A stretch of 64,000 nt of DNA from NCBI GenBank assembly GCA_963791925.1, contig CAWBUA010000003.1, positions 296,604-360,603 of the forward strand. The letters are read 5' to 3'. The position numbers were made by a program, and so were the translations under genes. Shown here piece by piece: positions 1 through 64,000 of this stretch. Source of the stretch: an uncultured Alphaproteobacteria bacterium. GTDB taxonomy: Bacteria; Pseudomonadota; Alphaproteobacteria; Rhizobiales; Xanthobacteraceae. The stretch's first letter is position 1, and each line of letters begins with the position of its first letter. The notes under the pieces are model-generated. The model had not been told where the DNA came from, searched no databases, and worked only from the letters and a program-made list of their open reading frames with translations.

Positions 1-350
1 CCGGCGGCCACGCCGGCGAGGCCGCCCATCAAAAACACCAGCCCGACCGAGGCGACCGCAATGAAAAAATCGAGCCGCGTGGCGACGACGACGCGGCTGA
101 AGACATCGCGGCCGAGCTGGTCGGTGCCGAACCAGTGTTGCAGATTCGGCGGCTTCAACGCTTCGCTGGTATCGCTGGCGAGCGGATCATAGGGCACGAT
201 GTGCGGGCCGAACATTGCGGCAAGCACGATCAGGACGAACAGCGCAAACGCGAGACCGGTAACCGGATTTTCGCCGAGCACATAACGCGAATGGCGAATG
301 AGCGCGGTCAGGCCGCTTTCCGGCCGAGGCGCTGCGGCGATGTCGGTCAT
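1..350 (-). CDS. ABC transporter permease, DppC/OppC-like (N-terminal part; gene runs off the window start)
   Basis: Own translation of the minus strand from ATG at 350: MTDIAAAPRPESGLTALIRHSRYVLGENPVTGLAFALFVLIVLAAMFGPHIVPYDPLASD... This is a typical N-terminus of the second permease of peptide/nickel ABC importers. ATGA start/stop overlap with the upstream permease gene. Confidence 0.75.
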   Translation of the reverse strand, partial: MTDIAAAPRPESGLTALIRHSRYVLGENPVTGLAFALFVLIVLAAMFGPHIVPYDPLASDTSEALKPPNLQHWFGTDQLGRDVFSRVVVATRLDFFIAVASVGLVFLMGGLAGVAA

Positions 351-1360
351 GCTTCGAGCCTCACGCGCGGATCGATCAGCCCGTAGAGGATATCGATCAT
401 CAGATTGAGCATGACATACATCACTGCCATGGTCAGGACGAAGCCTTGCACCGGAGCGAAATCGGAAGCGAGCAGTGCCTCGACGGCGTAGGAGCCGATG
501 CCGGGCCAGGCGAACACTTTTTCCACCAGGACATTTGCGCCGAGGAGGAACGAGAACACCATGCCGAGTGTGGTGAGAACCGGCAGCATGGCGTTGCGGA
601 AGGCATAAGTGACGATCACCGTGTAGGCGGAGAGCCCGCTCGCCCGCGCCGTGCGCACGAAATCCGAGGACAGCACCGCGAGCATCGAGGCGCGCGTCAT
701 GCGGGTGATCGGCGCCAGCGAGAATATTCCGAGCGTCAGCGCCGGCAAAATGAGCTGCTTGAGGCTCGCGATGAATGTTCCGGGATCGCCCGCGATCAGG
801 CTGTCGATCAAATAGAAGCCGGTGACATGCGGCGGCTCGGTGTAGAACACGTCGAGGCGGCCGAGCGGCGCCGGCGCCCAGCCGAGCAGATAATAGAACA
901 CGTAAACCAGGATGAGCCCGGTGAAGAACACCGGCAGCGATACGCCGGCGGTCGAGATGATGCGGCAGGCTTGATCGATCAGCGAGTTCGGCTTGGTCGC
1001 GGCCAGAATGCCGAGCGGCACCGCGATGACGATCGAGACAATGAGCCCTAGCAGCGTCAGTTCCGCGGATGCCGGCAGCCGGTTGCGCAGCTCGGTGGCG
1101 ACTGGCTGGCCGGTGGTGAGCGAAGCGCCGAGATTGCCGTGGGCGAGATCGACAACGTAGCGGCCGAATTGCTCGATCAGCGGCTTATCGAGGCCGAGAT
1201 TGACCCGCACCTGTTGTATGGCCTGCGGCGTCGCAGCCGGACCGGCGAAATAGACGGCGGGATCGCCAGGGAGCGCGCGCGTCAGCAGAAAAGTGACGAT
1301 CACCACGCCGATCAGGCTTGGGACTGCCAGCGCCAGGCGTTTGACAATCATCGTCAACAT
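347..1360 (-). CDS. ABC transporter permease, DppB/OppB-like
   Basis: 337-aa ORF. N-terminus MIVKRLALAVPSLIGVVIVTFLLTRALPGDPA is the conserved start of peptide/nickel-family permease 1, and the protein has multiple hydrophobic helices. Confidence 0.9.
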   Translation of the reverse strand: MLTMIVKRLALAVPSLIGVVIVTFLLTRALPGDPAVYFAGPAATPQAIQQVRVNLGLDKPLIEQFGRYVVDLAHGNLGASLTTGQPVATELRNRLPASAELTLLGLIVSIVIAVPLGILAATKPNSLIDQACRIISTAGVSLPVFFTGLILVYVFYYLLGWAPAPLGRLDVFYTEPPHVTGFYLIDSLIAGDPGTFIASLKQLILPALTLGIFSLAPITRMTRASMLAVLSSDFVRTARASGLSAYTVIVTYAFRNAMLPVLTTLGMVFSFLLGANVLVEKVFAWPGIGSYAVEALLASDFAPVQGFVLTMAVMYVMLNLMIDILYGLIDPRVRLEA

Positions 1361-1376
1361 TTCGCGGCTTTCGCTA

Positions 1377-1431
1377 TGGGGTCGTCATGGTGGGGTCGTC
1401 ATGATGGGGTCGTCATGATGGGGCGTCATGG
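1377..1431. repeat. Intergenic tandem repeat, about 4 copies of a 14-nt unit TGGGGTCGTCATG(G/A)
   Basis: Units at 1377-1390, 1391-1404, 1405-1418 and 1419-1431 (the last lacks one T). Followed by a 9-bp-stem hairpin ATGGCCGGG/CCCGGCCAT at 1428-1450. Lies between the binding-protein and permease genes. Confidence 0.85.
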
Positions 1432-1536
1432 CCGGGTCTGCCCCGGCCATCCACGTCTTGATCGCCTCACGCTGGTCGAAGGCGTGGATGCCTGATGCCG
1501 TTGGAACGACCATGGCCGGGCATGACGGTATTGGGA

Positions 1537-3153
1537 TCATGCTTTTGCGAAGCTGCGGTAATCGAGCCGCCGGTGGAACCAGTATTGATAGCCGCTGATG
1601 TTCTTCTGCATCGCGACGTTGACATAGGGCTGGTAGAGCGGAATGCGGGGCATGTCGGTGAAGGCGAGATCGACGAAGCCTTTCACATCCTTGTTGTAGC
1701 TGTCCCAGTCGCCGGTGGCCGCCGCGGCGCGCGCGCCGTCGATGAACGTGTCCATCTGCGGCGACTGGTAGTCCATGGTGTTGAAGATCGATTTGCCGGA
1801 GTGGTAGCACCAGTAGAAGAAGTACTCGGGATAATCGAGCCAGCCCGAGAACACATTGGTGAACAGCGGCATGGTCTTTTTGGTGAGCTCGGTGCGCCAG
1901 TTCGCGCCGGGCACCTTGTCGATGGTGGTGGTGATGCCGATCTTTAGGAGGCTCTCCTGCACCAACTCGCAGATCGGCTGATTGACGCCGGCGAAACCGA
2001 GGTCGAATGAGATCGGCACGTTGATATTGCCGACGCCGGATTCGGCGAGGAGCTTTTTTGCCTTGTCGAGGTCGGTGCTGAATTTGTGCGGCTGCGGCCA
2101 GGCGACTTCGGTCGCTGCGTCCGCCGGCGCGCCGAACATCGGCTTGCCGAGCCCGTAGAGCACCACGTCCATGATTTTCTGATAGGGCAGGGCGTAGGCG
2201 ACCGCGTCGCGTACCTTGACGTCGTTGAACGGCGGATGCTGCACGTTCATGCCGATATATTGGATGCCGTTCGAGTAAGGCGTCGAAATGATCGTGAGCT
2301 TGCCGTCGTTTTTCAGCTCGTAAAAATCCTTGTTGGGAAGATCGTAGGAGACGTCGGCATCGCCGCGTTCGAGCAATGCGCGCCGGTTGCCGGCATCCGG
2401 CACGATGCGCCAGATCACGCGCTTGAGCTTCGGCAGCGGGCCGCCTTTCCATTTGTCGTTGCGCTCCAGCACCACCTGGGAGCCGGCGGTCCAGTTGGTC
2501 ACCTTATAGGCGCCCGAGCCGACGGTATTGAGCTTGGTATATTCGAGGCCCCATGGATCCTGCGGCGTGGCGTGCTTCTTCACCAGCTCCGAATTGATGA
2601 CGCAGGGCACGATGACCGCAAGGTCGGGGATGGTCAGCCGGTCCTTCTTGTTGAAATCGACGCGAAACGTGTGATCGTCGACGACGACGAACTGCTCCGG
2701 CTTGGTCAGCGAACCGGCGGCCATCTGGAACGTCGGGAAGCCGCCGACCGTCACCGCGCGGTCGAATGACCACTTGACGTCCTTGGCGGTGACCGGCGTG
2801 CCGTCCTGGAAATCCGCGTCTTTACGGAGCTTGAAGGTCGCCGACATGTCGCCGACGTTCATGTCTTCGGCAAGCTCGGGCTTGAACTTGGTCTTGTCGT
2901 AATACGGCGTGCCGTTCGGCAGCGTCTTCATTTCGTGGGTGATCAGGCGATCGTAGCAATTCCATGACACCTCGTAGCCGGGGACATTGGTGCCGACGCC
3001 GTGGATGTCGAGATTGTTCGGACCGCTTTCGGAGACGATGAGCAGCGTCTCCTGACGCGACTGCGCCTTGGCGGGAGACCAGACCGCCGGGGCGGGAACG
3101 GCTGCGGCCGCGGTCAAGGCGGTCATGGATTTGAGAAAATCGCGGCGCTTCAT
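1537..3153 (-). CDS. ABC transporter substrate-binding protein, family 5 (peptide/nickel type), Tat-like signal
   Basis: ORF 1537..3234. Preferred start is the ATG at 3153 (MKRRDFLKSMTALTAAAAVPAPAVWSPAKA), preceded by GGGAGG. Length and sequence are typical of SBP_bac_5 proteins. Confidence 0.9.
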   Translation of the reverse strand: MKRRDFLKSMTALTAAAAVPAPAVWSPAKAQSRQETLLIVSESGPNNLDIHGVGTNVPGYEVSWNCYDRLITHEMKTLPNGTPYYDKTKFKPELAEDMNVGDMSATFKLRKDADFQDGTPVTAKDVKWSFDRAVTVGGFPTFQMAAGSLTKPEQFVVVDDHTFRVDFNKKDRLTIPDLAVIVPCVINSELVKKHATPQDPWGLEYTKLNTVGSGAYKVTNWTAGSQVVLERNDKWKGGPLPKLKRVIWRIVPDAGNRRALLERGDADVSYDLPNKDFYELKNDGKLTIISTPYSNGIQYIGMNVQHPPFNDVKVRDAVAYALPYQKIMDVVLYGLGKPMFGAPADAATEVAWPQPHKFSTDLDKAKKLLAESGVGNINVPISFDLGFAGVNQPICELVQESLLKIGITTTIDKVPGANWRTELTKKTMPLFTNVFSGWLDYPEYFFYWCYHSGKSIFNTMDYQSPQMDTFIDGARAAAATGDWDSYNKDVKGFVDLAFTDMPRIPLYQPYVNVAMQKNISGYQYWFHRRLDYRSFAKA

Positions 3154-3408
3154 CAAGGCCTCCCAGAGCTGGCGCGTCGTTAGATCGCCGAGTCTCCGCA
3201 AGCGGCGTGCCAAGCGCCGCGCAGCACTTTGCACTGAAACAAAACGCGCATTTTAAAGGTCTTGACCGCGTCGTGTCGGCTCGGCAGCAACGCGGCTAGG
3301 CGACTTAAGCATTTGCCGCACATTTATTGTGCAGCTATCGCGACGCCGCATGTCGACGCCCTGGCCCTGATTTTGCACACTTATTGGCAGGCGAGGCAGG
3401 AGATCTGG

Positions 3409-4101
3409 GTGCTACGCGTACGGGTTGACGCCGAACCAGCTGCGGTAGTGGTCGAGCTCGCGGCCGCAGTACTGCTCATTATCGATATGCAGCGCGACTT
3501 TCTGGAGCCGGGCGGGTTCGGCGAAGCGCTCGGCAATGACGTTTCGCTTCTGCGCGCGGCCGTCGCGCCTTGCGCCGCGGTGCTTGCCGCGGCACGGCGC
3601 CTGAACCTGTTCGTCATTCACACCCGCGAAGGTCACCGGCCGGATCTGTCAGACGCCCCGCACCACAAGGTCGAGCGCGGCGATCCGTCGACACGCATCG
3701 GCGCCCGCGGTCCCATGGGCCGCATTCTCATTCGCGGCGAGCCCGGTCACGACATCATCCCGGAGCTTTATCCGCTCGAAAGCGAGCCCGTGATCGACAA
3801 GCCGGGAAAGGGGGCGTTCTACCAGACCGACCTTGAGCTGATGTTGCGCAATCGCGGCATCGATACGCTGTTCGTCGCCGGCGTCACGACGGAGGTCTGC
3901 GTCAATACGACGGTGCGCGAGGCCAACGATCGCGGGTTTCGCTGCGTCGTGCTCAGCGACTGCTGCGCCTCCTATTTCCCGGAATTCCACGATGCCGGGC
4001 TTGCCATGATCAAGGCTCAGGGCGGCATCTTCGGCTCGGTGACTGCATCGCCGCATCTGCTGCAGTCGCTGGCGGCCCTCGGCGGCCAGAAGATCGCCTA
4101 A
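3409..4101 (+). CDS. Isochorismatase-family cysteine hydrolase
   Basis: Motif LLIIDMQRDFLEPGG and later VTTEVCVNTTVREA (catalytic Cys context). Preferred GTG start at 3409 is 8 nt after AGGAG. The long ORF starts at 3262. Confidence 0.8.
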   Translation: MLRVRVDAEPAAVVVELAAAVLLIIDMQRDFLEPGGFGEALGNDVSLLRAAVAPCAAVLAAARRLNLFVIHTREGHRPDLSDAPHHKVERGDPSTRIGARGPMGRILIRGEPGHDIIPELYPLESEPVIDKPGKGAFYQTDLELMLRNRGIDTLFVAGVTTEVCVNTTVREANDRGFRCVVLSDCCASYFPEFHDAGLAMIKAQGGIFGSVTASPHLLQSLAALGGQKIA

Positions 4102-4401
4102 TTCGAACGAGATTTCCATGACTAGGCTGGGCGCGAGATGACGGCCGCGCCAGGGTGGCTATGCCGGCAGAATAAGCTCCCGGCGACCTCGGCATTTGCT
4201 GTCTGCCCATAAAGCAGGCGGCAACGTGCTGAAAAAAGCGGCCGACATCGGTGTCCGCTCTAGAACATGTCCCGATTTAATGGAATCGGGATACGCCCCA
4301 GCTGTTTGTTTTAGCATGTCCTTTTCGCAAAACCGGTCTCCACTTTTGCGGGACATGCTCTCATTGACCAAAGAGATCAGCGCTCTAACGCCGCAGAAAA
4401 C

Positions 4402-4417
4402 TGGCACATGCTTTGCG
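4402..4417 (+). promoter_or_regulatory. Sigma-54 (-24/-12) type promoter upstream of urtA
   Basis: TGGCAC-N5-TTGC (tggcacatgctttgcg) with canonical GG..GC spacing, 57 nt upstream of the urtA ATG. Palindromes lie at 4270-4291 and 4313-4359 upstream. Confidence 0.6.
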
Positions 4418-4473
4418 ATGGAGCCGGAGAGGGCGCCGTCCGTGCGCTCGCCCAAGCACAGCGAGGCTCATCC

Positions 4474-5787
4474 ATGTCCAGCAATTCGATCAAAACCTAT
4501 ACGCTTACGCGCCGCGGCTGGCTCGTCGGAGCCGGCGGAGTCACGCTTGGGTTATTGGGGGCGCTGCCGGCACTAGCCGAAGAAACCATCAAAGTCGGCA
4601 TTCTCCATTCGCTCTCCGGCACCATGGCGATCAGCGAAACGACGCTGAAAGACGTCATGCTGATGCTGATTGCCGAGCAGAACAAGAAGGGCGGCGTATT
4701 GGGCAAGAAGCTCGAAGCGGTCGTCGTCGATCCTGCGTCGAACTGGCCCTTGTTCGCCGAAAAAGCGCGCGAACTGATCAGCCAGGACAAAGTCGCCGCC
4801 GTGTTCGGCTGCTGGACTTCGGTGTCGCGCAAATCGGTGCTGCCGGTGTTCAAGGAGCTCGACAATATCCTGTTCTATCCCGTTCAATTCGAAGGCGAAG
4901 AAGGCGAGCGCAACGTGTTCTATACCGGCGCGGCGCCGAACCAGCAGGCGATCCCGGCGGTCGATTATCTCATGAGCGCGGATGGCGGCTCGGTGAAGCG
5001 CTGGGTGCTGGAAGGCACCGACTACGTCTATCCGCGCACCACCAACAAAATCCTCGAAGCCTATCTCAAGCAAAAAGGGGTAGCCGACGAGGACATCATG
5101 ATCAACTACACGCCGTTCGGTTTCTCCGATTGGCAGACCGAGGTGTCCAAGATCAAGGCATTCGGCTCGGCCGGCAAGAAGACGGCGGTGGTGTCCACCA
5201 TCAATGGCGACGCCAACGTGCCGTTCTACAAAGAGCTTGGCAATCAGGGCATCAAGGCGACCGATATTCCGGTCATGGCGTTCTCGGTCGGCGAAGAGGA
5301 ACTCGCCGGTCTCGACACCAAGCCACTGGTCGGACATCTCGCCGCCTGGAACTACTTCGAATCGATCAAGACGCCGGCGAATGCCGCCTTCATCAAGGAG
5401 TGGCACGCCTTCACCGGCAATCCGAAGCGCACAACAAACGACCCGATGGAGGCGCATTACATCGGCTTCAATATGTGGGTTAAGGCTGTGGAGAAGGCGA
5501 AGACCACCAATGCCGACAAGGTGATCGCCGCGCTGCCGGGCATCAAGCAACCGAATCTGACCGGCGGCGTCTCCGAAATGCTGCCCAACCACTACATCAC
5601 CAAGCCGGTGTTCATCGGCGAAATCCGCGCCGATGGGCAATTCGACGTGGTGTGGAAGACCAAATCCCTGGTGCCAGGGCAGGCGTGGTCGCCTTATCTG
5701 CCCGGCTCGAAAGACCTGGTCGCCGACTGGGTAAAGCTCAACTGCGGCAACTACAACACCGTCACCAAGACCTGCGGCGGCTCTTAG
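4474..5787 (+). CDS. urtA: Urea ABC transporter substrate-binding protein UrtA
   Basis: MSSNSIKTYTLTRRGWLVGAGGVTLGLLGALPALAEETIKVGILHSLSGTMAISE... is a typical UrtA (LivK-like) N-terminus. First gene of the urtABCDE order. Confidence 0.92.
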   Translation: MSSNSIKTYTLTRRGWLVGAGGVTLGLLGALPALAEETIKVGILHSLSGTMAISETTLKDVMLMLIAEQNKKGGVLGKKLEAVVVDPASNWPLFAEKARELISQDKVAAVFGCWTSVSRKSVLPVFKELDNILFYPVQFEGEEGERNVFYTGAAPNQQAIPAVDYLMSADGGSVKRWVLEGTDYVYPRTTNKILEAYLKQKGVADEDIMINYTPFGFSDWQTEVSKIKAFGSAGKKTAVVSTINGDANVPFYKELGNQGIKATDIPVMAFSVGEEELAGLDTKPLVGHLAAWNYFESIKTPANAAFIKEWHAFTGNPKRTTNDPMEAHYIGFNMWVKAVEKAKTTNADKVIAALPGIKQPNLTGGVSEMLPNHYITKPVFIGEIRADGQFDVVWKTKSLVPGQAWSPYLPGSKDLVADWVKLNCGNYNTVTKTCGGS

Positions 5788-5865
5788 CCGCGGCGCTGGT
5801 GCTTGGACGCTGATTTGCGGGAAGGCGGCGGTCGCCTTCCCGGCGCAACGCCGGGGAACATTGCG

Positions 5866-7488
5866 ATGGGTTTTGGCCGAGCTTGCCTCGTCGCGCTGGC
5901 TTTAGTCGTCGGCTTCGCCCTTACTGGCGCCTTCGGCGTAACCAAGGCGCATGCCGCAAGCCTTGACGAGGCAATCGCTCATTTCACGGCCGGCGATTTC
6001 GACGAAACGCTGGCCGGCGTCAAGGAATTGATCGCGATCGGCAGTCCACGCGCCAAGCCCATCATCGATGCGCTGCAGAACGGCTCGCTGATGTTCAGCG
6101 CCGAGAAGAAGACGGTCTACGTCCAGGATGACGCGGGTCATCTTTTCGATGCCGCCACCGGGGCCGCGGTGCCCGGGCCTGCTCCGGACGATCTCGACAA
6201 CGTCAATATCAACAATCGATTGCGCGGCGCCATCAACGCGGCGCTCGGCCAGCTCAATCTTCTTTCACCCGATCCGCAGAAGCGCTTTGCCGCGGCACAG
6301 GCGGTGTTCAAATCGCGCGATCTGGGCGCACTGCCGACGCTCGAAACCGCCATCGCCAAGGAGACCGACAGCCGCGCCAAACTGGCGCTGGAACAGGCGC
6401 GCGCCGCGCTGCTGTTGAACATTCCGACCACGTCCGATGCGGACAAGCTGAGCTCGATCGAGATCCTGCGCGCCCGCGGCGATCAGGATTCGCTGGCGCT
6501 TCTCACCGACATTCCCGCGCACGAAAAGCCCGCCATCGCCCAGGCCGCGAGGGCGGCGATCAGCTCCGTTCAGACCCGGCTCGCCGAATGGGATGCGGTG
6601 CAAAACGCCTGGTACGGCATCTCGCTCGGTTCGGTGCTGCTGCTCGCCGCAATCGGCCTCGCCATCACCTTCGGCGTGATGGGCGTCATCAACATGGCGC
6701 ATGGCGAGATGGTCATGCTCGGCGCCTATGTCACCTTTGTCGTACAGCAGGCGTTCCGCCAATATGATCCCGGTCTGTTCGACTACTCGCTGGCGATCGC
6801 AGTACCGCTGGCGTTCGTGTTCTCCGGCGGCGTCGGTATTCTCATCGAGCGTACCATCATCCGCTTCCTCTATGGCCGCCCGCTGGAGACGCTGCTGGCC
6901 ACCTGGGGTCTGTCGCTCGTCCTGCAGCAGGCCGTGCGCACGGCGTTCGGCCCGACCAACAAGGAAGTCGACAACCCGTCGTTCATGAGCGGCGCCTTCG
7001 ATCTCGGCGGCATTACCGTCACCTATAACCGGCTCTGGATCGTGTGCTTCGCGCTCGCCGTCTTTGTCGCGTTGATCGCGCTGTTGCGCTACACACGCCT
7101 TGGGCTCGAAATGCGCGCGGTCACGCAAAATCGCCCGATGGCGGCATCGATGGGCATTCGCACCAGCCGCATCGACGCGCTCACTTTCGGCCTTGGCTCC
7201 GGCATTGCGGGCATGGCGGGGGTAGCGTTGTCGCAGATCGACAATGTCAGCCCCAATCTCGGCCAGAGCTATATCATCGACAGCTTCATGGTCGTGGTGT
7301 TCGGCGGCGTCGGCAATCTTTGGGGCACTTTCGTCGGGTCCTTCGTGCTCGGTATCGCCAATAAATTTCTCGAGCCCTATGCCGGCGCCGTGCTTGGCAA
7401 GATCGCCATCCTCGTTCTGATCATCCTGTTCATCCAGAAGCGGCCGCGCGGGCTGTTCGCGCTGCGCGGCCGGGCGGTCGAAGCGTGA
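5866..7488 (+). CDS. urtB: Urea ABC transporter permease UrtB, with long N-terminal periplasmic/HEAT-like extension
   Basis: C-terminal about 300 aa is a LivH-like permease (GSVLLLAAIGLAITFGVMGVINMAHGE). Lies between urtA and urtC. ATG at 5866 follows the TTG-initiated ORF start at 5803. Confidence 0.9.
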   Translation: MGFGRACLVALALVVGFALTGAFGVTKAHAASLDEAIAHFTAGDFDETLAGVKELIAIGSPRAKPIIDALQNGSLMFSAEKKTVYVQDDAGHLFDAATGAAVPGPAPDDLDNVNINNRLRGAINAALGQLNLLSPDPQKRFAAAQAVFKSRDLGALPTLETAIAKETDSRAKLALEQARAALLLNIPTTSDADKLSSIEILRARGDQDSLALLTDIPAHEKPAIAQAARAAISSVQTRLAEWDAVQNAWYGISLGSVLLLAAIGLAITFGVMGVINMAHGEMVMLGAYVTFVVQQAFRQYDPGLFDYSLAIAVPLAFVFSGGVGILIERTIIRFLYGRPLETLLATWGLSLVLQQAVRTAFGPTNKEVDNPSFMSGAFDLGGITVTYNRLWIVCFALAVFVALIALLRYTRLGLEMRAVTQNRPMAASMGIRTSRIDALTFGLGSGIAGMAGVALSQIDNVSPNLGQSYIIDSFMVVVFGGVGNLWGTFVGSFVLGIANKFLEPYAGAVLGKIAILVLIILFIQKRPRGLFALRGRAVEA

Positions 7489-8658
7489 TGAACGCGAGCT
7501 CGCATATTCTTATCCGCTCGCTTGATCGTTGGGCCGTGATTTTCCTCGTTGTCGTTGCGGTGATCGCGGTCGGCGTCCCGATCCTCAATCTCTACGTGCC
7601 GCAGTCCTCGCCGTTTCATGTCTCGACCTATCTCGTCGCGTTGTTCGGCAAATACGCCTGTTACGCCATATTGGCGCTGTCGATCGATCTGATCTGGGGT
7701 TACTGCGGCATACTTTCGCTCGGTCACGGCGCGTTCTTCGCGCTCGGCGGCTACGCCATGGGCATGTATCTGATGCGCCAGATCGGCACCCGCGGCGTTT
7801 ATGCCAATCCGATCCTGCCGGATTTCATGGTGTTCCTGAACTGGAAGGAACTGCCTTACTCCTGGTACGGCTTCCAGCATTTCCCCTATGCCGCGCTGAT
7901 GATCGTGCTGGTGCCGGGCGCGCTCGCTTTCGTGTTCGGCTGGTTCGCCTTTCGCAGCCGCGTTTCCGGCGTTTATCTGTCGATCATCACGCAAGCGCTG
8001 ACTTATGCGCTGATGCTTGGCTTCTTCCGCAACAATTTCGGCTTCGGCGGCAACAATGGCTTGACCGATTTCAAGGATATTCTCGGCTTCGACGTGCGGG
8101 CGGAGACGACCCGCTCGGCATTGTTCTCGATCTCCTGCCTGACGCTGATGATCGGCTTTCTGGTCTGCCGCGCCATTGTGACGTCGAAATTCGGCAAGGT
8201 GCTGATCGCGATTCGCGACGCCGAGGCGCGCGCCCGGTTTCTCGGCTATCGGGTCGAGTCCTACAAGCTCTTTGTGTTTACGCTGTCGGCCTGTATGGCC
8301 GGCATTGCCGGCGCGCTCTATGTGCCGCAGGTCGGCATCATCAATCCCAGCGAATTCGCGCCCGGCAACTCGATCGAAGCGGTGATCTGGGTCGCGGTCG
8401 GCGGCCGCGGCACGCTTGCCGGCGCGGCACTCGGCGCCGTGCTGGTGAACTATGCCAAGACCTTTCTTCACCTCCGGCATGCTCGCGCCCTATTGGCTGT
8501 TCATGCTCGGCGGACTTTTCATCGGCGTTACCCTGCTGTTGCCGCGCGGCATAGTCGGCAGCTTGCACCATTGGAACGCGCTGCGCCGCGACCTCGCCTC
8601 GGCCGCGGTCGAGGACGGCGTCGCCGCGCCGCCTCCCGAGCCGATGCCGGCGGAATGA
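7485..8658 (+). pseudogene. urtC: Urea ABC transporter permease UrtC, interrupted by a +1 frameshift (or a 1-nt homopolymer sequencing error)
   Basis: Frame 1 (7485..) reads a LivM-like permease up to ...VLVNYAKTF, then becomes Arg/Ala junk. The natural C-terminus FFTSGMLAPYWLFMLGGLFIGVTLLLPRGIVG continues in the +1 frame (ORF 8452..8658). The switch point is the TTT run at 8463-8465. Confidence 0.8.
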
Positions 8659-8668
8659 GGATCGGCTG

Positions 8669-9463
8669 ATGGCGAAGATTCAAGACCGGTTGCGGGCGGC
8701 CGAAGAGAAGGCGATGGAAACCTTCGAGCGCACGCTGCTTTTCATCGAAGGCGTGACGGTGTCGTTCGACGGTTTCCGGGCGCTGAACAATCTGTCGCTT
8801 GCGATCGAGCCTGGTGAAATGCGCGCCATCATCGGTCCCAACGGTGCCGGCAAGACCACCATGATGGACGTGGTCACCGGCAAGACGCGCCCCGACACCG
8901 GCGCGGTGATCTTCGACAAGTTTCACGACCTCGCACGGCTCGACGAGACCGAGATTGCCGAACTTGGCATCGGCCGCAAATTCCAGAAGCCGACGGTGTT
9001 CGATAGCCACACCGTTTACGACAATCTGGAATTGGCGCTGAAAGCGGATCGCCGCGCCCGCGCGACACTGTGGTCGCGGGAAACCGCCGACGAGCGGCGC
9101 CGCATCGAAGAAATCCTGCACATCATTCGTCTGACGGCGGTACAGAACCGGCTCGCCGGCCGCCTGTCGCACGGTCAGAAGCAGTGGCTCGAGATCGGCA
9201 TGCTGCTGGCGCAGGATCCGAAACTGCTGCTGGTCGACGAACCGGTCGCCGGCATGACCGACGTCGAGACCCAGCAGACCGCGGAATTGCTCAAACAGAT
9301 CAATCGCGAGCATACCGTGGTCGTGGTCGAACACGACATGACTTTCGTGCGCGAGCTCGGCGTCAAGGTCACCTGTCTGCACGAGGGCTCGGTATTGGCC
9401 GAAGGCACGATCGACGAGGTCTCGGCGAACGAGCGCGTCGTCGAAGTCTATCTGGGACGCTGA
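8669..9463 (+). CDS. urtD: Urea ABC transporter ATP-binding protein UrtD
   Basis: Walker A GPNGAGKTT, signature LSHGQKQWLEIG, Walker B LLLVDEP. GAGGA lies 7 nt upstream of the ATG. Confidence 0.9.
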   Translation: MAKIQDRLRAAEEKAMETFERTLLFIEGVTVSFDGFRALNNLSLAIEPGEMRAIIGPNGAGKTTMMDVVTGKTRPDTGAVIFDKFHDLARLDETEIAELGIGRKFQKPTVFDSHTVYDNLELALKADRRARATLWSRETADERRRIEEILHIIRLTAVQNRLAGRLSHGQKQWLEIGMLLAQDPKLLLVDEPVAGMTDVETQQTAELLKQINREHTVVVVEHDMTFVRELGVKVTCLHEGSVLAEGTIDEVSANERVVEVYLGR

Positions 9464-9485
9464 TGCATGATCGCGGGGTAAGCTG

Positions 9486-10181
9486 ATGCTCGAAGCACAA
9501 GCCATCGATCTGCACTACGGCGCCGCTCAGGCGCTTCGCGCGGTGTCGCTCAAGGCGGAGCCCGGCAAAGTCACCTGCGTGCTCGGTCGCAACGGCGTCG
9601 GCAAAACAAGCCTTCTGGACGCGCTTGCCGGTCATATCCCGGTAAGCAACGGCAAAATCACGTGGGAGGGCAGCGACATCACCGCCCTGCGGCCGCCCGA
9701 GCGCGCCCGGCGCGGTATCGCTTACGTGCCCCAGGGGCGCGAAATCTTCCCGCTGCTCACGGTCGAGGAGAATCTGAAAACCGGATTTGCGCCCTTGCCG
9801 CGCGGCGAGCGCAACCTGCCTGAGGACGTGTTCTCGCTGTTCCCCGTGCTTAAGGGCATGCTGCGTCGACGCGGCGGCGACCTTTCCGGCGGCCAGCAGC
9901 AGCAGCTCGCGATCGGCCGCGCGCTGGTGATGCGGCCGCGGCTGCTTTTGCTCGACGAGCCGACCGAGGGCATCCAACCCTCGATCATCAAGGATATCGG
10001 GCGCGCCATCGATTACCTGCGATCGCTCGGCAAGATCGCCATCGTGCTGGTCGAGCAATATCTCGACTTCGCCCGGGAACTGGGCGACTATTTCGCGGTA
10101 ATGGACCGGGGAGCCGTGGTCTATTCGTGCGACCGCGACACGATCGATGAAGCGGCGCTGAAGCGGGCCATGGCCATTTGA
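9486..10181 (+). CDS. urtE: Urea ABC transporter ATP-binding protein UrtE
   Basis: Walker A GRNGVGKTS, signature LSGGQQQQLAIG, Walker B LLLLDEP. Last gene of the urt operon. Confidence 0.9.
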   Translation: MLEAQAIDLHYGAAQALRAVSLKAEPGKVTCVLGRNGVGKTSLLDALAGHIPVSNGKITWEGSDITALRPPERARRGIAYVPQGREIFPLLTVEENLKTGFAPLPRGERNLPEDVFSLFPVLKGMLRRRGGDLSGGQQQQLAIGRALVMRPRLLLLDEPTEGIQPSIIKDIGRAIDYLRSLGKIAIVLVEQYLDFARELGDYFAVMDRGAVVYSCDRDTIDEAALKRAMAI

Positions 10182-10215
10182 ACCCAATTGGCCGCGCCGA
10201 CGTGACGTTTGATCG

Positions 10216-11067
10216 ATGAACCTCGATGATGTGGCGATGCCAACCGTGCAGCCAAGCAATGAAGTTTTTGCCGGCAATCGCGCGACCGGCCGGATCGCGC
10301 TGAGCATTGCGGCGATGTCTGGTGACAGCCGGCCGGCCCATGTCCATGAATCCGGATCGCTCCGGGTCCGCTTCCCGCATCGCGAGGGCGAGGTTCTCGA
10401 CGCGGTCATTGTCAACACCGGCGGCGGCATGACCGGCGGCGATCGGTTCAGCCTTGATATCGATGTTGCCGCCGGCGCGCAGGCGAGGTTGACTACCGCT
10501 GCCGCGGAAAAAATCTATCGCTCGTTGGGTCCTGATGCCGTGCTGGACGTCAAACTCACTGTCGGCTCCGGTGGAATGCTGGCGTGGCTGCCCCAGGAGA
10601 CCATACTGTTCGATCGATCGCGGCTGCGGCGCACGATCGACGCCGATGTTGCGGCCGGCGCCGGTCTGCTTGTCGCGGAAGGCGCTATCTTCGGTCGCTC
10701 CGCCATGGGCGAGAGCGTCAAGTCAGGAAGCTTTTTCGACCGCTGGCGCATACGGGTCGGCGGCACTCTTGTTTTCGCCGATGCTATCCGTCTCGATGGC
10801 GGCATAGCGCAGGCTTTGGCCGAACGTCCCGTCGCCGCCGCCGGCGTCGCGATTGCAAGCGTGGTCAAGGTTCCCGGCAATGAGGAAAACGTAGCAGCGG
10901 TGCGGGCGCATCAGCAAGATTTTGCCGGTGAGGTCGGAGTATCTTCCTGGAATGGGCTTGCGATGGTGCGTTGTGTCGCTGCCGGCAGCGCGGTGCTGCG
11001 GCACGATTTAATGCAAGTGCTGACGGCGCTCGGTGCCGCGCCTTTGCCGCGGCTGTGGGTAAACTAG
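10216..11067 (+). CDS. ureD: Urease accessory protein UreD
   Basis: 283 aa immediately upstream of ureA. Contains the GGMTGGD motif typical of UreD/UreH. Confidence 0.85.
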
Positions 11068-11069
11068 CC

Positions 11070-11372
11070 ATGCAGCTTACGCCGCGCGAAAAGGACAAAC
11101 TTCTGATCTCTATGGCGGCAATCGTGGCGCGGCGTCGCCTGACACGCGGCGTCAAGCTCAATCACCCCGAAGCCATCGCGTTGATCTCGGACTTCATCCT
11201 GGAAGGCGCGCGCGACGGGCGCAGCGTCGCCGAACTGATGGAGCAGGGCGCCCACGTGCTCACCCGTGCGCAGGTGATGGACGGCATTGCCGAGATGATC
11301 CCCGAGATCCAGGTCGAGGCGACATTTCCGGATGGGACCAAGCTTGTGACCGTGCACCAGCCGATACGGTGA
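11070..11372 (+). CDS. ureA: Urease gamma subunit UreA
   Basis: 100 aa, [39 protein letters not shown]..., a near-canonical UreA sequence. Confidence 0.95.
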
Positions 11373-11419
11373 GGTATGTTTTGAGTTCTGACACTGCGAT
11401 TTGAAGAGCGATCGACCGA

Positions 11420-11902
11420 ATGCCGTACGAGTTCGATCCAATAGCGCAGAAGCTAAACGAGCTCGTAGGGGGTCAAGAGCTTTACTTTGGTTTACTTTGC
11501 TTCGATGGATTAAGCCTTGCGGAGAAAGTGCTAATTGGAACTTGGGAGTTGGTCAACGAACTTTATAACGGCGGGTTTCCGCAATATTTTTGTAATTCGA
11601 GCCGTGATCGGGCCGAGCCCATGATCCAGTTGCTGCACACCGTCGATGCCCATCGTGCCGGCGCCATGCTTGAAGAGGTGACTGCATTGATCGGCCCGGG
11701 GAGCCGCTTTGGTAGTGAGCGCAGCAGTGCGGCAGTCCGTAATTCGATGCCGGAGGAGATGCGGCAAAGAGTGAGAAGCCTTGAGCGCGCGTTCTACGAT
11801 GATCTAGATAATCTGCACCTTCTGGTCTTCAAATACCTGTCGAAGCATCGCGGTGAGATCGATGTGCCTTCCGATTTTTGGACGGAGCCATTAGACAAAT
11901 GA
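11420..11902 (+). CDS. DUF4375 / DMP19-like protein inserted between ureA and ureB
   Basis: 160 aa with [20 protein letters not shown], resembling the NGGFxQYFxNS core of DUF4375 (DMP19 C-terminal domain). Visibly lower GC than its neighbours. Its stop overlaps the ureB ATG (ATGA). Confidence 0.55.
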
Positions 11903-12204
11903 TCCCTGGCGAATTCCTCATCAAGGACGGTATAATCGAATTCAACAAGGGCCGCCGCACCGTCACGTTGACCGTGGCCAATGCCGGCGATCGGCCGATC
12001 CAGGTCGGCTCGCACTACCATTTCTTCGAAACCAACCCGGCGCTGCAGTTCGACCGCAAGAAAGCGCGCGGCATGCGGCTTGATATCGCGGCTGGCACCG
12101 CCGTGCGCTTCGAACCGGGACAGACGCGCGAGGTTACGTTGGTGGCGCTGGCCGGCAAGCGCGCAGTATACGGCTTCCGGCAGGAGATTATGGGCAAGCT
12201 TTAG
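11899..12204 (+). CDS. ureB: Urease beta subunit UreB
   Basis: [46 protein letters not shown]... is a canonical UreB. Confidence 0.95.
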
Positions 12205-12276
12205 CGCGCGATCCGGAATGCGACCCGGAAGATGGCTGCCGACTTTTCGGAAATGTCATAGACGAGGAGCGGTGCA

Positions 12277-13335
12277 ATGACCTCGGCAATGGAAATCGGT
12301 CTGATTTTGCAAGGCGGCGGCGCGCTTGGCGCCTACGAGTGGGGCGGCATTCTGGCGCTGTTCGATCTGATGGATGAGGCGGCCAGAGCCGGACGGAAGG
12401 TTACGCTGCGCGTCGTCACCGGGGTTTCGATCGGCGCGATCAACGCAGCGTGCGTGGTCGGCGCCGGCGATCGCAGCGACGCGCGGCGGCGCCTCGGCGC
12501 ATTATGGAACGACTTTATGATCAAGGCGCCGGCTTTCGTGCCTGCGGCGGTGACCTCCAATGTCGCACTGTTCGAGGTTCCGCATTTCTACCGGTACTCG
12601 CCAAGCTGGAACTTTACTTACCTGTATCAAACAAGAGCGCTCCTGAAGACGCTCTCGGAACACGTGGATTTTGCGGCGCTCAACGCAAACAAGACGGCGT
12701 TCGTCGTCACCTCCGTCGACGTAAAAAGCGGACAGCTCGCCTGTTTTGCGAACCAAAGCGTCGGCGAAATCGCGCCCAGGAGGATCGAGCCGAGGCACGT
12801 CCTTGCCAGCGGCAGCCTGGCGCCGCAATTTCCCTGGACGCAAATCGGCGAGGGCCAAGAGGCGCATTATTACTGGGACGGCGGTCTTGTCGACAACACG
12901 CCGCTTGGCGCCGCGATCGATGCTTTTCATGCGGACCCGAATGTCGGCAAGCTCCTGGTGGTGATGAATCTGTTTCCCCTGCAATCGAATTTGCCGAGCA
13001 GCTATACTGAAGTCAGCCAACGCGTCGATCAGCTCCGCTTCGGCAACCGCCTGCGTCAGGACACCAGCACCGCCAAGCAGTTCAACAAACTGATATCGGT
13101 TATCGAGCGCCTTGCCGCGCTCGTTCCGCAATTGCCGGCCGAGCTGCGCGATCTCCTGGCCACCTACAAGATCGTCGAGCCGATCGAAATCTCGCTTGGT
13201 CCGGCAGATTCCTTGACCGATCCATACGGCTTCCACGACTTCTCGCAGCGAGGCATTGAAGCGCGGCGTGACCGCGGCAAGGCCATCACCGAAGCCACGC
13301 TGAGACCGTTCTTCGCCGACAAGATTGCCGCCTGA
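12277..13335 (+). CDS. Patatin-like phospholipase inserted between ureB and ureC
   Basis: Oxyanion motif [12 protein letters not shown], nucleophile elbow GVSIG (GxSxG) and a later DGG motif ([12 protein letters not shown]). GAGGAG RBS. Confidence 0.85.
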
Positions 13336-13345
13336 GGAGCCGCCG

Positions 13346-15058
<1,713 letters not shown>

Positions 15059-15076
15059 AATTGAGGATTGCCCGCG

Positions 15077-15532
15077 ATGCGCGCCATTGCGATCAAACCG
15101 GCGGATAGCTGGTCGGGCGAGGCCACCGATCGCGTCGTGCTCGACTACGACGATCGCCATCGCCGGCGTATCGCCATGACCGGCAGCAAAGGCACCGCCT
15201 TTTTGCTCGACCTGCCGTCGTCGGCGGAACTGCGCGGCGGCGATGCGCTCTTGCTGGAGGACGGACGCCTGATCGAAATCGTCGCCGCGCCGGAAGCGCT
15301 GCTGGAAATTCGCTGCGCTGATGCAAGGCATCTCGCGCGAGTCGCTTGGCACATCGGCAATCGCCACGTCCCGGCGCAGATGTTGAGCCATGCGCTGCGC
15401 ATCCGCCGCGATCACGTTCTTGCCGATCTGGCGCGGCAGCTCGGCGCCGAAGTCGCGGAGATCGAGGCGCCATTCACGCCGGAAGGCGGCGCCTACCGAA
15501 GCGCGGCCACGCATGTTCATGAGCATGTCTAA
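15077..15532 (+). CDS. ureE: Urease accessory protein UreE
   Basis: Follows ureC. Motif [14 protein letters not shown] is typical of UreE. His-containing C-terminus (THVHEHV). Confidence 0.8.
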
Positions 15533-16304
15533 GACGCGGCCATTCGTTCGCGCGTCCGCACGAAAGCGGGGCCCGCGCCTGGGGTCCGGCTTGTGCGGCG
15601 AGGCGCGGTCGGGGCCTGATCGTCTCGAAGCCGCAGCGCTCTATCGGCTGATGGCATGGCTGTCGCCGGCCTATCCGGTCGGCGCATTTTCCTATTCGAG
15701 CGGCATCGAATGGGCGGTCGAAGCCGGCGACATTGGCGATGCTCATACGCTGCGCCGCTGGATCGAAGTCATGCTCACGGCCGGCGCCGGCATGAGCGAC
15801 GGTGTTTTCTTCAGCCATGCCCACCGGGCGGTGGCTTGCGGCGACGATGCGGCGCTTGTCGTGGTCGCCGAGCTTGCGGCGGCCTTCGTCCCGACCCGCG
15901 AACGCTTTCACGAAACCACGGCCATGGGGCGCGCCTTTCTCGACGTCACGCGAGCGGCCTGGCCATGTGCAGCACTCGACGGCCTGCTCGCGTTGTGGTC
16001 CGGCCCGCTTGCTTATCCGATTGCGGTTGGCACGGCCTGTGCCGGCCATGGCATCGCGCTTGACCTGGCGCTGCATGCATTTTTGACCGCGGTTTCGTCG
16101 AACTGGATTTCCGCGGGCATCCGGCTTGTTCCACTCGGGCATACGGATGGACAGCGCATCGCGAAAGCGCTCGAGCCCACAGTCACCGCAACGGCGCAAC
16201 GTGCCTTGGCGGCAACGCTCGACGAACTCGGCAGCGCGGTGTTCCGTGCCGACGTCGCCAGCGCCAGGCACGAAGCCCAATACACCCGTCTGTTTCGCAG
16301 CTAA
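15513..16304 (+). CDS. ureF: Urease accessory protein UreF
   Basis: [27 protein letters not shown] is a typical UreF block. The start is ambiguous between ATGs at 15513, 15519 and 15525, all overlapping the ureE end. Confidence 0.85.
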
Positions 16305-16315
16305 AGGAAGCGCAA

Positions 16316-16936
16316 GTGCCAAGCTCGAACGGTCCGCTTCGCGTCGGCATCGGAGGTCCTGTCGGCTCCGGCAAGACCGCCTTGATGGATGCGCTGTGCA
16401 AAGCCATGCGCGAGACCTACGACATCGCCGCCATCACCAATGACATTTATACCAAGTGGGATGCCGAGTTTCTGGTCCGCTCCGGTTCGCTCGCCGCCGA
16501 CCGCATCGCCGGCGTCGAAACCGGCGGCTGCCCGCATACCGCGATCCGCGAAGATGCCTCGATGAATCTGGCTGCGGTTGCCGACATGCGGGCGAAATTC
16601 CCGGAGCTCGATCTGGTGCTGATCGAATCCGGCGGCGACAATCTTGCCGCGACCTTCTCGCCGGAACTCGCTGACCTGACCATTTACGTCATCGACGTCG
16701 CCGGGGGCGATAAGATTCCCTCGAAGGGCGGCCCCGGCATCACGCGGTCGGATCTTCTCGTCATCAACAAGGTCGATCTCGCGCCTCATGTCGGTGCGTC
16801 GCTCGAAAAAATGCAAGCCGACGCCAAACGCATGCGCGGCGCGCGCCCATTCGTAATGACCAATCTTCGCGCCGGCGACGGCGTGCCGGCGATCGTGAGC
16901 TTCATTGAAACGAAGGGCGGCTTGGCGGGGCGCTAG
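16316..16936 (+). CDS. ureG: Urease accessory GTPase UreG
   Basis: [22 protein letters not shown] (P-loop) and ESGGDNL. GTG start follows AAGGAAG. Confidence 0.95.
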
Positions 16937-16968
16937 AGGGCCGGAGCAGCGGTCCCGATGACAGCCGA

Positions 16969-17379
16969 TCAATCGCGCGACGCTGCACGGCGTGTTTCTT
17001 CTGGATAGCTCGGCGGCGGCAGCACGGTGAGATCAAGCGCGCTTCGCGTCGGGTGAGGGTTGGTTTTGAGTCCGACGGTGGTCGTGCCCCAATCGCCGCA
17101 GTCGAGCGTCGTATACTTGATCCACTGGCGCAGTAAACGATTGTGCCGAAGCTCGCGGCGGATACGCAGCCCGAAATAGCCGGTGTGGGTGTTGTAAAAT
17201 CCAGGCGACTTGCCGCGCGCGCGGCCATGCCCGTGAACGAAGCGCAGCCGTGCCGCGCCCATCTCCCAGGCTTGCTGGACGATGGTTGCCATCGGCAGCC
17301 CGATGAAGTCGGCCGGTCGGTAGCCGTGCAGGTCGATCTTTGCAAGCAGCGCGTTGGGAGCTTCTGCCGACATCGCCAA
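16969..17379 (-). CDS. Smr domain-containing protein
   Basis: IDLHGYRPADFIGLPMATIVQQAWEMGAARLRFVHGHGRA resembles the Smr LDLHG...xHGxG pattern. Confidence 0.65.
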   Translation of the reverse strand: MAMSAEAPNALLAKIDLHGYRPADFIGLPMATIVQQAWEMGAARLRFVHGHGRARGKSPGFYNTHTGYFGLRIRRELRHNRLLRQWIKYTTLDCGDWGTTTVGLKTNPHPTRSALDLTVLPPPSYPEETRRAASRD

Positions 17380-17422
17380 CCTTTACAGGGATGATGCCGC
17401 TGTCGCGCAGCACCGGAATAGC

Positions 17423-17496
17423 TGGCTGGGGAACTAGGATTCGAACCTAGATTAACGGAGTCAGAGTCCGCAGTTCTACCGTTGAACTATTCCCCA
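17423..17496 (-). tRNA. tRNA-Gln (anticodon CUG), CCA encoded
   Basis: Reverse complement TGGGGAATAGTTCAACGGTAGAACTGCGGACTCTGACTCCGTTAATCTAGGTTCGAATCCTAGTTCCCCAGCCA folds as a cloverleaf. Acceptor TGGGGAA/TTCCCCA, D stem GTTC/GAAC, anticodon stem GCGGA/TCCGT with loop CTCTGAC, T stem CTAGG/CCTAG with TTCGAAT loop. Confidence 0.9.
17460..17496. repeat. Left copy (attL-like) of a 37-nt direct repeat, equal to nt 1-37 of tRNA-Gln
   Basis: gtcagagtccgcAgttctaccgttgaactattcccca matches 52916-52952 at 36 of 37 positions. Confidence 0.85.
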
Positions 17497-17539
17497 AAAC
17501 CTTTGCGGAACAAGCGCTTGTCATTCCGCTGCAACTTCC

Positions 17540-17557
17540 TAGCCTCGCTATAGCCTC
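17540..17557. repeat. 18-nt direct repeat TAGCCTCGCTATAGCCTC (left copy), a candidate arm-type recombinase site
   Basis: Identical 18-mer at 52775-52792. It contains two AGCCTC(G) heptamers 11 nt apart. Confidence 0.6.
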
Positions 17558-17724
17558 GGGTGAAAACATTCCGGGCGGTGGCCCGGGCAGGGTGTAGTCC
17601 ACCACCCGAAATTGGGCAAGCGCCTGCGCTATTGCGGCTCATGCTCACGTATGACCGCCGCCGCCCTTGCGGAGTGTCAAGCGCCGGGTTGGAATTCGCG
17701 CATGTCACTGGGCTTGTGTTGTCG

Positions 17725-18456
17725 TCACCATCGAGCCCATAGCCGTTTGGCCAATTGGTGCTCCTCCCGGCCGCTCACGTCGCCATAAATTGCGGTCGTG
17801 CGAAGCGACGCGTGGCCGAGCCATCGCTGGACCATGTGCGGCGGAACAGCTTGGAACGCGACCACTCCGAACGCGTGGCGCAAGCCCTTTGGCATGGCGG
17901 CGCTGCCGGAAATGCCCGCGTGCCTCATGACGTTCTTCACGTGGCGCCATCCGGTGCTGCAACTCCACTGCCACAGACGCCTGCCGGCGAGACCGACATC
18001 TTGCTCACGCTTCGGCAAATCAAAGACCGCGGCCAGCTCGTCGATCACTCGCGACGGCAGCGGCACTTGGCGTATGACGTGAGACCGGCGGCGTTTCAAC
18101 GTCTCTATGGCGACGATCCCGGCGTCGCGATCGATGGCGAGCGGGGTGATTGCCAATGCTTCGGAAACGCGGCAGCCGCTCCACATGAGTACCAGGCAAA
18201 ACACGCGAACCTGCGGAGGCATCGTCTCGGCCGCGGCGGCGAACCGCTGACGCTCCGTGGCATTGAGATATTTTCGCCCGCCGAAGTTCGTATGGAGGCT
18301 CATACTGTCGCGGGAGCGGCGAGCCACACTTGGGGATGAGACCGTTTGCTGCGCTCGATCGTGCAACACTATGGCCAATAGTGTTGCAATCGGATTCGCC
18401 AGCGTTTTGCGCGCGGTTGAGCGGAGGTGAAAAGCCTTTGTGAATCTCTTGGACAT
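17725..18456 (-). CDS. Small tyrosine recombinase / phage-integrase-family protein
   Basis: 243 aa. Catalytic-domain motifs SGCRVSEAL (Arg), GLRHAFG and WLGHASLRTTAIYGDV (His...Tyr). No long N-terminal arm-binding domain. Confidence 0.8.
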   Translation of the reverse strand: MSKRFTKAFHLRSTARKTLANPIATLLAIVLHDRAQQTVSSPSVARRSRDSMSLHTNFGGRKYLNATERQRFAAAAETMPPQVRVFCLVLMWSGCRVSEALAITPLAIDRDAGIVAIETLKRRRSHVIRQVPLPSRVIDELAAVFDLPKREQDVGLAGRRLWQWSCSTGWRHVKNVMRHAGISGSAAMPKGLRHAFGVVAFQAVPPHMVQRWLGHASLRTTAIYGDVSGREEHQLAKRLWARW

Positions 18457-18580
18457 ATTATTGGAGAATTATCTTGATAAATCAAAGCACTGAAACACTA
18501 TTGGCCATAGTGTACCAACTTTACCGGGGTGTGCATCTGCCTTCAGAAATTTCCACGCATTGGTGCCACGGGGGACGGCC

Positions 18581-19075
18581 ATGCGGAAAGTGCTTGTTGT
18601 TTGTATTGCGCTGTCCACCGCGCAGTGCGCTTCGACGCCGACCGTCGAGCAAGTCAATGCACAGCGCGCAAAATGGGAAGCTGACTGCAAACAAAAGGGA
18701 TATGCGCCTGACACGCAGGATTTTCAAACCTGCATTAGCCTCGCTCAGAGCCACGACCTGTCACAGCCGCTTTATAGCGGGGTGGCGGTCGGAGGTGCGA
18801 TGGGCGCGGCAGGTCTTGGCGCCATGCTTCTTGGGGCGTTTTCTGACATCCGCCTGAAGCGTGACATCGTCCGCGTGGGGCAACTTCCTAATGAAATTTC
18901 CCTGTATCGCTTCCGCTACAATTGGAGCGATGAGGAGTTTGTGGGCGTCATGGCGCAAGAGGTCCGACACATCATGCCCAAGGCGGTCATCGAAGGACCC
19001 GACGGATATCTTCGCGTCAACTACGGACTGCTCGGGTTGACGTTTATGACCTACGAACAATGGGCCGCCCAATGA
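18581..19075 (+). CDS. Secreted protein with C-terminal S74-type intramolecular chaperone (tail-fibre/endosialidase chaperone) domain
   Basis: N-terminal hydrophobic signal MRKVLVVCIALSTAQC. The C-terminal SDIRLKRDI...GVMAQEVRHIMPKAV...LRVNYGLL matches the SDxRxK...AQEV...P.AV pattern of Peptidase_S74. Confidence 0.65.
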   Translation: MRKVLVVCIALSTAQCASTPTVEQVNAQRAKWEADCKQKGYAPDTQDFQTCISLAQSHDLSQPLYSGVAVGGAMGAAGLGAMLLGAFSDIRLKRDIVRVGQLPNEISLYRFRYNWSDEEFVGVMAQEVRHIMPKAVIEGPDGYLRVNYGLLGLTFMTYEQWAAQ

Positions 19076-19128
19076 CGCCCTTCGGCTTGTGCTGCACGGC
19101 GGTCGGAGGCTGAACGGTTGAGGACCGG

Positions 19129-20859
19129 TTGAACTCGGAACCGGTGATTGCCAAGTATGCCCTGGGGGTTTGCGGGGGACTTGTGGGCATGGTTGCCGGC
19201 TTGTGCCGCGTTTTAGCGGCGCTGGCGATGTTGGCGGTTCCAGTCGTCGCCGTTGCGCAAGTCATTCCGCCGAGTGAGCAGCCCGGACGGGAGCGGCAGC
19301 AATTCATTCAGCCGCCCGCGCCGCTTGCACAGCCCGCCGCGCCAACGGTAACTTTGCCGAGCACGGTCGCGCCCAAAGGCGCCGAGAAGGTGTTTCTCCA
19401 TGTGCGCGGGGTTCGCATCGCCGGCTCGACGGTGTTCACCGCCGAGCAACTCGCGCCGCTGTATGCCGGTCTCATCGGCAAGCGTGTGTCGCTTGCGGCG
19501 ATCTACGAACTCGCGCAGCGCATCACGGCCAAATACGGCAGTGACGGCTACGTGTTGTCCCGCGCCGTCGTGCCGCCGCAGCAACTCGATCCCAAGGGCG
19601 CGGTCGTTCGCATCCAAGTCGTCGAAGGCTACATCGACAAGGTCGAATGGCCGCCGGGGCTTTCTCGCTACCGCGACTTTTTCACCGATTACGCCGCGCG
19701 GATTACCGCCCAGCGGCCGGCTAATATCCGCACCATCGAGCGCTATTTGCTCCTTGCCGGCGATTTGCCGGGCCTGAAATTTTCGAGCAGCTTGCGGCCG
19801 TCCAAAGAGACCAGTGCCTCGGTGCTCGTGGTTGCAGTTACCGAAAAGCCGTTTGACGCCAATGCGCACGTCGATAATCGCGGAACGGCGGCGCGCGGGC
19901 CGTTTGAATATTACGGCTCTGCGACCGTGAACAATTTGCTCGGGTGGCAGGAGGCGCTGACGCTGACGTATGCCGGCGTGGTGCCTCTCAAAGAACTCAA
20001 CTATGCCGCGGCCAATTACCGGCAGGTGCTTACCAGCGAAGGACTGGCGTTCTTTGCCGATTTCAGCGACGCCTGGGGCACGCCGGGAACGGCGTCGCTG
20101 GAAGCGCTGCAATACCGCACGCTCGGACCGTACGGCGACGCGGGGCTGTCGTATCCCGTCATCCGCTCGCGCGAGCGAAATCTTACGGTCTCGGGTCTGG
20201 GCTTCGCCAGCAACAGTGAGAGCGATGTATTGGGCGCGCCGTTTAACAACGACCGGCTGCGCGGCTTTCGCGCGCGGGCCGACGGCGACTTTGCCGACTC
20301 CTGGCAGGGCATCAATCAGGTCTACGGCATCGTCAGCCAAGGCATCAGGGGCCTGGGTAGCACGGCGAACGGCAATCCGCTGGCTTCGCGTGCCGTCGGC
20401 CGCGTCGATTTCAGCAAGGTCGAGGGATATGCCGGCCGCACGCAGCCGCTGCCAGCAAACTTTTCAACCTACATGGCGGCGTACGGCCAATATGCCTTTA
20501 CGCCGTTGCTAACTCCGGAACAATGCGGCTTCGGCGGCCGATATTTCGGCCGGGCGTTCGATCCGTCGCAACTACTGGGCGACTCCTGCATCGAAGCGAC
20601 CGGCGAGCTTCGATACGACTTCCGGTCCCTGCCGTGGCAGATTACGCAAGCGCAGTTCTACGGCTTCGCCGATTGGGGCGAGCTGCACACGCTCCAGGCG
20701 TCGCCCGGCACGCCGTCCATAGCCGATGCCGCGTCCGTGGGCGCCGGGACACGGCTGGGCTGGTCTAATCACATCGATGCCGACCTTTCCGTTGCGAAGG
20801 CAATCGAGGGGCCGCGCAACGACTGGCGGTTCTTTTTCGTCGTCGCGGCGAGGTATTAG
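19129..20859 (+). CDS. ShlB/FhaC/HecB-family two-partner secretion transporter (TpsB)
   Basis: POTRA-like block VRGVRIAGSTVFTAEQLAPLYAGLIGKRVSLAAIYELAQRITAKYGSDGYVLSRAVVPPQ...VVEGYIDKV, a beta-barrel C-terminus ending in aromatic residues, and a position directly upstream of the TPS-domain exoprotein. The start is uncertain (alternative ATG at 19189). Confidence 0.85.
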   Translation: MNSEPVIAKYALGVCGGLVGMVAGLCRVLAALAMLAVPVVAVAQVIPPSEQPGRERQQFIQPPAPLAQPAAPTVTLPSTVAPKGAEKVFLHVRGVRIAGSTVFTAEQLAPLYAGLIGKRVSLAAIYELAQRITAKYGSDGYVLSRAVVPPQQLDPKGAVVRIQVVEGYIDKVEWPPGLSRYRDFFTDYAARITAQRPANIRTIERYLLLAGDLPGLKFSSSLRPSKETSASVLVVAVTEKPFDANAHVDNRGTAARGPFEYYGSATVNNLLGWQEALTLTYAGVVPLKELNYAAANYRQVLTSEGLAFFADFSDAWGTPGTASLEALQYRTLGPYGDAGLSYPVIRSRERNLTVSGLGFASNSESDVLGAPFNNDRLRGFRARADGDFADSWQGINQVYGIVSQGIRGLGSTANGNPLASRAVGRVDFSKVEGYAGRTQPLPANFSTYMAAYGQYAFTPLLTPEQCGFGGRYFGRAFDPSQLLGDSCIEATGELRYDFRSLPWQITQAQFYGFADWGELHTLQASPGTPSIADAASVGAGTRLGWSNHIDADLSVAKAIEGPRNDWRFFFVVAARY

Positions 20860-20870
20860 GGGCGCATGCG

Positions 20871-23075
20871 ATGAGCCGATTGCAACGATTGTTGCTCACC
20901 ACTGCGGCGCTCCTGCCGCTCGGTTTCGCCCCGGCTTTCGCAGGGCCGAATGGCGCTACGGTCGTGGGTGGTGCGGCGACCGTGCAGGGACAGGGGACTG
21001 CGTCGGTCGTCGTCAATCAAACAACTCAGAACGCCATTATCAACTGGAACACGTTTAATATCGGCACTGGAGAGAAAACAGCGATCAATATGCCGGCCGC
21101 GAGTTCGGTCGAACTTGACCGCGTGACCGGCAATCTCGGACCTTCGCAAATTCTCGGTTCGCTTTTCTCTAACGGGCGCGTGTTTCTGGTCAATCCGGAC
21201 GGCATCCTGTTCGGGCAGGGCGCGAAGGTAAACGTCGGCGGCCTGCTGGCGACCACGCATGATATCGCCAACAGCGATTTCATGGCCGGTCGCTACAACT
21301 TTTCAATTCCCGGCATGCCGAACGCCTCCGTCGTCAACGAGGGAAGTATCACGGCGCAGACCGGCGGCTTCGCGGCGCTGGTGGCGCCCGGCGTGCGCAA
21401 CACCGGTATCATCACGGCGAAATTGGGCACCGTTGCGCTCGCGTCCGGCAATGCCTTCACGCTCGATTTCTACGGCGACAATCTCATCAATCTTGGTCTC
21501 AACGATTCCATTGCATCAAGCGTCACGGACGTTTCGACCGGACAGCCGCTCTCTTCGCTCGTAAGCAACGCCGGGACGCTGAAGGCTAATGGCGGGCGCG
21601 TCGAGCTGACCGCTGTGGCGGCCCGCGCGGTGGTTGACTCCGTCATCAACAATACCGGCGTCGTCGAAGCAAACACGATCGGCACCCATAACGGTATGAT
21701 TGTGCTTGGGGCTGCGACCGGAGCAAGCAAGCCGGCGGGGGCGCCGACGCAAACCGTCAAGGTCTCCGGCAAGCTCTCCGCGGCCGGCAAGCGCAAGGGA
21801 ACGGGCGGCACCGTGGTGGTTACGGGCGAGAATGTTCAGCTCAGCGCCGCGAACATCAATGCCTCCGGCCGCAGCGGCGGAGGGGCGGTGCTTATCGGCG
21901 GCGATACCGGCGGCGGCAATCCGAGCACGCTCGCGGCGTCAATTTCTGGAGCCGCGCTTGAGCCCTTCGCAGTGCCCACCGCCACGACGGTTGGCGTTGA
22001 CGCCAACTCCCTCATTAACGCATCGGCGACCGGCCGGGGCAATGGCGGTAAGGTCATCGTCTGGTCGAACGAGGCGACGACATTTTACGGAACCGTTCTC
22101 GCGACAGGTGGAGGTGGCGGCGGCAATGGCGGGTTTGTGGAAACGTCTGGGCATGTACTTGCCTTCAATGGCAAGGTGAATACAGGCGCACCGACCGGCG
22201 CGAAGGGCATGCTTCTGCTTGATCCTATGAACGCGATCATTGCCGCGACCGCCGGAAACGAGGTCATTACGGTCTCGTCGATTGAGAGCGCCCTGGCGAC
22301 AGGCGATGTTCTTGTTACGACCGCGGCGACGACCGGCGGCGAGGCTGGCGATATCTCGGTGGCATCGAGCCTCAGTTGGGCAAACGCCAACACGCTGACG
22401 CTCAACTCTTATCGCGACATCACCATCAATGACGGGGTGACCATTGCGAACACTGGAGCGGGAAACCTGGTGCTACGTGCTGACGCGACCGGCCTAGGCG
22501 TCGGCACGGTCAATTTCCTCGGCACCGGTCAGGTAGATTACTCGCAAAGCATTGGCGGGGTTTCAATTTACTACAACGCTGCGGACAATCCGGCAGGAAG
22601 CATTATCAACGCAACAAGCTACGCGAGCCCAACCGACTACTCACAATATGTGCTGACTAACAGCGCGGTGCCGGGACAGCTCGCGGCGTACATGCTCGTG
22701 AACTCAGTATATGATCTGCAAAATATTCAGAACAATCTGTCCGGCAATTACGCGCTCGGCGCGAATATCGACGCGAGTGGAACGGCGAGTTGGAACGCGG
22801 GTGCCGGGTTTGTGCCGATTGGGAATTCCAGTACACCATTCGTCGGAGCATTCGATGGCCAGGCACATACGATTGACAGTTTGGTAATTAACTCGTCCGC
22901 CCTTTACGTCGGATTATTCGGATATGTTGGAACATCTGGGATCGTTAAAAATCTTGGACTCACTAACGCGTTGATCGACAGCGGGCCAAACACGCTCGCC
23001 GCAGGCGGGATAGCGGGAGCGAATTCGGGACAATCGCAAATTCGTACGTCAGCGCGCCGGGGTCGGTGCCCGTGA
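20871..23075 (+). CDS. TpsA exoprotein, N-terminal segment (TPS secretion domain, beta-helix, first GLUG repeats), truncated by a frameshift
   Basis: Signal peptide followed by the TPS domain NAIINWNTFNIGTGE...VFLVNPDGILFG. Also GGGNGGFVETSG. It ends in out-of-frame junk (SQIRTSARRGRCP) after ...GGIAGANSG. Confidence 0.85.
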   Translation: MSRLQRLLLTTAALLPLGFAPAFAGPNGATVVGGAATVQGQGTASVVVNQTTQNAIINWNTFNIGTGEKTAINMPAASSVELDRVTGNLGPSQILGSLFSNGRVFLVNPDGILFGQGAKVNVGGLLATTHDIANSDFMAGRYNFSIPGMPNASVVNEGSITAQTGGFAALVAPGVRNTGIITAKLGTVALASGNAFTLDFYGDNLINLGLNDSIASSVTDVSTGQPLSSLVSNAGTLKANGGRVELTAVAARAVVDSVINNTGVVEANTIGTHNGMIVLGAATGASKPAGAPTQTVKVSGKLSAAGKRKGTGGTVVVTGENVQLSAANINASGRSGGGAVLIGGDTGGGNPSTLAASISGAALEPFAVPTATTVGVDANSLINASATGRGNGGKVIVWSNEATTFYGTVLATGGGGGGNGGFVETSGHVLAFNGKVNTGAPTGAKGMLLLDPMNAIIAATAGNEVITVSSIESALATGDVLVTTAATTGGEAGDISVASSLSWANANTLTLNSYRDITINDGVTIANTGAGNLVLRADATGLGVGTVNFLGTGQVDYSQSIGGVSIYYNAADNPAGSIINATSYASPTDYSQYVLTNSAVPGQLAAYMLVNSVYDLQNIQNNLSGNYALGANIDASGTASWNAGAGFVPIGNSSTPFVGAFDGQAHTIDSLVINSSALYVGLFGYVGTSGIVKNLGLTNALIDSGPNTLAAGGIAGANSGQSQIRTSARRGRCP

Positions 23076-26000
23076 GTACGGTGGGAACCAGCAACCAAAC
23101 CTACAGTACTTACGTGTTGGGACAATATGCGTATGTGGTCGAAGCCAACGATCTAAAAATCATAAATATCAATAATCCAAACAACCCACAGGTCGTCGGT
23201 TCCTATACGGGACTTTCAGGTGGTTATTCGGTGGTCGTTGTTGGTACCTATGCGTATGTGTCGGACTACGGTGCTGGTCTCAAAATTATAAATATTGGAA
23301 ATCCGGCGGCGCCGTCGTTGGTGGGTACGTTTCCAATTGCGATGAATTCAAACACTTCGATAGCAGTGTCAGGTAACTACGCATACCTCAACGACTATGT
23401 TAATGGCGCGGTGCGCATCGTCGATATAAGCAATCCCGCCAGCCCCAACCTCATTGCAACATACTTGCCGCCTGGTGGATTCCCAGGCTCGGTCGCGGTT
23501 TCAGGGCATTATCTCTACATCGGTGATTTTTCAGGAGCTGTCGAAATCGTCGATGTCTCAAATCCCGCCTCCCCTTCACTGGTGGGAAGTTATTTGGTCA
23601 GTCCGCTTCCTCAGCACCCAGCCGCCGGTACACCCAGTAGCCCTTTAGGGTTTTCTATTTCTGGAAACTATTTGTACGTGGCCGACCAGGGTACGGGGCT
23701 GTACATTCTTAACCTCGCAAACCCCACCTCACCGTCGCTCGTCGGCAGCTACGATCCGGGCGGCAATAGCGGTACTAGCTACACAGGTATTCAAATCGTG
23801 GGAAATTTTGCGTATTTGTCGGACAGCCTGGGAAGCTTAGTAAAGATTAACGTAAGCGATCCCGCGTTGCCGCAACTAGCGGGCGTGGCGGTCACGGGCG
23901 GAACGCCGTGGGATGTTTTCGTTGCAAATGGGTATGCATATGTGTCCGCTCGAAACAGCGGGCTGGAGATTTTCGATATCAACTCAATTGGTCCCGCCAT
24001 TAGCGGTGGTGGAAATTCGGCTGTCGGGGCGCTGGCCGGCAACAATTCTGGGGCGATCGATCAATCGTACGCAAGTGAAGTTGTCAGCGGGTATGTCAGC
24101 GTGGGAGGGCTTATTGGAGCAAACGCGGGAAGCATCTACGGATCATACGCAAGTGCACCGGTGGTCGGATTGGGACCCGTCGGGGGATTAGTCGGAAGTA
24201 ATTCAAATGCAATTTCGCAATCCTATGCGAGCGGCTCGGTCAATGGGACTACCACCGCGGGCGGACTGGTCGGAGACAATTCCGGTCCTATTTCTCAGGC
24301 GTTTGCCACTGGGAACGTATTCGGCTCAACCGCAGGGGGATTGATTGGTTCGAACGACGAATTGGGCGTGATCGCGCAAGACTTTGCGATCGGTGTGGTC
24401 GACGGCTATCAGTATACTGGCGGTCTGGTGGGTTCAAATTTGGGTCTAATTGAAGGGTCGTATGCGACTGGTGCCATTTTGGGAAATAACGACCTCGGAG
24501 GGCTGGTTGGAATAAACCTTGGAATAAACTACTCATTTACTGGAACAATTACGAATTCGTTTGCGACCGGCCCAATCCAATCCGTAGGGTACAACGTGGG
24601 AGGATTGGTCGGGGAAAACGACGGAACAATTTTTCAATCGTATGCCACAGGTGAAATAGTACAGGGCGGCGTGAATTCTGCTGGGGGCCTGGTGGGAACA
24701 AATTTTGGTTCTATCGATCAATCATACGCCAGCGGTACGGTCACCGGCGTAACAGACCTCGGTGGGCTGGTCGGACACAATAATAACGGATTGATAAGCA
24801 ACTCCTATGCGACCGGCTCTTTGGTTGATCCATACGGATTCTATCAAAATATCGGTGGGCTGGTCGGCTATGACGGCGGCAGCGTTACAGGGTCTTACTC
24901 GACGGGAGTGGTACCGGGAACAGGCAATGTTGGGGGATTGATTGGGGGCGGTGGTGGCGGACAAACAAACAATTCGTATTGGGATGTCTTGACTTCAGGA
25001 CAACCGAACAGCTTCGGTGGTAGTCCATCGCCGCCCGCACTGCTGAAGGGGGTGATCCCTGCGGGTTTCGATCAAACAATTTGGGCAATCGATGCTAACA
25101 CGAATTACGGCTACCCTTATCTACAATGGCAGCTGACGAACACAACTCAACCGCAGCTCGCGGGCTCATTGCCGACATGGTTCAGCAATTCGGTGTGGGG
25201 AAGCAATCCAAGCATCAATAACGGCTATCCCTATCTGCTGTGGCAGGTTGCGAGCACATCGCCGACAGCGCCAACGATTTTGACGCCGACAGCGGGATTA
25301 TCCCTGACACCACCTCCTCCGCCTCCACTATCTACGACAACGACCACCACGCAGAGCTTGCCGCCGGCACAGAATCAAATAAATCCGACGCAGTCGAATA
25401 CACAGGCGGCCGAATCGACGCCGCCGGTGATTGTCACACCGATTTGGAATGCGCCTCCAACCAACAACAATCTGATTCCTAACAGTTACATGTGGACCGG
25501 ACTTCTAGGCCCGATTACACCTGGAGAGCTTCTAAATAGGTCCAAGCCTCTCATTGATATAATAAATCAGTGGTGGACCAACACTGGAACTTACCAGGAT
25601 TGGACGTTCTTTGCAAAACAAATGGGCTATACCGATTTGGAGATTGCACTACTGAAACTCACTGGCTTTCAGGCTGCCGTCTACCTTACTCCGACAGGAC
25701 AACCTGTTCTCGTGTTTCAGTCAACAAAACCATGGTATCCGGCAGACTTAGCGACAGATGCCTTGAACGATCTATACGCTAAGATGGATATTCCGGATGA
25801 CGTGGCGCCCCAATACGGGTTCGCGGCTCTTTTAGCCGCTCAAGCGGAAAAGGACTATCCGTTTGGCAATCTTCTCCTGACGGGATTTTCGCTCGGCGGC
25901 GGGCTTGCCGCATATGCAGGCTCTATGGACAAGATACCCGCGGTAACGTTCGATCCGGCTGGGCTTACTCAAAGCTCTAATTACAATTCTCAATATGTTC

Positions 26001-26251
26001 TGAATTTTCAGCTCAACGGAGATCCCGCTCAAGCAGGGGGTAGTCTAATCGGCACGACAATTCAATTCGGGCAACAAACTTCAGAAGAAGCTCTTTCAGC
26101 TGTGGGAGTGCCAAGTGGAACCCCGAGCAGTTCCTTTTCGGCTCACGGCAAAGCGATGAATGCATTCAATTATCTAGCCACCACCTCCAACCTTGCAATT
26201 ATGAGCAGTACAAGCACCTCTGATACTCAGGTGTACGCTGTGGGGCCTTAG
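23066..26251 (+). CDS. TpsA exoprotein, C-terminal segment (LVIVD beta-propeller repeats, GLUG repeats, Pro/Thr linker, lipase-like alpha/beta-hydrolase end)
   Basis: About 7 repeats of the type G.YAYV.D...GL.I.D.SNP..P.LVG. Many GGLVG.N.G.I..SYA.G (GLUG) repeats. The linker is PPPPPPLSTTTTTTQ. The C-terminal domain has the GFSLGGGLAAYAG (GxSxG) nucleophile elbow. The reading frame continues upstream to about 23030 (TIANSYVSAPGS), joining the previous ORF. Confidence 0.8.
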   Translation: MPVSTVGTSNQTYSTYVLGQYAYVVEANDLKIININNPNNPQVVGSYTGLSGGYSVVVVGTYAYVSDYGAGLKIINIGNPAAPSLVGTFPIAMNSNTSIAVSGNYAYLNDYVNGAVRIVDISNPASPNLIATYLPPGGFPGSVAVSGHYLYIGDFSGAVEIVDVSNPASPSLVGSYLVSPLPQHPAAGTPSSPLGFSISGNYLYVADQGTGLYILNLANPTSPSLVGSYDPGGNSGTSYTGIQIVGNFAYLSDSLGSLVKINVSDPALPQLAGVAVTGGTPWDVFVANGYAYVSARNSGLEIFDINSIGPAISGGGNSAVGALAGNNSGAIDQSYASEVVSGYVSVGGLIGANAGSIYGSYASAPVVGLGPVGGLVGSNSNAISQSYASGSVNGTTTAGGLVGDNSGPISQAFATGNVFGSTAGGLIGSNDELGVIAQDFAIGVVDGYQYTGGLVGSNLGLIEGSYATGAILGNNDLGGLVGINLGINYSFTGTITNSFATGPIQSVGYNVGGLVGENDGTIFQSYATGEIVQGGVNSAGGLVGTNFGSIDQSYASGTVTGVTDLGGLVGHNNNGLISNSYATGSLVDPYGFYQNIGGLVGYDGGSVTGSYSTGVVPGTGNVGGLIGGGGGGQTNNSYWDVLTSGQPNSFGGSPSPPALLKGVIPAGFDQTIWAIDANTNYGYPYLQWQLTNTTQPQLAGSLPTWFSNSVWGSNPSINNGYPYLLWQVASTSPTAPTILTPTAGLSLTPPPPPPLSTTTTTTQSLPPAQNQINPTQSNTQAAESTPPVIVTPIWNAPPTNNNLIPNSYMWTGLLGPITPGELLNRSKPLIDIINQWWTNTGTYQDWTFFAKQMGYTDLEIALLKLTGFQAAVYLTPTGQPVLVFQSTKPWYPADLATDALNDLYAKMDIPDDVAPQYGFAALLAAQAEKDYPFGNLLLTGFSLGGGLAAYAGSMDKIPAVTFDPAGLTQSSNYNSQYVLNFQLNGDPAQAGGSLIGTTIQFGQQTSEEALSAVGVPSGTPSSSFSAHGKAMNAFNYLATTSNLAIMSSTSTSDTQVYAVGP

Positions 26252-26520
26252 TGACTTCTTTGCGCTGAAGCGCCCCAACCTATTGCGCCTAAAACAAGCA
26301 TAAAAAAGCCCGCCGTGAAGCCGGGGATAAAGACGAATATCGCGTCGGCACACCCGACGGTATTGCCATTCAGTTGACAATAGATAATGCCGAATACCCA
26401 CGGCCCAACCAATAATATCCCACCCAGGATCATAGTGTAAAAGCAGATGCGGTTGAAGATGTATTTCCTTTTCTTTGAGGATGATGGCTGCACGAGTTCT
26501 TTTTGTTCGCTAGTGTCCAT
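26248..26520 (-). CDS. Small membrane protein, hypothetical (convergent with tpsA)
   Basis: 90 aa with two to three hydrophobic helices (FYTMILGGILLVGPWVFGIIY, IFVFIPGFTAGFFMLVLGAIGWG). Low GC like the tpsA 3' part. Confidence 0.45.
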   Translation of the reverse strand: MDTSEQKELVQPSSSKKRKYIFNRICFYTMILGGILLVGPWVFGIIYCQLNGNTVGCADAIFVFIPGFTAGFFMLVLGAIGWGASAQRSH

Positions 26521-26866
26521 ACCGAAATCATAGCATACATTCTGAAATGCTTGGTCTTCGCGAAATCAAGTGAGTGGTTTCGGGATTGAACTCGGTGAGA
26601 AAGCCGAACGGCCGGCGCGCCAATTCAGTAGAGCGAATTTGCGATTGAAAAGCCCCGCACACCGGTGAAGGTGGCGGGGCTGAGTTCGCAGCGTTGCTCG
26701 GGCGCGAAGTTCAGAGAGTTGCTTAACGGCCCACGGCTGCTTCAAACGGATGGATTTTAAAAAGAAAGCTTCGCACTAATGCGGGGTCGCTTCGGCACAC
26801 AGGGGTCCACTAGGATGCGTCGCCTCAATGAGCACGCGCACTCCCCCTCGCCGTTCGCGCCGAAAG

Positions 26867-27052
26867 CTAGTCTTTGAAAAGAAGGAGTTCCGTATAGCGA
26901 CCCTCGACGCTCCGTTGAGAGGCAGGTCGAGTGTCTTCCTTCAATTCGAACAGGGTCAACAGTGGCTTTCGTGCTGCTTGGATTTGTTCACGCCGCAGGC
27001 GCCGAATTTCCTTCCAGTCGTACTGCTTGCCATCGATAACGATAGTGCGCAT
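26867..27052 (-). CDS. Hypothetical small protein (61 aa)
   Basis: ATG at 27052 lies 2 nt after the stop of the DUF3768 gene (MRTIVIDGKQYDWKEIRRLRREQIQ...). Supported by position only. Confidence 0.35.
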   Translation of the reverse strand: MRTIVIDGKQYDWKEIRRLRREQIQAARKPLLTLFELKEDTRPASQRSVEGRYTELLLFKD

Positions 27053-27054
27053 GC

Positions 27055-27396
27055 TCAATACTCGCTGGCATGCATGATGGTGAGGACCCGGCGGGTCTTG
27101 TCGGCATCCTCTGGTACTTCCGATCCCATGCGAAGGTCCAGCGCGTAGTAATCGAACTTCCAAAACCATTTTTGGTCGTGTAGGTCGATCGATCCGAAAT
27201 CGTGTTCATGGTGCGGATCGTTGTCGGCGTCAAATCGATCAAATTGCCGAACCGCGCTGAGGAGCTGGGCCTTTTTGTCATCATTCAGCTCCTGGACGGC
27301 AGGGGTGATCATGACCGCGCAGCCGGTGAAGGTGCGCCGAGCAAGATCGTTGAGCGTGCGTATGCGGTCGCGTTTAGAAGGAACAGCGGTGTCCAT
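27055..27396 (-). CDS. DUF3768 family protein (plasmid/ICE-associated)
   Basis: RIRTLNDLARRTFTG...DNDPHHEHDFGSIDLHDQKWFWKFDYY...TRRVLTIMHASEY matches the conserved DUF3768 pattern (DPxGEHDFG...FWKIDYY...RVLTIMLAxEY). Confidence 0.7.
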   Translation of the reverse strand: MDTAVPSKRDRIRTLNDLARRTFTGCAVMITPAVQELNDDKKAQLLSAVRQFDRFDADNDPHHEHDFGSIDLHDQKWFWKFDYYALDLRMGSEVPEDADKTRRVLTIMHASEY

Positions 27397-27619
27397 GCGA
27401 ACCTCCGTGTTTGGACAGTCCGCACTTCATTATGAGGGCAAATCAAAGTCGGCCGGGCGGAGGATGGGGATTGCGCTGCCAAGGTCGCTGCGTACAGAAG
27501 TGAAATAGTCGTCAAAAAAATATCTGTGTGTCGAGGATGACAGTGTCGCACGATGGGCAACAGCGAACAACGGCAAGTCAGTATACGGGCAACTTTCAAA
27601 CAGCTGTGACCACCGCTAT

Positions 27620-27887
27620 ATGATGCGCATGAGCTACGTGGTCCACAAAAAAGTGAAGGGGCGCTTGTACGCATATCTCCAGCGCTCATATCGGGTAGGC
27701 AAGAGGGTGAAGACGGAAAGCGTCTACCTCGGTGCAGCCGAACGTATGGCGATGGCCACCTTGGAGCGGGAGAACAAGGCGCTCGACGAGTGGCAGCGTA
27801 AGACATTTGGGATGACTGGCCGCGAGCGGCAAGAACACGAAGCGCAGACGACAAAATTCTCGCAAGATAAGTTTTTGAACGACACGC
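27620..27887 (+). pseudogene. Hypothetical gene interrupted near its 3' end by the IS256-family element
   Basis: Removing 27888-29326 (the IS plus one TSD copy) joins ...KFLNDT to QQGSDKEKPSEEG-stop (29327-29367) in frame, giving a 102-aa ORF. Confidence 0.55.
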
Positions 27888-29318
27888 GGTGCCGTCCGGA
27901 ATGCGGTTGGAATTCGGTGTGGCGCATTCTCCGGTAACATGAAGGTATCGTTTCAGGCTGCAAGGTCAATCGGCTGATCGATGGGCTTTGTAGCGAGCGT
28001 CTGCCAACCATCAACCTTGCGCATGTTGATCTGTCCTGAGGCGAGCAGCGCCCAGAACAGCATGGCAGCGGTGTCGGCGGATGGCAGAACAGTTTGGGTC
28101 TTGATCCGCCGCTTGAATTCCTCGTGCAATCGCTCGATGGCATTTGTGGTGCGTAAGCTGCGCCATTGGCTCGGAGGCAGGCGGGTGAAGGTGAACAAGC
28201 GTTCTCCGGCCTCCTCCAGGCTGTCGGCGACAGCGCGATGCTTGAGCCTCCATTTGCGGATGAAAGCCTTGCGGCGGATCTCTATCTCCTCAGGTGTCGC
28301 CGCGTAGATCATGTCGTTGTAATCCGCGGTGATCTCGTCATGCAGTCGCTCGGGGGCATGCGCGAACAGGTTTCTGTGCTTATGAACCGTGCAGCGCTGG
28401 ACCGGCACGCCATCCCAGACAGAGGCAATGGCCTTGTCGAGTCCTGGCGCACCGTCGACAATAAGGAACTCGGGTCGCCGCAGCCCGCGCTTGATAAGAT
28501 CGTCGAGGACAGTGCGCCAGGCCTCGGTGCTCTCGCCGCCCATGCTCTTGATCGCGAGCAGCACCTTCTGGCCGTCCGCGCGCACACCGAGAACGACCAG
28601 CAGCGAGATGGCAGTCGCTTTGCGATCGAGCCGCACACGAACGACGGTGCCGTCGAGGATCAGGCGCACAATCGGCTCCTCGGCCAGCGAGCGGGTGTTC
28701 CAGGCGTCCCAGTCGCTCTTTACCTTGCGCCATGTCCGGCTCACCGTGTCCTTGCCGACCGTTCCGCCGAACAAGGCCGCCAGCGCGCGACGCACCCGCC
28801 TTGTATTGGTGCCGGCGAGATACGTGCTCGCGATCAGGGCGTCGGCGGCAAGCGTGCGCCGCTGATAGGCCCGCAGCGCCTGACTTTTCCATTCCGCCGT
28901 CTTGCCCTCGGAAGTGGTCAGCCGGGCGCGCGGCACCGCAATCTCGATCGGCCCGAACGTGCCTGTCAGCGACCGCGTCCGGCTGCCGTGACGGTGACCC
29001 GCAACGCCGGCTCTTCCTTCATTGCCGGCCATCTGGCTTCGTCCGTAACGCGGCCGTGCCAGCAGAGCGTCGAGCTCGCCGCGGATCAACTCTTCGACGA
29101 ACTCACGCGCTCGAGCCCGCACCTCGGTCTCGATCGGATCAAACCAATTGTCGAAAAGATCAACAGCCATTTTGGCCGCAGGCTGCAAAGAATCAGGCTT
29201 CGTGGTATTGCTCGTCATGGCGTGGTCTCCAGTCCGACGCTTCAACGCCGGATGATTCGAGGTTGAACACCCCGGAGACTACGCCACCCTCAATTCCTAC
29301 CAACTCCGCGACGGCACC
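27888..29318. mobile_element. IS256-family insertion sequence (1431 bp) with 8-bp target-site duplication
   Basis: Perfect 9-bp termini GGTGCCGTC/GACGGCACC within imperfect inverted repeats of about 45 bp. Flanked by direct CGACACGC at 27880-27887 and 29319-29326. Carries one Mutator-type transposase gene. Confidence 0.85.
27953..29218 (-). CDS. IS256-family (Mutator-type) transposase
   Basis: The translation has the layout I recognise for IS256-family transposases (ELIRGELDALLARPRYGR, LILDGTVVRV, LIVDGAPGLDKAI, QRCTVHKHRNL, ERLHEEFKRRIK). ATG at 29218; the long ORF starts at 29245. Confidence 0.9.
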   Translation of the reverse strand: MTSNTTKPDSLQPAAKMAVDLFDNWFDPIETEVRARAREFVEELIRGELDALLARPRYGRSQMAGNEGRAGVAGHRHGSRTRSLTGTFGPIEIAVPRARLTTSEGKTAEWKSQALRAYQRRTLAADALIASTYLAGTNTRRVRRALAALFGGTVGKDTVSRTWRKVKSDWDAWNTRSLAEEPIVRLILDGTVVRVRLDRKATAISLLVVLGVRADGQKVLLAIKSMGGESTEAWRTVLDDLIKRGLRRPEFLIVDGAPGLDKAIASVWDGVPVQRCTVHKHRNLFAHAPERLHDEITADYNDMIYAATPEEIEIRRKAFIRKWRLKHRAVADSLEEAGERLFTFTRLPPSQWRSLRTTNAIERLHEEFKRRIKTQTVLPSADTAAMLFWALLASGQINMRKVDGWQTLATKPIDQPIDLAA

Positions 29319-29363
29319 CGACACGCAACAGGGCAGTGACAAAGAAAAGCCCTCCGAAGAGGG

Positions 29364-29963
29364 CTAGGCACGCTTTTTGAAGGGCACCACGGCGGAGGCC
29401 AACCATTTCGGCGGCAAAACCAGTTGCCCTTCCTTGCTGGCAACGAATCCGCTCAATGAGCCATCGGGATTGCGCACCGGAAAGTAGACGGCCTTGCGCT
29501 GTGCATGCCATCCGATGCCGAGACGCTCGGCGTCTGCCTGTGAGATTCCGAGAGCTTCCACTTCGGGCGAGTACGCAAGCTTCGCCGCAAACGCATCGGG
29601 GTCGAATGCCCGCTCGGGCTTGGTGGGGCTGGGTTGGGATTTCGCCGTCCTAGCCTCCCGTCTTGGTGGAGTTGTTGCAGTCGTTCCAGCCGCCTGAGCG
29701 GTCTGGAACTGTTCCTGCAAAACGAGAGCTGCTTTGTACATGCCGGTGCCGTTAACATGCGCATACAGGCTGATGCAGTCGCCGCTGATGTCTGCGGAGT
29801 GACAGCAAAACGAGTTGGTCTCGGGGTAGAGCTGGATGGCACGCTCGCTGTCGCAGACCGAACAATCTGCGCGGCCTTTAACGGCCTTGAGCTTGAGAAA
29901 GTCGGCTACGTCGGCGATGTCGATTTCCGTCGCGAGCTGCTTAAAGTCCACCTTGTAGGGCAC
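29364..29963 (-). CDS. Putative zinc-ribbon protein (primase-type zinc-finger-like)
   Basis: Cys cluster CSVCDSERAIQLYPETNSFCCHSADISGDCISL near the N-terminus, then a Pro/Thr/Ala-rich linker and a C-terminal domain. The family assignment is tentative. Confidence 0.4.
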   Translation of the reverse strand: MPYKVDFKQLATEIDIADVADFLKLKAVKGRADCSVCDSERAIQLYPETNSFCCHSADISGDCISLYAHVNGTGMYKAALVLQEQFQTAQAAGTTATTPPRREARTAKSQPSPTKPERAFDPDAFAAKLAYSPEVEALGISQADAERLGIGWHAQRKAVYFPVRNPDGSLSGFVASKEGQLVLPPKWLASAVVPFKKRA

Positions 29964-30128
29964 GGATGCCTCCTGTTCATAGTGAGAAGGGACGGTCCGT
30001 GACTAATGGTAACATGGAGGGAGAAGCTCACTTGGAGCGTGGGGAGGAGCGTTCGCGGATAGGTGACCATTTGGGTGGCCAGCTCCAAACTTCCTCCCCG
30101 CGCTTCAAACAACAGCGGGAGAAAGGAA

Positions 30129-30377
30129 ATGCGTATGAGCATTTCTGAGAGAGCGACCGCTCGCCGCCCGAAGCGGGCAGAGCGTCCAAAGCCTGATTAC
30201 ATTGCCCGGGCCAAGGTTGGCAACGGTTGGGTTTCAGTCGGGGCGGCCTGGCCGCTGCGAAGCGGCGAGGACGGCTTCAGCGTGAAGCTGACCACCATCC
30301 CGCTGAACTGGGACGGACGCTTTGTGTTGTTGCCGCTGCTGGAAAACGGCGATGAACCGGTTCCGACCGAGGAATAA
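30129..30377 (+). CDS. DUF736-like small protein (ICE/plasmid-associated)
   Basis: 82 aa. PDYIARAKVGNGWVSVGAAWPLRSGEDGFSVKLTTIP resembles the PDYRI...IGAAWKK.S..G..YLSVKLDDP core of DUF736. RBS-like GAGAAAGGAA precedes the ATG. Confidence 0.45.
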   Translation: MRMSISERATARRPKRAERPKPDYIARAKVGNGWVSVGAAWPLRSGEDGFSVKLTTIPLNWDGRFVLLPLLENGDEPVPTEE

Positions 30378-30382
30378 AAACT

Positions 30383-30410
30383 GCCCCCGCTAGTGAGCGG
30401 GGGCTTTTCT
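30383..30410. terminator. Bidirectional rho-independent terminator between convergent genes
   Basis: GCCCCCGCT-AGTG-AGCGGGGGC perfect 9-bp stem, followed by TTTTCTTT on the plus strand and a T-rich tract (GTTTTTATT) on the minus strand. Confidence 0.65.
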
Positions 30411-30596
30411 TTAAGTGAGCAGCGGTGCTTCTTTTTGAGGGCATGTGCGGGCGGTGTGCCCCTCACTGCCGCATTTACTGCATGCCTGCGGTTTGCGGGC
30501 GGTCTTTTCCCTGCCGGCGCCGTTCACCGCTTCGGCAATTTCGGCGTCGATAACGTCGCGCTTATCAAGCAAGTCGCGGAGCCTCTGCGTATCCAA
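30411..30596 (-). CDS. Small protein with CCHC zinc knuckle
   Basis: 61 aa. CSKCGSEGHTARTC is an exact C-x2-C-x4-H-x4-C. Its start abuts the stop of the Replic_Relax-like gene. Confidence 0.5.
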   Translation of the reverse strand: MDTQRLRDLLDKRDVIDAEIAEAVNGAGREKTARKPQACSKCGSEGHTARTCPQKEAPLLT

Positions 30597-31454
30597 CTAA
30601 ATCACCTCCTTCTTCAGTTGCAGGTTGGGATGCCCGACACGCTCCCATACGTCGTCAAGGAGAGAGAGGAGCGGTTCGGGATGTTTCTCGAACGAGCCGA
30701 GCGAAGGGATCGCCCGGTAGAGCAAGTGGTAGGACTTGGGCTGGGATGTGCCGTTCTGCTCGGCGATGGTGAAGAATAATTTCTTGATGTTTTCCAGGTG
30801 AGGCCTGCTGGTCGTCACTGTGAGGATGAAAGGCTGAGGGATGCCCCATAGCTTTTCTGTCGTCTTATTGAAGATGATGTCGCGGTAGCAAAGCAGTTTG
30901 CGGAGATAGGAATTGAGTTCGAGATTGTGGATGAGCAGATTTTCGGTATTGCGGTCGGCTTCGAGAAGAAAGTGGGCGTCGCCAATTGCGAAAACGGCAT
31001 CCGGCTCGATGGGTTTGCTGGCCTTCTGCGTGCCCCATTCGATGTAGCACGGTATCTTCAGCGGCTTCTGACCGAGCACCTCACGATTGGAGCGAAAGGA
31101 CAGACCATTCATTTTTGCGATGGTCTCGAAGGATAGGAGTATGTCGGAGACCATGAGCTGGTGCCAAAATTGCCGGCTGCCGGTCCAGCTGTTCAGTTCG
31201 ATGCCGTGTTGCTCCAACGCCGCGCGGCTTTTGTGCGTCAGTTCATATACGCGGGGCGCGTAGCGCGCGTTCCAACTCTGCTTTTGCTGGTCGGGCCGGC
31301 CGAGATAGCCGCATTTATAAAGTGTGCCCAAGCGGCGATGGACGTTCTGTTTGGAGCCGCCGACGAGCCGATGCAAGAAATTCGCGCGGCCATAGCGAAC
31401 GCGGTTGAGCGCTTTAAAAACGTCTATGTCGCGTGGAGTGATTTGCAACGTCAT
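30597..31454 (-). CDS. Replication-relaxation (Replic_Relax) family-like protein
   Basis: N-terminal winged-helix-like ITPRDIDVFKALNRVRYGRANFLHRLVGG...RRLGTLYKCGYLGR and a later IEPDAVFAIGDAHFLLEADRNTE block (PDa...E.DrgTE pattern). The ORF extends to 31490. Confidence 0.6.
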   Translation of the reverse strand: MTLQITPRDIDVFKALNRVRYGRANFLHRLVGGSKQNVHRRLGTLYKCGYLGRPDQQKQSWNARYAPRVYELTHKSRAALEQHGIELNSWTGSRQFWHQLMVSDILLSFETIAKMNGLSFRSNREVLGQKPLKIPCYIEWGTQKASKPIEPDAVFAIGDAHFLLEADRNTENLLIHNLELNSYLRKLLCYRDIIFNKTTEKLWGIPQPFILTVTTSRPHLENIKKLFFTIAEQNGTSQPKSYHLLYRAIPSLGSFEKHPEPLLSLLDDVWERVGHPNLQLKKEVI

Positions 31455-31557
31455 ACATGAGAGATAAATCCGGCGTCCGGCTTGGGTCAAAGGCGGCTAT
31501 GGCAAGCCGCGGCGTTCGGCGGGCAACGGTGGGCGGCAGTGAGCGCCACAAATAATT

Positions 31558-33867
31558 TTACCATTCTTCGCGGGACTGCTTCTTGTGTTTTGAGGTGTTG
31601 AGTTCGGCGGGCCCGGTTTGCGGAGCGTCAGAGGTTCGGCGATAGAGTATGTGGATGACGCTGCCCCGGGTGCCATCGGTTCGAAACGTGCCATAGTTGG
31701 GAAATCGGATTCGGTAACCCTCGCGCATATTGGCGGGGATCGAAACCTTCAGAGTCTTCCATTCGGTGCCATGTACATTGACCCGTACTTTGGCTGAGTA
31801 GAATCCCCCCTTATCCGCGACATTAGGATTGATATAATTTTCCTCGTACAGCTCGTCGGTCGGAATATCGCGCTTTGCATACCGTGCGCGCATGGTGAGC
31901 ATGAGCGTGTGATACTCGTAGTCACCGATGAGCGGGTATTGCAGCGTATCAGCAAACGTCTGCGTGTCGTCATTGAGCTTGTGGTGGGGAACTGGGAGCA
32001 GCTCCGCGGTTTTGGTTTTAAATTTCACAAACGCGGCAAAGTGCCCCTGGTCAATCGTAGCCAACACATCGGACGGGGTGTTAGGGAAGTAAGCGGAAGC
32101 CATGGGGTCTCCGGTGGTATTGAACAGCTTTATTGCACAGGTATTGAGCGAGGCGCGCACTTTTTCGTCGTCGATTTGTTTTAAAAACTGATGGGCGAAG
32201 GTGAGCGAGATGCGCTTGGATCGGAGTTGGGTAATCATATCGTCGATGTGCCTATCATTGGCGATGACGTAGTGAGCTTCATCGAGGAAGACATAGACTG
32301 GCTTCTTGCCTTTGCGCTGACGGCCGGCATACCAGATGAGTGCAAGAAAAAGGCGCCCAAGAAATTCAGAGCCAAAGGGACTTAAAAGGGTATAGCTATT
32401 GTTGATGCAGATGACTTTGCCGCTATCGAGCAAGTCCGCCATATTGATCCGCGTGTCCTTGCTGGAGAGAATGGGGCCGAGCCATTTGTTGTTTAAAATG
32501 ATACGTAACCGGGCCTGAATCTCCGCGCGGCGTTCGGCATAGCGTGGCCCGTTGAACTCTTTTTCAAAAAAGCGCTGATCTCGCGGGGGTAGCTGAGTGA
32601 TTTCTTTTTGATAAGCCTTCGCGCCGTCAACCACGATGTCCCAAAAGGTCTCCATCGTAGGCTTGGGTACTTTTTCCAGCAGATTGATGATTTGCGTGAA
32701 TGGAATGGATTGATGGGCGGTCAGGCCGGTATTGAAGACCCCAAACAGGTAGTCGAGAAATTCCGATGGGTGGCCAGTGGCGAACGGATTGATGGCGAGA
32801 GGATAGTCGGGCGTCGTTTCCAAAATGATCAGGCGGTCTTTGATGGCCGCGAGACGATGAAATGAGCTGAATAAATCACCTTTCGAATCAAGAATGATGA
32901 TAGTGGCGTCCTGCTCCAGGCGGTTGAGTATGAGGTGACGCAAAAGATTGGTTTTGCCGGCGCCGGATGCGGCCACAATCCAGCACGCCTCGAACCAGCG
33001 GTCCTCGGGGATATCGAAGGGGATGTCTACGGATTGATTAGAAATCTTGTGCCGGTGTGGGAAATAGGGAGAATAGAAAAAAGAGATTTCCCAGGCCTTG
33101 GTGTCCTGACGCACCTGCTTGTGCTGCTTGGCGTGGCGCTCTTTCCGTACTTTCCACAAGGACAAGTCTAGTTGCTGAAAGTCCTGCTTTCGGGTCCGTT
33201 CCCCGGCTTCGTGCCGACGCTTGCGGTCGCGCCAATCGGCCTTGTCCCATTTGTCATCTACGGGTTCGGATTCGGTGAAATAATCCGGATAAAAGATTGG
33301 CTCGGGCTCATCGAATTCGTCCCAGCAAGGGGGAAGGAATAAATTGCGGTGGGGGAAAATGCCGTGTTTGGCGAGCTGTTCGCAGGCCTCGGCAATCGGG
33401 GCGTTGAGGGCGTTTGGGATTTCGGCAAAGTCAGGAGCAAAATCGTCGGCGGCGAGAAGCGCGCGGGTGACTGAGAACAACGGCGAAGAGCGAACGTTTA
33501 GTGCTGTTCGTGCATGGGCCGGAAATCCCTTGGTGCACTCAACGAGGCTTTTAAGGAACGTTCTGAGAAATGTCTTATACGTTTCGGTTGGGTCTACGAG
33601 TTTGAGTAAATGTCGCTGCTGGTCGGTATCTGGCAAGTCGGCGGGAAACTCATCAGCATAAATATCCCCGATGGTTTCGATGAGCTTAGCAAGAAACTGT
33701 TTAGGCAGTATCAGATAGTCATACAACGGCGCTGCCTCCTGGAGATAAAGGTCCAAGAGACTTTCTTGAAGCCGCCGACGGGAATACGGCGCAAGGGCCG
33801 TACGCCATAGAGCACGGTTAAGCTCCAGTTCATAGACTTTGCGGCGTGCGGGATCGAGTACAGTCAT
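31558..33867 (-). CDS. FtsK/HerA/VirD4-superfamily P-loop ATPase (coupling-protein-like), 769 aa
   Basis: Walker A AASGAGKTN, Walker B PVYVFLDEAHYV, and downstream LTFAHQFLKQI. The C-terminal roughly 90 aa is a beta-rich extension (KVSIPANMREGYRIRFPNYG). Confidence 0.7.
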   Translation of the reverse strand: MTVLDPARRKVYELELNRALWRTALAPYSRRRLQESLLDLYLQEAAPLYDYLILPKQFLAKLIETIGDIYADEFPADLPDTDQQRHLLKLVDPTETYKTFLRTFLKSLVECTKGFPAHARTALNVRSSPLFSVTRALLAADDFAPDFAEIPNALNAPIAEACEQLAKHGIFPHRNLFLPPCWDEFDEPEPIFYPDYFTESEPVDDKWDKADWRDRKRRHEAGERTRKQDFQQLDLSLWKVRKERHAKQHKQVRQDTKAWEISFFYSPYFPHRHKISNQSVDIPFDIPEDRWFEACWIVAASGAGKTNLLRHLILNRLEQDATIIILDSKGDLFSSFHRLAAIKDRLIILETTPDYPLAINPFATGHPSEFLDYLFGVFNTGLTAHQSIPFTQIINLLEKVPKPTMETFWDIVVDGAKAYQKEITQLPPRDQRFFEKEFNGPRYAERRAEIQARLRIILNNKWLGPILSSKDTRINMADLLDSGKVICINNSYTLLSPFGSEFLGRLFLALIWYAGRQRKGKKPVYVFLDEAHYVIANDRHIDDMITQLRSKRISLTFAHQFLKQIDDEKVRASLNTCAIKLFNTTGDPMASAYFPNTPSDVLATIDQGHFAAFVKFKTKTAELLPVPHHKLNDDTQTFADTLQYPLIGDYEYHTLMLTMRARYAKRDIPTDELYEENYINPNVADKGGFYSAKVRVNVHGTEWKTLKVSIPANMREGYRIRFPNYGTFRTDGTRGSVIHILYRRTSDAPQTGPAELNTSKHKKQSREEW

Positions 33868-34733
33868 TTCTTCCAGTATCGCCGTATCTCGTCGGCAACG
33901 CTGTCTTCTTCGCTGGAACGGCGGCCAGAGGGCGGTGGTGCAGCCGCGCGCCTTACTTCGTCGAGCTTCGCGCTTAGAGCGGCTTCTTGTGCGGCTTCCT
34001 GCTCGGCCTGTGCGCGGCGTTGTTCACGGGCTGCTAGTTCGCGTTGTTTTTGCTGCTCGTCGGCCTCTCGCTTCGATCGGGTCTGTTTGACAAAATCAAG
34101 ATTATTCCACCATTTTCCGATCTGGTGGCCAATGAAGGTTGTAATTGCTAGTTCAACGGCGTTGACGACCAAAGGATAGTTCCACGAGAGTGGAAATGCC
34201 ACAATACAAACTCCGAGCGTCCATCCGGCCACGGCGCCTCCATATTCGCGGTCGAAACTTTCATGTTGATACAGAAGCACAATTCCTATCAAGCCTATAG
34301 CGCCAGCGATAGCCAGGAAGACGTATTGCGCAGTGGGAGCCGCGTTAATCCAGATAGTGCACCACACCGTGCCCAGAAGGAACAGCGTGAACGCGAACTG
34401 ATGACGGGATGATGTAACGTCATCTTTCTTCGGGACTTCGGGAAGTGTGTAGCCGGTGAGTTGTTCGCGCCACCATTTGATGGGAGGAATGTCAATGATG
34501 ATGAAAGTGATTGTGCATGCGAACAGGAGCGAACCCAACAAAACAGCGACTGGCATCCAAGGGGTGACCGTTAAGATGCCGGCGTCATAGGTGTCGACCA
34601 GGAAAGTACCAAACCAGGCCAGTAGAACGGTCGGAATTGCGAAGGAGACCCTAAAAACTGCGTCCTTCTGTTTGGGCGTCATGATACCAGTCCCCACTCC
34701 GCTTAATATTCCGGCCAAGAATACCACAACCAT
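33864..34733 (-). CDS. Multi-pass membrane protein with charged coiled-coil C-terminal tail
   Basis: At least 6 hydrophobic segments, then KREADEQQKQRELAAREQRRAQAEQEAAQEAA. The start is uncertain (ATG at 34733 or 34682; the ORF extends to 34931 and overlaps the upstream ATPase gene). Confidence 0.5.
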   Translation of the reverse strand: MVVVFLAGILSGVGTGIMTPKQKDAVFRVSFAIPTVLLAWFGTFLVDTYDAGILTVTPWMPVAVLLGSLLFACTITFIIIDIPPIKWWREQLTGYTLPEVPKKDDVTSSRHQFAFTLFLLGTVWCTIWINAAPTAQYVFLAIAGAIGLIGIVLLYQHESFDREYGGAVAGWTLGVCIVAFPLSWNYPLVVNAVELAITTFIGHQIGKWWNNLDFVKQTRSKREADEQQKQRELAAREQRRAQAEQEAAQEAALSAKLDEVRRAAAPPPSGRRSSEEDSVADEIRRYWKK

Positions 34734-35874
34734 CGGTGGGTAGTGGAGTCCTATTAAGCACGGCATGCGGGGGGCGGGAGAAGTTTTCCCAGTATTCATA
34801 GTTGGGAAGGTCGGACAGCATATCTGGATTGGTGAGCCCAAGATTGGGTGCAAGAACGCGGGCATCCTGGGGTGAGAGCGTGAAGCAGTCGATTGTGCCG
34901 ACATTGCCGAGCACGGCGGCGGAGAGATCATCGGGTATTTGCGCGAGCAGTTGGTGCGCGAGAATTAATTGAAGTCCGAACTTGCCGGCCTCACTCAAAA
35001 TGGTTGAGAACGTGTCCGTGGTGAAGTTTTGAAATTCATCCACGACCAGCACAAAAGTTTCGCGATTTGAGTTTTGGGCGGCTTGGTAGAGGGCATTTAC
35101 AAGCAGCGCACCAAGGAGCCGCGAGGGTGCGTCGCCGAGCTTGGCTTTGGAAAGATTGACCACGAGTTTGCGGCCGGTGTTCATGAGTTTGGCGAGGTTC
35201 AAGCAGTAGTCGGCGCCCAGTATGTTGCGCAGGACCGGGTCAGCGCCAAACTGACCGACTTTGTTGAGCACCGGGGCGATAGCGTCATTGCGGTAGCGAT
35301 CATCCCAGGCATCGAACTCGTAGCGCCAAAACGATGGTGCCGTCGCGCGCCGCAATGCGCGGCGTCGATAAGCAGGATCGGTCAACAGGGGGTGGATTTC
35401 CAAGAGGGAAGCATTGTTGTCGAGGAGCAAGCAAACGGAGTTGTAAAGTATCCATTCGAGCCGCGGGCCCCAGGAATCGCCCCATATCGCCTTGAAGGAC
35501 GAAATAATTTCGGCAGCGCGCAAGTGCCGTCTGTCACTACGTACGTTTTTCAAGACATTGAGTCCGATAGGGATGATGGTCGGGTCGAAATAGATGCAGT
35601 CCACGCGATCGGCGATCGCCTCCGCCAGATCGCCGTGGGGATCGAGCAGGCAAAAGCCGCCCGAACGGAGCATCAGGTCGAGGAGCAACGTGGATTTGCC
35701 GGTCCGAGTTTTCCCAAGAATGTAGCGATGCATTCGGCCAAAGCTCGCGGCAAAGTTCGCGCCAACCGCGTCGTTTGCAGTGGTCGCAATAGTTCGCCGC
35801 GAGGTTTGTTCGAAAGAACTGTCTGTTGTAATTGTAGCGTGTTGTTGGCCGCATCTTTTTGTCGTCTGCGGCAA
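34651..35874 (-). CDS. FtsK/HerA/VirD4-superfamily P-loop ATPase (coupling-protein-like), 407 aa
   Basis: Walker A GKTRTGKST, Walker B FVLVVDEFQNF, LILAHQLLAQI. A paralogue-like layout to the 769-aa protein. Confidence 0.7.
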   Translation of the reverse strand: MPQTTKRCGQQHATITTDSSFEQTSRRTIATTANDAVGANFAASFGRMHRYILGKTRTGKSTLLLDLMLRSGGFCLLDPHGDLAEAIADRVDCIYFDPTIIPIGLNVLKNVRSDRRHLRAAEIISSFKAIWGDSWGPRLEWILYNSVCLLLDNNASLLEIHPLLTDPAYRRRALRRATAPSFWRYEFDAWDDRYRNDAIAPVLNKVGQFGADPVLRNILGADYCLNLAKLMNTGRKLVVNLSKAKLGDAPSRLLGALLVNALYQAAQNSNRETFVLVVDEFQNFTTDTFSTILSEAGKFGLQLILAHQLLAQIPDDLSAAVLGNVGTIDCFTLSPQDARVLAPNLGLTNPDMLSDLPNYEYWENFSRPPHAVLNRTPLPTDGCGILGRNIKRSGDWYHDAQTEGRSF

Positions 35875-36092
35875 TAGCCGCGACCTTTGGCTTTTCCGCC
35901 CGGGCGCGCTGGCGCGCGCACGGTCCCGACCCGGTGTAGTGATAACTCACCGGCGAATTCGCCGAGGCTGTGCCGAGGCGAATGAGAGAGGGACGAAGGA
36001 GGGAAGGAATAAGACAAAGGTCGCGGCTGATAGGCCGTCGCAAAAAGTGCGGAATTGCGCCCAGTACGGGCATATGTTGCGTTGTAGGGCGG

Positions 36093-36121
36093 CTACAAAC
36101 AGGCGATAGCACTGTTTGTAG
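36093..36121. repeat. Perfect 10-bp inverted repeat CTACAAACAG-N9-CTGTTTGTAG (candidate operator or oriT hairpin)
   Basis: Intergenic, about 220 nt upstream of the ATPase operon start. A flanking direct repeat TTGTAGG(G/A)CG lies at 36082-36091 and 36115-36124. Confidence 0.6.
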
Positions 36122-36146
36122 GACGCACCGGGCCTGTGGAGACAAT

Positions 36147-36177
36147 GAAAAACGGCGCCCAGTGGCCACCGGGCGCC
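36147..36177 (-). terminator. Rho-independent terminator after the AlpA-like gene
   Basis: On the minus strand, GGCGCCC-N10-GGGCGCC hairpin followed by TTTTT, starting 17 nt after the stop at 36194. Confidence 0.55.
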
Positions 36178-36193
36178 GCCATTTCGCTCCTCG

Positions 36194-36439
36194 CTAGGAG
36201 GAGAAAGTCAGGTTCTCGGGAACCGGGAACCCTCGTCGTTTGAGCCAAGCGAGGACATCGAGCGTGTACCACTGAGGGTGAGAGTTGCGGTCGTTCACGG
36301 CCTTGAAGACCGGTGGAAACGGGTCCGCATTCTTCCTCGGATCCGACAAGCGGCCGGTATGCGTCCGACTATAAGGCCATCCTATCTTGGACTTCAGGTC
36401 CTTCCACGAAAGATAAAGTGGTAGCACCACGTTGAACAT
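36194..36439 (-). CDS. AlpA-like HTH regulator / putative excisionase
   Basis: 81 aa. YLSWKDLKSKIGWPYSRTHTGRL....FPPVFK.....HPQWYTLDVLAWLKRRG follows the AlpA pattern (HTH, FP.P.k, W...ev..Wl). Confidence 0.55.
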   Translation of the reverse strand: MFNVVLPLYLSWKDLKSKIGWPYSRTHTGRLSDPRKNADPFPPVFKAVNDRNSHPQWYTLDVLAWLKRRGFPVPENLTFSS

Positions 36440-36742
36440 CGGCTTTCTCCTTTAGGGGGAGATCACCGGTGTTCTCCCAGTCTGGGGTTGCCAGCTGGTG
36501 AGGCACTTGCCTCGATTGAGACACTAGCCGAACTGTGGAAGTTTGTGGAGCGGTTTGTTGGGCCTGGGGATTGTTTGTCCGTTCAACGTGCACCATGGCT
36601 ACCGTTGCGGCAGCGTGCCGCACAGTGTTCATGCTAGGTCATGTTTCCGCCGAATGGAAATGTCGCGTCAGGGATCGAAGCCGGACGGCGGAGACGCAGA
36701 GCGGCTCCGTTTACGAGAGCCCGGCGCCGAAGGCGGACGCTA

Positions 36743-37057
36743 CTAATGCTGCAGGCTTGATAAAATGTTGTTTGCGTCGCGGCGTTCATGGAGAACACGA
36801 ACGATTTCGGGAATGTTATCCGCGATTCGATAAAACACCGTGTAGGGGTGAACGGGGAAGCCGTGTATACCAGGGAGGAGTTCGGTGCGCTCGCGCCAGC
36901 CGAGTGGGTTCTCCACAATCAAGTGCTCCGCATCGCGGAGTTCGCCTGTGAGAGCGTCGGCAAACTCAGGGGATGCGATTTTGGCAAAATAAATCCAGAT
37001 ATCGACCAGGTCTTGCAATGCCGCCGGAGACCAAAGTGCGTCAACCTTGGGACTCAT
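36743..37057 (-). CDS. parE: ParE/RelE-family toxin
   Basis: WSPAALQDLVDIWIYFAK...VHPYTVFYRIADNIPEIVRVLHERRD is typical of ParE. It overlaps the antitoxin gene by 17 nt. Confidence 0.8.
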   Translation of the reverse strand: MSPKVDALWSPAALQDLVDIWIYFAKIASPEFADALTGELRDAEHLIVENPLGWRERTELLPGIHGFPVHPYTVFYRIADNIPEIVRVLHERRDANNILSSLQH

Positions 37058-37265
37058 GCTGGGTGCGGGCACGGCGATGTATTTTTGCGATATCGGCCGG
37101 CTGTCCCAATCCGGCATCCAACTCACGAATTCCAACTTGCAGCGCGGTTCTCGTTTGCTCGATGGTGCTCACGCGCTCCAGGACTTCCCGCGCGATCACT
37201 TCTTGTGCGTGACGGGGAAGCTCTGCCGCCTTGTCCATTGCCAGCTTCAAAGTTTTGGTGGTCAT
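37041..37265 (-). CDS. parD: Antitoxin cognate to ParE (ParD-like)
   Basis: 74 aa immediately upstream of, and overlapping, parE. Small helical protein (LKLAMDKAAELPRHAQEVIAREVLERV). Confidence 0.6.
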   Translation of the reverse strand: MTTKTLKLAMDKAAELPRHAQEVIAREVLERVSTIEQTRTALQVGIRELDAGLGQPADIAKIHRRARTQHESQG

Positions 37266-37426
37266 TTTGATATGTTGCCGGAATTAAACCGGAGTGGGTC
37301 TGATAAATCTTCGCGCAGCGAACATTCCTCCTCAATGGCGGACAATGCGTCAAAGGCGGCTATTCGAGCTTCTTTCGGCCAACTGATTACGCGGTCCAGG
37401 AGGTCATTAAGTTCGCTGCTTCGCAT
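37262..37426 (-). CDS. Hypothetical small protein, second antitoxin-like gene
   Basis: MRSSELNDLLDRVISWPKEARIAAFDALSAIEEE... resembles the N-terminus of the following antitoxin. ATGA overlap with the parD-like start. Weak support. Confidence 0.3.
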   Translation of the reverse strand: MRSSELNDLLDRVISWPKEARIAAFDALSAIEEECSLREDLSDPLRFNSGNISK

Positions 37427-37624
37427 GCTCCAAGTATACCAAACGAGCCTCGATGACGTTATCTTGACGAGACGAAATTTTCGTGTCGCACAAGTTATCT
37501 TGTGCGACACGTTATTTCGAACCTGTCAATGGTGCCCTTTTCTGGGTTTTTCCTCAATTTAAAGAACGAGCCCTGCTATTATTTGAATGCGTATTATCAT
37601 ACTGAGTATTCTTATATAGAAAGA

Positions 37625-37691
37625 CCGGCCGATTTTGCCGATCAGTCAGGCGAAGGTTGCCGGTCAAGACCGGCGAAATTTGCCGGTCAGG
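37625..37691. repeat. Three tandem iteron-like repeats of 21-23 bp (core TTGCCG(A/G)TCA)
   Basis: CCGGCCGATTTTGCCGATCAG / TCAGGCGAAGGTTGCCGGTCAAG / ACCGGCGAAATTTGCCGGTCAGG. They sit next to an AT-rich stretch (37561-37620) at the 3' end of the HTH_36 gene. Confidence 0.6.
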
Positions 37692-38131
37692 GACGGCGAG
37701 CCGGATTTCTTTACAGTTATCTGGAGGCGATAGAGATTAGTCTTGCCAAGGCCCCGTTGGGTTATTTCCAGGAGGCCGGCCGCCTCAAGCTCTTTGAGAT
37801 AGGTGCGAACGCTGCGCTCCCCCGCTCCCATGTCGTTTGCGAGTTTGGCTTGTCCAGGAAAACAGCCATCATCGTACCAGGCGTATTTAAGCAACATCGC
37901 GTAGGAGAGTTTGGCCCCAACCGAAATATCCTCCTTCGTTAAAATGAAATTTGGAACTTGCGTGAAGCCATATTGGGTCGCTGGGTCGGCGCCAATAAGT
38001 TCAATGTTCCTTTCTTTTATTATGTCGCCAATTGGCCGTGCGTCCACGAGGTAATTATACGGCCTCAAAAATGTTTGTTGACGGTTATCCCCTATCGTCC
38101 GAATGCGCGGGGTCGGCCGCCGCGGGTCCAA
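37664..38131 (-). CDS. HTH_36-type helix-turn-helix protein (replication-initiator-like)
   Basis: YGFTQVPNFILTKEDISVGAKLSYAMLLKYAWYDDGCFPGQAKLANDMGAGERSVRTYLKELEAAGLLEITQRG matches the HTH_36 pattern. The start is uncertain (47-nt overlap with the upstream ORF). Confidence 0.6.
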   Translation of the reverse strand: MDPRRPTPRIRTIGDNRQQTFLRPYNYLVDARPIGDIIKERNIELIGADPATQYGFTQVPNFILTKEDISVGAKLSYAMLLKYAWYDDGCFPGQAKLANDMGAGERSVRTYLKELEAAGLLEITQRGLGKTNLYRLQITVKKSGSPSLTGKFRRS

Positions 38132-38627
38132 GCAAGGGTGTGAGCATTTCCTGTAGGCGGGCGGTTATGATGTTGGTTTCCTTTACCCGCTCAAGCAGCA
38201 CGGTATTTTGTTCGCGCAAGAACGAATTCTCTTTTTCAAGGTGATCAAGGTAGCGGGCTTGGAAATCGGGCGCGTCTGGGCGGGCGGGGGCGTCGAGGGG
38301 CGCACCCCCTTCGGACTTGGAGATATGCGTGCCCTGTTCAGCGCTAGAGGGCGCGTCGGGGCGCGCGGGGACGCGTCCCGACGCGGCCAGGGCGTCCACG
38401 ATTTGCGCGATGTGGTGATCGACTGACTGGGCGGTGACGAGATATTTTTCGCCAAACGGCGTTTCTATCTTTCGGCATTGAAGATCGCCGCGAGCGCAAT
38501 ACTTTTGAAGGCGTCGAATAGTACGGGGATGGCCGGCGCCAGCGTAGCGCTCCGAAACTTCGTCTATGGTCAAAGTATATTCGCTGTCATCGAGGGGCGC
38601 GTCCGGGCGCGCTGGGGCGGGGGTCAT
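38085..38627 (-). CDS. Hypothetical protein with three ARPDAP peptide repeats and a C-terminal coiled-coil-like segment
   Basis: 180 aa. ARPDAP at residues 6-11, 88-93 and 115-120. The middle part (RTIRRLQKYCARGDL) could be a DNA-binding helix. Confidence 0.45.
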   Translation of the reverse strand: MTPAPARPDAPLDDSEYTLTIDEVSERYAGAGHPRTIRRLQKYCARGDLQCRKIETPFGEKYLVTAQSVDHHIAQIVDALAASGRVPARPDAPSSAEQGTHISKSEGGAPLDAPARPDAPDFQARYLDHLEKENSFLREQNTVLLERVKETNIITARLQEMLTPLLGPAAADPAHSDDRG

Positions 38628-38746
38628 TGATATCGATGATACCTCGTTTGGCTCGACCTCTCGGTAGTTATCCCCACACCCGGAGCAAATGAGCCTGGCC
38701 CACTCCGGACAGGTACGACTTTTATCGTGCTACTGTTTAGGGACGT

Positions 38747-39556
38747 ATGGATGCGGTTGTTGCGAAAGAGAAAGCCATCAGAGGGCTAGTTGAAACTGCT
38801 GTTCGCTCTTACGCATCCGGGTTCGAAGCGCGCCACGTGTCCCAGAAGGATGATCCGGACGGTGTCATCAACATGAAGGTGCATAACCCTTTCATCGCCG
38901 CCTTGGGAGCTGAGGTGCAATACTATTCGTCGCTGGTGCGTTCCTTGGACAGCTCGCTCGGTGATATGTTGGAGGGGCTCGCGGTGTCCATCGCGCAACT
39001 CTCGTACCAGGTTAGCCGAGAAGTTGAGGGATATCTGAGCGATAAGCAGACGGGAAAGATTGCGCGGCTTTTGGAGGAATACAAAAGGCGGGTGAAGCGA
39101 CCGGAAGTGAGTGACTACGCCCTTCTGATCGACAAGGGGGCAGACAGCGTGCGTAAAGTACGACACGACAGCGATTATTATTTGAAGGATGAAGAGACTG
39201 GCCGGCACTATTTGATTGAACTAAAAATTGGTGGTGACCTCGACAATAAAAAGGCGCGCGCAGAAAAAGAGGCATTGCTCGAACAATACGCCATCCTGGT
39301 GAACACGCTTGGCACGCCGGAGAAAGTCGCGGTTCGATTTGCTACAGCCTATAACCGCTTCGGGGAAGGGCAGCCGTGGGAGCAAGGGCGAGTGAAACAG
39401 TATTTCGCTCCGGAAGAGTTGCTGATTGGGAAGGAATTTTGGGACTTTGTTTGTAAGTCACCGAAAGGATATGAGGTAGTATTAGCTGAGTACAAGGCGC
39501 ACGCCGGTTTGATCGTTCAAGCTCTTAACAACGTGAAGGCTGCTTATTTGAACTAA
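38747..39556 (+). CDS. Putative type II restriction endonuclease (PD-(D/E)xK; possibly TdeIII-like)
   Basis: 269 aa, 11 nt upstream of the DNA methyltransferase gene. Candidate catalytic motif HDSDYYL...YLIELKIGGDLDNKK (D...ExK). The family name is tentative. Confidence 0.55.
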   Translation: MDAVVAKEKAIRGLVETAVRSYASGFEARHVSQKDDPDGVINMKVHNPFIAALGAEVQYYSSLVRSLDSSLGDMLEGLAVSIAQLSYQVSREVEGYLSDKQTGKIARLLEEYKRRVKRPEVSDYALLIDKGADSVRKVRHDSDYYLKDEETGRHYLIELKIGGDLDNKKARAEKEALLEQYAILVNTLGTPEKVAVRFATAYNRFGEGQPWEQGRVKQYFAPEELLIGKEFWDFVCKSPKGYEVVLAEYKAHAGLIVQALNNVKAAYLN

Positions 39557-39567
39557 TTAAAACATCT

Positions 39568-40377
39568 ATGGACGAAGTGGGGGCAATTTATACCGCCGAT
39601 AGTTTCAAAAAAATCAAAGAGGTTCCCGATCACTCCATCGATGTGATTCTCACTGACCCTCCCTACAATCTAGGTCAATATTCGACCGGTAACTTGAAAA
39701 TGAAGTGGCGCGGCGATTTTAATAATGACATTGCCGAGTGGGACAAGCAGACGTTTACCCCTGGCGAATGGGTCAATGAATTCAAGCGTATTCTAAAACC
39801 AACCGGCAACCTATTTGCCTTCACGAGCTATAATCTCCTGGGCAAATGGCATGAAGCATTTGATCCAGAATTCGATACGTTTCAGTTTATGGTGTGGCAC
39901 AAAACAAATCCGGCGCCGAAATTGAGGAGGGCAGGATTTCTAAATAGTTGCGAGCTGATCGTGTGCGCCTGGAACAAGGGACATACGTGGAATTTCGGTA
40001 GACAGAACGAGATGCACAACTTTATCCAAACGCCAATTTGCATGGGAAGAGAGAGACTAAAAGCTCCAAAGCACCCCACGCAGAAGCCGGTCAAAGTGCT
40101 CGACCACTTACTGAAGCTGGGCTCAAAGGAGGGTGATCTTGTGTTTGACCCATTTATGGGAGTTGGGTCATCCGGCGTCGCGGCTCTTAATATGAAACGG
40201 CGCTTCCTCGGCTTCGACACCGATCCTACTTATGTGAATGCCGCCGGCAAGCGCTTCGAAGATGTGTGTGGGGCGACGGTAGTGCCGCTCAAACGCGGGC
40301 AGCCACAGCCATTTTTGCTGACGCCGACGCCAATCAAAGTAGACAAGCTAAGGCAGTTTTTTGCCGTAGCAGCGTGA
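39568..40377 (+). CDS. DNA methyltransferase, N6-adenine/N4-cytosine beta class (N6_N4_Mtase)
   Basis: Catalytic ILTDPPYNLG near the N-terminus and the AdoMet motif DLVFDPFMGVGSSGVAA near the C-terminus (beta-class order). HPTQKP block also present. Confidence 0.9.
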   Translation: MDEVGAIYTADSFKKIKEVPDHSIDVILTDPPYNLGQYSTGNLKMKWRGDFNNDIAEWDKQTFTPGEWVNEFKRILKPTGNLFAFTSYNLLGKWHEAFDPEFDTFQFMVWHKTNPAPKLRRAGFLNSCELIVCAWNKGHTWNFGRQNEMHNFIQTPICMGRERLKAPKHPTQKPVKVLDHLLKLGSKEGDLVFDPFMGVGSSGVAALNMKRRFLGFDTDPTYVNAAGKRFEDVCGATVVPLKRGQPQPFLLTPTPIKVDKLRQFFAVAA

Positions 40378-40530
40378 ATTAAAACGATTGAGAATTAGCA
40401 GGTAGGCACTTGGGCACGACCCCGTTAGTCAAATACGACTCGACAAGATTGGTCGGTGGCTGAAGGGACCTCAACAGATCGTCGAAAGCAAAGTTCGCGT
40501 CTCTGCAAAATAGCGAAAGTTGCTCACTAT

Positions 40531-42030
40531 TCACATAGCTTTCGCAGAGAGTTCTAACAGCTTGGCGCGCTGGGCCGGATTGGTGACGTGCTTCGCAACG
40601 AGGTTCGTGACTTCGTTCAAGGCGACCGCAGCCGCGCCGCGTTTCGGGCTCACTTTAGTGAGCTTCACCTTGAGCTTGTCGAGGCTCGATTCCAATTGAG
40701 TGCGAAGAGCGGCCGTGGCCACATGTTTAGTCTTAGTCCTTGCTCGCAACACCGCGGATTTAAATCGCGAAAGCTCCGCTCGATCGAACGGTCGCTTTTG
40801 CTTGAGGCGGGTGCTCGTCTCGGTGATGACATTTCTCACTACCTGCTCGGAGTTGCGGGAAACTGAGGCGGATCGGCAGCGCTGGGTTATTTTCCCGGCG
40901 AGGGGGCCGAGCTGGACGAGTAGATTGTAATAGTGGTGATTTACCTCGAAATTGTCTCTGCGGGCATTGGGGACAATGCGGGGGTCGCAGATATGGATTT
41001 CCCCGATGCTCCAACCGTTAAATCGCGGCTCTTTGAAAATTTCGTCGAAAAGCCCTGCGTCGCCGACCTGTAGATCGCCGACGCGGGCTCTCAAGCCGCG
41101 TACCCCGAGAGCTGGCAGGATGCTACGGACATATTCGTGGTGAGCTATCCACGCGATGGCGCCTGTATCTCCGTCGACGTTGGCAAACTCTAGGAATTCG
41201 ATGTTCCCGATGCGCAGCTTATGTGCCGTTGCCGGGAAGATCATCTCATTTCGGAGGGGTCGGAACACTCGATCTCCCGCAACGACAAGATTGAGTGGCG
41301 TCCTGTTTACTTTGGAAGCCAAACCTTCTTCAATCTGGGCTCCGAAGCTGAATTCTGGAGAGAATGGCAGAGGAGCTACCTGGGAAAGGTAGTGCGCTAT
41401 GACGCGTTCATTCAGCAGGAGATCGTTTCGTAGACGCGCGATTTCTTTAAGGCGAACCTCAAAAAAATGATCGTCGGAATCATTTGCCGTTTCGTGAGAT
41501 ACCGACACAGTGTCGGCAATTATCCGACGAACGTCCCCTCCAAATGCAGCGTCGGTAAGCCGCTCGCGCAAGCCTCGACAATCCCACGAAACTGAAACGA
41601 TCTTTTTCTCTCCGGGCGCCTTGGTTCTGAATTCAAGTTCGCGGCAGTGTGCGAGTCCGGACAGACGACCAACTCCCCGAAATCCCCTAGCTTGCGAACC
41701 GCGCTTCGGCGACCCCCCAATCGCAACCAAAGTGGAGACGGCGTCCTGGGCTTTGATGCCGGCGCCGTTGTCTCGGATGGAAACGCTCCGGCCGCCCTGG
41801 TCAAAAGTAATTTCGACTCGCCCGTGCTCTCTGGGCGTGAGTACCCCTTTTTTTTTGGCTTGATCGATGGAATCAGCGGAATTCTGGATGTACTCCCGAT
41901 AGATCGTAGTGGGGGAGACATACATTCCCGATGTAACAATCTCTATAACGTCTTTTCCGACCCGGATGTCATCTATGTCGATCTGCTCGCGGGGGGGCAC
42001 GCGATTATGTAAGACGCTCGATTCCATCAC
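40531..42030 (-). CDS. GHKL-superfamily ATPase (HATPase_c_3 / MORC-like)
   Basis: N box EYIQNSADS, G1 box IRDNGAGI, G2 box ARGFRGVGRLSG. ATG at 42027 shares one nucleotide with the radical-SAM stop codon (TGATG). Confidence 0.8.
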   Translation of the reverse strand: MMESSVLHNRVPPREQIDIDDIRVGKDVIEIVTSGMYVSPTTIYREYIQNSADSIDQAKKKGVLTPREHGRVEITFDQGGRSVSIRDNGAGIKAQDAVSTLVAIGGSPKRGSQARGFRGVGRLSGLAHCRELEFRTKAPGEKKIVSVSWDCRGLRERLTDAAFGGDVRRIIADTVSVSHETANDSDDHFFEVRLKEIARLRNDLLLNERVIAHYLSQVAPLPFSPEFSFGAQIEEGLASKVNRTPLNLVVAGDRVFRPLRNEMIFPATAHKLRIGNIEFLEFANVDGDTGAIAWIAHHEYVRSILPALGVRGLRARVGDLQVGDAGLFDEIFKEPRFNGWSIGEIHICDPRIVPNARRDNFEVNHHYYNLLVQLGPLAGKITQRCRSASVSRNSEQVVRNVITETSTRLKQKRPFDRAELSRFKSAVLRARTKTKHVATAALRTQLESSLDKLKVKLTKVSPKRGAAAVALNEVTNLVAKHVTNPAQRAKLLELSAKAM

Positions 42031-43685
42031 GCTGCCTTCCTCTTATTTTTACGCTTGGATGGTATTTGAAGCGAAACAATATCGTCCTCAAGGCCTGCAT
42101 CCTCGACGATTTCTTCCTCAGTCATATTGATTTGCGCGGTCGTTTGTTGTGCAAGCCGCTCCCGTTGTATTTGCCGAATGCGGCTCTCAACTTCGCGGGT
42201 CAGCGGAAAATAGAAGCGCGCGACTTGCTGCATGTTAGGCGGCAGATCGCGGATGTCCCGCGTATACTCCGCTGGGTTTCTTCCGGACAAAAATGCGACA
42301 AGCTCAGTGTGTTCGGCCTGCGACAGTCGGCCGAGCTGTGCGCGGTATTCATCCAGCTCGCCCCGGCCCTCATAGCGCTCGTAGTATTGGCGATTGAAGA
42401 TCATATGGTGAGGTCGTGCCAGTATGCCTTCAAATTCATCGTGTGTGGCTCCAAACGCCGCTTTGAAGAACTCGGGCTCTCCGGAGACAACTCCGTGTGT
42501 CGCCTGAAGGACAAGCTGTACCGATCGGAGGAAGTATCTATTCCACTTCGGTCCGATATGTGACCGAACCGGCAAGTCGGTCGGCTGATACCGCATCGGG
42601 AACGAGTAAATGCGGATGGCCAGTTCCTCGTTGAGCCTCACGTTCAAATACATGCGCTCGAAGAGGTCTGCCGGTGTGTCGTGAAAATTATAAAGCATAT
42701 AGTTCGAGAGGTCGTTTAATCCGAACTCATGGGCATATCGAACTGCGGTTTCATAAGGGCCTTTGAGCCCAAGGTGGTCGAACGCGATGCGCAGCGGACT
42801 GAGACAGATTGAGGACAGCTCGCGCAAGTACATTCTGTCCTTGCACAGAATCCGAGCGTCCACTCCCTGATTAAAGTCCACGCGACGCAGAGCCCCGACG
42901 CGCTCTCCTTCGCGTTTGAGTTTGGCTCCGCGGATAAATCCAAGATCGCGGATTTCGGCGATGATTTCCTTGAAGCGCGCGGAAGCGACGACGTTGTTGT
43001 CCATCAACATGAGGTCGCGGCGCGGGCCGTACATGCGGTCAACGCCCTGGACGAATTCAGTGAGCGGGGTTGCGTCGCGCTGTGCTCCTTCCAGTTTGGG
43101 TACGCCGCAGAAGTGACACTTGCGAATACAGCCGCGCGACGCATACGCGAAATACGCGTCTCTGACGGGATACTTGTAGTCTATCTGATCAAGAATGCTG
43201 TAATCCGGGATAAGGTCTTCGATGGGAGAGCTGGTCACGTCGTCCGCATAAAAGTCGCCGTCGAAGGCGTCGAGCTGAAGCGATTTGGCCGGCGGGCCGT
43301 CTAGGAGGCCGCGGATAAAGCGGACGCCCCGCCACCGCGATTCTTGAAGGAACCGGTCATGCATGAGCGAGGCGGCGATGCCGCCCACGAATACGCGCTG
43401 CGACTGCCCGTGCACGGCATCGATGGCAAAATCGATCGTTTCAGCGATGGACTGATACTCGAATGAGAAGAGGGTCGTGATGTATATCCGGTCCCACGGG
43501 TGATTCGTGAGCCGGGGGTGCGTGCCCTTTGCGAAGGTGACGTGGTCGCGCTTGCCGGCTGGCCCGTGATACTGGGCAATTTTCATCAATCCCAGAGGCG
43601 GGTACTTGTTCTTATAGCCCGGCTCCAGCAGCAGAATTCGCTTATTTGGCATGGACTTCGACCCTAGCTTCGCCGCATCATACAT
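42027..43685 (-). CDS. Radical SAM protein with N-terminal Rossmann/B12-binding-like domain
   Basis: CIRKCHFC, i.e. CxxxCxxC at Cys186/190/193 (43107-43130). The N-terminal KRILLLEPGYKNKYPPLGLMKIAQY resembles class-B radical-SAM N-domains. Alternative start MPNKR at 43652. Confidence 0.8.
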   Translation of the reverse strand: MYDAAKLGSKSMPNKRILLLEPGYKNKYPPLGLMKIAQYHGPAGKRDHVTFAKGTHPRLTNHPWDRIYITTLFSFEYQSIAETIDFAIDAVHGQSQRVFVGGIAASLMHDRFLQESRWRGVRFIRGLLDGPPAKSLQLDAFDGDFYADDVTSSPIEDLIPDYSILDQIDYKYPVRDAYFAYASRGCIRKCHFCGVPKLEGAQRDATPLTEFVQGVDRMYGPRRDLMLMDNNVVASARFKEIIAEIRDLGFIRGAKLKREGERVGALRRVDFNQGVDARILCKDRMYLRELSSICLSPLRIAFDHLGLKGPYETAVRYAHEFGLNDLSNYMLYNFHDTPADLFERMYLNVRLNEELAIRIYSFPMRYQPTDLPVRSHIGPKWNRYFLRSVQLVLQATHGVVSGEPEFFKAAFGATHDEFEGILARPHHMIFNRQYYERYEGRGELDEYRAQLGRLSQAEHTELVAFLSGRNPAEYTRDIRDLPPNMQQVARFYFPLTREVESRIRQIQRERLAQQTTAQINMTEEEIVEDAGLEDDIVSLQIPSKRKNKRKAA

Positions 43686-43795
43686 CGGCCGAGATGGAAA
43701 CGCGATCGGGAAATTGACCGAAGTTGTATTTTTCTGGGGGCGGATAAGGAAAGGGGCCGTAATGAGTTGGCCACCAGCTGAGGGGGCTGGGAAGC

Positions 43796-45208
43796 ATGGG
43801 ACGAAGAAAACGGCCTAGATTTCGAAAAAAAGAGGCCCCCGGGCGAGCTGTACCAAAGGGCCAAACATTGACCGGGCTAATATCCGGCGATGCTTTGAAG
43901 CCTGTCTACGCTGTGAAAGCCAAAGCGGTCGACGAAAAGACAGTCTCCGCTTCAAGGCCGGAAGCTCTAGCTGCCAAAATCGAGGCTGAGAAGGCTGATG
44001 GGTGGCACGTTCTTCGTAACAGTGCAAAATCGGCTCGCCTCGCCAAAGACAAGCCCATCGACCGCCAACTTGAAGATGACGTCTGGTCACTTTTATATCG
44101 AATGGGCTTCAAGGAACTGAACTTTGATCGCAATTTTTCCGTCAAAATCAACGATGGAACGGCAGAGCGGCAGCTCGACGTGTTCGCGAAAGACGACGAG
44201 ACTGTGTTCATCGTGGAATGCACTCACGCGCGGGAAGTCGGCACAAAATCCGTCAAGACTCTTCTAGAGAAAATCGCTGCAATCCGTCCGGAGGTCATTC
44301 AGGCGATTCAAAAGCACTATGGACGTGAAAGCAAGCTCAAGATCAAATTTACAATTGCGACTCGCAATATCGAATGGCGCGGCGCAGATAGAACTTTGGC
44401 TGAGAGCTCCGGCGTACCAATCATAACTGAAGAAGACCTAACGTACTTCAGTCGTCTGACCAGCATACTAAAGCACGCGGCTCGCTTTCAATTCCTCGGT
44501 CGATACTTTGAGGGGGAGAAGGTGGAAGGGCTGAGATCGAAGGTGCCCGCGACGCAAGGGCGCATCGGTAATAAGACTTTCTATAACTTCCTCATCTCGC
44601 CACACGATCTGCTGCGCATTTCTTACATCAGTCACATGGCCAAGGCTTCCAACGACGATCTGGAAACGTACCAACGGATGGTGAAGCCTTCTCGATTGGC
44701 CGCGATTGGTCAATATATCGACGACGGTGGCACCTTTCCAACAAACATTGTCATAAATTTAAAACGAGAAAATCTTCATTTCGATGTCAAAGAAAAATTC
44801 GGCGACACGGCGACCGGGATTCTTAGCCTGCCAGGACTGTATGGGTCAGCGTGGATCGTCGATGGGCAACATCGGCTTTATGGCTATGCCTACGCAACTC
44901 GCAAAGTCGAGGAAGACCGCTCGGTCGTCCCCGTACTAGCTTATGAGAACTTGCCCGTCCGCGAAGAAATTGAGCTCTTCGTGGACATCAATACTAAGCA
45001 AGTAAAAGTGAGTCGAAATCTAGTCAACGAAATTGTTTCCAGTCTGAATGTCGATGATCCAGATGCGAGAAAGCGCCTCGACGCGATGTGCGCACGTGTC
45101 GCACTTCGGCTCGACTCGCATTCGACGTCACCTCTAAAAGATCGAAGTCTTAACGGTGGCCCAGGAGAAGAATCATACCCGCTGTTTGACTCTGACTTCG
45201 CTCGCTGA
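43796..45208 (+). CDS. DGQHR-domain (DndB/ParB-like) protein with N-terminal nuclease-fold-like region, 5' segment truncated by a frameshift
   Basis: WIVDGQHRLYGYAYA (44861-44875), YQRMVKPSRLAAIGQYI, FPTNIVINL. The N-terminal QLDVFAKDDETVFIVECTHA resembles a degenerate PD-(D/E)xK core. The ORF ends in junk after ...STSPLK. Confidence 0.8.
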   Translation: MGRRKRPRFRKKEAPGRAVPKGQTLTGLISGDALKPVYAVKAKAVDEKTVSASRPEALAAKIEAEKADGWHVLRNSAKSARLAKDKPIDRQLEDDVWSLLYRMGFKELNFDRNFSVKINDGTAERQLDVFAKDDETVFIVECTHAREVGTKSVKTLLEKIAAIRPEVIQAIQKHYGRESKLKIKFTIATRNIEWRGADRTLAESSGVPIITEEDLTYFSRLTSILKHAARFQFLGRYFEGEKVEGLRSKVPATQGRIGNKTFYNFLISPHDLLRISYISHMAKASNDDLETYQRMVKPSRLAAIGQYIDDGGTFPTNIVINLKRENLHFDVKEKFGDTATGILSLPGLYGSAWIVDGQHRLYGYAYATRKVEEDRSVVPVLAYENLPVREEIELFVDINTKQVKVSRNLVNEIVSSLNVDDPDARKRLDAMCARVALRLDSHSTSPLKDRSLNGGPGEESYPLFDSDFAR

Positions 45209-46202
45209 TGGCATAGCGGAGAACAATCTTATTGGTTCTCTCTATAGGGCGCAAAAAGGCGGTGTGACGATGCTAGTTGCTGGCCCGCTCAGCGACCCAT
45301 CGGTCGATTCTAAGCTGAGCATGGACAAGGCGGTTGAAACGCTTTCGCGGTACTATGCGCTTTTTGCGAAAGGCCTCGAAAGCCATTGGGCACTCGGAGA
45401 TGATAAAGGCGGATTTCTCGCCACCAACCTCGGTCTTCGCGCCATCACGCAATTGCTTCGGCGCCTAATAGCATTTGTCGAACGGAAGGAAGAGGTGAGC
45501 GCATCGACGCTCGACCCTGAAGATATTGTCGATCGCATTAAGCCTTATGTTGATCCCGTGATTGAATTTTTCCAAACAGCAAATGCAAGTGACATTGCTA
45601 AGTTTCGCAATCGTGGCAGTTCATTACAAAGCGTTGATCAAAACTGCATGCAAATGATGGCGATCATTCACGGCGTAAAAGGGGATACCTTCGATTTAGT
45701 CGAGGTGCGGGATTGGATTCAAAGTCAAGATGCGCAGGGTACCAAGCAAGCTGGGGATATGATTGATGAGATCAACCGAATTATTTTTGCCGATGTTATC
45801 GATAGACTTAAGACAAAGTTTGGCAGCAATGAAAAGGAATGGTGGGTCCAAGGTGTGCCGGCAAAGGTACGCAACGACTGCGACAAGCAGTACAATGAAT
45901 TAAACGGCGAACATGAGAGATGGCAATTTCTTTATCTAATAAGTTATGTTGATATCGTTCTATATAATGATAATTGGGATTTGTTCAAAGAGTACTACGA
46001 CTTCTATGGCGGGGGCAAAAAGGCCGACCGTGTGCGTTGGATCGTGAAACTTAACAAGGCTCGGCAGGTAACGCATCACGCAGAGAAGGGGCCTCTTTCC
46101 AAGGATCAGGTTGAATTCGTACGACGTGTGCACGCCTTGGTCAAAGAGCACATCGAGCAGCGTAATAAGGTGACGCCAAAGCACTGCTACCTTCCGGAAT
46201 GA
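45156..46202 (+). CDS. 3' segment of the same DGQHR gene, a helical region ending in a Swt1-like HEPN-type domain
   Basis: The frame is open from 45138 (KIEVLTVAQEKNHTRCLTLTSLADGI). The C-terminus WWVQGVPAKVRNDCDKQYN...NWDLFKEYY...KLNKARQVTHHAEKG (R-x4-H at 46062-46079) parallels the HEPN end of the 47994..49118 protein. Confidence 0.7.
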   Translation: MAQEKNHTRCLTLTSLADGIAENNLIGSLYRAQKGGVTMLVAGPLSDPSVDSKLSMDKAVETLSRYYALFAKGLESHWALGDDKGGFLATNLGLRAITQLLRRLIAFVERKEEVSASTLDPEDIVDRIKPYVDPVIEFFQTANASDIAKFRNRGSSLQSVDQNCMQMMAIIHGVKGDTFDLVEVRDWIQSQDAQGTKQAGDMIDEINRIIFADVIDRLKTKFGSNEKEWWVQGVPAKVRNDCDKQYNELNGEHERWQFLYLISYVDIVLYNDNWDLFKEYYDFYGGGKKADRVRWIVKLNKARQVTHHAEKGPLSKDQVEFVRRVHALVKEHIEQRNKVTPKHCYLPE

Positions 46203-46228
46203 TCGAGTAGGCGCCGAATCAGCAAGAA

Positions 46229-46536
46229 ATGACCTGGACCGATCCACAAACGTTGTCTGCTATAGCCGCCGCCTCGGCAGCGGGGGCCGCTTTTACCGTC
46301 GCAGGCATCCAGCTGTATATAGGGCACCGACAATCGAAAGCGGCGCTGCGGTCGGCTGATGCCGCCCTGATGAGTGCGCAAAACGCTGGCCGTCATAGGG
46401 TGGCGGAGTTTCGGCAGGAATGGATAAACAAGGTGATCGATATACTTTCAGAACATCATGGCATTGTCTCGTCTATTCCGGCGGAACAAATGGCTGGTCC
46501 TGATGACGAACGGAGGCTCGCGGGCCTAAGAACTAA
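46229..46536 (+). pseudogene. Small membrane-anchored protein gene, 5' part, split by the IS630-family element
   Basis: N-terminal TM helix LSAIAAASAAGAAFTVAGIQLYI. Removing 46537-47715 joins ...RRLAGLRT to KLAILLNPNEPDTV... (47716-47893) in frame, giving 161 aa. Confidence 0.65.
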
Positions 46537-46549
46537 TACCAACTCCACA

Positions 46550-47107
46550 TCAGAGTGAGTTGGCGATATATGGAAAGGATGTGATGGAGCGGACGAGTTT
46601 GCGGTTGTGCTCGATGTAGAGGATGGCCTGTTTGAGTTTAGCGCGCACGGCGTCGATGGATTTCAGCGCGTAATTCTTGAAGATTTTCTCGCGGATTTCA
46701 TCCCAGAGATTTTCCTTTGGATTAAGTTCGGGCGAATACGGTGGAAGGTACAAGAGCTTGATATTGTCGGGAAGGGTCAGTTGGCCACAGCGATGGTTGG
46801 GCGCGCCGTCGAGAACCAAAAGGATGTCCTGGCGGGCGAACCTGCGCGCCAGCACGTCGAGGAAGGCCTGAAAGCAGGCGGTGTTCGACGTCGGCATGAT
46901 CAGATAGACGCAAACTCCGTCTTTTGGAGAGACTGCGCCGTACAAATAGATGTATTCGCGAATGAGCTGAGCGGCGACCGCTGGTCTCGTTCCGATCGGC
47001 GCCCAGCATGGCCGTGGCCGATTAATGCGGCCGAAGCGCGCTTCATCGGCGAACATGATGCGCAGATGCCGACCGCGCCTCTTGGCCGCCCGCCGAGCCT
47101 GCCTCAC
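46550..47107 (-). CDS. IS630-family transposase, DDE-domain part (orfB)
   Basis: FADEARFG, LVLDGAPNHRC and YLPPYSPELNPKENLWDEIR form the typical DD(34)E region. The frame is open upstream to 47128, inside the A7 run. Confidence 0.85.
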   Translation of the reverse strand: MRQARRAAKRRGRHLRIMFADEARFGRINRPRPCWAPIGTRPAVAAQLIREYIYLYGAVSPKDGVCVYLIMPTSNTACFQAFLDVLARRFARQDILLVLDGAPNHRCGQLTLPDNIKLLYLPPYSPELNPKENLWDEIREKIFKNYALKSIDAVRAKLKQAILYIEHNRKLVRSITSFPYIANSL

Positions 47108-47595
47108 TGCATCAGGAAAGCCGTTTTTTTAAAAGCTTTTTGCGCCGCGAGGTCGCGCTTGGGATGAAACGGCCGCGGCATCAGCTTGCGCCAGCCCTGC
47201 CGGTGCAAGAGATTGTACACCGTGCTGTCGCTGGTCACATGCCCGATCGCCTGTTCATAGGCCGCTTTGAGATCGTGAATGTTCAACATCTCGCCGGCGC
47301 CGGCAGCTTTGGCAAAGCGCGCCAGCAAGGCCTTTTCCGTCGCCACGGTCATGTTCTCGTGCTTGCGTCCGCCATTCGGCTTGGGCTTAAGCGCCTTGAT
47401 GCCACCGTGAGCATAGGCCATGTGCGCGCGGTTCACCGTGCTCAGCGATACACCCATCGCTGCCGCAATCGCGCCCTGCGTCATCCCGCTCTCGCGTAAC
47501 AGCACCATTTGAATGCGCTGGCGCTGTCCGGCCGTGATCTTCCATCGTAGCGCGGTTTTGAGCCGCCGAACCTCGGCTTTGCTGCATTCGACCAT
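47104..47595 (-). CDS. IS630-family transposase, HTH part (orfA)
   Basis: RQRIQMVLLRESGMTQGAIAAAMGVSLSTVNR (HTH) and VYNLLHRQGWRKL. ATG at 47595 lies inside the element. orfB is in the -1 frame. Confidence 0.8.
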   Translation of the reverse strand: MVECSKAEVRRLKTALRWKITAGQRQRIQMVLLRESGMTQGAIAAAMGVSLSTVNRAHMAYAHGGIKALKPKPNGGRKHENMTVATEKALLARFAKAAGAGEMLNIHDLKAAYEQAIGHVTSDSTVYNLLHRQGWRKLMPRPFHPKRDLAAQKAFKKTAFLMQ

Positions 47596-47715
47596 CTGTT
47601 TTCCCCGAATCAGATAGCCAAGCGAATCACACTCAGCGCCTCGAAAACAATTCCCCTGCCTTCCGCTCTCAGCGCAGAAGACTGCCCGATTCAATCCGTT
47701 ATGGAGCTGGTATAA

Positions 47716-47893
47716 GTTGGCAATTTTGTTAAATCCCAATGAGCCCGATACTGTAACCCTTCTCGGTGTGATCGAAAAGCTAGATCAGAGCCGCACTGAT
47801 CAGACGTTCACGGCGGCTGAAGCGGAAATGCTGACCGTGGCGCGCGCTTTGCTCAAGCGAGAATGGGTTCGCATTAAAGAAGAGCTTAAGTGA
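47716..47893 (+). pseudogene. 3' part of the IS630-split gene
   Basis: KLAILLNPNEPDTVTLLGVIEKLDQSRTDQTFTAAEAEMLTVARALLKREWVRIKEELK-stop, in frame with 46229-46536 after IS removal. Confidence 0.6.
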
Positions 47894-47993
47894 TATCGGA
47901 GTTGGTCTTCAGGTGAGCAACCAACCCAAAACCGACGGGCAGCGGCAAGGGTGCACTGGGCGAAACGTGCACGCGGTCAATACGAGGTGGGTC

Positions 47994-49118
47994 CTACGTC
48001 GCTTCGAGGGTCTTGCTGAGTACTCGTTCAAACCACATAATTCCGGCCTCGCCCTCTGTCCGCACAATATCATCGACGAACCGGCTATGACGAAGGGCAT
48101 TTCGCAATGCGGCTATTTGTCCGAATTTGATAGTGAGGGCCTCCTGAGTGCCGAAGCGGTCGACGAACCTCGGCCAAAGCATTTTGTTTATGAGCGCCAT
48201 CTCAAGTTCACGGAGATCACAAAATTCGAGCTTGTTGGGTAGGGATTTGTAGCGCGCGGGGTCAAAGGCGGCATTGCGCTTCATCTCATCAGCTATTCGC
48301 CGTTGAGCCCGTTCGTTGATTTCGGATGGTAGTTGTTTTGGATCGCTTCCGATTGTCGAGGTAATAAGGATGCGCAGTTGCAGTTCTATGGCCTCAAGCC
48401 TGGCGTCGAGCGCCTTGATCTTGGATCGCGAAGAAAATAGTTCATCAGCGCGCTCAAACCTGTCTATGGCATTGGTAGTCTCGGTGGGACGAAGGACATA
48501 CAGGGGGCAATGCTGTTCGTTCTGTTCGGGCAACAGAATCATCGTGAACCCGCAGCGCTTAAGTATTGCCTCGCCGTCGCGAGATTGTGCGAAGGCGGTA
48601 TACGTGCGCTGCTCCAGCGGCTCGTAATGCTTACGAAGAAATTCCTTCATTTTGAGAAGAAGCACTTCACCCGCAACTAGCGAGCTAAACCGCCTTTGGT
48701 GTGGGTTCCTGAGGATGGTCGCAATGTGGAGGTACGTTGCAGACGAAGTGCCAGCCGCCGGCACAATGTGATCGAGTGTGAGTGACCGTTCGCTAATCGC
48801 TCCCGAAATGACGCCCACGCCGGCAGTGGCCGTAAGTGGAAAAATATCGAAAAAGCCTATTAGTTGATTGTTTTCATCAACGACCGATGTGAACACTAAC
48901 GAGTTTTGCCTCCGCCATTCTTTATAGTCCGCGTATGTAATGGCGTGCTTGTCTAGTTCGCGACGCACAATGTTATTGGCAGTTGAGGCGATGGACTCGT
49001 CATCCCGCGAACCAAAATGAACAACTTCCAACGCACCGTCAATCGCGAAAAGCAAAGAACCGTCAGCGTAATCGGTACGCTTCCTCTGATATATTCGTCT
49101 AAAGAGGTTCGTAAACAT
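47994..49118 (-). CDS. GNAT-like N-terminal domain fused to a Swt1-like HEPN domain
   Basis: The C-terminus LPSEINERAQRRI...LEFCDLRELEMALINKMLWPRFVDRF...GQIAALRNALRHS contains the R-N-x3-H HEPN motif (48087-48104). The N-terminal half ends in the GNAT-like ...AFAQSRDGEAILKRCGFTMI. Confidence 0.65.
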   Translation of the reverse strand: MFTNLFRRIYQRKRTDYADGSLLFAIDGALEVVHFGSRDDESIASTANNIVRRELDKHAITYADYKEWRRQNSLVFTSVVDENNQLIGFFDIFPLTATAGVGVISGAISERSLTLDHIVPAAGTSSATYLHIATILRNPHQRRFSSLVAGEVLLLKMKEFLRKHYEPLEQRTYTAFAQSRDGEAILKRCGFTMILLPEQNEQHCPLYVLRPTETTNAIDRFERADELFSSRSKIKALDARLEAIELQLRILITSTIGSDPKQLPSEINERAQRRIADEMKRNAAFDPARYKSLPNKLEFCDLRELEMALINKMLWPRFVDRFGTQEALTIKFGQIAALRNALRHSRFVDDIVRTEGEAGIMWFERVLSKTLEAT

Positions 49119-49140
49119 TCAGACGTGCTCGTGGCCTACA

Positions 49141-49656
49141 TTAGTGAAGAGTGCGGACCATATATTGGGCGGTGTCGCCGTATGAACGCAGCTTCTCAGT
49201 CAGGTCCACCCGCTGGACGATCTCGAAGCCGCATTTCATCCAGAGGGGATGGGTGTTGTATACCGAGACCAAAGCGAGCGCAGGAATGAGGCATTCTCGT
49301 GCAGCGTCGGCAACAATCTCTATAAACCGCTGAGCAGCACCGTGTCCTCTCGCAGAAGGCATGACGACTACGTCATGTATGAAAATGCAGTCCGGCTGAG
49401 AGGGCAGTTCCTTTAGATAGGTATCCAGTGGGGGAATCTTATTGAGATGCCAGGGATGAGAAATTCCGTAGCCGACGGTCTCGCCGGAATAGGTCAGGAC
49501 CCGACAGCCCGAGGGGAATAGACCGAGCTTCTCCGCAAAGACTTCGGGCCGCTCCGGCAGGCTAGTATGTATACCATTCCCAATGGCATCTATTGCCTTC
49601 AAATCCTCGGTAGTCGCCTGGCGCCATTGGGGGGTGGTCTGATCATTCATAGACAA
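49141..49656 (-). CDS. GNAT-family N-acetyltransferase
   Basis: IHDVVVMPSARGHGAAQRFIEIV (motif A Q/RxxGxG/A) and NTHPLWMKCGFEIV. Lies 22 nt upstream of the GNAT-HEPN gene. Confidence 0.8.
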   Translation of the reverse strand: MSMNDQTTPQWRQATTEDLKAIDAIGNGIHTSLPERPEVFAEKLGLFPSGCRVLTYSGETVGYGISHPWHLNKIPPLDTYLKELPSQPDCIFIHDVVVMPSARGHGAAQRFIEIVADAARECLIPALALVSVYNTHPLWMKCGFEIVQRVDLTEKLRSYGDTAQYMVRTLH

Positions 49657-49766
49657 CCATCATTCTCAGGGGAGTGGTAGGCTGTTTATACATCCGACTT
49701 TGATTTTGTGCACTCCCGTGACAATCCCCAAATAATTAATATTGTGCCCTTGCCCCAACTCAGCGG

Positions 49767-51594
49767 ATGACTTCCCACACCGAGAATATATTATCCAGCC
49801 AAGGGGGTGGGAGGCACAGCATGGCGATCACCGATCAAGCTATCGATCAGGTCTTTTCCGATTTGAAAAGGACTTGCGGCGGAGTACGCAATGACTACTT
49901 CGCTCTTTTGTATTTGATGCAGGAGTTTGGCTTAGAGCGCGACCTGGCGATTTAGCAAGTGGCGTTCGGGGGGAATGATTATGGCATTGATGGTTTTCAT
50001 TTCGACGCTTTGAAACGAAACTTCTATCTCTTTCAGTTCAAATATTCCACGTCATATGAACAATTCAAGCCGTCATTCAAACGACTGGCGGACTTTGGTA
50101 TGGAGCGAATTTTTGGGGCGCGCACCCAGGACCAACATCAGAACCAGTTGTTACTTCAAATAAAAAGTTGTCTTCTCGAAAATGAAGCAATTATAGACCG
50201 GGTATATATTCACTTTGTCTTTACAGGGGACCCGGCGGAGGCTGAGCGTAGCCAGGTGCTCGATAAGCTGCGCGAGAATCTGGAAGATAAAAAATATCTC
50301 ATAGACCAGCGTTTCGACCGCCCCGTGACGCTGGTGATCGAGTTTCGTTCCGCCCGAACCCGAAAGGTCGGAGCGGCCACCCATTTACGTAAGACGCATA
50401 GCTACCCGATTGAACTCGACAAAACAATAACCCGCGCTGGTCCGAATGGTGAGACAATGACGGTGGGCTTCATCCGAACTCGTTGATCTCAATGCTATGT
50501 ATAGAGAAATGGGAGCGCGCTTCTTTGAGCGCAATATTCGCGCTGCGCTAGCAGAGGATAAAGCTGTCAATCGATCTATCCAGCAGTCGTTCAAAGCTAT
50601 TGTCTTGGAAGGCAAGGAGGAAGCCAGTATCTTCGCATTCAATCATAACGGTGTTACTTTGTTCGCGGAAGACCTGCACCAAGTGAATGGCTCATTTAAT
50701 AAAATTACAGAACCGCGTGTTTTGAATGGCGCGCAGACGGTTACGACGTTTGCACGATTTATGAAGGCCAATGAGGGAAATAGCAGATTAGCAGAGCGTA
50801 AAGACGCCTTAAACGATCTTAGTGTGATGTGCCGCATCATCACAAATGCCGTGCCGGAATTTGTCACCACCGTCACAATTAATAACAACCGTCAAAATCC
50901 GGTTGACCCTTGGAACCTCCACGCGAATGATATGATTTAACTGGAACTACAAGATAAATTTCGGGACGAGCTTGGCATCTATTATGAACGTCAGGAGAAG
51001 GCATTTGAAAATTTGAGCGATGAGGAGCTTTGGGAGCAACAAATCACCGAGCATCGTGCGCTGGAATTAACGCGGGTTGCGCGAACATTCCTCGTAAGTG
51101 ATGGCGACATCGATAAACTTGCACGATTTAGGGAAGTATTTGAGGACGACCGGATTTACAGCCAGGTGTTTAGTGACAATAGGCTGAGAGCAGATTTGAG
51201 AAAGATTGTCCTTTGCTACAAGGTGCAGTTCAGACTGGGGCGCCTGAGTTACGACATTGTAGATAAGGGAGCCAACAAATATGCCTACGTTCTTCGCTCG
51301 CGCAATTTGCTGTGGGCCTTACTCTGTCAGGCAATTCTTAACGACCCAAAGCTGGAAGAGCGCGCTGAGAAGTTCGGCAAGGGCCTCAGCTTAGAGGCAC
51401 AGTACACAGAGTACCTTTCGGGCTTAGCCACAACACGCTGCCGCTTCGTTCTTGCGGACCTTGTTGCGGACAAAACGTATGCTGGAAAGAGTGCGGAAGG
51501 AAATTTCAGCTTTATGCGGACTAACGCAGCGTACAAGAGGGCGATGGAAATCGCCTATAAGCGCTGGCACTGGGTGGAAAAGCGTTTGAGGTAA
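49767..51594 (+). pseudogene. AIPR-family abortive-infection gene, decayed (two in-frame stops and one frameshift)
   Basis: Four consecutive ORFs read as one AIPR-like protein: GGNDYGIDGFHF...LFQFKYS and later FNHNGVTLFAEDL...VLNGAQTVTTF. TAG at 49953-49955 and TAA at 50938-50940 are in frame. There is a +1 shift near 50474-50476. Confidence 0.75.
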
Positions 51595-51635
51595 TTCAGA
51601 TGAATAGCGGCACGTTCAGCAGTGGTGACCAACGG

Positions 51636-52772
51636 TCATGCCGCTCGGGCGGTGTCAGGTACGTCTTCGGCGGCAGGGAGCTTCGAAAGATAATTCTCCC
51701 ATTTTTCAATGGCCGCCCGCATCTCTGGCAAATAGGTATAAACGTCGTACGTGCGCTCCATATCTGTTCGGGCTGAGATGTGATTGACGAGCCGCTCGGC
51801 TATGTGGGGTGCTACGCCCAACTTGCCGAGGTTGGTGCGGAAGGTCCGGCGAATGTCGTGCAGCGTCCAGCTGGTGACACCGCTTATTCGATCGAGCGTG
51901 GCCTTGGCTTTGCCCCAGCCGCAGAATGGCTTGTTGGGCTTATTCCTGGCGGGGAACAGAAGTCCTATATCGGCTTGCGCCGCGAGTATCTCTTTCGCCC
52001 GTGCGCTGATTGGAAGGGTATGCGCCTGCTTGTTTTTGGTGATCTCGCCGGGGAGCGTAATGGCGTCAGTCCCGATCCAGGCCCGGTTGAGCGCGGCGGT
52101 TTCCGTTTCGCGCTGACCTAGGAGAATCAGCAATCGGACCATCGTTTGAAAATGTCGCGGGAGTTTCTCGGAGTTGCACGCGTCCCAAATCTTTTTCAAT
52201 TCAACATCGGTCAGAATGCGGGACCGGCGTTTGCGCTCATAGGCTGATATGCCAACTACAGGATTGTCGGTGATGTAGCGGCGCCCCATGCACCAATTGA
52301 AAAAAATAATGGCAACGGTGCGGGCATGATTATGCTCGGCCGGCACGTCTTTCAATCTTTGGAGCCGGTGCGCGATCTGCGCGTGAGTTACATCCCTCAA
52401 CTGACCCTTGAAGGAGAAATGTCGTTTGAGGTGTCGCGTGTAGTCGGCGAGGGTGCGCGGTCTGGCGCTCTTGGCTTTCTCCGCGAGGAAAAGCTGCACC
52501 GCCTCGGAATAGGGGAGGGACTGCGGACGCAGCCGGCCAAGGGTGAATTCGGCGAGCAGCCGTTTTGCTTCAGCGCGCGCTTCCTGGAGCGAAATGACGG
52601 GGTATCGGCCTAAGGAAATAAAGCGACGGTCCGACCCAACCTGCAAAAAGAAGGTGCGTGTATCGCCCTGAGATACACGGACTCCAAATCCATGCAGGGT
52701 GTCATCGCAGAGTTTGATCTGACCCTTGGCAGGCACAGGTGTCGCTCGGATCGCAACGTCGGTGAGACGCAT
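51636..52772 (-). CDS. P4-type tyrosine integrase (DUF4102 arm-binding N-domain plus catalytic domain)
   Basis: N-terminus MRLTDVAIRATPVPAKGQIKLCDDTLHGFGVRVSQGDTRTFFLQ is typical of P4-like integrases. C-terminus HDIRRTFRTNLGKLG...LVNH...YDVYTY carries the catalytic residues. Lies 143 nt from the tRNA-derived repeat. Confidence 0.9.
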   Translation of the reverse strand: MRLTDVAIRATPVPAKGQIKLCDDTLHGFGVRVSQGDTRTFFLQVGSDRRFISLGRYPVISLQEARAEAKRLLAEFTLGRLRPQSLPYSEAVQLFLAEKAKSARPRTLADYTRHLKRHFSFKGQLRDVTHAQIAHRLQRLKDVPAEHNHARTVAIIFFNWCMGRRYITDNPVVGISAYERKRRSRILTDVELKKIWDACNSEKLPRHFQTMVRLLILLGQRETETAALNRAWIGTDAITLPGEITKNKQAHTLPISARAKEILAAQADIGLLFPARNKPNKPFCGWGKAKATLDRISGVTSWTLHDIRRTFRTNLGKLGVAPHIAERLVNHISARTDMERTYDVYTYLPEMRAAIEKWENYLSKLPAAEDVPDTARAA

Positions 52773-52774
52773 CT

Positions 52775-52792
52775 TAGCCTCGCTATAGCCTC
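52775..52792. repeat. 18-nt direct repeat TAGCCTCGCTATAGCCTC (right copy)
   Basis: Identical to 17540-17557. Starts 3 nt upstream of the integrase start codon. Confidence 0.6.
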
Positions 52793-52915
52793 AGACAGCC
52801 CCGGTGCTGGGGCGTGAAGCTATGCGCGACGTTGGATCAGAAGTGGCCGGTAATAAAGGACAAGTTCGACGTTGATGTGGAACGGTGGAGCACCATGAAA
52901 CAGGTGCGGCACTAT

Positions 52916-52952
52916 GTCAGAGTCCGCTGTTCTACCGTTGAACTATTCCCCA
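52916..52952 (-). repeat. Right copy (attR-like) of the 37-nt repeat, a tRNA-Gln 5'-half fragment
   Basis: gtcagagtccgcTgttctaccgttgaactattcccca. The only difference from the intact gene is at tRNA position 25 (unpaired). No 3' half follows. Confidence 0.85.
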
Positions 52953-53143
52953 TCTAAGTCTTTGGTAACTTAGCTCTTTTTTGCGATTTTACAATCCCGC
53001 TTTGGCCGTTTCACAATCCCCGCGGTTAGGGGCCTCTTTCTACTTGATATGGGCGCCGCTGGCCACTCGGACGTTCCGGGGCCACGACGTCGCCTCATTG
53101 AAGTAAACGACTTGATCGACAACGGCGGGTGCGGACGCAAGGA

Positions 53144-53182
53144 CCGTGGGACACCGCCGTGGGACACCGCCGTGGGACACCT
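53144..53182. repeat. Intergenic tandem repeat, 3 copies of the 13-nt unit CCGTGGGACACCG
   Basis: Units at 53144-53156, 53157-53169 and 53170-53182 (the last ends in T). Confidence 0.85.
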
Positions 53183-53253
53183 GGGTCGGTGCCCCGGCAT
53201 TTGACGAATGAAGGGTCGCCTGCAGCAAGGCGGCTGGGGCGCTTGAGGCGATG

Positions 53254-53955
53254 TTACTGCTGGTCCGCCAGTTTTACTTTGCACTCATAGTAATTCCACA
53301 GCAACGCAAACAGCCGCGGATTAAATGTGCCCTCGCTGCAATCGCGCGCCTCATCGTCCGTCAGCGGGATGGCGCCACCCGCGATCTCAGCCTGAAGCTG
53401 AATGTGAGCGTTTTCTTCGAGGAACGTGCAGGCAAAGAGCGCTTCTTCGGGACTGCTGCCGACGACGACGCTGCCATGACCGCGCATTTGCGCCGCGCAA
53501 TGGTGGCCCAACGTCCTCGACAGGTCGCCGGCTTGTTCGTCGTTCACCACGAGGCGTGGGTTGTTCCATGTGGGCACGCCGGTGCACAGAAAAGCACCGT
53601 GCAGAAATACCGGCACCAATGGCTTGCCGGCAATTGCCATGGCGCGGGCATGCGGCGCATGGAGGTGGCACACGCACATGGCATCCGGCCGATCCCGATG
53701 GATCTGCGTGTGAATCCGCCACTCGAGCGGGATGAGGCCGCCGGGATGCTCGATGATGCTGCCGCCGATGTCATAGACGAATATTTGCTCGGGTCTGACG
53801 GTGCTTTTCTCCGTGCTGGCGCCCGGACTGATGAAGCATTTATTGGTGCCGGGCACGCGAATCGACACGTGCCCGAACATTCCGATACTGCCCTGCAAAT
53901 TGAGCATGCGCGTGAGGGTGGCGGTCTTCTCGCGCAACTGCATTTCATCGTTCAT
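53254..53955 (-). CDS. Class II aldolase/adducin-family protein
   Basis: GMFGHVSIRVPG...FISP, CHLHAPHARAMA and MRGHGSVVVG are typical metal-binding His blocks of this family. The alternative TTG start at 53991 is less likely. Confidence 0.8.
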   Translation of the reverse strand: MNDEMQLREKTATLTRMLNLQGSIGMFGHVSIRVPGTNKCFISPGASTEKSTVRPEQIFVYDIGGSIIEHPGGLIPLEWRIHTQIHRDRPDAMCVCHLHAPHARAMAIAGKPLVPVFLHGAFLCTGVPTWNNPRLVVNDEQAGDLSRTLGHHCAAQMRGHGSVVVGSSPEEALFACTFLEENAHIQLQAEIAGGAIPLTDDEARDCSEGTFNPRLFALLWNYYECKVKLADQQ

Positions 53956-53997
53956 CGACGCCGAACTCCGGTCCCAAGAGCTGAGTGTCAATTTCGG

Positions 53998-54981
53998 TCA
54001 GAGGGTTTTCGCGACGCCGGCGCGTTCGATGAGCTTGCCCCAGCGGTCGATTTCCGAGGCAAGGAACGTTTGCAGCTCGGCTGGCGGTGGGCTTTTCACC
54101 GGAAGCGTGCCGAGCCTGATGATCAGCGATTGCACCTCCGACGTCTCCGTGGCCGTTCTTATTTCGTCGGCCAGCTTGTCGATGATCGGTTTCGGTGTCG
54201 CAGCGGGGGCGCAGATCAGCGTCCAGCCCACCGCTTCGAAGCCGGGGACCCCGGCGTCGGCAATGGTTGGCACGCCGGGCAGCGCCGGAACGCGCTCCGT
54301 CGAGCTTACACCCAACGCCCGCACCTGGCCGGCCTTGATCTGCGCGACCACGCTGCCGGCGTCTGCAAACATCAGCGCAACACGGCCGGCAATGACATCG
54401 GTAAGTGCGGGCGGCGCTCCCCTATAGGAGACCCCGACCATTTTGGTGCCAGTCATCGCTTGGAAGAGCTCCGCCGCCAGATGAATGGCCGAACCGGGTC
54501 CGCCGTGCCCGAAATTGATCTGGTCGGGCTTTTGCTTGAGGTAGGAAATCAGCTCCTTGACCGAATGGACCGGCATCTCCGGGTTGACCACCAGCGCAAG
54601 CGGCGTGCGAAACACCAGAGAGACCGCCTGGAAATCCTTAAGCGTATCGAAGGGCAAGGATTTGAACAAAGTAGGATTGGCGGCAAGCGAGCTCGCCGAG
54701 GCGAGCAGGGTCAAACCGTCCGGCGTCGCTTTGGCGACAACTTCGGTGCCCAGCACGCCGCTGGCGCCGGGCCGGTCCTCGACCACGATGGCCTTGCCCA
54801 ATCGAGGCTGCAACTGCTGGGCCAGTGCGCGTGTAACGGTGTCGAGGCTGCCGCCGGCCGGGAAATTGACGATGAACTTCACCGGACCTGTGGGATATTC
54901 GGCGGCCAGTGCGGCGCGATTGAACGGGATGCCCGCGCCGATAAGCAGGGGCGCTGCGAGCATGGAACGTCGTGTGAGCAT
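53998..54981 (-). CDS. Bug/TctC-family tripartite tricarboxylate transporter substrate-binding protein
   Basis: Signal peptide followed by YPTGPVKFIVNFPAGGSLDTVTRALAQQL...VVEDRPGASG, typical of the Bug family. Confidence 0.9.
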   Translation of the reverse strand: MLTRRSMLAAPLLIGAGIPFNRAALAAEYPTGPVKFIVNFPAGGSLDTVTRALAQQLQPRLGKAIVVEDRPGASGVLGTEVVAKATPDGLTLLASASSLAANPTLFKSLPFDTLKDFQAVSLVFRTPLALVVNPEMPVHSVKELISYLKQKPDQINFGHGGPGSAIHLAAELFQAMTGTKMVGVSYRGAPPALTDVIAGRVALMFADAGSVVAQIKAGQVRALGVSSTERVPALPGVPTIADAGVPGFEAVGWTLICAPAATPKPIIDKLADEIRTATETSEVQSLIIRLGTLPVKSPPPAELQTFLASEIDRWGKLIERAGVAKTL

Positions 54982-55044
54982 GTTTTCCTCTCGGTTTCTT
55001 AATGCGGTGCGCGAAGCAGTACGCCGAACTCACCGCCGGTCGCG

Positions 55045-56043
55045 TCAGTCGTCGAGCGTTTCCGGCAAGAACAAATCTTCCGGCTTGAATCGCCGTTTCG
55101 ACAAGCCTTGCTCGTGATGGTAGCGCAGGAAGGTGTCGATCGCCTTGTAGTTACGCTGCAATCCGTATGGGAACCATTCGTCGCCGAGCAGGGACTGCAC
55201 CTCCAAAAAATGCTGTGTGATCCACGGCACCATGAACATGCGATGCATGTTCTCCGCCTGGTGCCGATAAAGCGCATACGCGCTGTCGCGAGCATCCTTG
55301 AACGCCTTGTAGAGCGATTTTGCGACCCAAGGATTCGCCTCGTATACATCGCGGCGGATCGCGACGACATGCTGTATCGGGAAGATGCCCGTTGTTTTGT
55401 AGTATTCGCGCTCGACTTTCTCGAAGTCGGGAAACAGCCTGCGGATATTCTTCGACCCATGCACCATGGACGGCGGCACGAGCGCGGAGAACAGTGCGTC
55501 GATTTCGCCCGCGTCGAGCATCTTGTCGAGCGTCGTGTCGGTGCCGATGTGCCTGACCTTGATGTGCGCCGGCGGCTTCTGCTTGTACCAGGATAGCGGC
55601 GGAGTGGGCCGTTCGACGCCGCCGATGAGGTTTTCATAGCTGTCGATCGGCACGCCGTAATGGTCCTGCAAAATGCCCTTGGCCCACGTGCCCGCATCGT
55701 GGCCGTAAAGGAAGAACTCGCCGATCTTCTTGCCGATCAAATCCCTTGGTTGCTCGATGCCTCTGTTGGTGTTGATGTAGATGGCCGAATGTGAAAATAG
55801 CCGGATCGGGAACGCCGGTATGGCGACAAACGGCGGCTGCTCTTCCTGCAATTTATCGAGATAGAAGGTCAGGCCCAGCTCCGAAGCCTCGAACTCATGC
55901 TTGCCCATCATGCGGTGAAAGGTCGCCGCCGGAAACGAATTGTGATAAGTAAGGTCGATCCCCTCCGGCTTTACCGTTCCGTCCATCAGCGCGCGCGTGC
56001 GGTCGTAGTTCCAGCACGCCAGCGTCATTTTCAAGTTTGCCAT
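55045..56043 (-). CDS. PhtD-like protein (family often annotated 4,5-dihydroxyphthalate decarboxylase; NMT1/periplasmic-binding fold)
   Basis: N-terminus MANLKMTLACWNYDRTRALMDGTVKPEGIDL is characteristic of this family. No signal peptide. Confidence 0.55.
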   Translation of the reverse strand: MANLKMTLACWNYDRTRALMDGTVKPEGIDLTYHNSFPAATFHRMMGKHEFEASELGLTFYLDKLQEEQPPFVAIPAFPIRLFSHSAIYINTNRGIEQPRDLIGKKIGEFFLYGHDAGTWAKGILQDHYGVPIDSYENLIGGVERPTPPLSWYKQKPPAHIKVRHIGTDTTLDKMLDAGEIDALFSALVPPSMVHGSKNIRRLFPDFEKVEREYYKTTGIFPIQHVVAIRRDVYEANPWVAKSLYKAFKDARDSAYALYRHQAENMHRMFMVPWITQHFLEVQSLLGDEWFPYGLQRNYKAIDTFLRYHHEQGLSKRRFKPEDLFLPETLDD

Positions 56044-56156
56044 GGAATACCTCAGGGGATTTCTTGCCGCTGCAACGGCGCGGTGCGGCCGTTTCGTTGG
56101 TGATCCGATGGGCCGGCCGCGCTAGGCCAGTTAACGCCGTCGCGCGGCCGCCGCGC

Positions 56157-56882
56157 TCATCCGCTATCACTGCGCACCGGCATCGCGTTCATGCCTTTTC
56201 GGCTCAGTACCATGGCGACGCGCGGCCCCGCCAGGAAGTCGATGAGCGCCTTGCCGGCTTCCGGCTCCTTCGCGTCGCGCGTGAGGCCGACCGAATAGAT
56301 CGTTTCCATTTGCAGTTCCGCGGGCAGCGTCCCGGCGATCTCAATTCCGGGAACGGTCATCAGCTCGGGAATTTGCTGCAGTCCGAGTTCCACTTGTCCG
56401 CTCCGTACGAAGGTGCCGATCAGGCCATTTGGTCCGCCGGGACCGTAGAGCAGCTTCGGCTTGAGTGCGTCGGCAATGCCAAGCTTGGCAAAGATCATGG
56501 CCAGATGCGCACCACTCGCTCCGCCGCCGTCCGGATTGCTCATCGCGATCGATTTGGCGGCGAGCAGGGCGCGCTTGAGCCCTTCGGGTGTCGAGATGTC
56601 CGGCCGGCCCGCGCCCCGGCGAACAGCGAGACCGATGACCGAGCTCGCAATGTCCTTGCGGCTCTCCGCCACTATTTTGCAGGTGGCGATCAGATTATCG
56701 CATTGCGGCCCGGTGGCGACCACGATGTCGCAGAATTCGCCGGCAGCCATGCGCCTGGCAATCTGCGCGGACGGCGCGTAGGCGAGAACGACCACGTGCC
56801 GACACGCATGTTCGAAATCGGCAAGAACTTCATCGAAGGTAGGCTTTAACGCCGTGCTGGCGAGGACTGTTATTTTGGACAT
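56157..56882 (-). CDS. ModA-like periplasmic-binding-fold protein without signal peptide
   Basis: 241 aa. ITVLASTALKPTFDEVLADFE... and ...EAGKALIDFLAG resemble molybdate/substrate-binding domain proteins. Confidence 0.5.
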   Translation of the reverse strand: MSKITVLASTALKPTFDEVLADFEHACRHVVVLAYAPSAQIARRMAAGEFCDIVVATGPQCDNLIATCKIVAESRKDIASSVIGLAVRRGAGRPDISTPEGLKRALLAAKSIAMSNPDGGGASGAHLAMIFAKLGIADALKPKLLYGPGGPNGLIGTFVRSGQVELGLQQIPELMTVPGIEIAGTLPAELQMETIYSVGLTRDAKEPEAGKALIDFLAGPRVAMVLSRKGMNAMPVRSDSG

Positions 56883-56959
56883 CGCGCATTGTCAGGTCGT
56901 TGCAATCGCTGCGACGCACAAGTCGGGCCGCCTTGAGGTTACGCAAGCATCGAGCCGTG

Positions 56960-57958
56960 TCACAGCGAGCCCGCCAAGCCTGCCTGTTGGACGACCTTGC
57001 CCCAGCGCGCAATCTCCGTTGCGAGGAACGCCTTCAATTGCGGCACAGGAACGGTCGGCTCATCGACCGGAATAAGGCCGAGTGCACGCATCCGCTCCTT
57101 CTGTTGAGGTTCGTCAAGGATGGCCTTGAGTTCGCTCTGCAGCCTTTCGATGACCGCTGGCGGAACGCCTGCGGGCGCTACGATCATATGCCATGAGACG
57201 ACGTTGAAACCCGGGATGGTTTCCGAGATAGGCGCCACATTCGGCAAGGCAGGTACGGAGGCCGCCGAGGTGACGCCAAGAAACCGGATCTTGTTGGTGG
57301 CGAGCAGCGATCGCGCAACGCCGATGTCAGAGAAGCCCAATGGCAGAACTCCGGAGAGTACGTCATTGAGGGCGGCCGGTCCGCCATCGCGATAAAACAC
57401 CGGCGTCATGCTGATGCCGGCCTCGCGCTTGAAAATTTCACCGGTCAAATGATAGACGCCACCGACCGTCGAAGCGGCGTAGGAGATCTTTCCGGGACGC
57501 GCCTTGATGTAGGCGATCAAGTCCGCAACCGACTTGACCGGCAATGCGGAATTGACCACCAGCCCGGTTGGAAGGTCGACGTAATGGGCGATCGGCACGA
57601 AATCCTTCATCGGATCGTAAGAGAGGTGCTTGTGCAGCGCAGCTTCAATGGTGAACGTGCCGCTCGGTGCGGCAAGCAACGTGTAACCGTCGGGAGCCGC
57701 TTGCGCCACGTAGGCCGCGCCAATCACGGTGCCGCCGCCGGGCTTGTTTTCAACGACGACCGGTTGCCCGAGGCGCGCGCCGAGTTCCGCGGCGATGCTC
57801 CGCGCCATAAGATCGACCGAGCCGCCGGCGCCCAAGGGCACGACCAGCTTTATCGGCTGGCTGGGATAGGTTCCCGCGCTCGCCTGTGACGCTGCGAGAA
57901 AAAACCAAGCCAAGCCTGCGGACAGCAAATGCGTCAGCTTCACGATGAACCTCCCCAT
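56960..57958 (-). CDS. Bug/TctC-family substrate-binding protein
   Basis: Signal peptide followed by YPSQPIKLVVPLGAGGSVDLMARSIAAEL...VVENKPGGGG-like block. Confidence 0.9.
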   Translation of the reverse strand: MGRFIVKLTHLLSAGLAWFFLAASQASAGTYPSQPIKLVVPLGAGGSVDLMARSIAAELGARLGQPVVVENKPGGGTVIGAAYVAQAAPDGYTLLAAPSGTFTIEAALHKHLSYDPMKDFVPIAHYVDLPTGLVVNSALPVKSVADLIAYIKARPGKISYAASTVGGVYHLTGEIFKREAGISMTPVFYRDGGPAALNDVLSGVLPLGFSDIGVARSLLATNKIRFLGVTSAASVPALPNVAPISETIPGFNVVSWHMIVAPAGVPPAVIERLQSELKAILDEPQQKERMRALGLIPVDEPTVPVPQLKAFLATEIARWGKVVQQAGLAGSL

Positions 57959-57997
57959 ATTTTTGTCCGGTTTGCATCCGGATCTGACGTGCCTCGA

Positions 57998-58333
57998 TCA
58001 GCCGCGCGGCGCGGCTGATTTCACTTCAACGAGAATCGACCTGAGGTCCGAGTCCTCGAGATTGAACAGTTCATGCGGACCATCCCCGGATTCGCGGTAT
58101 TTGACGTCGCCCGATTTGTCGACGAGGTCGCGCGTGCGGCCGTCTTCCCACTTCATCACCGATTTGCCTTCGCTCAGCGGCACGATGAGATAGGGCAGAT
58201 GGTGCTCATGCAGCGGCTGGTGTCCTTTCGGCCCGAGCTCAAGCGCCCAGACGCGCAGGTAGTCGTTTTCGAACACGACCTTGGTAGCGATCGGGCCGAG
58301 CGGAGTGCCTTTCTTTGATAATGTGGATGACAT
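57998..58333 (-). CDS. Cupin-domain protein
   Basis: 111 aa. HEHHLPYLIVPLSEG and DGPHELFN fit the two cupin motifs. Confidence 0.65.
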   Translation of the reverse strand: MSSTLSKKGTPLGPIATKVVFENDYLRVWALELGPKGHQPLHEHHLPYLIVPLSEGKSVMKWEDGRTRDLVDKSGDVKYRESGDGPHELFNLEDSDLRSILVEVKSAAPRG

Positions 58334-58412
58334 GGACAGCTCCGATTGGATGCTTCGATTATTGTTGTCTTGCTGAACGGCTGCCAGGCTCTCGTCCGGC
58401 TGCGTCTTGTTT

Positions 58413-59531
58413 CTATTCAGCCGCTATCGCACTTACGTGCTTCCGAAGAGCGGGCATGACCTGCTGAGCGAATAGCCGCATGGATTCTCGTTCCCAATCG
58501 CGATTCTTTCCGGCCCAATCGAGGCCGGTCATCAAAAGCCCGCCGAACGGGCCGACCTCTTCGCGGAAGGCTACTAGCTTGTCGATCACGGTTCGCGGCG
58601 AACCGTAGATCACGCAGCCCTCGGTTATCGCCTCGACCGTAGCGTCCTGGTCCGGCATGTCGCCGCGCGGTTTCAAGAGTATCAGTTGCCCGACGCTGTT
58701 TAGAACCTCGCGCATATAAGTGTAGAAGTATCTGTTCGATCCCTCTGGCCCGAACGCCCGATCTTCCGCCTCTGCATCCGACGACGCCACCATGATGTTC
58801 CGCGCCACGCGCCAATCATCGCCGCGCGCGGCAACACCGGCGGCGGCGCAGGCGGCGCTATAGACCTTCCAGTGAGAGGCCACCGAATAAGTTGGAATGA
58901 TGTTGGCGGAAATCATGCCCCAGCCGTTCTGTGCCGCGGTCTTGGCCGACGACGAGTTGGGGCTGGCGAGCGAAATGAAAATCGGCGGCCGCGGCTTTTG
59001 GAACGGCTTCGGCATATAGCCGATGCCGAGCGCGGCGTTGATGCCTGCCGTGACGGTGATGTCCCAGAACTCCCCCTTCAGCTCGTAGGGCGGATCCTGC
59101 GACCAAATGCGCTCGATGAAGCTAACGGCCTCCACGACCATCCTGTTGCGGGCGTGGACGTCGGGATTTTTGAATAGTTCAAAATCCGAAATAAGCCCGC
59201 CGGGGCCGACACCCATGAGGAAGCGGCCCTTGCTCATGTGATCGAATTGCGCGGCTTCTGCAGCCACAATCGCGGGGTGGTGGTTCGGCAGATTGATGAC
59301 GGCCGTGCCGAATTTGAGATTTTTGGTGCGCGCCAGAAGGTTGGCAAAGAACATCATCGGCGAAGCAAACGGCTCCGTGCTGGCGGAAAAATGCTCGCCG
59401 AGCCACAATTCTTCGAAGCCGAGCTGATCGGCGAGCAGGGACTTTTCGGTGTCTTCGTCGCACACGCTCGACAGCTGACGGTCCGCCGGATGCACCGGCA
59501 TCATGAACATTCCGAGTCGCATGGCCGACAT
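58413..59531 (-). CDS. LLM-class flavin-dependent oxidoreductase (luciferase-like monooxygenase)
   Basis: MSAMRLGMFMMPVH...LADQLGFEELWLGEHF and later TIM-barrel blocks. ATG at 59531 follows GGCGGGAAG. The ORF extends to 59759. Confidence 0.85.
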   Translation of the reverse strand: MSAMRLGMFMMPVHPADRQLSSVCDEDTEKSLLADQLGFEELWLGEHFSASTEPFASPMMFFANLLARTKNLKFGTAVINLPNHHPAIVAAEAAQFDHMSKGRFLMGVGPGGLISDFELFKNPDVHARNRMVVEAVSFIERIWSQDPPYELKGEFWDITVTAGINAALGIGYMPKPFQKPRPPIFISLASPNSSSAKTAAQNGWGMISANIIPTYSVASHWKVYSAACAAAGVAARGDDWRVARNIMVASSDAEAEDRAFGPEGSNRYFYTYMREVLNSVGQLILLKPRGDMPDQDATVEAITEGCVIYGSPRTVIDKLVAFREEVGPFGGLLMTGLDWAGKNRDWERESMRLFAQQVMPALRKHVSAIAAE

Positions 59532-59938
59532 CTTCCCGCCGTCGTTATGTTTACATTCCGGAGCGTTGGCTATAGTCCCAATGCCCGGGGGGCCTGCCCT
59601 GGAAAGGGTGGTCGACCGGGCTTTGGCGAGCGGCGCCGTAGTTGGAAAGCCGGCTGGCGATGCGCGATCAGCCGTCCCCGGTCGTGACTCTAACCTGACA
59701 CAGCCTCGATCCGCCGGGCGATAAAAATCATGAAGTTTCGCATAGCGAAATATGCCCATTCGCCCCTTCCGAAAGGTGGCATCGGCGTCCTATATTCGAT
59801 CGCAACAGGCAATAAAGCAGTTAGACAATTCGGAGCGCGGCGATTGGTGCCCCCGACGGCACAATGTGTCACGCATCCGCATCAACGCGTAGTCTACGGA
59901 ACAAACGTGCCGGGCGAGATGCCCCGGGGAGGTATCCG

Positions 59939-61138
59939 ATGAGCGGCAACGGACTAAGCAATCGTCTGCAGACGCCGATATCGACGGCCGAGCTGGAGCG
60001 GCGTTGGGCCGCGGTACGCGCTGCGATGGAGCGCGCCAAGATCGACGTGCTGCTCATGCAGAACAACAACGATCACATGGGCGGGTGCGTGAAATATTTC
60101 ACCGATATGCCGGCCACCAATGGCTATCCGATTGCCGTCGTATTCCCTCGCGACGATGCGATGACTGTGGTGATGCAGGGTCCTTTCGGCGGCGATCGCA
60201 GGCCTGAGGCCGATCTCTGGCGGGGCGTAAAGCGCATTCTCACGACACCGAGCTATTCGTCCGCACATTATACGCAGGACTACAATTCAGAGTTGGTCGC
60301 CAAGGCTTTGCAACCCTACGCCACGGCAACCATCGGCTTTGTCGGCATCTTCCAGATGTCATATGCCCTTGGTGACTTCATCAAGAAAAGCTTCCCGGGC
60401 GCAAAGTTTGTCGATGCCAGCGAGTTGGTGGACCGCGTCAAGGTCATCAAAAGCGCCGAAGAATTGGAGCTCATCCGGCGCACGGCGAAAATGCAGGACG
60501 GCGCGATGAAGGCGGCCTTTGCCGCCGTGAAGCCCGGCGTGCGCGATACCGAAGTGGCCGCGATTGCCCAGCATTACAGCCAGACGCAGGGCAGCGAGAA
60601 CGGCATTTATCTCTGCGCTTCGACGCCGCTCGGCCAGCCCGCCAAGTTTGGCCAGCGGCACGTGCAGAACCGGACCATTCAGAAGGGCGATTCCATCGCG
60701 CTCCTGGTCGAGGATTCCGGACCCGGCGGGATGTACACCGAGCTCGGCCGCACCTGTGTGGTGGGCGTAAAGGCGCCGCAGCAGATGAAAGAGGAGCTGT
60801 TATTCTGCATGGAAGCGCGCAAGGTTACGCTTGATCTCCTCAAGCCGGGCACGCCATGCAAGGAAATCTGGGACGCCTTCAACGCCTTCATGCGCAAGCA
60901 CGGCCGTCCGGAAGAAGCGCGTCTGTACTGCCACGGTCAAGGCTATGATCTGGTCGAGCGGCCGCTGATCCGCAACGATGAACCATGGACGATCGAGAAG
61001 GACATGAACATCGTCGTCCACCCGACCTACCCCTATGGCGGCTATCTCAATTGGCTGTGCGACAACTACGTTATCGGCGGCAACGGGCCTGGACCCCGCA
61101 TTCACGAATTCCCGCAGGAAATCGTCGAGGTCGGCTGA
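59939..61138 (+). CDS. M24-family metallopeptidase (creatinase/prolidase type)
   Basis: N-terminal creatinase-like domain plus pita-bread blocks (DSIALLVEDSGPGGMYTELGRT, HGQGYDLVERP). GGAGG RBS before the ATG at 59939. Confidence 0.8.
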   Translation: MSGNGLSNRLQTPISTAELERRWAAVRAAMERAKIDVLLMQNNNDHMGGCVKYFTDMPATNGYPIAVVFPRDDAMTVVMQGPFGGDRRPEADLWRGVKRILTTPSYSSAHYTQDYNSELVAKALQPYATATIGFVGIFQMSYALGDFIKKSFPGAKFVDASELVDRVKVIKSAEELELIRRTAKMQDGAMKAAFAAVKPGVRDTEVAAIAQHYSQTQGSENGIYLCASTPLGQPAKFGQRHVQNRTIQKGDSIALLVEDSGPGGMYTELGRTCVVGVKAPQQMKEELLFCMEARKVTLDLLKPGTPCKEIWDAFNAFMRKHGRPEEARLYCHGQGYDLVERPLIRNDEPWTIEKDMNIVVHPTYPYGGYLNWLCDNYVIGGNGPGPRIHEFPQEIVEVG

Positions 61139-61171
61139 TCGCAAGCGTCAGCCGGAGCCGGTCACATTTCG

Positions 61172-62125
61172 ATGAACCTGCTGATATTCCTCATGCATCC
61201 GGAGCCAACGCGCTCGGGATATGAAAAATGGCTCGCGCCACGGCACCCGGAACTGACCATCAAAACCGTCGGAACGCTCGCGGAGGCCAAGGCGAACATT
61301 CGCGACGCCGATATTTTCATGGCGTTCGGTCCGCAGCTGGACGCCGAATTCTTTCGCCATGTCCCGCGGTTGAAATGGGTCAATTCGCTCGGGACCGGAA
61401 CTGACGGCATCGCCGATTCCCCGCATCTGGACAAACAAGTGATCGTGACCGCAACGCGCGGGATTCACGGCGTGCCGATGTCGGAGATGGCGTTTCTCCT
61501 GATGCTCGCGTTCAACCGCGACTTCCGCCGTATCGAACGGCAGCGCGCGAGCGCGACTTGGGAGCGCTATCCCGGAAAACTGCTCGACAGGAAGTCGGTC
61601 GGTATTCTCGGTCTGGGAGCGATTGCCGAAGTGATGGCGCCGCGGCTTAAGGCCTTCGGCATGCGGGTCATCGGCATTTCCCGCACCGATCGAGCAGTTC
61701 CGGGTGTCGACGAGATTTTTCCGCGCGCCGCAATCGTGCGGGCGGTCAAAGATCTGGACTATCTTATTTTGCTTGCGCCGCTCGACCCCGATACGCGCAA
61801 TGTCGTCAACGAGACGGTGCTGTCGGCGATGAAGCCGACAAGCATCCTGATAAACCTCGCGCGCGGCGGGGTGCTCGATGAGGATGCCTTGATGCGCGCG
61901 CTGCAGCAGAAAAAGATCGCCGGGGCCGCCCTTGATGCGCTCGACAAGGAGCCGTTGCCAGCGGACCACCCGCTTTGGACCATGCAAAACGTGATCATAA
62001 CGCCGCACGTCGGCGGCTATTGCGATACCTATGTCGAAATGGCCGCCGAGCAATTCGAGGAAAGGTTGACGCATTTTTTGGCAGGCCGGCCCGACCTGAT
62101 GTTGCATCGTGTTGCCCGTCGTTGA
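61172..62125 (+). CDS. D-isomer-specific 2-hydroxyacid dehydrogenase family protein
   Basis: NAD-binding GILGLGAIAEVMAPRLKAFGMRVIG and NLARGGVLDEDAL...ITPHVGG. Confidence 0.85.
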   Translation: MNLLIFLMHPEPTRSGYEKWLAPRHPELTIKTVGTLAEAKANIRDADIFMAFGPQLDAEFFRHVPRLKWVNSLGTGTDGIADSPHLDKQVIVTATRGIHGVPMSEMAFLLMLAFNRDFRRIERQRASATWERYPGKLLDRKSVGILGLGAIAEVMAPRLKAFGMRVIGISRTDRAVPGVDEIFPRAAIVRAVKDLDYLILLAPLDPDTRNVVNETVLSAMKPTSILINLARGGVLDEDALMRALQQKKIAGAALDALDKEPLPADHPLWTMQNVIITPHVGGYCDTYVEMAAEQFEERLTHFLAGRPDLMLHRVARR

Positions 62126-62151
62126 ACGCAGGCGGCGGACTGGAGGTAGCG

Positions 62152-63150
62152 ATGTTCGAAGCAAATCTGAACCCGGGCTTTAATGTCACTCGGGCAAGCC
62201 ATGCGGTGCTTACTGTTCGCGATCTCGACGCCACCGAGGCGTTCTATTGCGACCTGCTCGGTCTCATCAGAAGCAGCCGTGACGCCGACGCGCTCTATTT
62301 GCGCGGCATCGAGGAGCGTTCGCATCACAGCCTGGTGTTCAAAAAGTCGGCACAGCCAGCGGCCAGCGAACGGGTCGGTTTGCGGATGTTGACTGACGAC
62401 GATCTCAAGCGCGCCTACGATTACTTCCGCGGCATCGGCTGCAATCCGCAATGGGCGGAGGTTCCCTACCAGGGTCTCACGCTTCACGTCGACGATGCGA
62501 TCGGCACGCCGCTCGAGTTCTGCGCGACGATGGAAGAGCTTCCCAGCAATTTGCAGAAATTCGAGCTTTATCGCGGCGCAAGCCCGATGCGGCTCGATCA
62601 TTTTCAAATCGTCGCCCAAGACGTCAGGAAAGCCACCGACTTCTATCTTGCGATGGGCTTTCGATTGACGGAATACACCGCAACAGACGGAAAGGACGAG
62701 ATCTGGGGCTCCTGGCTGCAGCGCAAGGGCAACCCGCACGACGTCGTCTTCTCCAACGGCCGCGGTCCGCGGTTGCATCATTTCGCCTACGGCGTACCGG
62801 AAGTCCGGGACGTCGTGCATGTGTGCGATGTCGCCGGCAGTCTCGGCTTCGCCAAGCATTTCGAGCGCGGGCCGGGCCGGCACGGCATCGGCAACGCGTT
62901 TTTCGTCTATTTCCGCGATCCCGACGGGCACCGGGTGGAGCTGTTCAACGCGCATTACCAGGCGATCGATATCAATCAGACGCCGTTGCGTTGGGATTTG
63001 TCGGACACTCGGCGCTCGCAATTATGGGGCCTGCCGGCGACCGCCAAGTGGTTCTACGAGGCGACGGAATTTTCGCGGCAGACGTCGCAAGAACCGGTGC
63101 TCAAGGCCAGTCCCGTGACCCTCGAGACATTTTTGGGCGGTCAGTTCTGA
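62152..63150 (+). CDS. VOC-family extradiol ring-cleavage dioxygenase (catechol / homoprotocatechuate 2,3-dioxygenase-like)
   Basis: SHAVLTVRDLDATEAFYCDLLGL..., MRLDHFQIV, HHFAY and FYFRDPDGHRVEL. GGAGG RBS before the ATG at 62152. Confidence 0.8.
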   Translation: MFEANLNPGFNVTRASHAVLTVRDLDATEAFYCDLLGLIRSSRDADALYLRGIEERSHHSLVFKKSAQPAASERVGLRMLTDDDLKRAYDYFRGIGCNPQWAEVPYQGLTLHVDDAIGTPLEFCATMEELPSNLQKFELYRGASPMRLDHFQIVAQDVRKATDFYLAMGFRLTEYTATDGKDEIWGSWLQRKGNPHDVVFSNGRGPRLHHFAYGVPEVRDVVHVCDVAGSLGFAKHFERGPGRHGIGNAFFVYFRDPDGHRVELFNAHYQAIDINQTPLRWDLSDTRRSQLWGLPATAKWFYEATEFSRQTSQEPVLKASPVTLETFLGGQF

Positions 63151-63203
63151 TGACTCGGCGTGGCGGCTTCGACCGATTGCATAATTCTCCTGCGAGCTGA
63201 TCG

Positions 63204-64000
63204 ATGCCGGGCCGGATTGACGTCCACCATCACTTCATGTCGAAGCAGTATCTCGACGCTGTCGGCATCGAACGCGCCGCCTCTCCGGGCTCGGCCGGAC
63301 ATGTAGAGCCGTGGAGCGCCGCGCAATCCCTCGAATTCATGGAGGCGGCAGGCATCACGGGCGCGGTCCTTTCGGTGTCGGCGCCCGGAATTGGACTTGA
63401 TAGCGCGGAAAAGACGGCGGCACTGGCGCGGGAGTGCAATGAGGCGCAGGCGCGAATTGTCGGCGACCATCCTGGGCGATTTGGTTTCTTCGCAATTTTG
63501 CCGTTGCCGGACATCGAGACGAGCTTGCGCGAACTTACCTATGCTCACGACGCGCTCTCGGCGGACGGAATCGTCCTGATGAGCAATTATAGCGGCGATT
63601 ACGTCGGCAGCCCGAAGTTTCGTCCGATCTTTGCCGAACTCAATCGCCGTCGGGGAACAGCTTTTGTGCATCCGACGCTGCCGCACGGGTATCGAGGATT
63701 TCCCGGCGTTTCGCTGTCCACCCTGGAATTCCCATTCGATACCGCCCGCGCGATCGTGAGCATGCTTTACGACGGCACGTCCGAGTGGTTTGCAGACGTG
63801 AAAGTCATCTGGTCGCATGCGGGCGGCGCGATGCCGTATCTTGCAGGGCGGACTGCTGTGCTGTCGCGACGTAACACCGAGTTTCACCTCAACGGCGACA
63901 AGTTGCTGCCGGCCATGGCCGGGTTCTTCTACGATCTGACGCAATCCTGCAACCTCGCTACCTTTGCGGCTTTGCGGGCTCTTGTGCCGCTTGACCATCT
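63204..64000 (+). CDS. Amidohydrolase-2 (ACMSD-like) family protein, 5' part (runs off the window end)
   Basis: Own translation from ATG 63204: MPGRIDVHHHFMSKQYLDAVG...FVHPT...WSHAGGAMPYL. The HxH metal motif lies at the N-terminus. The frame stays open to the window edge. Confidence 0.75.
   Translation, partial: MPGRIDVHHHFMSKQYLDAVGIERAASPGSAGHVEPWSAAQSLEFMEAAGITGAVLSVSAPGIGLDSAEKTAALARECNEAQARIVGDHPGRFGFFAILPLPDIETSLRELTYAHDALSADGIVLMSNYSGDYVGSPKFRPIFAELNRRRGTAFVHPTLPHGYRGFPGVSLSTLEFPFDTARAIVSMLYDGTSEWFADVKVIWSHAGGAMPYLAGRTAVLSRRNTEFHLNGDKLLPAMAGFFYDLTQSCNLATFAALRALVPLDH

Follow-up and report, generated by a model that had tools for sequence, protein, structure and literature searches.

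A small GNAT acetyltransferase paired with a predicted effector protein of GNAT-like and HEPN-like domains: a candidate two-gene conflict module with exchangeable effector domains

RESULTS

Organization of the locus

The window (the whole 64,000-nucleotide stretch of an alphaproteobacterial contig that was analyzed) carries two adjacent genes inside a low-GC integrative element, adjoining a P4-type integrase (Table 1). As an earlier, sequence-only reading had described, a 171-aa GNAT ORF lies 22 nt 5' of a 374-aa gene, both on the minus strand. The likely start of the small GNAT is the ATG; the resulting 169 aa agree with the gene call (P0226) and with the homologues. The peptide LRNALRHS of the downstream gene is encoded by 48084-48107, and the interval previously assigned to its HEPN signature, 48087-48104, corresponds exactly to RNALRH. 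Promoter and terminator scans around the pair gave matches at the level obtained with shuffled sequence. A look for co-transcription among public sequencing runs turned up DNA-type runs only.

Table 1. Features of the gene pair, in the direction of transcription (positions are those of the window)
Feature	Position	Strand	Basis or remark
Small GNAT acetyltransferase	49141..49656	(-)	171 aa with TTG start at 49656; 169 aa with ATG at 49650
Motif A, R-G-H-G-A-A (acetyl-CoA pyrophosphate-binding loop)	49333..49350	(-)	Sequence; family conservation
Intergenic spacer, 22 nt	49119..49140	(-)	Between GNAT stop and effector start
Effector gene, 374 aa, with GNAT-like and HEPN-like domains	47994..49118	(-)	~80 homologues; AlphaFold model
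Degenerate GNAT-fold domain, aa ~21-210	48489..49058	(-)	Foldseek; common to HEPN, 2TM, and TIR variants
Loop after strand beta-4, N-P-H-Q-R-R-F-S	48684..48707	(-)	Model secondary structure and family consensus NPRQxxFSP
All-helical HEPN-like domain, aa ~226-370	48009..48443	(-)	Predicted RNase effector; domain model, profile matches
E245-x3-R249 (ELQLR), upstream acidic/basic HEPN motif	48372..48386	(-)	Alignments
R339-N340-A-L-R343-H344, Rx4H catalytic motif of HEPN RNases	48087..48104	(-)	Alignments
Weak terminator-like hairpin	47783..47801	(-)	~190 nt 3' of effector stop; consensus scan only, not above shuffle expectation

The upstream gene encodes a GNAT with a canonical motif A

The assignment of the upstream gene to the GNATs held when its product was compared with Pfam, where it scored 34.8 bits with Acetyltransf_1, a model whose cut-off is 20.7 bits (E = 2.3e-8). 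The protein belongs to a family of 74 clusters, and its invariant residues include W9, H28, E33, Y61, D93, R101, and Y157. Motif A, Q/R-x-x-G-x-G/A, is present; among 40 homologues, the R was invariant and the next G was nearly so. Another segment, LPERPEVFxEK, located in the substrate-side helices, was almost invariant across phyla. With a canonical motif A and many residues invariant across phyla, the small GNAT appears to be enzymatically active, and we propose that it serves as the regulator or sensor partner of the pair.

A search of the PDB with the family profile gave Ard1/SSO0209 and polyamine acetyltransferases as the nearest solved relatives, with no match to TacT, AtaT, or KacT at an E value of ≤0.01. 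A comparison with NCBIfam yielded weak, unrelated matches, none of them to a TacT/AtaT-type toxin. The analogy to tRNA-acetylating GNAT toxins that had been drawn from the sequence was thus unsupported by either search, and a TacT/AtaT-like toxin was rejected as the identity of this protein.

The 374-aa protein joins a degenerate GNAT fold to a HEPN-like domain

Pfam and NCBIfam searches with the 374-aa protein gave no match, and among its approximately 80 homologues, there was no Pfam domain on the full-length form. An AlphaFold model was obtained with a mean pLDDT of 86. The N-terminal half had been read as GNAT-like, and the model and Foldseek support this: the N-domain gave 26 PDB matches with an E value of ≤1e-3, all of them GNATs and all with a probability of 1.0. 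These included Ard1, Naa50, and other GNATs, with E values of 4e-5 to 1e-3 and target TM-scores of 0.44 to 0.67. The Pfam and NCBIfam sequence profiles yielded no match to the domain. The canonical motif A is missing, and Q-x-x-F-S is found where Q/R-x-x-G-x-G/A would be expected. Residues invariant across architectures include K57, W68, R69, the stretch G88-F-F-D91, E110, and Q141. A comparison of the small-GNAT family with the GNAT-like domain family by hhalign was not significant, which indicated that the two are not recent paralogues. We propose that the GNAT-like domain is an adaptor or sensor domain common to the three effector variants described below.

The C-terminal domain was modeled with a pLDDT of 92 and a pTM of 0.84. 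Helices are predicted at residues 226-256, 265-281, 325-344, and 350-368, with a helical insert (287-322) between helices 2 and 3. In the model, R-N-x3-H sits at the end of helix 325-344 and is followed by a loop and helix 350-368. R339, N340, R343, H344, and R346 were invariant among homologues, including proteins that share only this domain; in a broader set of 56 distant relatives, N340 was invariant and R339 and H344 were retained in at least 90%. In the upstream motif, R249 was invariant in every alignment with proteins sharing only the C-terminal domain, and E245 was either invariant or at least 90% conserved. The HEPN definition of PMC3710099 comprises Rx4-6H with a polar residue after the R, together with an upstream acidic E-x3-[KR] motif, and the motifs and predicted helix layout of the C-terminal domain agree with it. 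The domain is carried by 952 representative clusters and is C-terminal in nearly all full-length proteins among those listed. Its fusion partners are DUF262/GmrSD_N, Mrr plus helicase, BrxL, kinase, reverse transcriptase, Schlafen, and others.

None of the curated HEPN profiles, HEPN_Swt1 included, matched the 374-aa protein itself. Sub-threshold matches were seen to HEPN_Swt1 in 1 of 56 relatives (E = 8.4e-4), to HEPN_SAV2148 with the family consensus (E = 0.014), to HEPN_RiboL-PSP in 3 of 39 relatives (E = 0.05), and, in PADLOC, to the Csx1 C terminus (E = 0.02). PDB sequence searches with the 374-aa protein, the C-terminal domain profile, and the family consensus returned nothing relevant, and Foldseek comparisons of the domain model with the PDB and with the viral BFVD gave no significant match (none with an E value of ≤1e-3 in the PDB). 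The highest TM-score, 0.46/0.54 with a probability of 0.35, was to 2q00, which is listed as a PaREP1 HEPN structure in PMC3710099. The earlier assignment of the C terminus to HEPN is therefore supported by E-x3-R, R-N-x3-H, and the helix layout, whereas curated profiles reach it only below threshold and no HEPN structure matched significantly. We predict that the domain is an RNase effector.

It had also been suggested that this layout matches the C terminus of the neighboring DGQHR protein. The PADLOC model PDC-M34B matched the C-terminal domain only, with E values of 5.7e-4 (374-aa protein), 1.2e-11 (family consensus), and 4.9e-7 (P0057), and the DGQHR C-terminal ORF likewise matched PDC-M34B models. 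Direct comparisons of the C-terminal domain family with the DGQHR C-terminal ORF were marginal with a local hmmsearch (5.7 bits) and not significant with hhalign, so that the proposed common layout stands as a remote one, seen only through the PDC-M34B matches of both proteins. Component B of PDC-M34 is homologous to the C-terminal domain. The likeness to PDC-M34 ends with the HEPN-like domain, however, as the small GNAT and the GNAT-like/TM proteins had no PADLOC match. A search for PDC-M34 found no mention of it in the papers covered.

Distribution, strict pairing, and exchange of effectors

The pair was found in 13 of 185,579 species representatives, distributed patchily over five or more phyla. 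Its neighbors vary from locus to locus and include restriction-modification genes, DruA, GHKL ATPases, SNF2 helicases, STAND and TIR proteins, integrases, and IS elements. At one of the loci, the pair is inserted, along with an IS1595 element, between rpmA and obg. The pair looks like a rare, mobile module and is located in defense or mobile islands; given this rarity, enrichment in defense islands was judged by inspection rather than by statistics.

Within this distribution, the pairing was strict. The small GNAT gene lies directly 5' on the same strand in all 13 genome loci and likewise in all other loci examined, and the check on whether the pair is conserved thus came out positive, with GNAT and GNAT-like neighbors kept in every locus. 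In the L001/L002 (= L017) lineage, the small GNAT lacks residues 1-76, leaving its C-terminal half, and the HEPN effector ORF and motif are intact.

The effector portion is exchanged between lineages. In other phyla, the GNAT-like domain occurs with two N-terminal TM helices or with a C-terminal TIR domain (Pfam TIR_2, E = 8e-20) replacing the HEPN domain. In all TM- and TIR-type genome loci with a clear start, the effector start overlaps the GNAT stop by 4 to 8 nt (15 nt is possible in L027), and this overlap indicates coupled translation in these variants. The conserved unit is a small GNAT plus a GNAT-like domain with an interchangeable HEPN, 2TM, or TIR effector. The sequence-only reading had considered a GNAT plus GNAT-HEPN pair as an unnamed system; conservation and a defense/mobile context bear this out, but the defining unit is GNAT plus GNAT-like rather than GNAT plus HEPN. 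Literature searches for a system of a GNAT with a HEPN, TIR, or TM effector found nothing, and the GNAT plus GNAT-like module looks like an undescribed system.

DISCUSSION

Proposed function and alternatives

We consider the two genes to form an autonomous conflict module, of the abortive-infection or toxin-antitoxin type, that moves horizontally and in which the GNAT keeps the HEPN effector off, and we give this reading a probability of roughly 0.55. Gene 1 would encode a catalytically competent small GNAT, and gene 2 would encode the effector, with the degenerate GNAT-fold domain as a conserved coupling domain that works with the product of gene 1. The C-terminal domain would be a HEPN of the Swt1/Abi2 type, predicted to act as an RNase that needs no metal. 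The GNAT would hold the effector off in the resting cell through a heterodimer with the GNAT-like domain, acetylation of that domain, or both. Phage infection would perturb this resting state, after which the effector would self-associate, the HEPN domains would cut RNA, and growth would stop. In the sister versions, the same GNAT plus GNAT-like core would instead drive a TIR NADase or a membrane module made of two helices. The analysis shows the identities of the domains, the conservation of the motifs, the strict pairing of the genes, the exchange of effectors, and the mobile or defense setting; it is the RNase activity, the toxicity, the direction of control (the GNAT as an inhibitor rather than an activator), and the trigger that we infer in this scheme. 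Toxin-antitoxin systems usually have the gene of a small regulator first and that of a larger toxin second, and this order argues for the scheme. The lineage with a truncated GNAT and an intact effector sits awkwardly with a GNAT antitoxin that cannot be dispensed with, unless the deletion also removed the promoter. Also counting against the reading are a HEPN assignment with neither a curated profile above threshold nor a significant structural match, and the nonsignificant profile comparison between GNAT and GNAT-like families.

More tentatively, acetylation may be the control currency of an unrecognized immune module, either as an acetylated signal read by a pseudo-GNAT receptor or as continuous acetylation of the effector. 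In the continuous form, the GNAT would acetylate the conserved domain, for example at the invariant K57, and the effector would be freed when acetyl-CoA runs out or a phage inhibits the GNAT. Signaling could also make the GNAT an activator and not an antitoxin, which we regard as rather unlikely. Here, an infection-sensing GNAT would acetylate a small molecule or peptide, and the product would bind in the pocket of a pseudo-GNAT that has lost catalysis and switch the effector on. In CBASS, Pycsar, and type III CRISPR, effectors are switched on by cyclic nucleotides, and the set of 2TM, TIR, and nuclease modules on one conserved sensor domain follows that second-messenger pattern, a comparison made from general knowledge. 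The near-invariance of LPERPEVFxEK would suggest a single conserved substrate, the many invariant polar residues of the GNAT-like domain would suit a binding pocket, and the toleration of a truncated GNAT beside an intact effector fits as well. Yet we know of no acetylated messenger in any defense system, and a stoichiometric complex would account no less well for the gene overlap and translational coupling.

Exchanging the roles, so that the small GNAT acetylates aminoacyl-tRNA as TacT, AtaT, and KacT do and the 374-aa protein is the antitoxin by way of a pseudo-GNAT heterodimer, appears very improbable. Because GNAT toxins function as dimers, a GNAT-fold partner without activity could in principle poison them, and the two genes are tightly coupled. 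However, the gene order is opposite to the usual antitoxin-first arrangement, a DUF1778/RHH partner is absent, the best NCBIfam/PDB sequence matches are to Ard1 and polyamine acetyltransferases rather than to the TacT/AtaT type, and the second protein bears effector modules (TIR, 2TM, and HEPN-like), unlike antitoxins. It is likewise improbable that the pair is part of a larger system with a radical-SAM-like 552-aa protein (42027-43685) and a GHKL ATPase (40531-42030). In L009-L011, the genes of the 552-aa and 499-aa proteins do come immediately after the GNAT pair, and in L005 they are a few genes away; the identities of the two are 92/84% in L009/L010, where they begin 189 nt after the pair on the same strand, and 81/67% in L005. 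The window keeps the minus-strand order, with an IS630 element and the DGQHR gene in between. Both extra genes are nevertheless missing at every TM and TIR locus as well as at the other HEPN-type loci (L001, L003, L006, L008, and L018), and the pair occurs alone beside an IS element. The idea that the radical-SAM-like and GHKL genes are obligatory members of a four-gene system was rejected, as both are absent from most loci. Hardly credible at all is a role as ordinary metabolic or RNA-processing genes unconnected with conflict, in which the helical C-terminal domain would be a noncatalytic binding domain. Such a role would suit curated HEPN profiles that all fall below threshold, but it fits poorly with a patchy occurrence in which just 13 species representatives are scattered over at least five phyla, neighborhoods of mobile and defense genes, the strict invariance of R-N-x3-H and E-x3-R, and TIR and TM alternatives to HEPN.

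If the conflict-module reading is confirmed, the pair would represent a new family of two-gene abortive-infection or toxin-antitoxin-type modules, with a sensing and regulatory core in which an acetyltransferase is combined with a degenerate version of the fold that it has itself, and acetylation or acetyl-CoA status would be a possible immune switch. Should control by acetylation prove true, this would be the first defense system built on a GNAT/pseudo-GNAT sensor pair. The three natural effector versions (HEPN, 2TM, and TIR) on one core amount to a built-in experiment that is easy to test. The analysis also delimits a C-terminal HEPN-like family of approximately 950 clusters that current Pfam models miss, and better profile coverage would improve the annotation of defense proteins linked to DUF262/GmrSD, BrxL, Mrr, and kinases.

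Relation to known systems

The Swt1/Abi2-clade HEPN effector domains found in restriction-modification, Abi, and defense proteins (Anantharaman et al. 2013, PMC3710099) resemble the C-terminal domain in being all-helical C-terminal modules with E-x3-R and R-N-x3-H, and the fusion partners of Swt1-like HEPN domains in that survey are similar to those seen in the relatives found here (DUF262/ParB-like, SNF2/helicase plus Mrr, and others). Indeed, the only Pfam families touched, below threshold, were HEPN_Swt1, HEPN_SAV2148, and HEPN_RiboL-PSP; the difference is that curated models miss the C-terminal domain at their cut-offs. The survey (PMC3710099) lists no GNAT-fold fusion or GNAT partner gene, and its text contains neither "GNAT" nor "acetyltransferase" (0 occurrences of each).

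The type VII toxin-antitoxin system HEPN-MNT (HepT-MntA) is alike in being a two-gene module that pairs a downstream HEPN RNase with a small enzyme encoded upstream, which is proposed to control the RNase, possibly by modifying it covalently. [quoted passage not shown] With the MNT partner absent, membership in HEPN-MNT was rejected. The type II GNAT-RHH/DUF1778 systems (TacAT, AtaRT, and KacAT) share a small GNAT in a two-gene mobile module, but they differ in gene order and partner type, and the GNAT described here has no match to their toxins. A search beside the pair for an RHH/DUF1778 antitoxin gave no such ORF or Pfam match, and the only conserved neighbor was the 374-aa protein.

Pycsar, CBASS, and Thoeris also combine a small enzyme gene with an effector in which one sensor domain is joined to 2TM, TIR, or a nuclease. 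The enzyme here is an acetyltransferase without a PADLOC match, rather than a nucleotide cyclase, CD-NTase, or TIR, and its own fold recurs in degenerate form as the sensor domain. Enzymes with tandem GNAT domains of which one is inactive, such as the mycothiol synthase MshD, join an active GNAT to a degenerate GNAT module that probably serves in binding or scaffolding. In the module described here, by contrast, each is a polypeptide of its own, and a predicted toxic effector is attached to the degenerate one. GNATs are mentioned in papers on BREX and Dnd, where they occur in other architectures.

A conserved gene pair with interchangeable effectors

The GNAT-pair finding is real, and it is of greater interest than first described because the effectors are swapped. 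The two adjacent minus-strand ORFs, encoding 171 and 374 amino acids and 22 nt apart, were confirmed from their coordinates, and the pair is conserved as neighbors elsewhere. Every homologue look-up from either gene gave the pair, with HEPN-type loci being L001 to L011. When 185,579 species representatives were scanned, the small GNAT lay directly upstream on the same strand in 13 of 13 loci. The pair is rare, those 13 being the only loci of the scan; represented are Hyphomicrobiales, a MAG labelled Actinomycetes, Terriglobia, three Verrucomicrobiota lineages, Candidatus Roizmanbacteria, and Candidatus Electronema. Small-GNAT relatives at 50 to 55% identity are followed by another second protein of ∼280 to 305 amino acids that lacks the HEPN domain and has two N-terminal hydrophobic helices (2TM) ahead of the same GNAT-like domain. 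A profile of that domain found ∼40 clusters of the 2TM type, and also a C-terminal TIR variant (protein P0338, Pfam TIR_2, E 8e-20, and locus L025). Among the 13 genome loci, 4 are of the HEPN type, 7 are 2TM, 1 is TIR, and 1 is unclear. The conserved unit is a small GNAT plus a GNAT-like domain, with interchangeable HEPN, 2TM, and TIR modules. Where the second gene is of the TM or TIR type, its start and the stop of the GNAT gene overlap by 4 to 8 nt (possibly 15 nt in locus L027), which indicates coupled translation. In L014 to L016 the second protein, of the TM type (6508-7128 in L014), has only 206 amino acids, with a GNAT-like match only to about residue 114, and appears truncated or decayed beside an intact GNAT partner.

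Coordinates of the gene pair and neighboring features in the window
Feature	Position	Strand	Remark
Small GNAT ORF	49141-49656	-	171 aa from TTG; 169 aa from ATG at 49650
Acetyl-CoA loop R-G-H-G-A-A	49333-49350	-	canonical; sequence reading
Intergenic gap	49119-49140	-	22 nt
Effector ORF	47994-49118	-	374 aa
IS630-type element	46550-47739	-	HTH ORF + DDE_3 ORF; between GNAT-HEPN pair and DGQHR gene
DGQHR/DndB/DpdB-like gene	43796-46202	+	ORFs 43796-45208 and 45156-46202
Radical-SAM-like and GHKL genes	40531-43685	-	552 aa, then 499 aa
TdeIII restriction enzyme + N6/N4 methylase	38747-40377		low-GC island
TraG/HerA-like ATPase	31558-33867		low-GC island
Relaxase	30597-31490		low-GC island
P4-type integrase	51636-52772		low-GC island
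AIPR/AbiU-like gene	49767-51594	+	at least four ORF pieces
TPS-domain and repeat proteins	20871-26251	+	left edge of low-GC region

The small GNAT and the GNAT-like domain

The upstream protein matches Pfam Acetyltransf_1 above the curated cut-off (E 2.3e-8), and with its canonical acetyl-CoA loop it is the bona fide GNAT first proposed, conserved and probably active. The ATG is the start used in the called protein and in its homologues, and the family comprises 74 clusters, a size close to that of the effector family.

The 374-amino-acid protein had no Pfam or NCBIfam match in profile searches; soil metagenomes and Hyphomicrobiales/Bradyrhizobium MAGs account for most of its ∼80 homologues. 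An AlphaFold model was built with 51 homologues (mean pLDDT 86), and all 26 Foldseek matches of residues ∼21 to 210 at E ≤ 1e-3 were GNATs, including Ard1, Naa50, SpeG, and others (probability 1.0, target TM ≤ 0.67). The predicted GNAT fold of this region bears out the earlier impression of a GNAT-like N-terminal half. GNATs carry Q/R-x-x-G-x-G/A in the loop after strand β4. Since N-P-x-Q-x-x-F-S stands in its place throughout the family, the domain is divergent and possibly non-catalytic. A recent paralogy with the small GNAT was rejected, as hhalign aligned only 13 residues of the two, not significantly.

The HEPN-like C-terminal domain

Residues ∼226 to 370, modelled alone, gave an all-helical domain (pLDDT 92, pTM 0.84). 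The motif LRNALRHS is encoded by 48084-48107, and the span first reported, 48087-48104, is exactly RNALRH. Conservation is complete or almost complete at E245-x3-R249, R339-N340-x3-H344, R343, and R346, also in proteins whose similarity is confined to the C-domain. In the predicted model, R-N-x3-H ends a helix (325-344) that is followed by a short loop and a helix (350-368), and a helical insert lies between the second and third long helices. As defined by Anantharaman et al. 2013 (PMC3710099), a HEPN domain has Rx4-6H ending helix 3, the R being followed by a polar N, D, or H, with E-x3-[KR] farther upstream and an insertion that separates helices 2 and 3. The C-domain agrees with this definition in these points. 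The acidic residue is assigned to helix 2 by that paper; in the model, E245 falls within long helix 1. No curated HEPN profile matched above threshold for the protein, its relatives, or the family consensus. Sub-threshold matches were HEPN_Swt1 (Pfam; 1 of 56 relatives, E 8.4e-4), HEPN_SAV2148 (consensus, E 0.014), HEPN_RiboL-PSP (three relatives, E 0.05), and the PADLOC Csx1 C-terminus (E 0.02). No structure was significant in Foldseek with the C-domain; the highest TM-score, 0.46/0.54, was to 2q00, listed among PaREP1 HEPN structures in PMC3710099. The C-terminal HEPN of the sequence-only reading holds for the motifs and most of the helix topology, but curated profiles, including HEPN_Swt1, reach the family only below threshold. 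On motif, topology, and architecture, the C-domain is very probably a HEPN of the Swt1/Abi2 clade.

A C-domain profile search gave 952 representative clusters (50% identity), and among the matches listed the domain was C-terminal in nearly all full-length proteins. Its N-terminal partner was GmrSD_N/DUF262 in 15 of 56; others were BrxL ATPase, HARE-HTH, protein kinase, reverse transcriptase, dynamin, Schlafen/AlbA_2, nucleotide cyclase, Mrr_N, helicase plus Mrr_cat, EVE, and methyltransferase. Judged by these architectures, it is a widespread effector module. The partners resemble the published Swt1-like HEPN fusions (ParB/DUF262, SNF2, and others), but that survey nowhere mentions a GNAT partner (PMC3710099). 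A layout common to the neighboring DGQHR protein's C-terminus is only remotely supported: PADLOC PDC-M34B, component B of candidate system PDC-M34, is matched by the C-domain family consensus (E 1.2e-11) and by the C-terminal ORF of the DGQHR/DpdB-like gene (E 9.6e-5), but direct comparisons of the two were marginal or negative. The DGQHR gene is split into two ORFs that overlap by 53 nt and are read in different frames, probably reflecting a frameshift.

Proposed function and relation to known systems

The function of the pair is proposed by comparison throughout. We estimate a probability of roughly 55% that it is an abortive-infection or toxin-antitoxin (TA)-type module in which the GNAT controls the effector through the GNAT-like domain; in the window version, the predicted HEPN RNase effector would arrest growth by cutting RNA. 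Control would be inhibitory, with the GNAT either forming a heterodimer with the effector or acetylating its conserved domain, where the invariant K57 is one candidate site. A small upstream gene coupled to a large downstream one is the TA pattern, and a single point of control over three unrelated effectors has to be in the domain that all versions share; both considerations favor the GNAT as inhibitor. The main rival is a signal relay in which the GNAT makes an acetylated ligand which the pseudo-GNAT domain reads; it would suit an effector repertoire resembling that of Pycsar/CBASS, and is rated clearly less likely. In one lineage, with the same state in two samples (L017 5630-5914, equal to L001/L002 7687-7971), the small GNAT is 5'-truncated, with residues 1 to 76 lost and 77 to 171 left, and the downstream 371-amino-acid HEPN effector is intact, as is its motif; this is weak evidence for such a relay because a shared promoter may also be lost. 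The analogy first drawn to tRNA-acetylating GNAT toxins fared less well, a TacT/AtaT-like role for the small GNAT being judged unlikely.

As suspected at first, the pair matches no named system in the sources covered: full-text literature searches yielded no description of such a GNAT plus GNAT-like pair, and the small GNAT and GNAT-like/TM proteins are both absent from PADLOC v2. It resembles HEPN-MNT in that an enzyme partner would control a HEPN toxin, and two-gene signalling systems in its modular effectors, but it lacks the partner feature that defines each; what defines GNAT-RHH TA systems is likewise missing. The pair is probably a modular Abi/TA-type conflict system, of which the GNAT/pseudo-GNAT control core would be the new part.

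Genomic context and mobility

Beyond the pair, neighborhoods at the loci inspected are not conserved, and conflict and mobility genes dominate: DruA, GHKL ATPases, SNF2 helicases, nSTAND, Dnd-associated genes, HsdR, DUF3800, Fic, DpnII-MboI, NERD, TIR, DUF4062-WD40/TPR, integrases, and transposases. In a Verrucomicrobiae MAG (L030 7524-9909), an IS1595 transposase, the small GNAT, and a 2TM/GNAT-like effector lie between rplU-rpmA and obg. The module is here in a minimal, mobile form, and the insertion argues that the two genes make up a mobile unit sufficient in itself.

In the window, a 552-amino-acid protein with CIRKCHFC (CX3CX2C, radical-SAM-type) and no Pfam match is followed by a 499-amino-acid GHKL/HATPase_c_3 ATPase. 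The two are 92/84% identical in L009/L010, where they directly follow the GNAT pair, and 81/67% in L005. They may be a separate uncharacterized defense pair travelling with the GNAT module; an obligatory four-gene system is unlikely, as these genes are found with the pair only in the window, L005, and L009 to L011.

The window pair sits in a low-GC integrative element of ∼30 kb (∼22000-53000), with a GC content of 0.49 to 0.57 in most 2-kb windows versus ∼0.62 outside. Alongside the pair, this element holds the relaxase, the TraG/HerA-like ATPase, the TdeIII restriction-modification genes, the DGQHR gene, the IS630 element, the AIPR/AbiU-like gene, and the P4-type integrase. No tRNA was found at its integrase end. 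The island looks like an integrative mobilizable element with defense cargo. Divergent from the intact GNAT pair, an AIPR/AbiU-like abortive-infection gene has in-frame stops and a frameshift, and is a decayed defense gene. At the left edge of the island are genes for a two-partner secretion (TPS)-domain protein and a 1,061-amino-acid LVIVD/GLUG-repeat protein.
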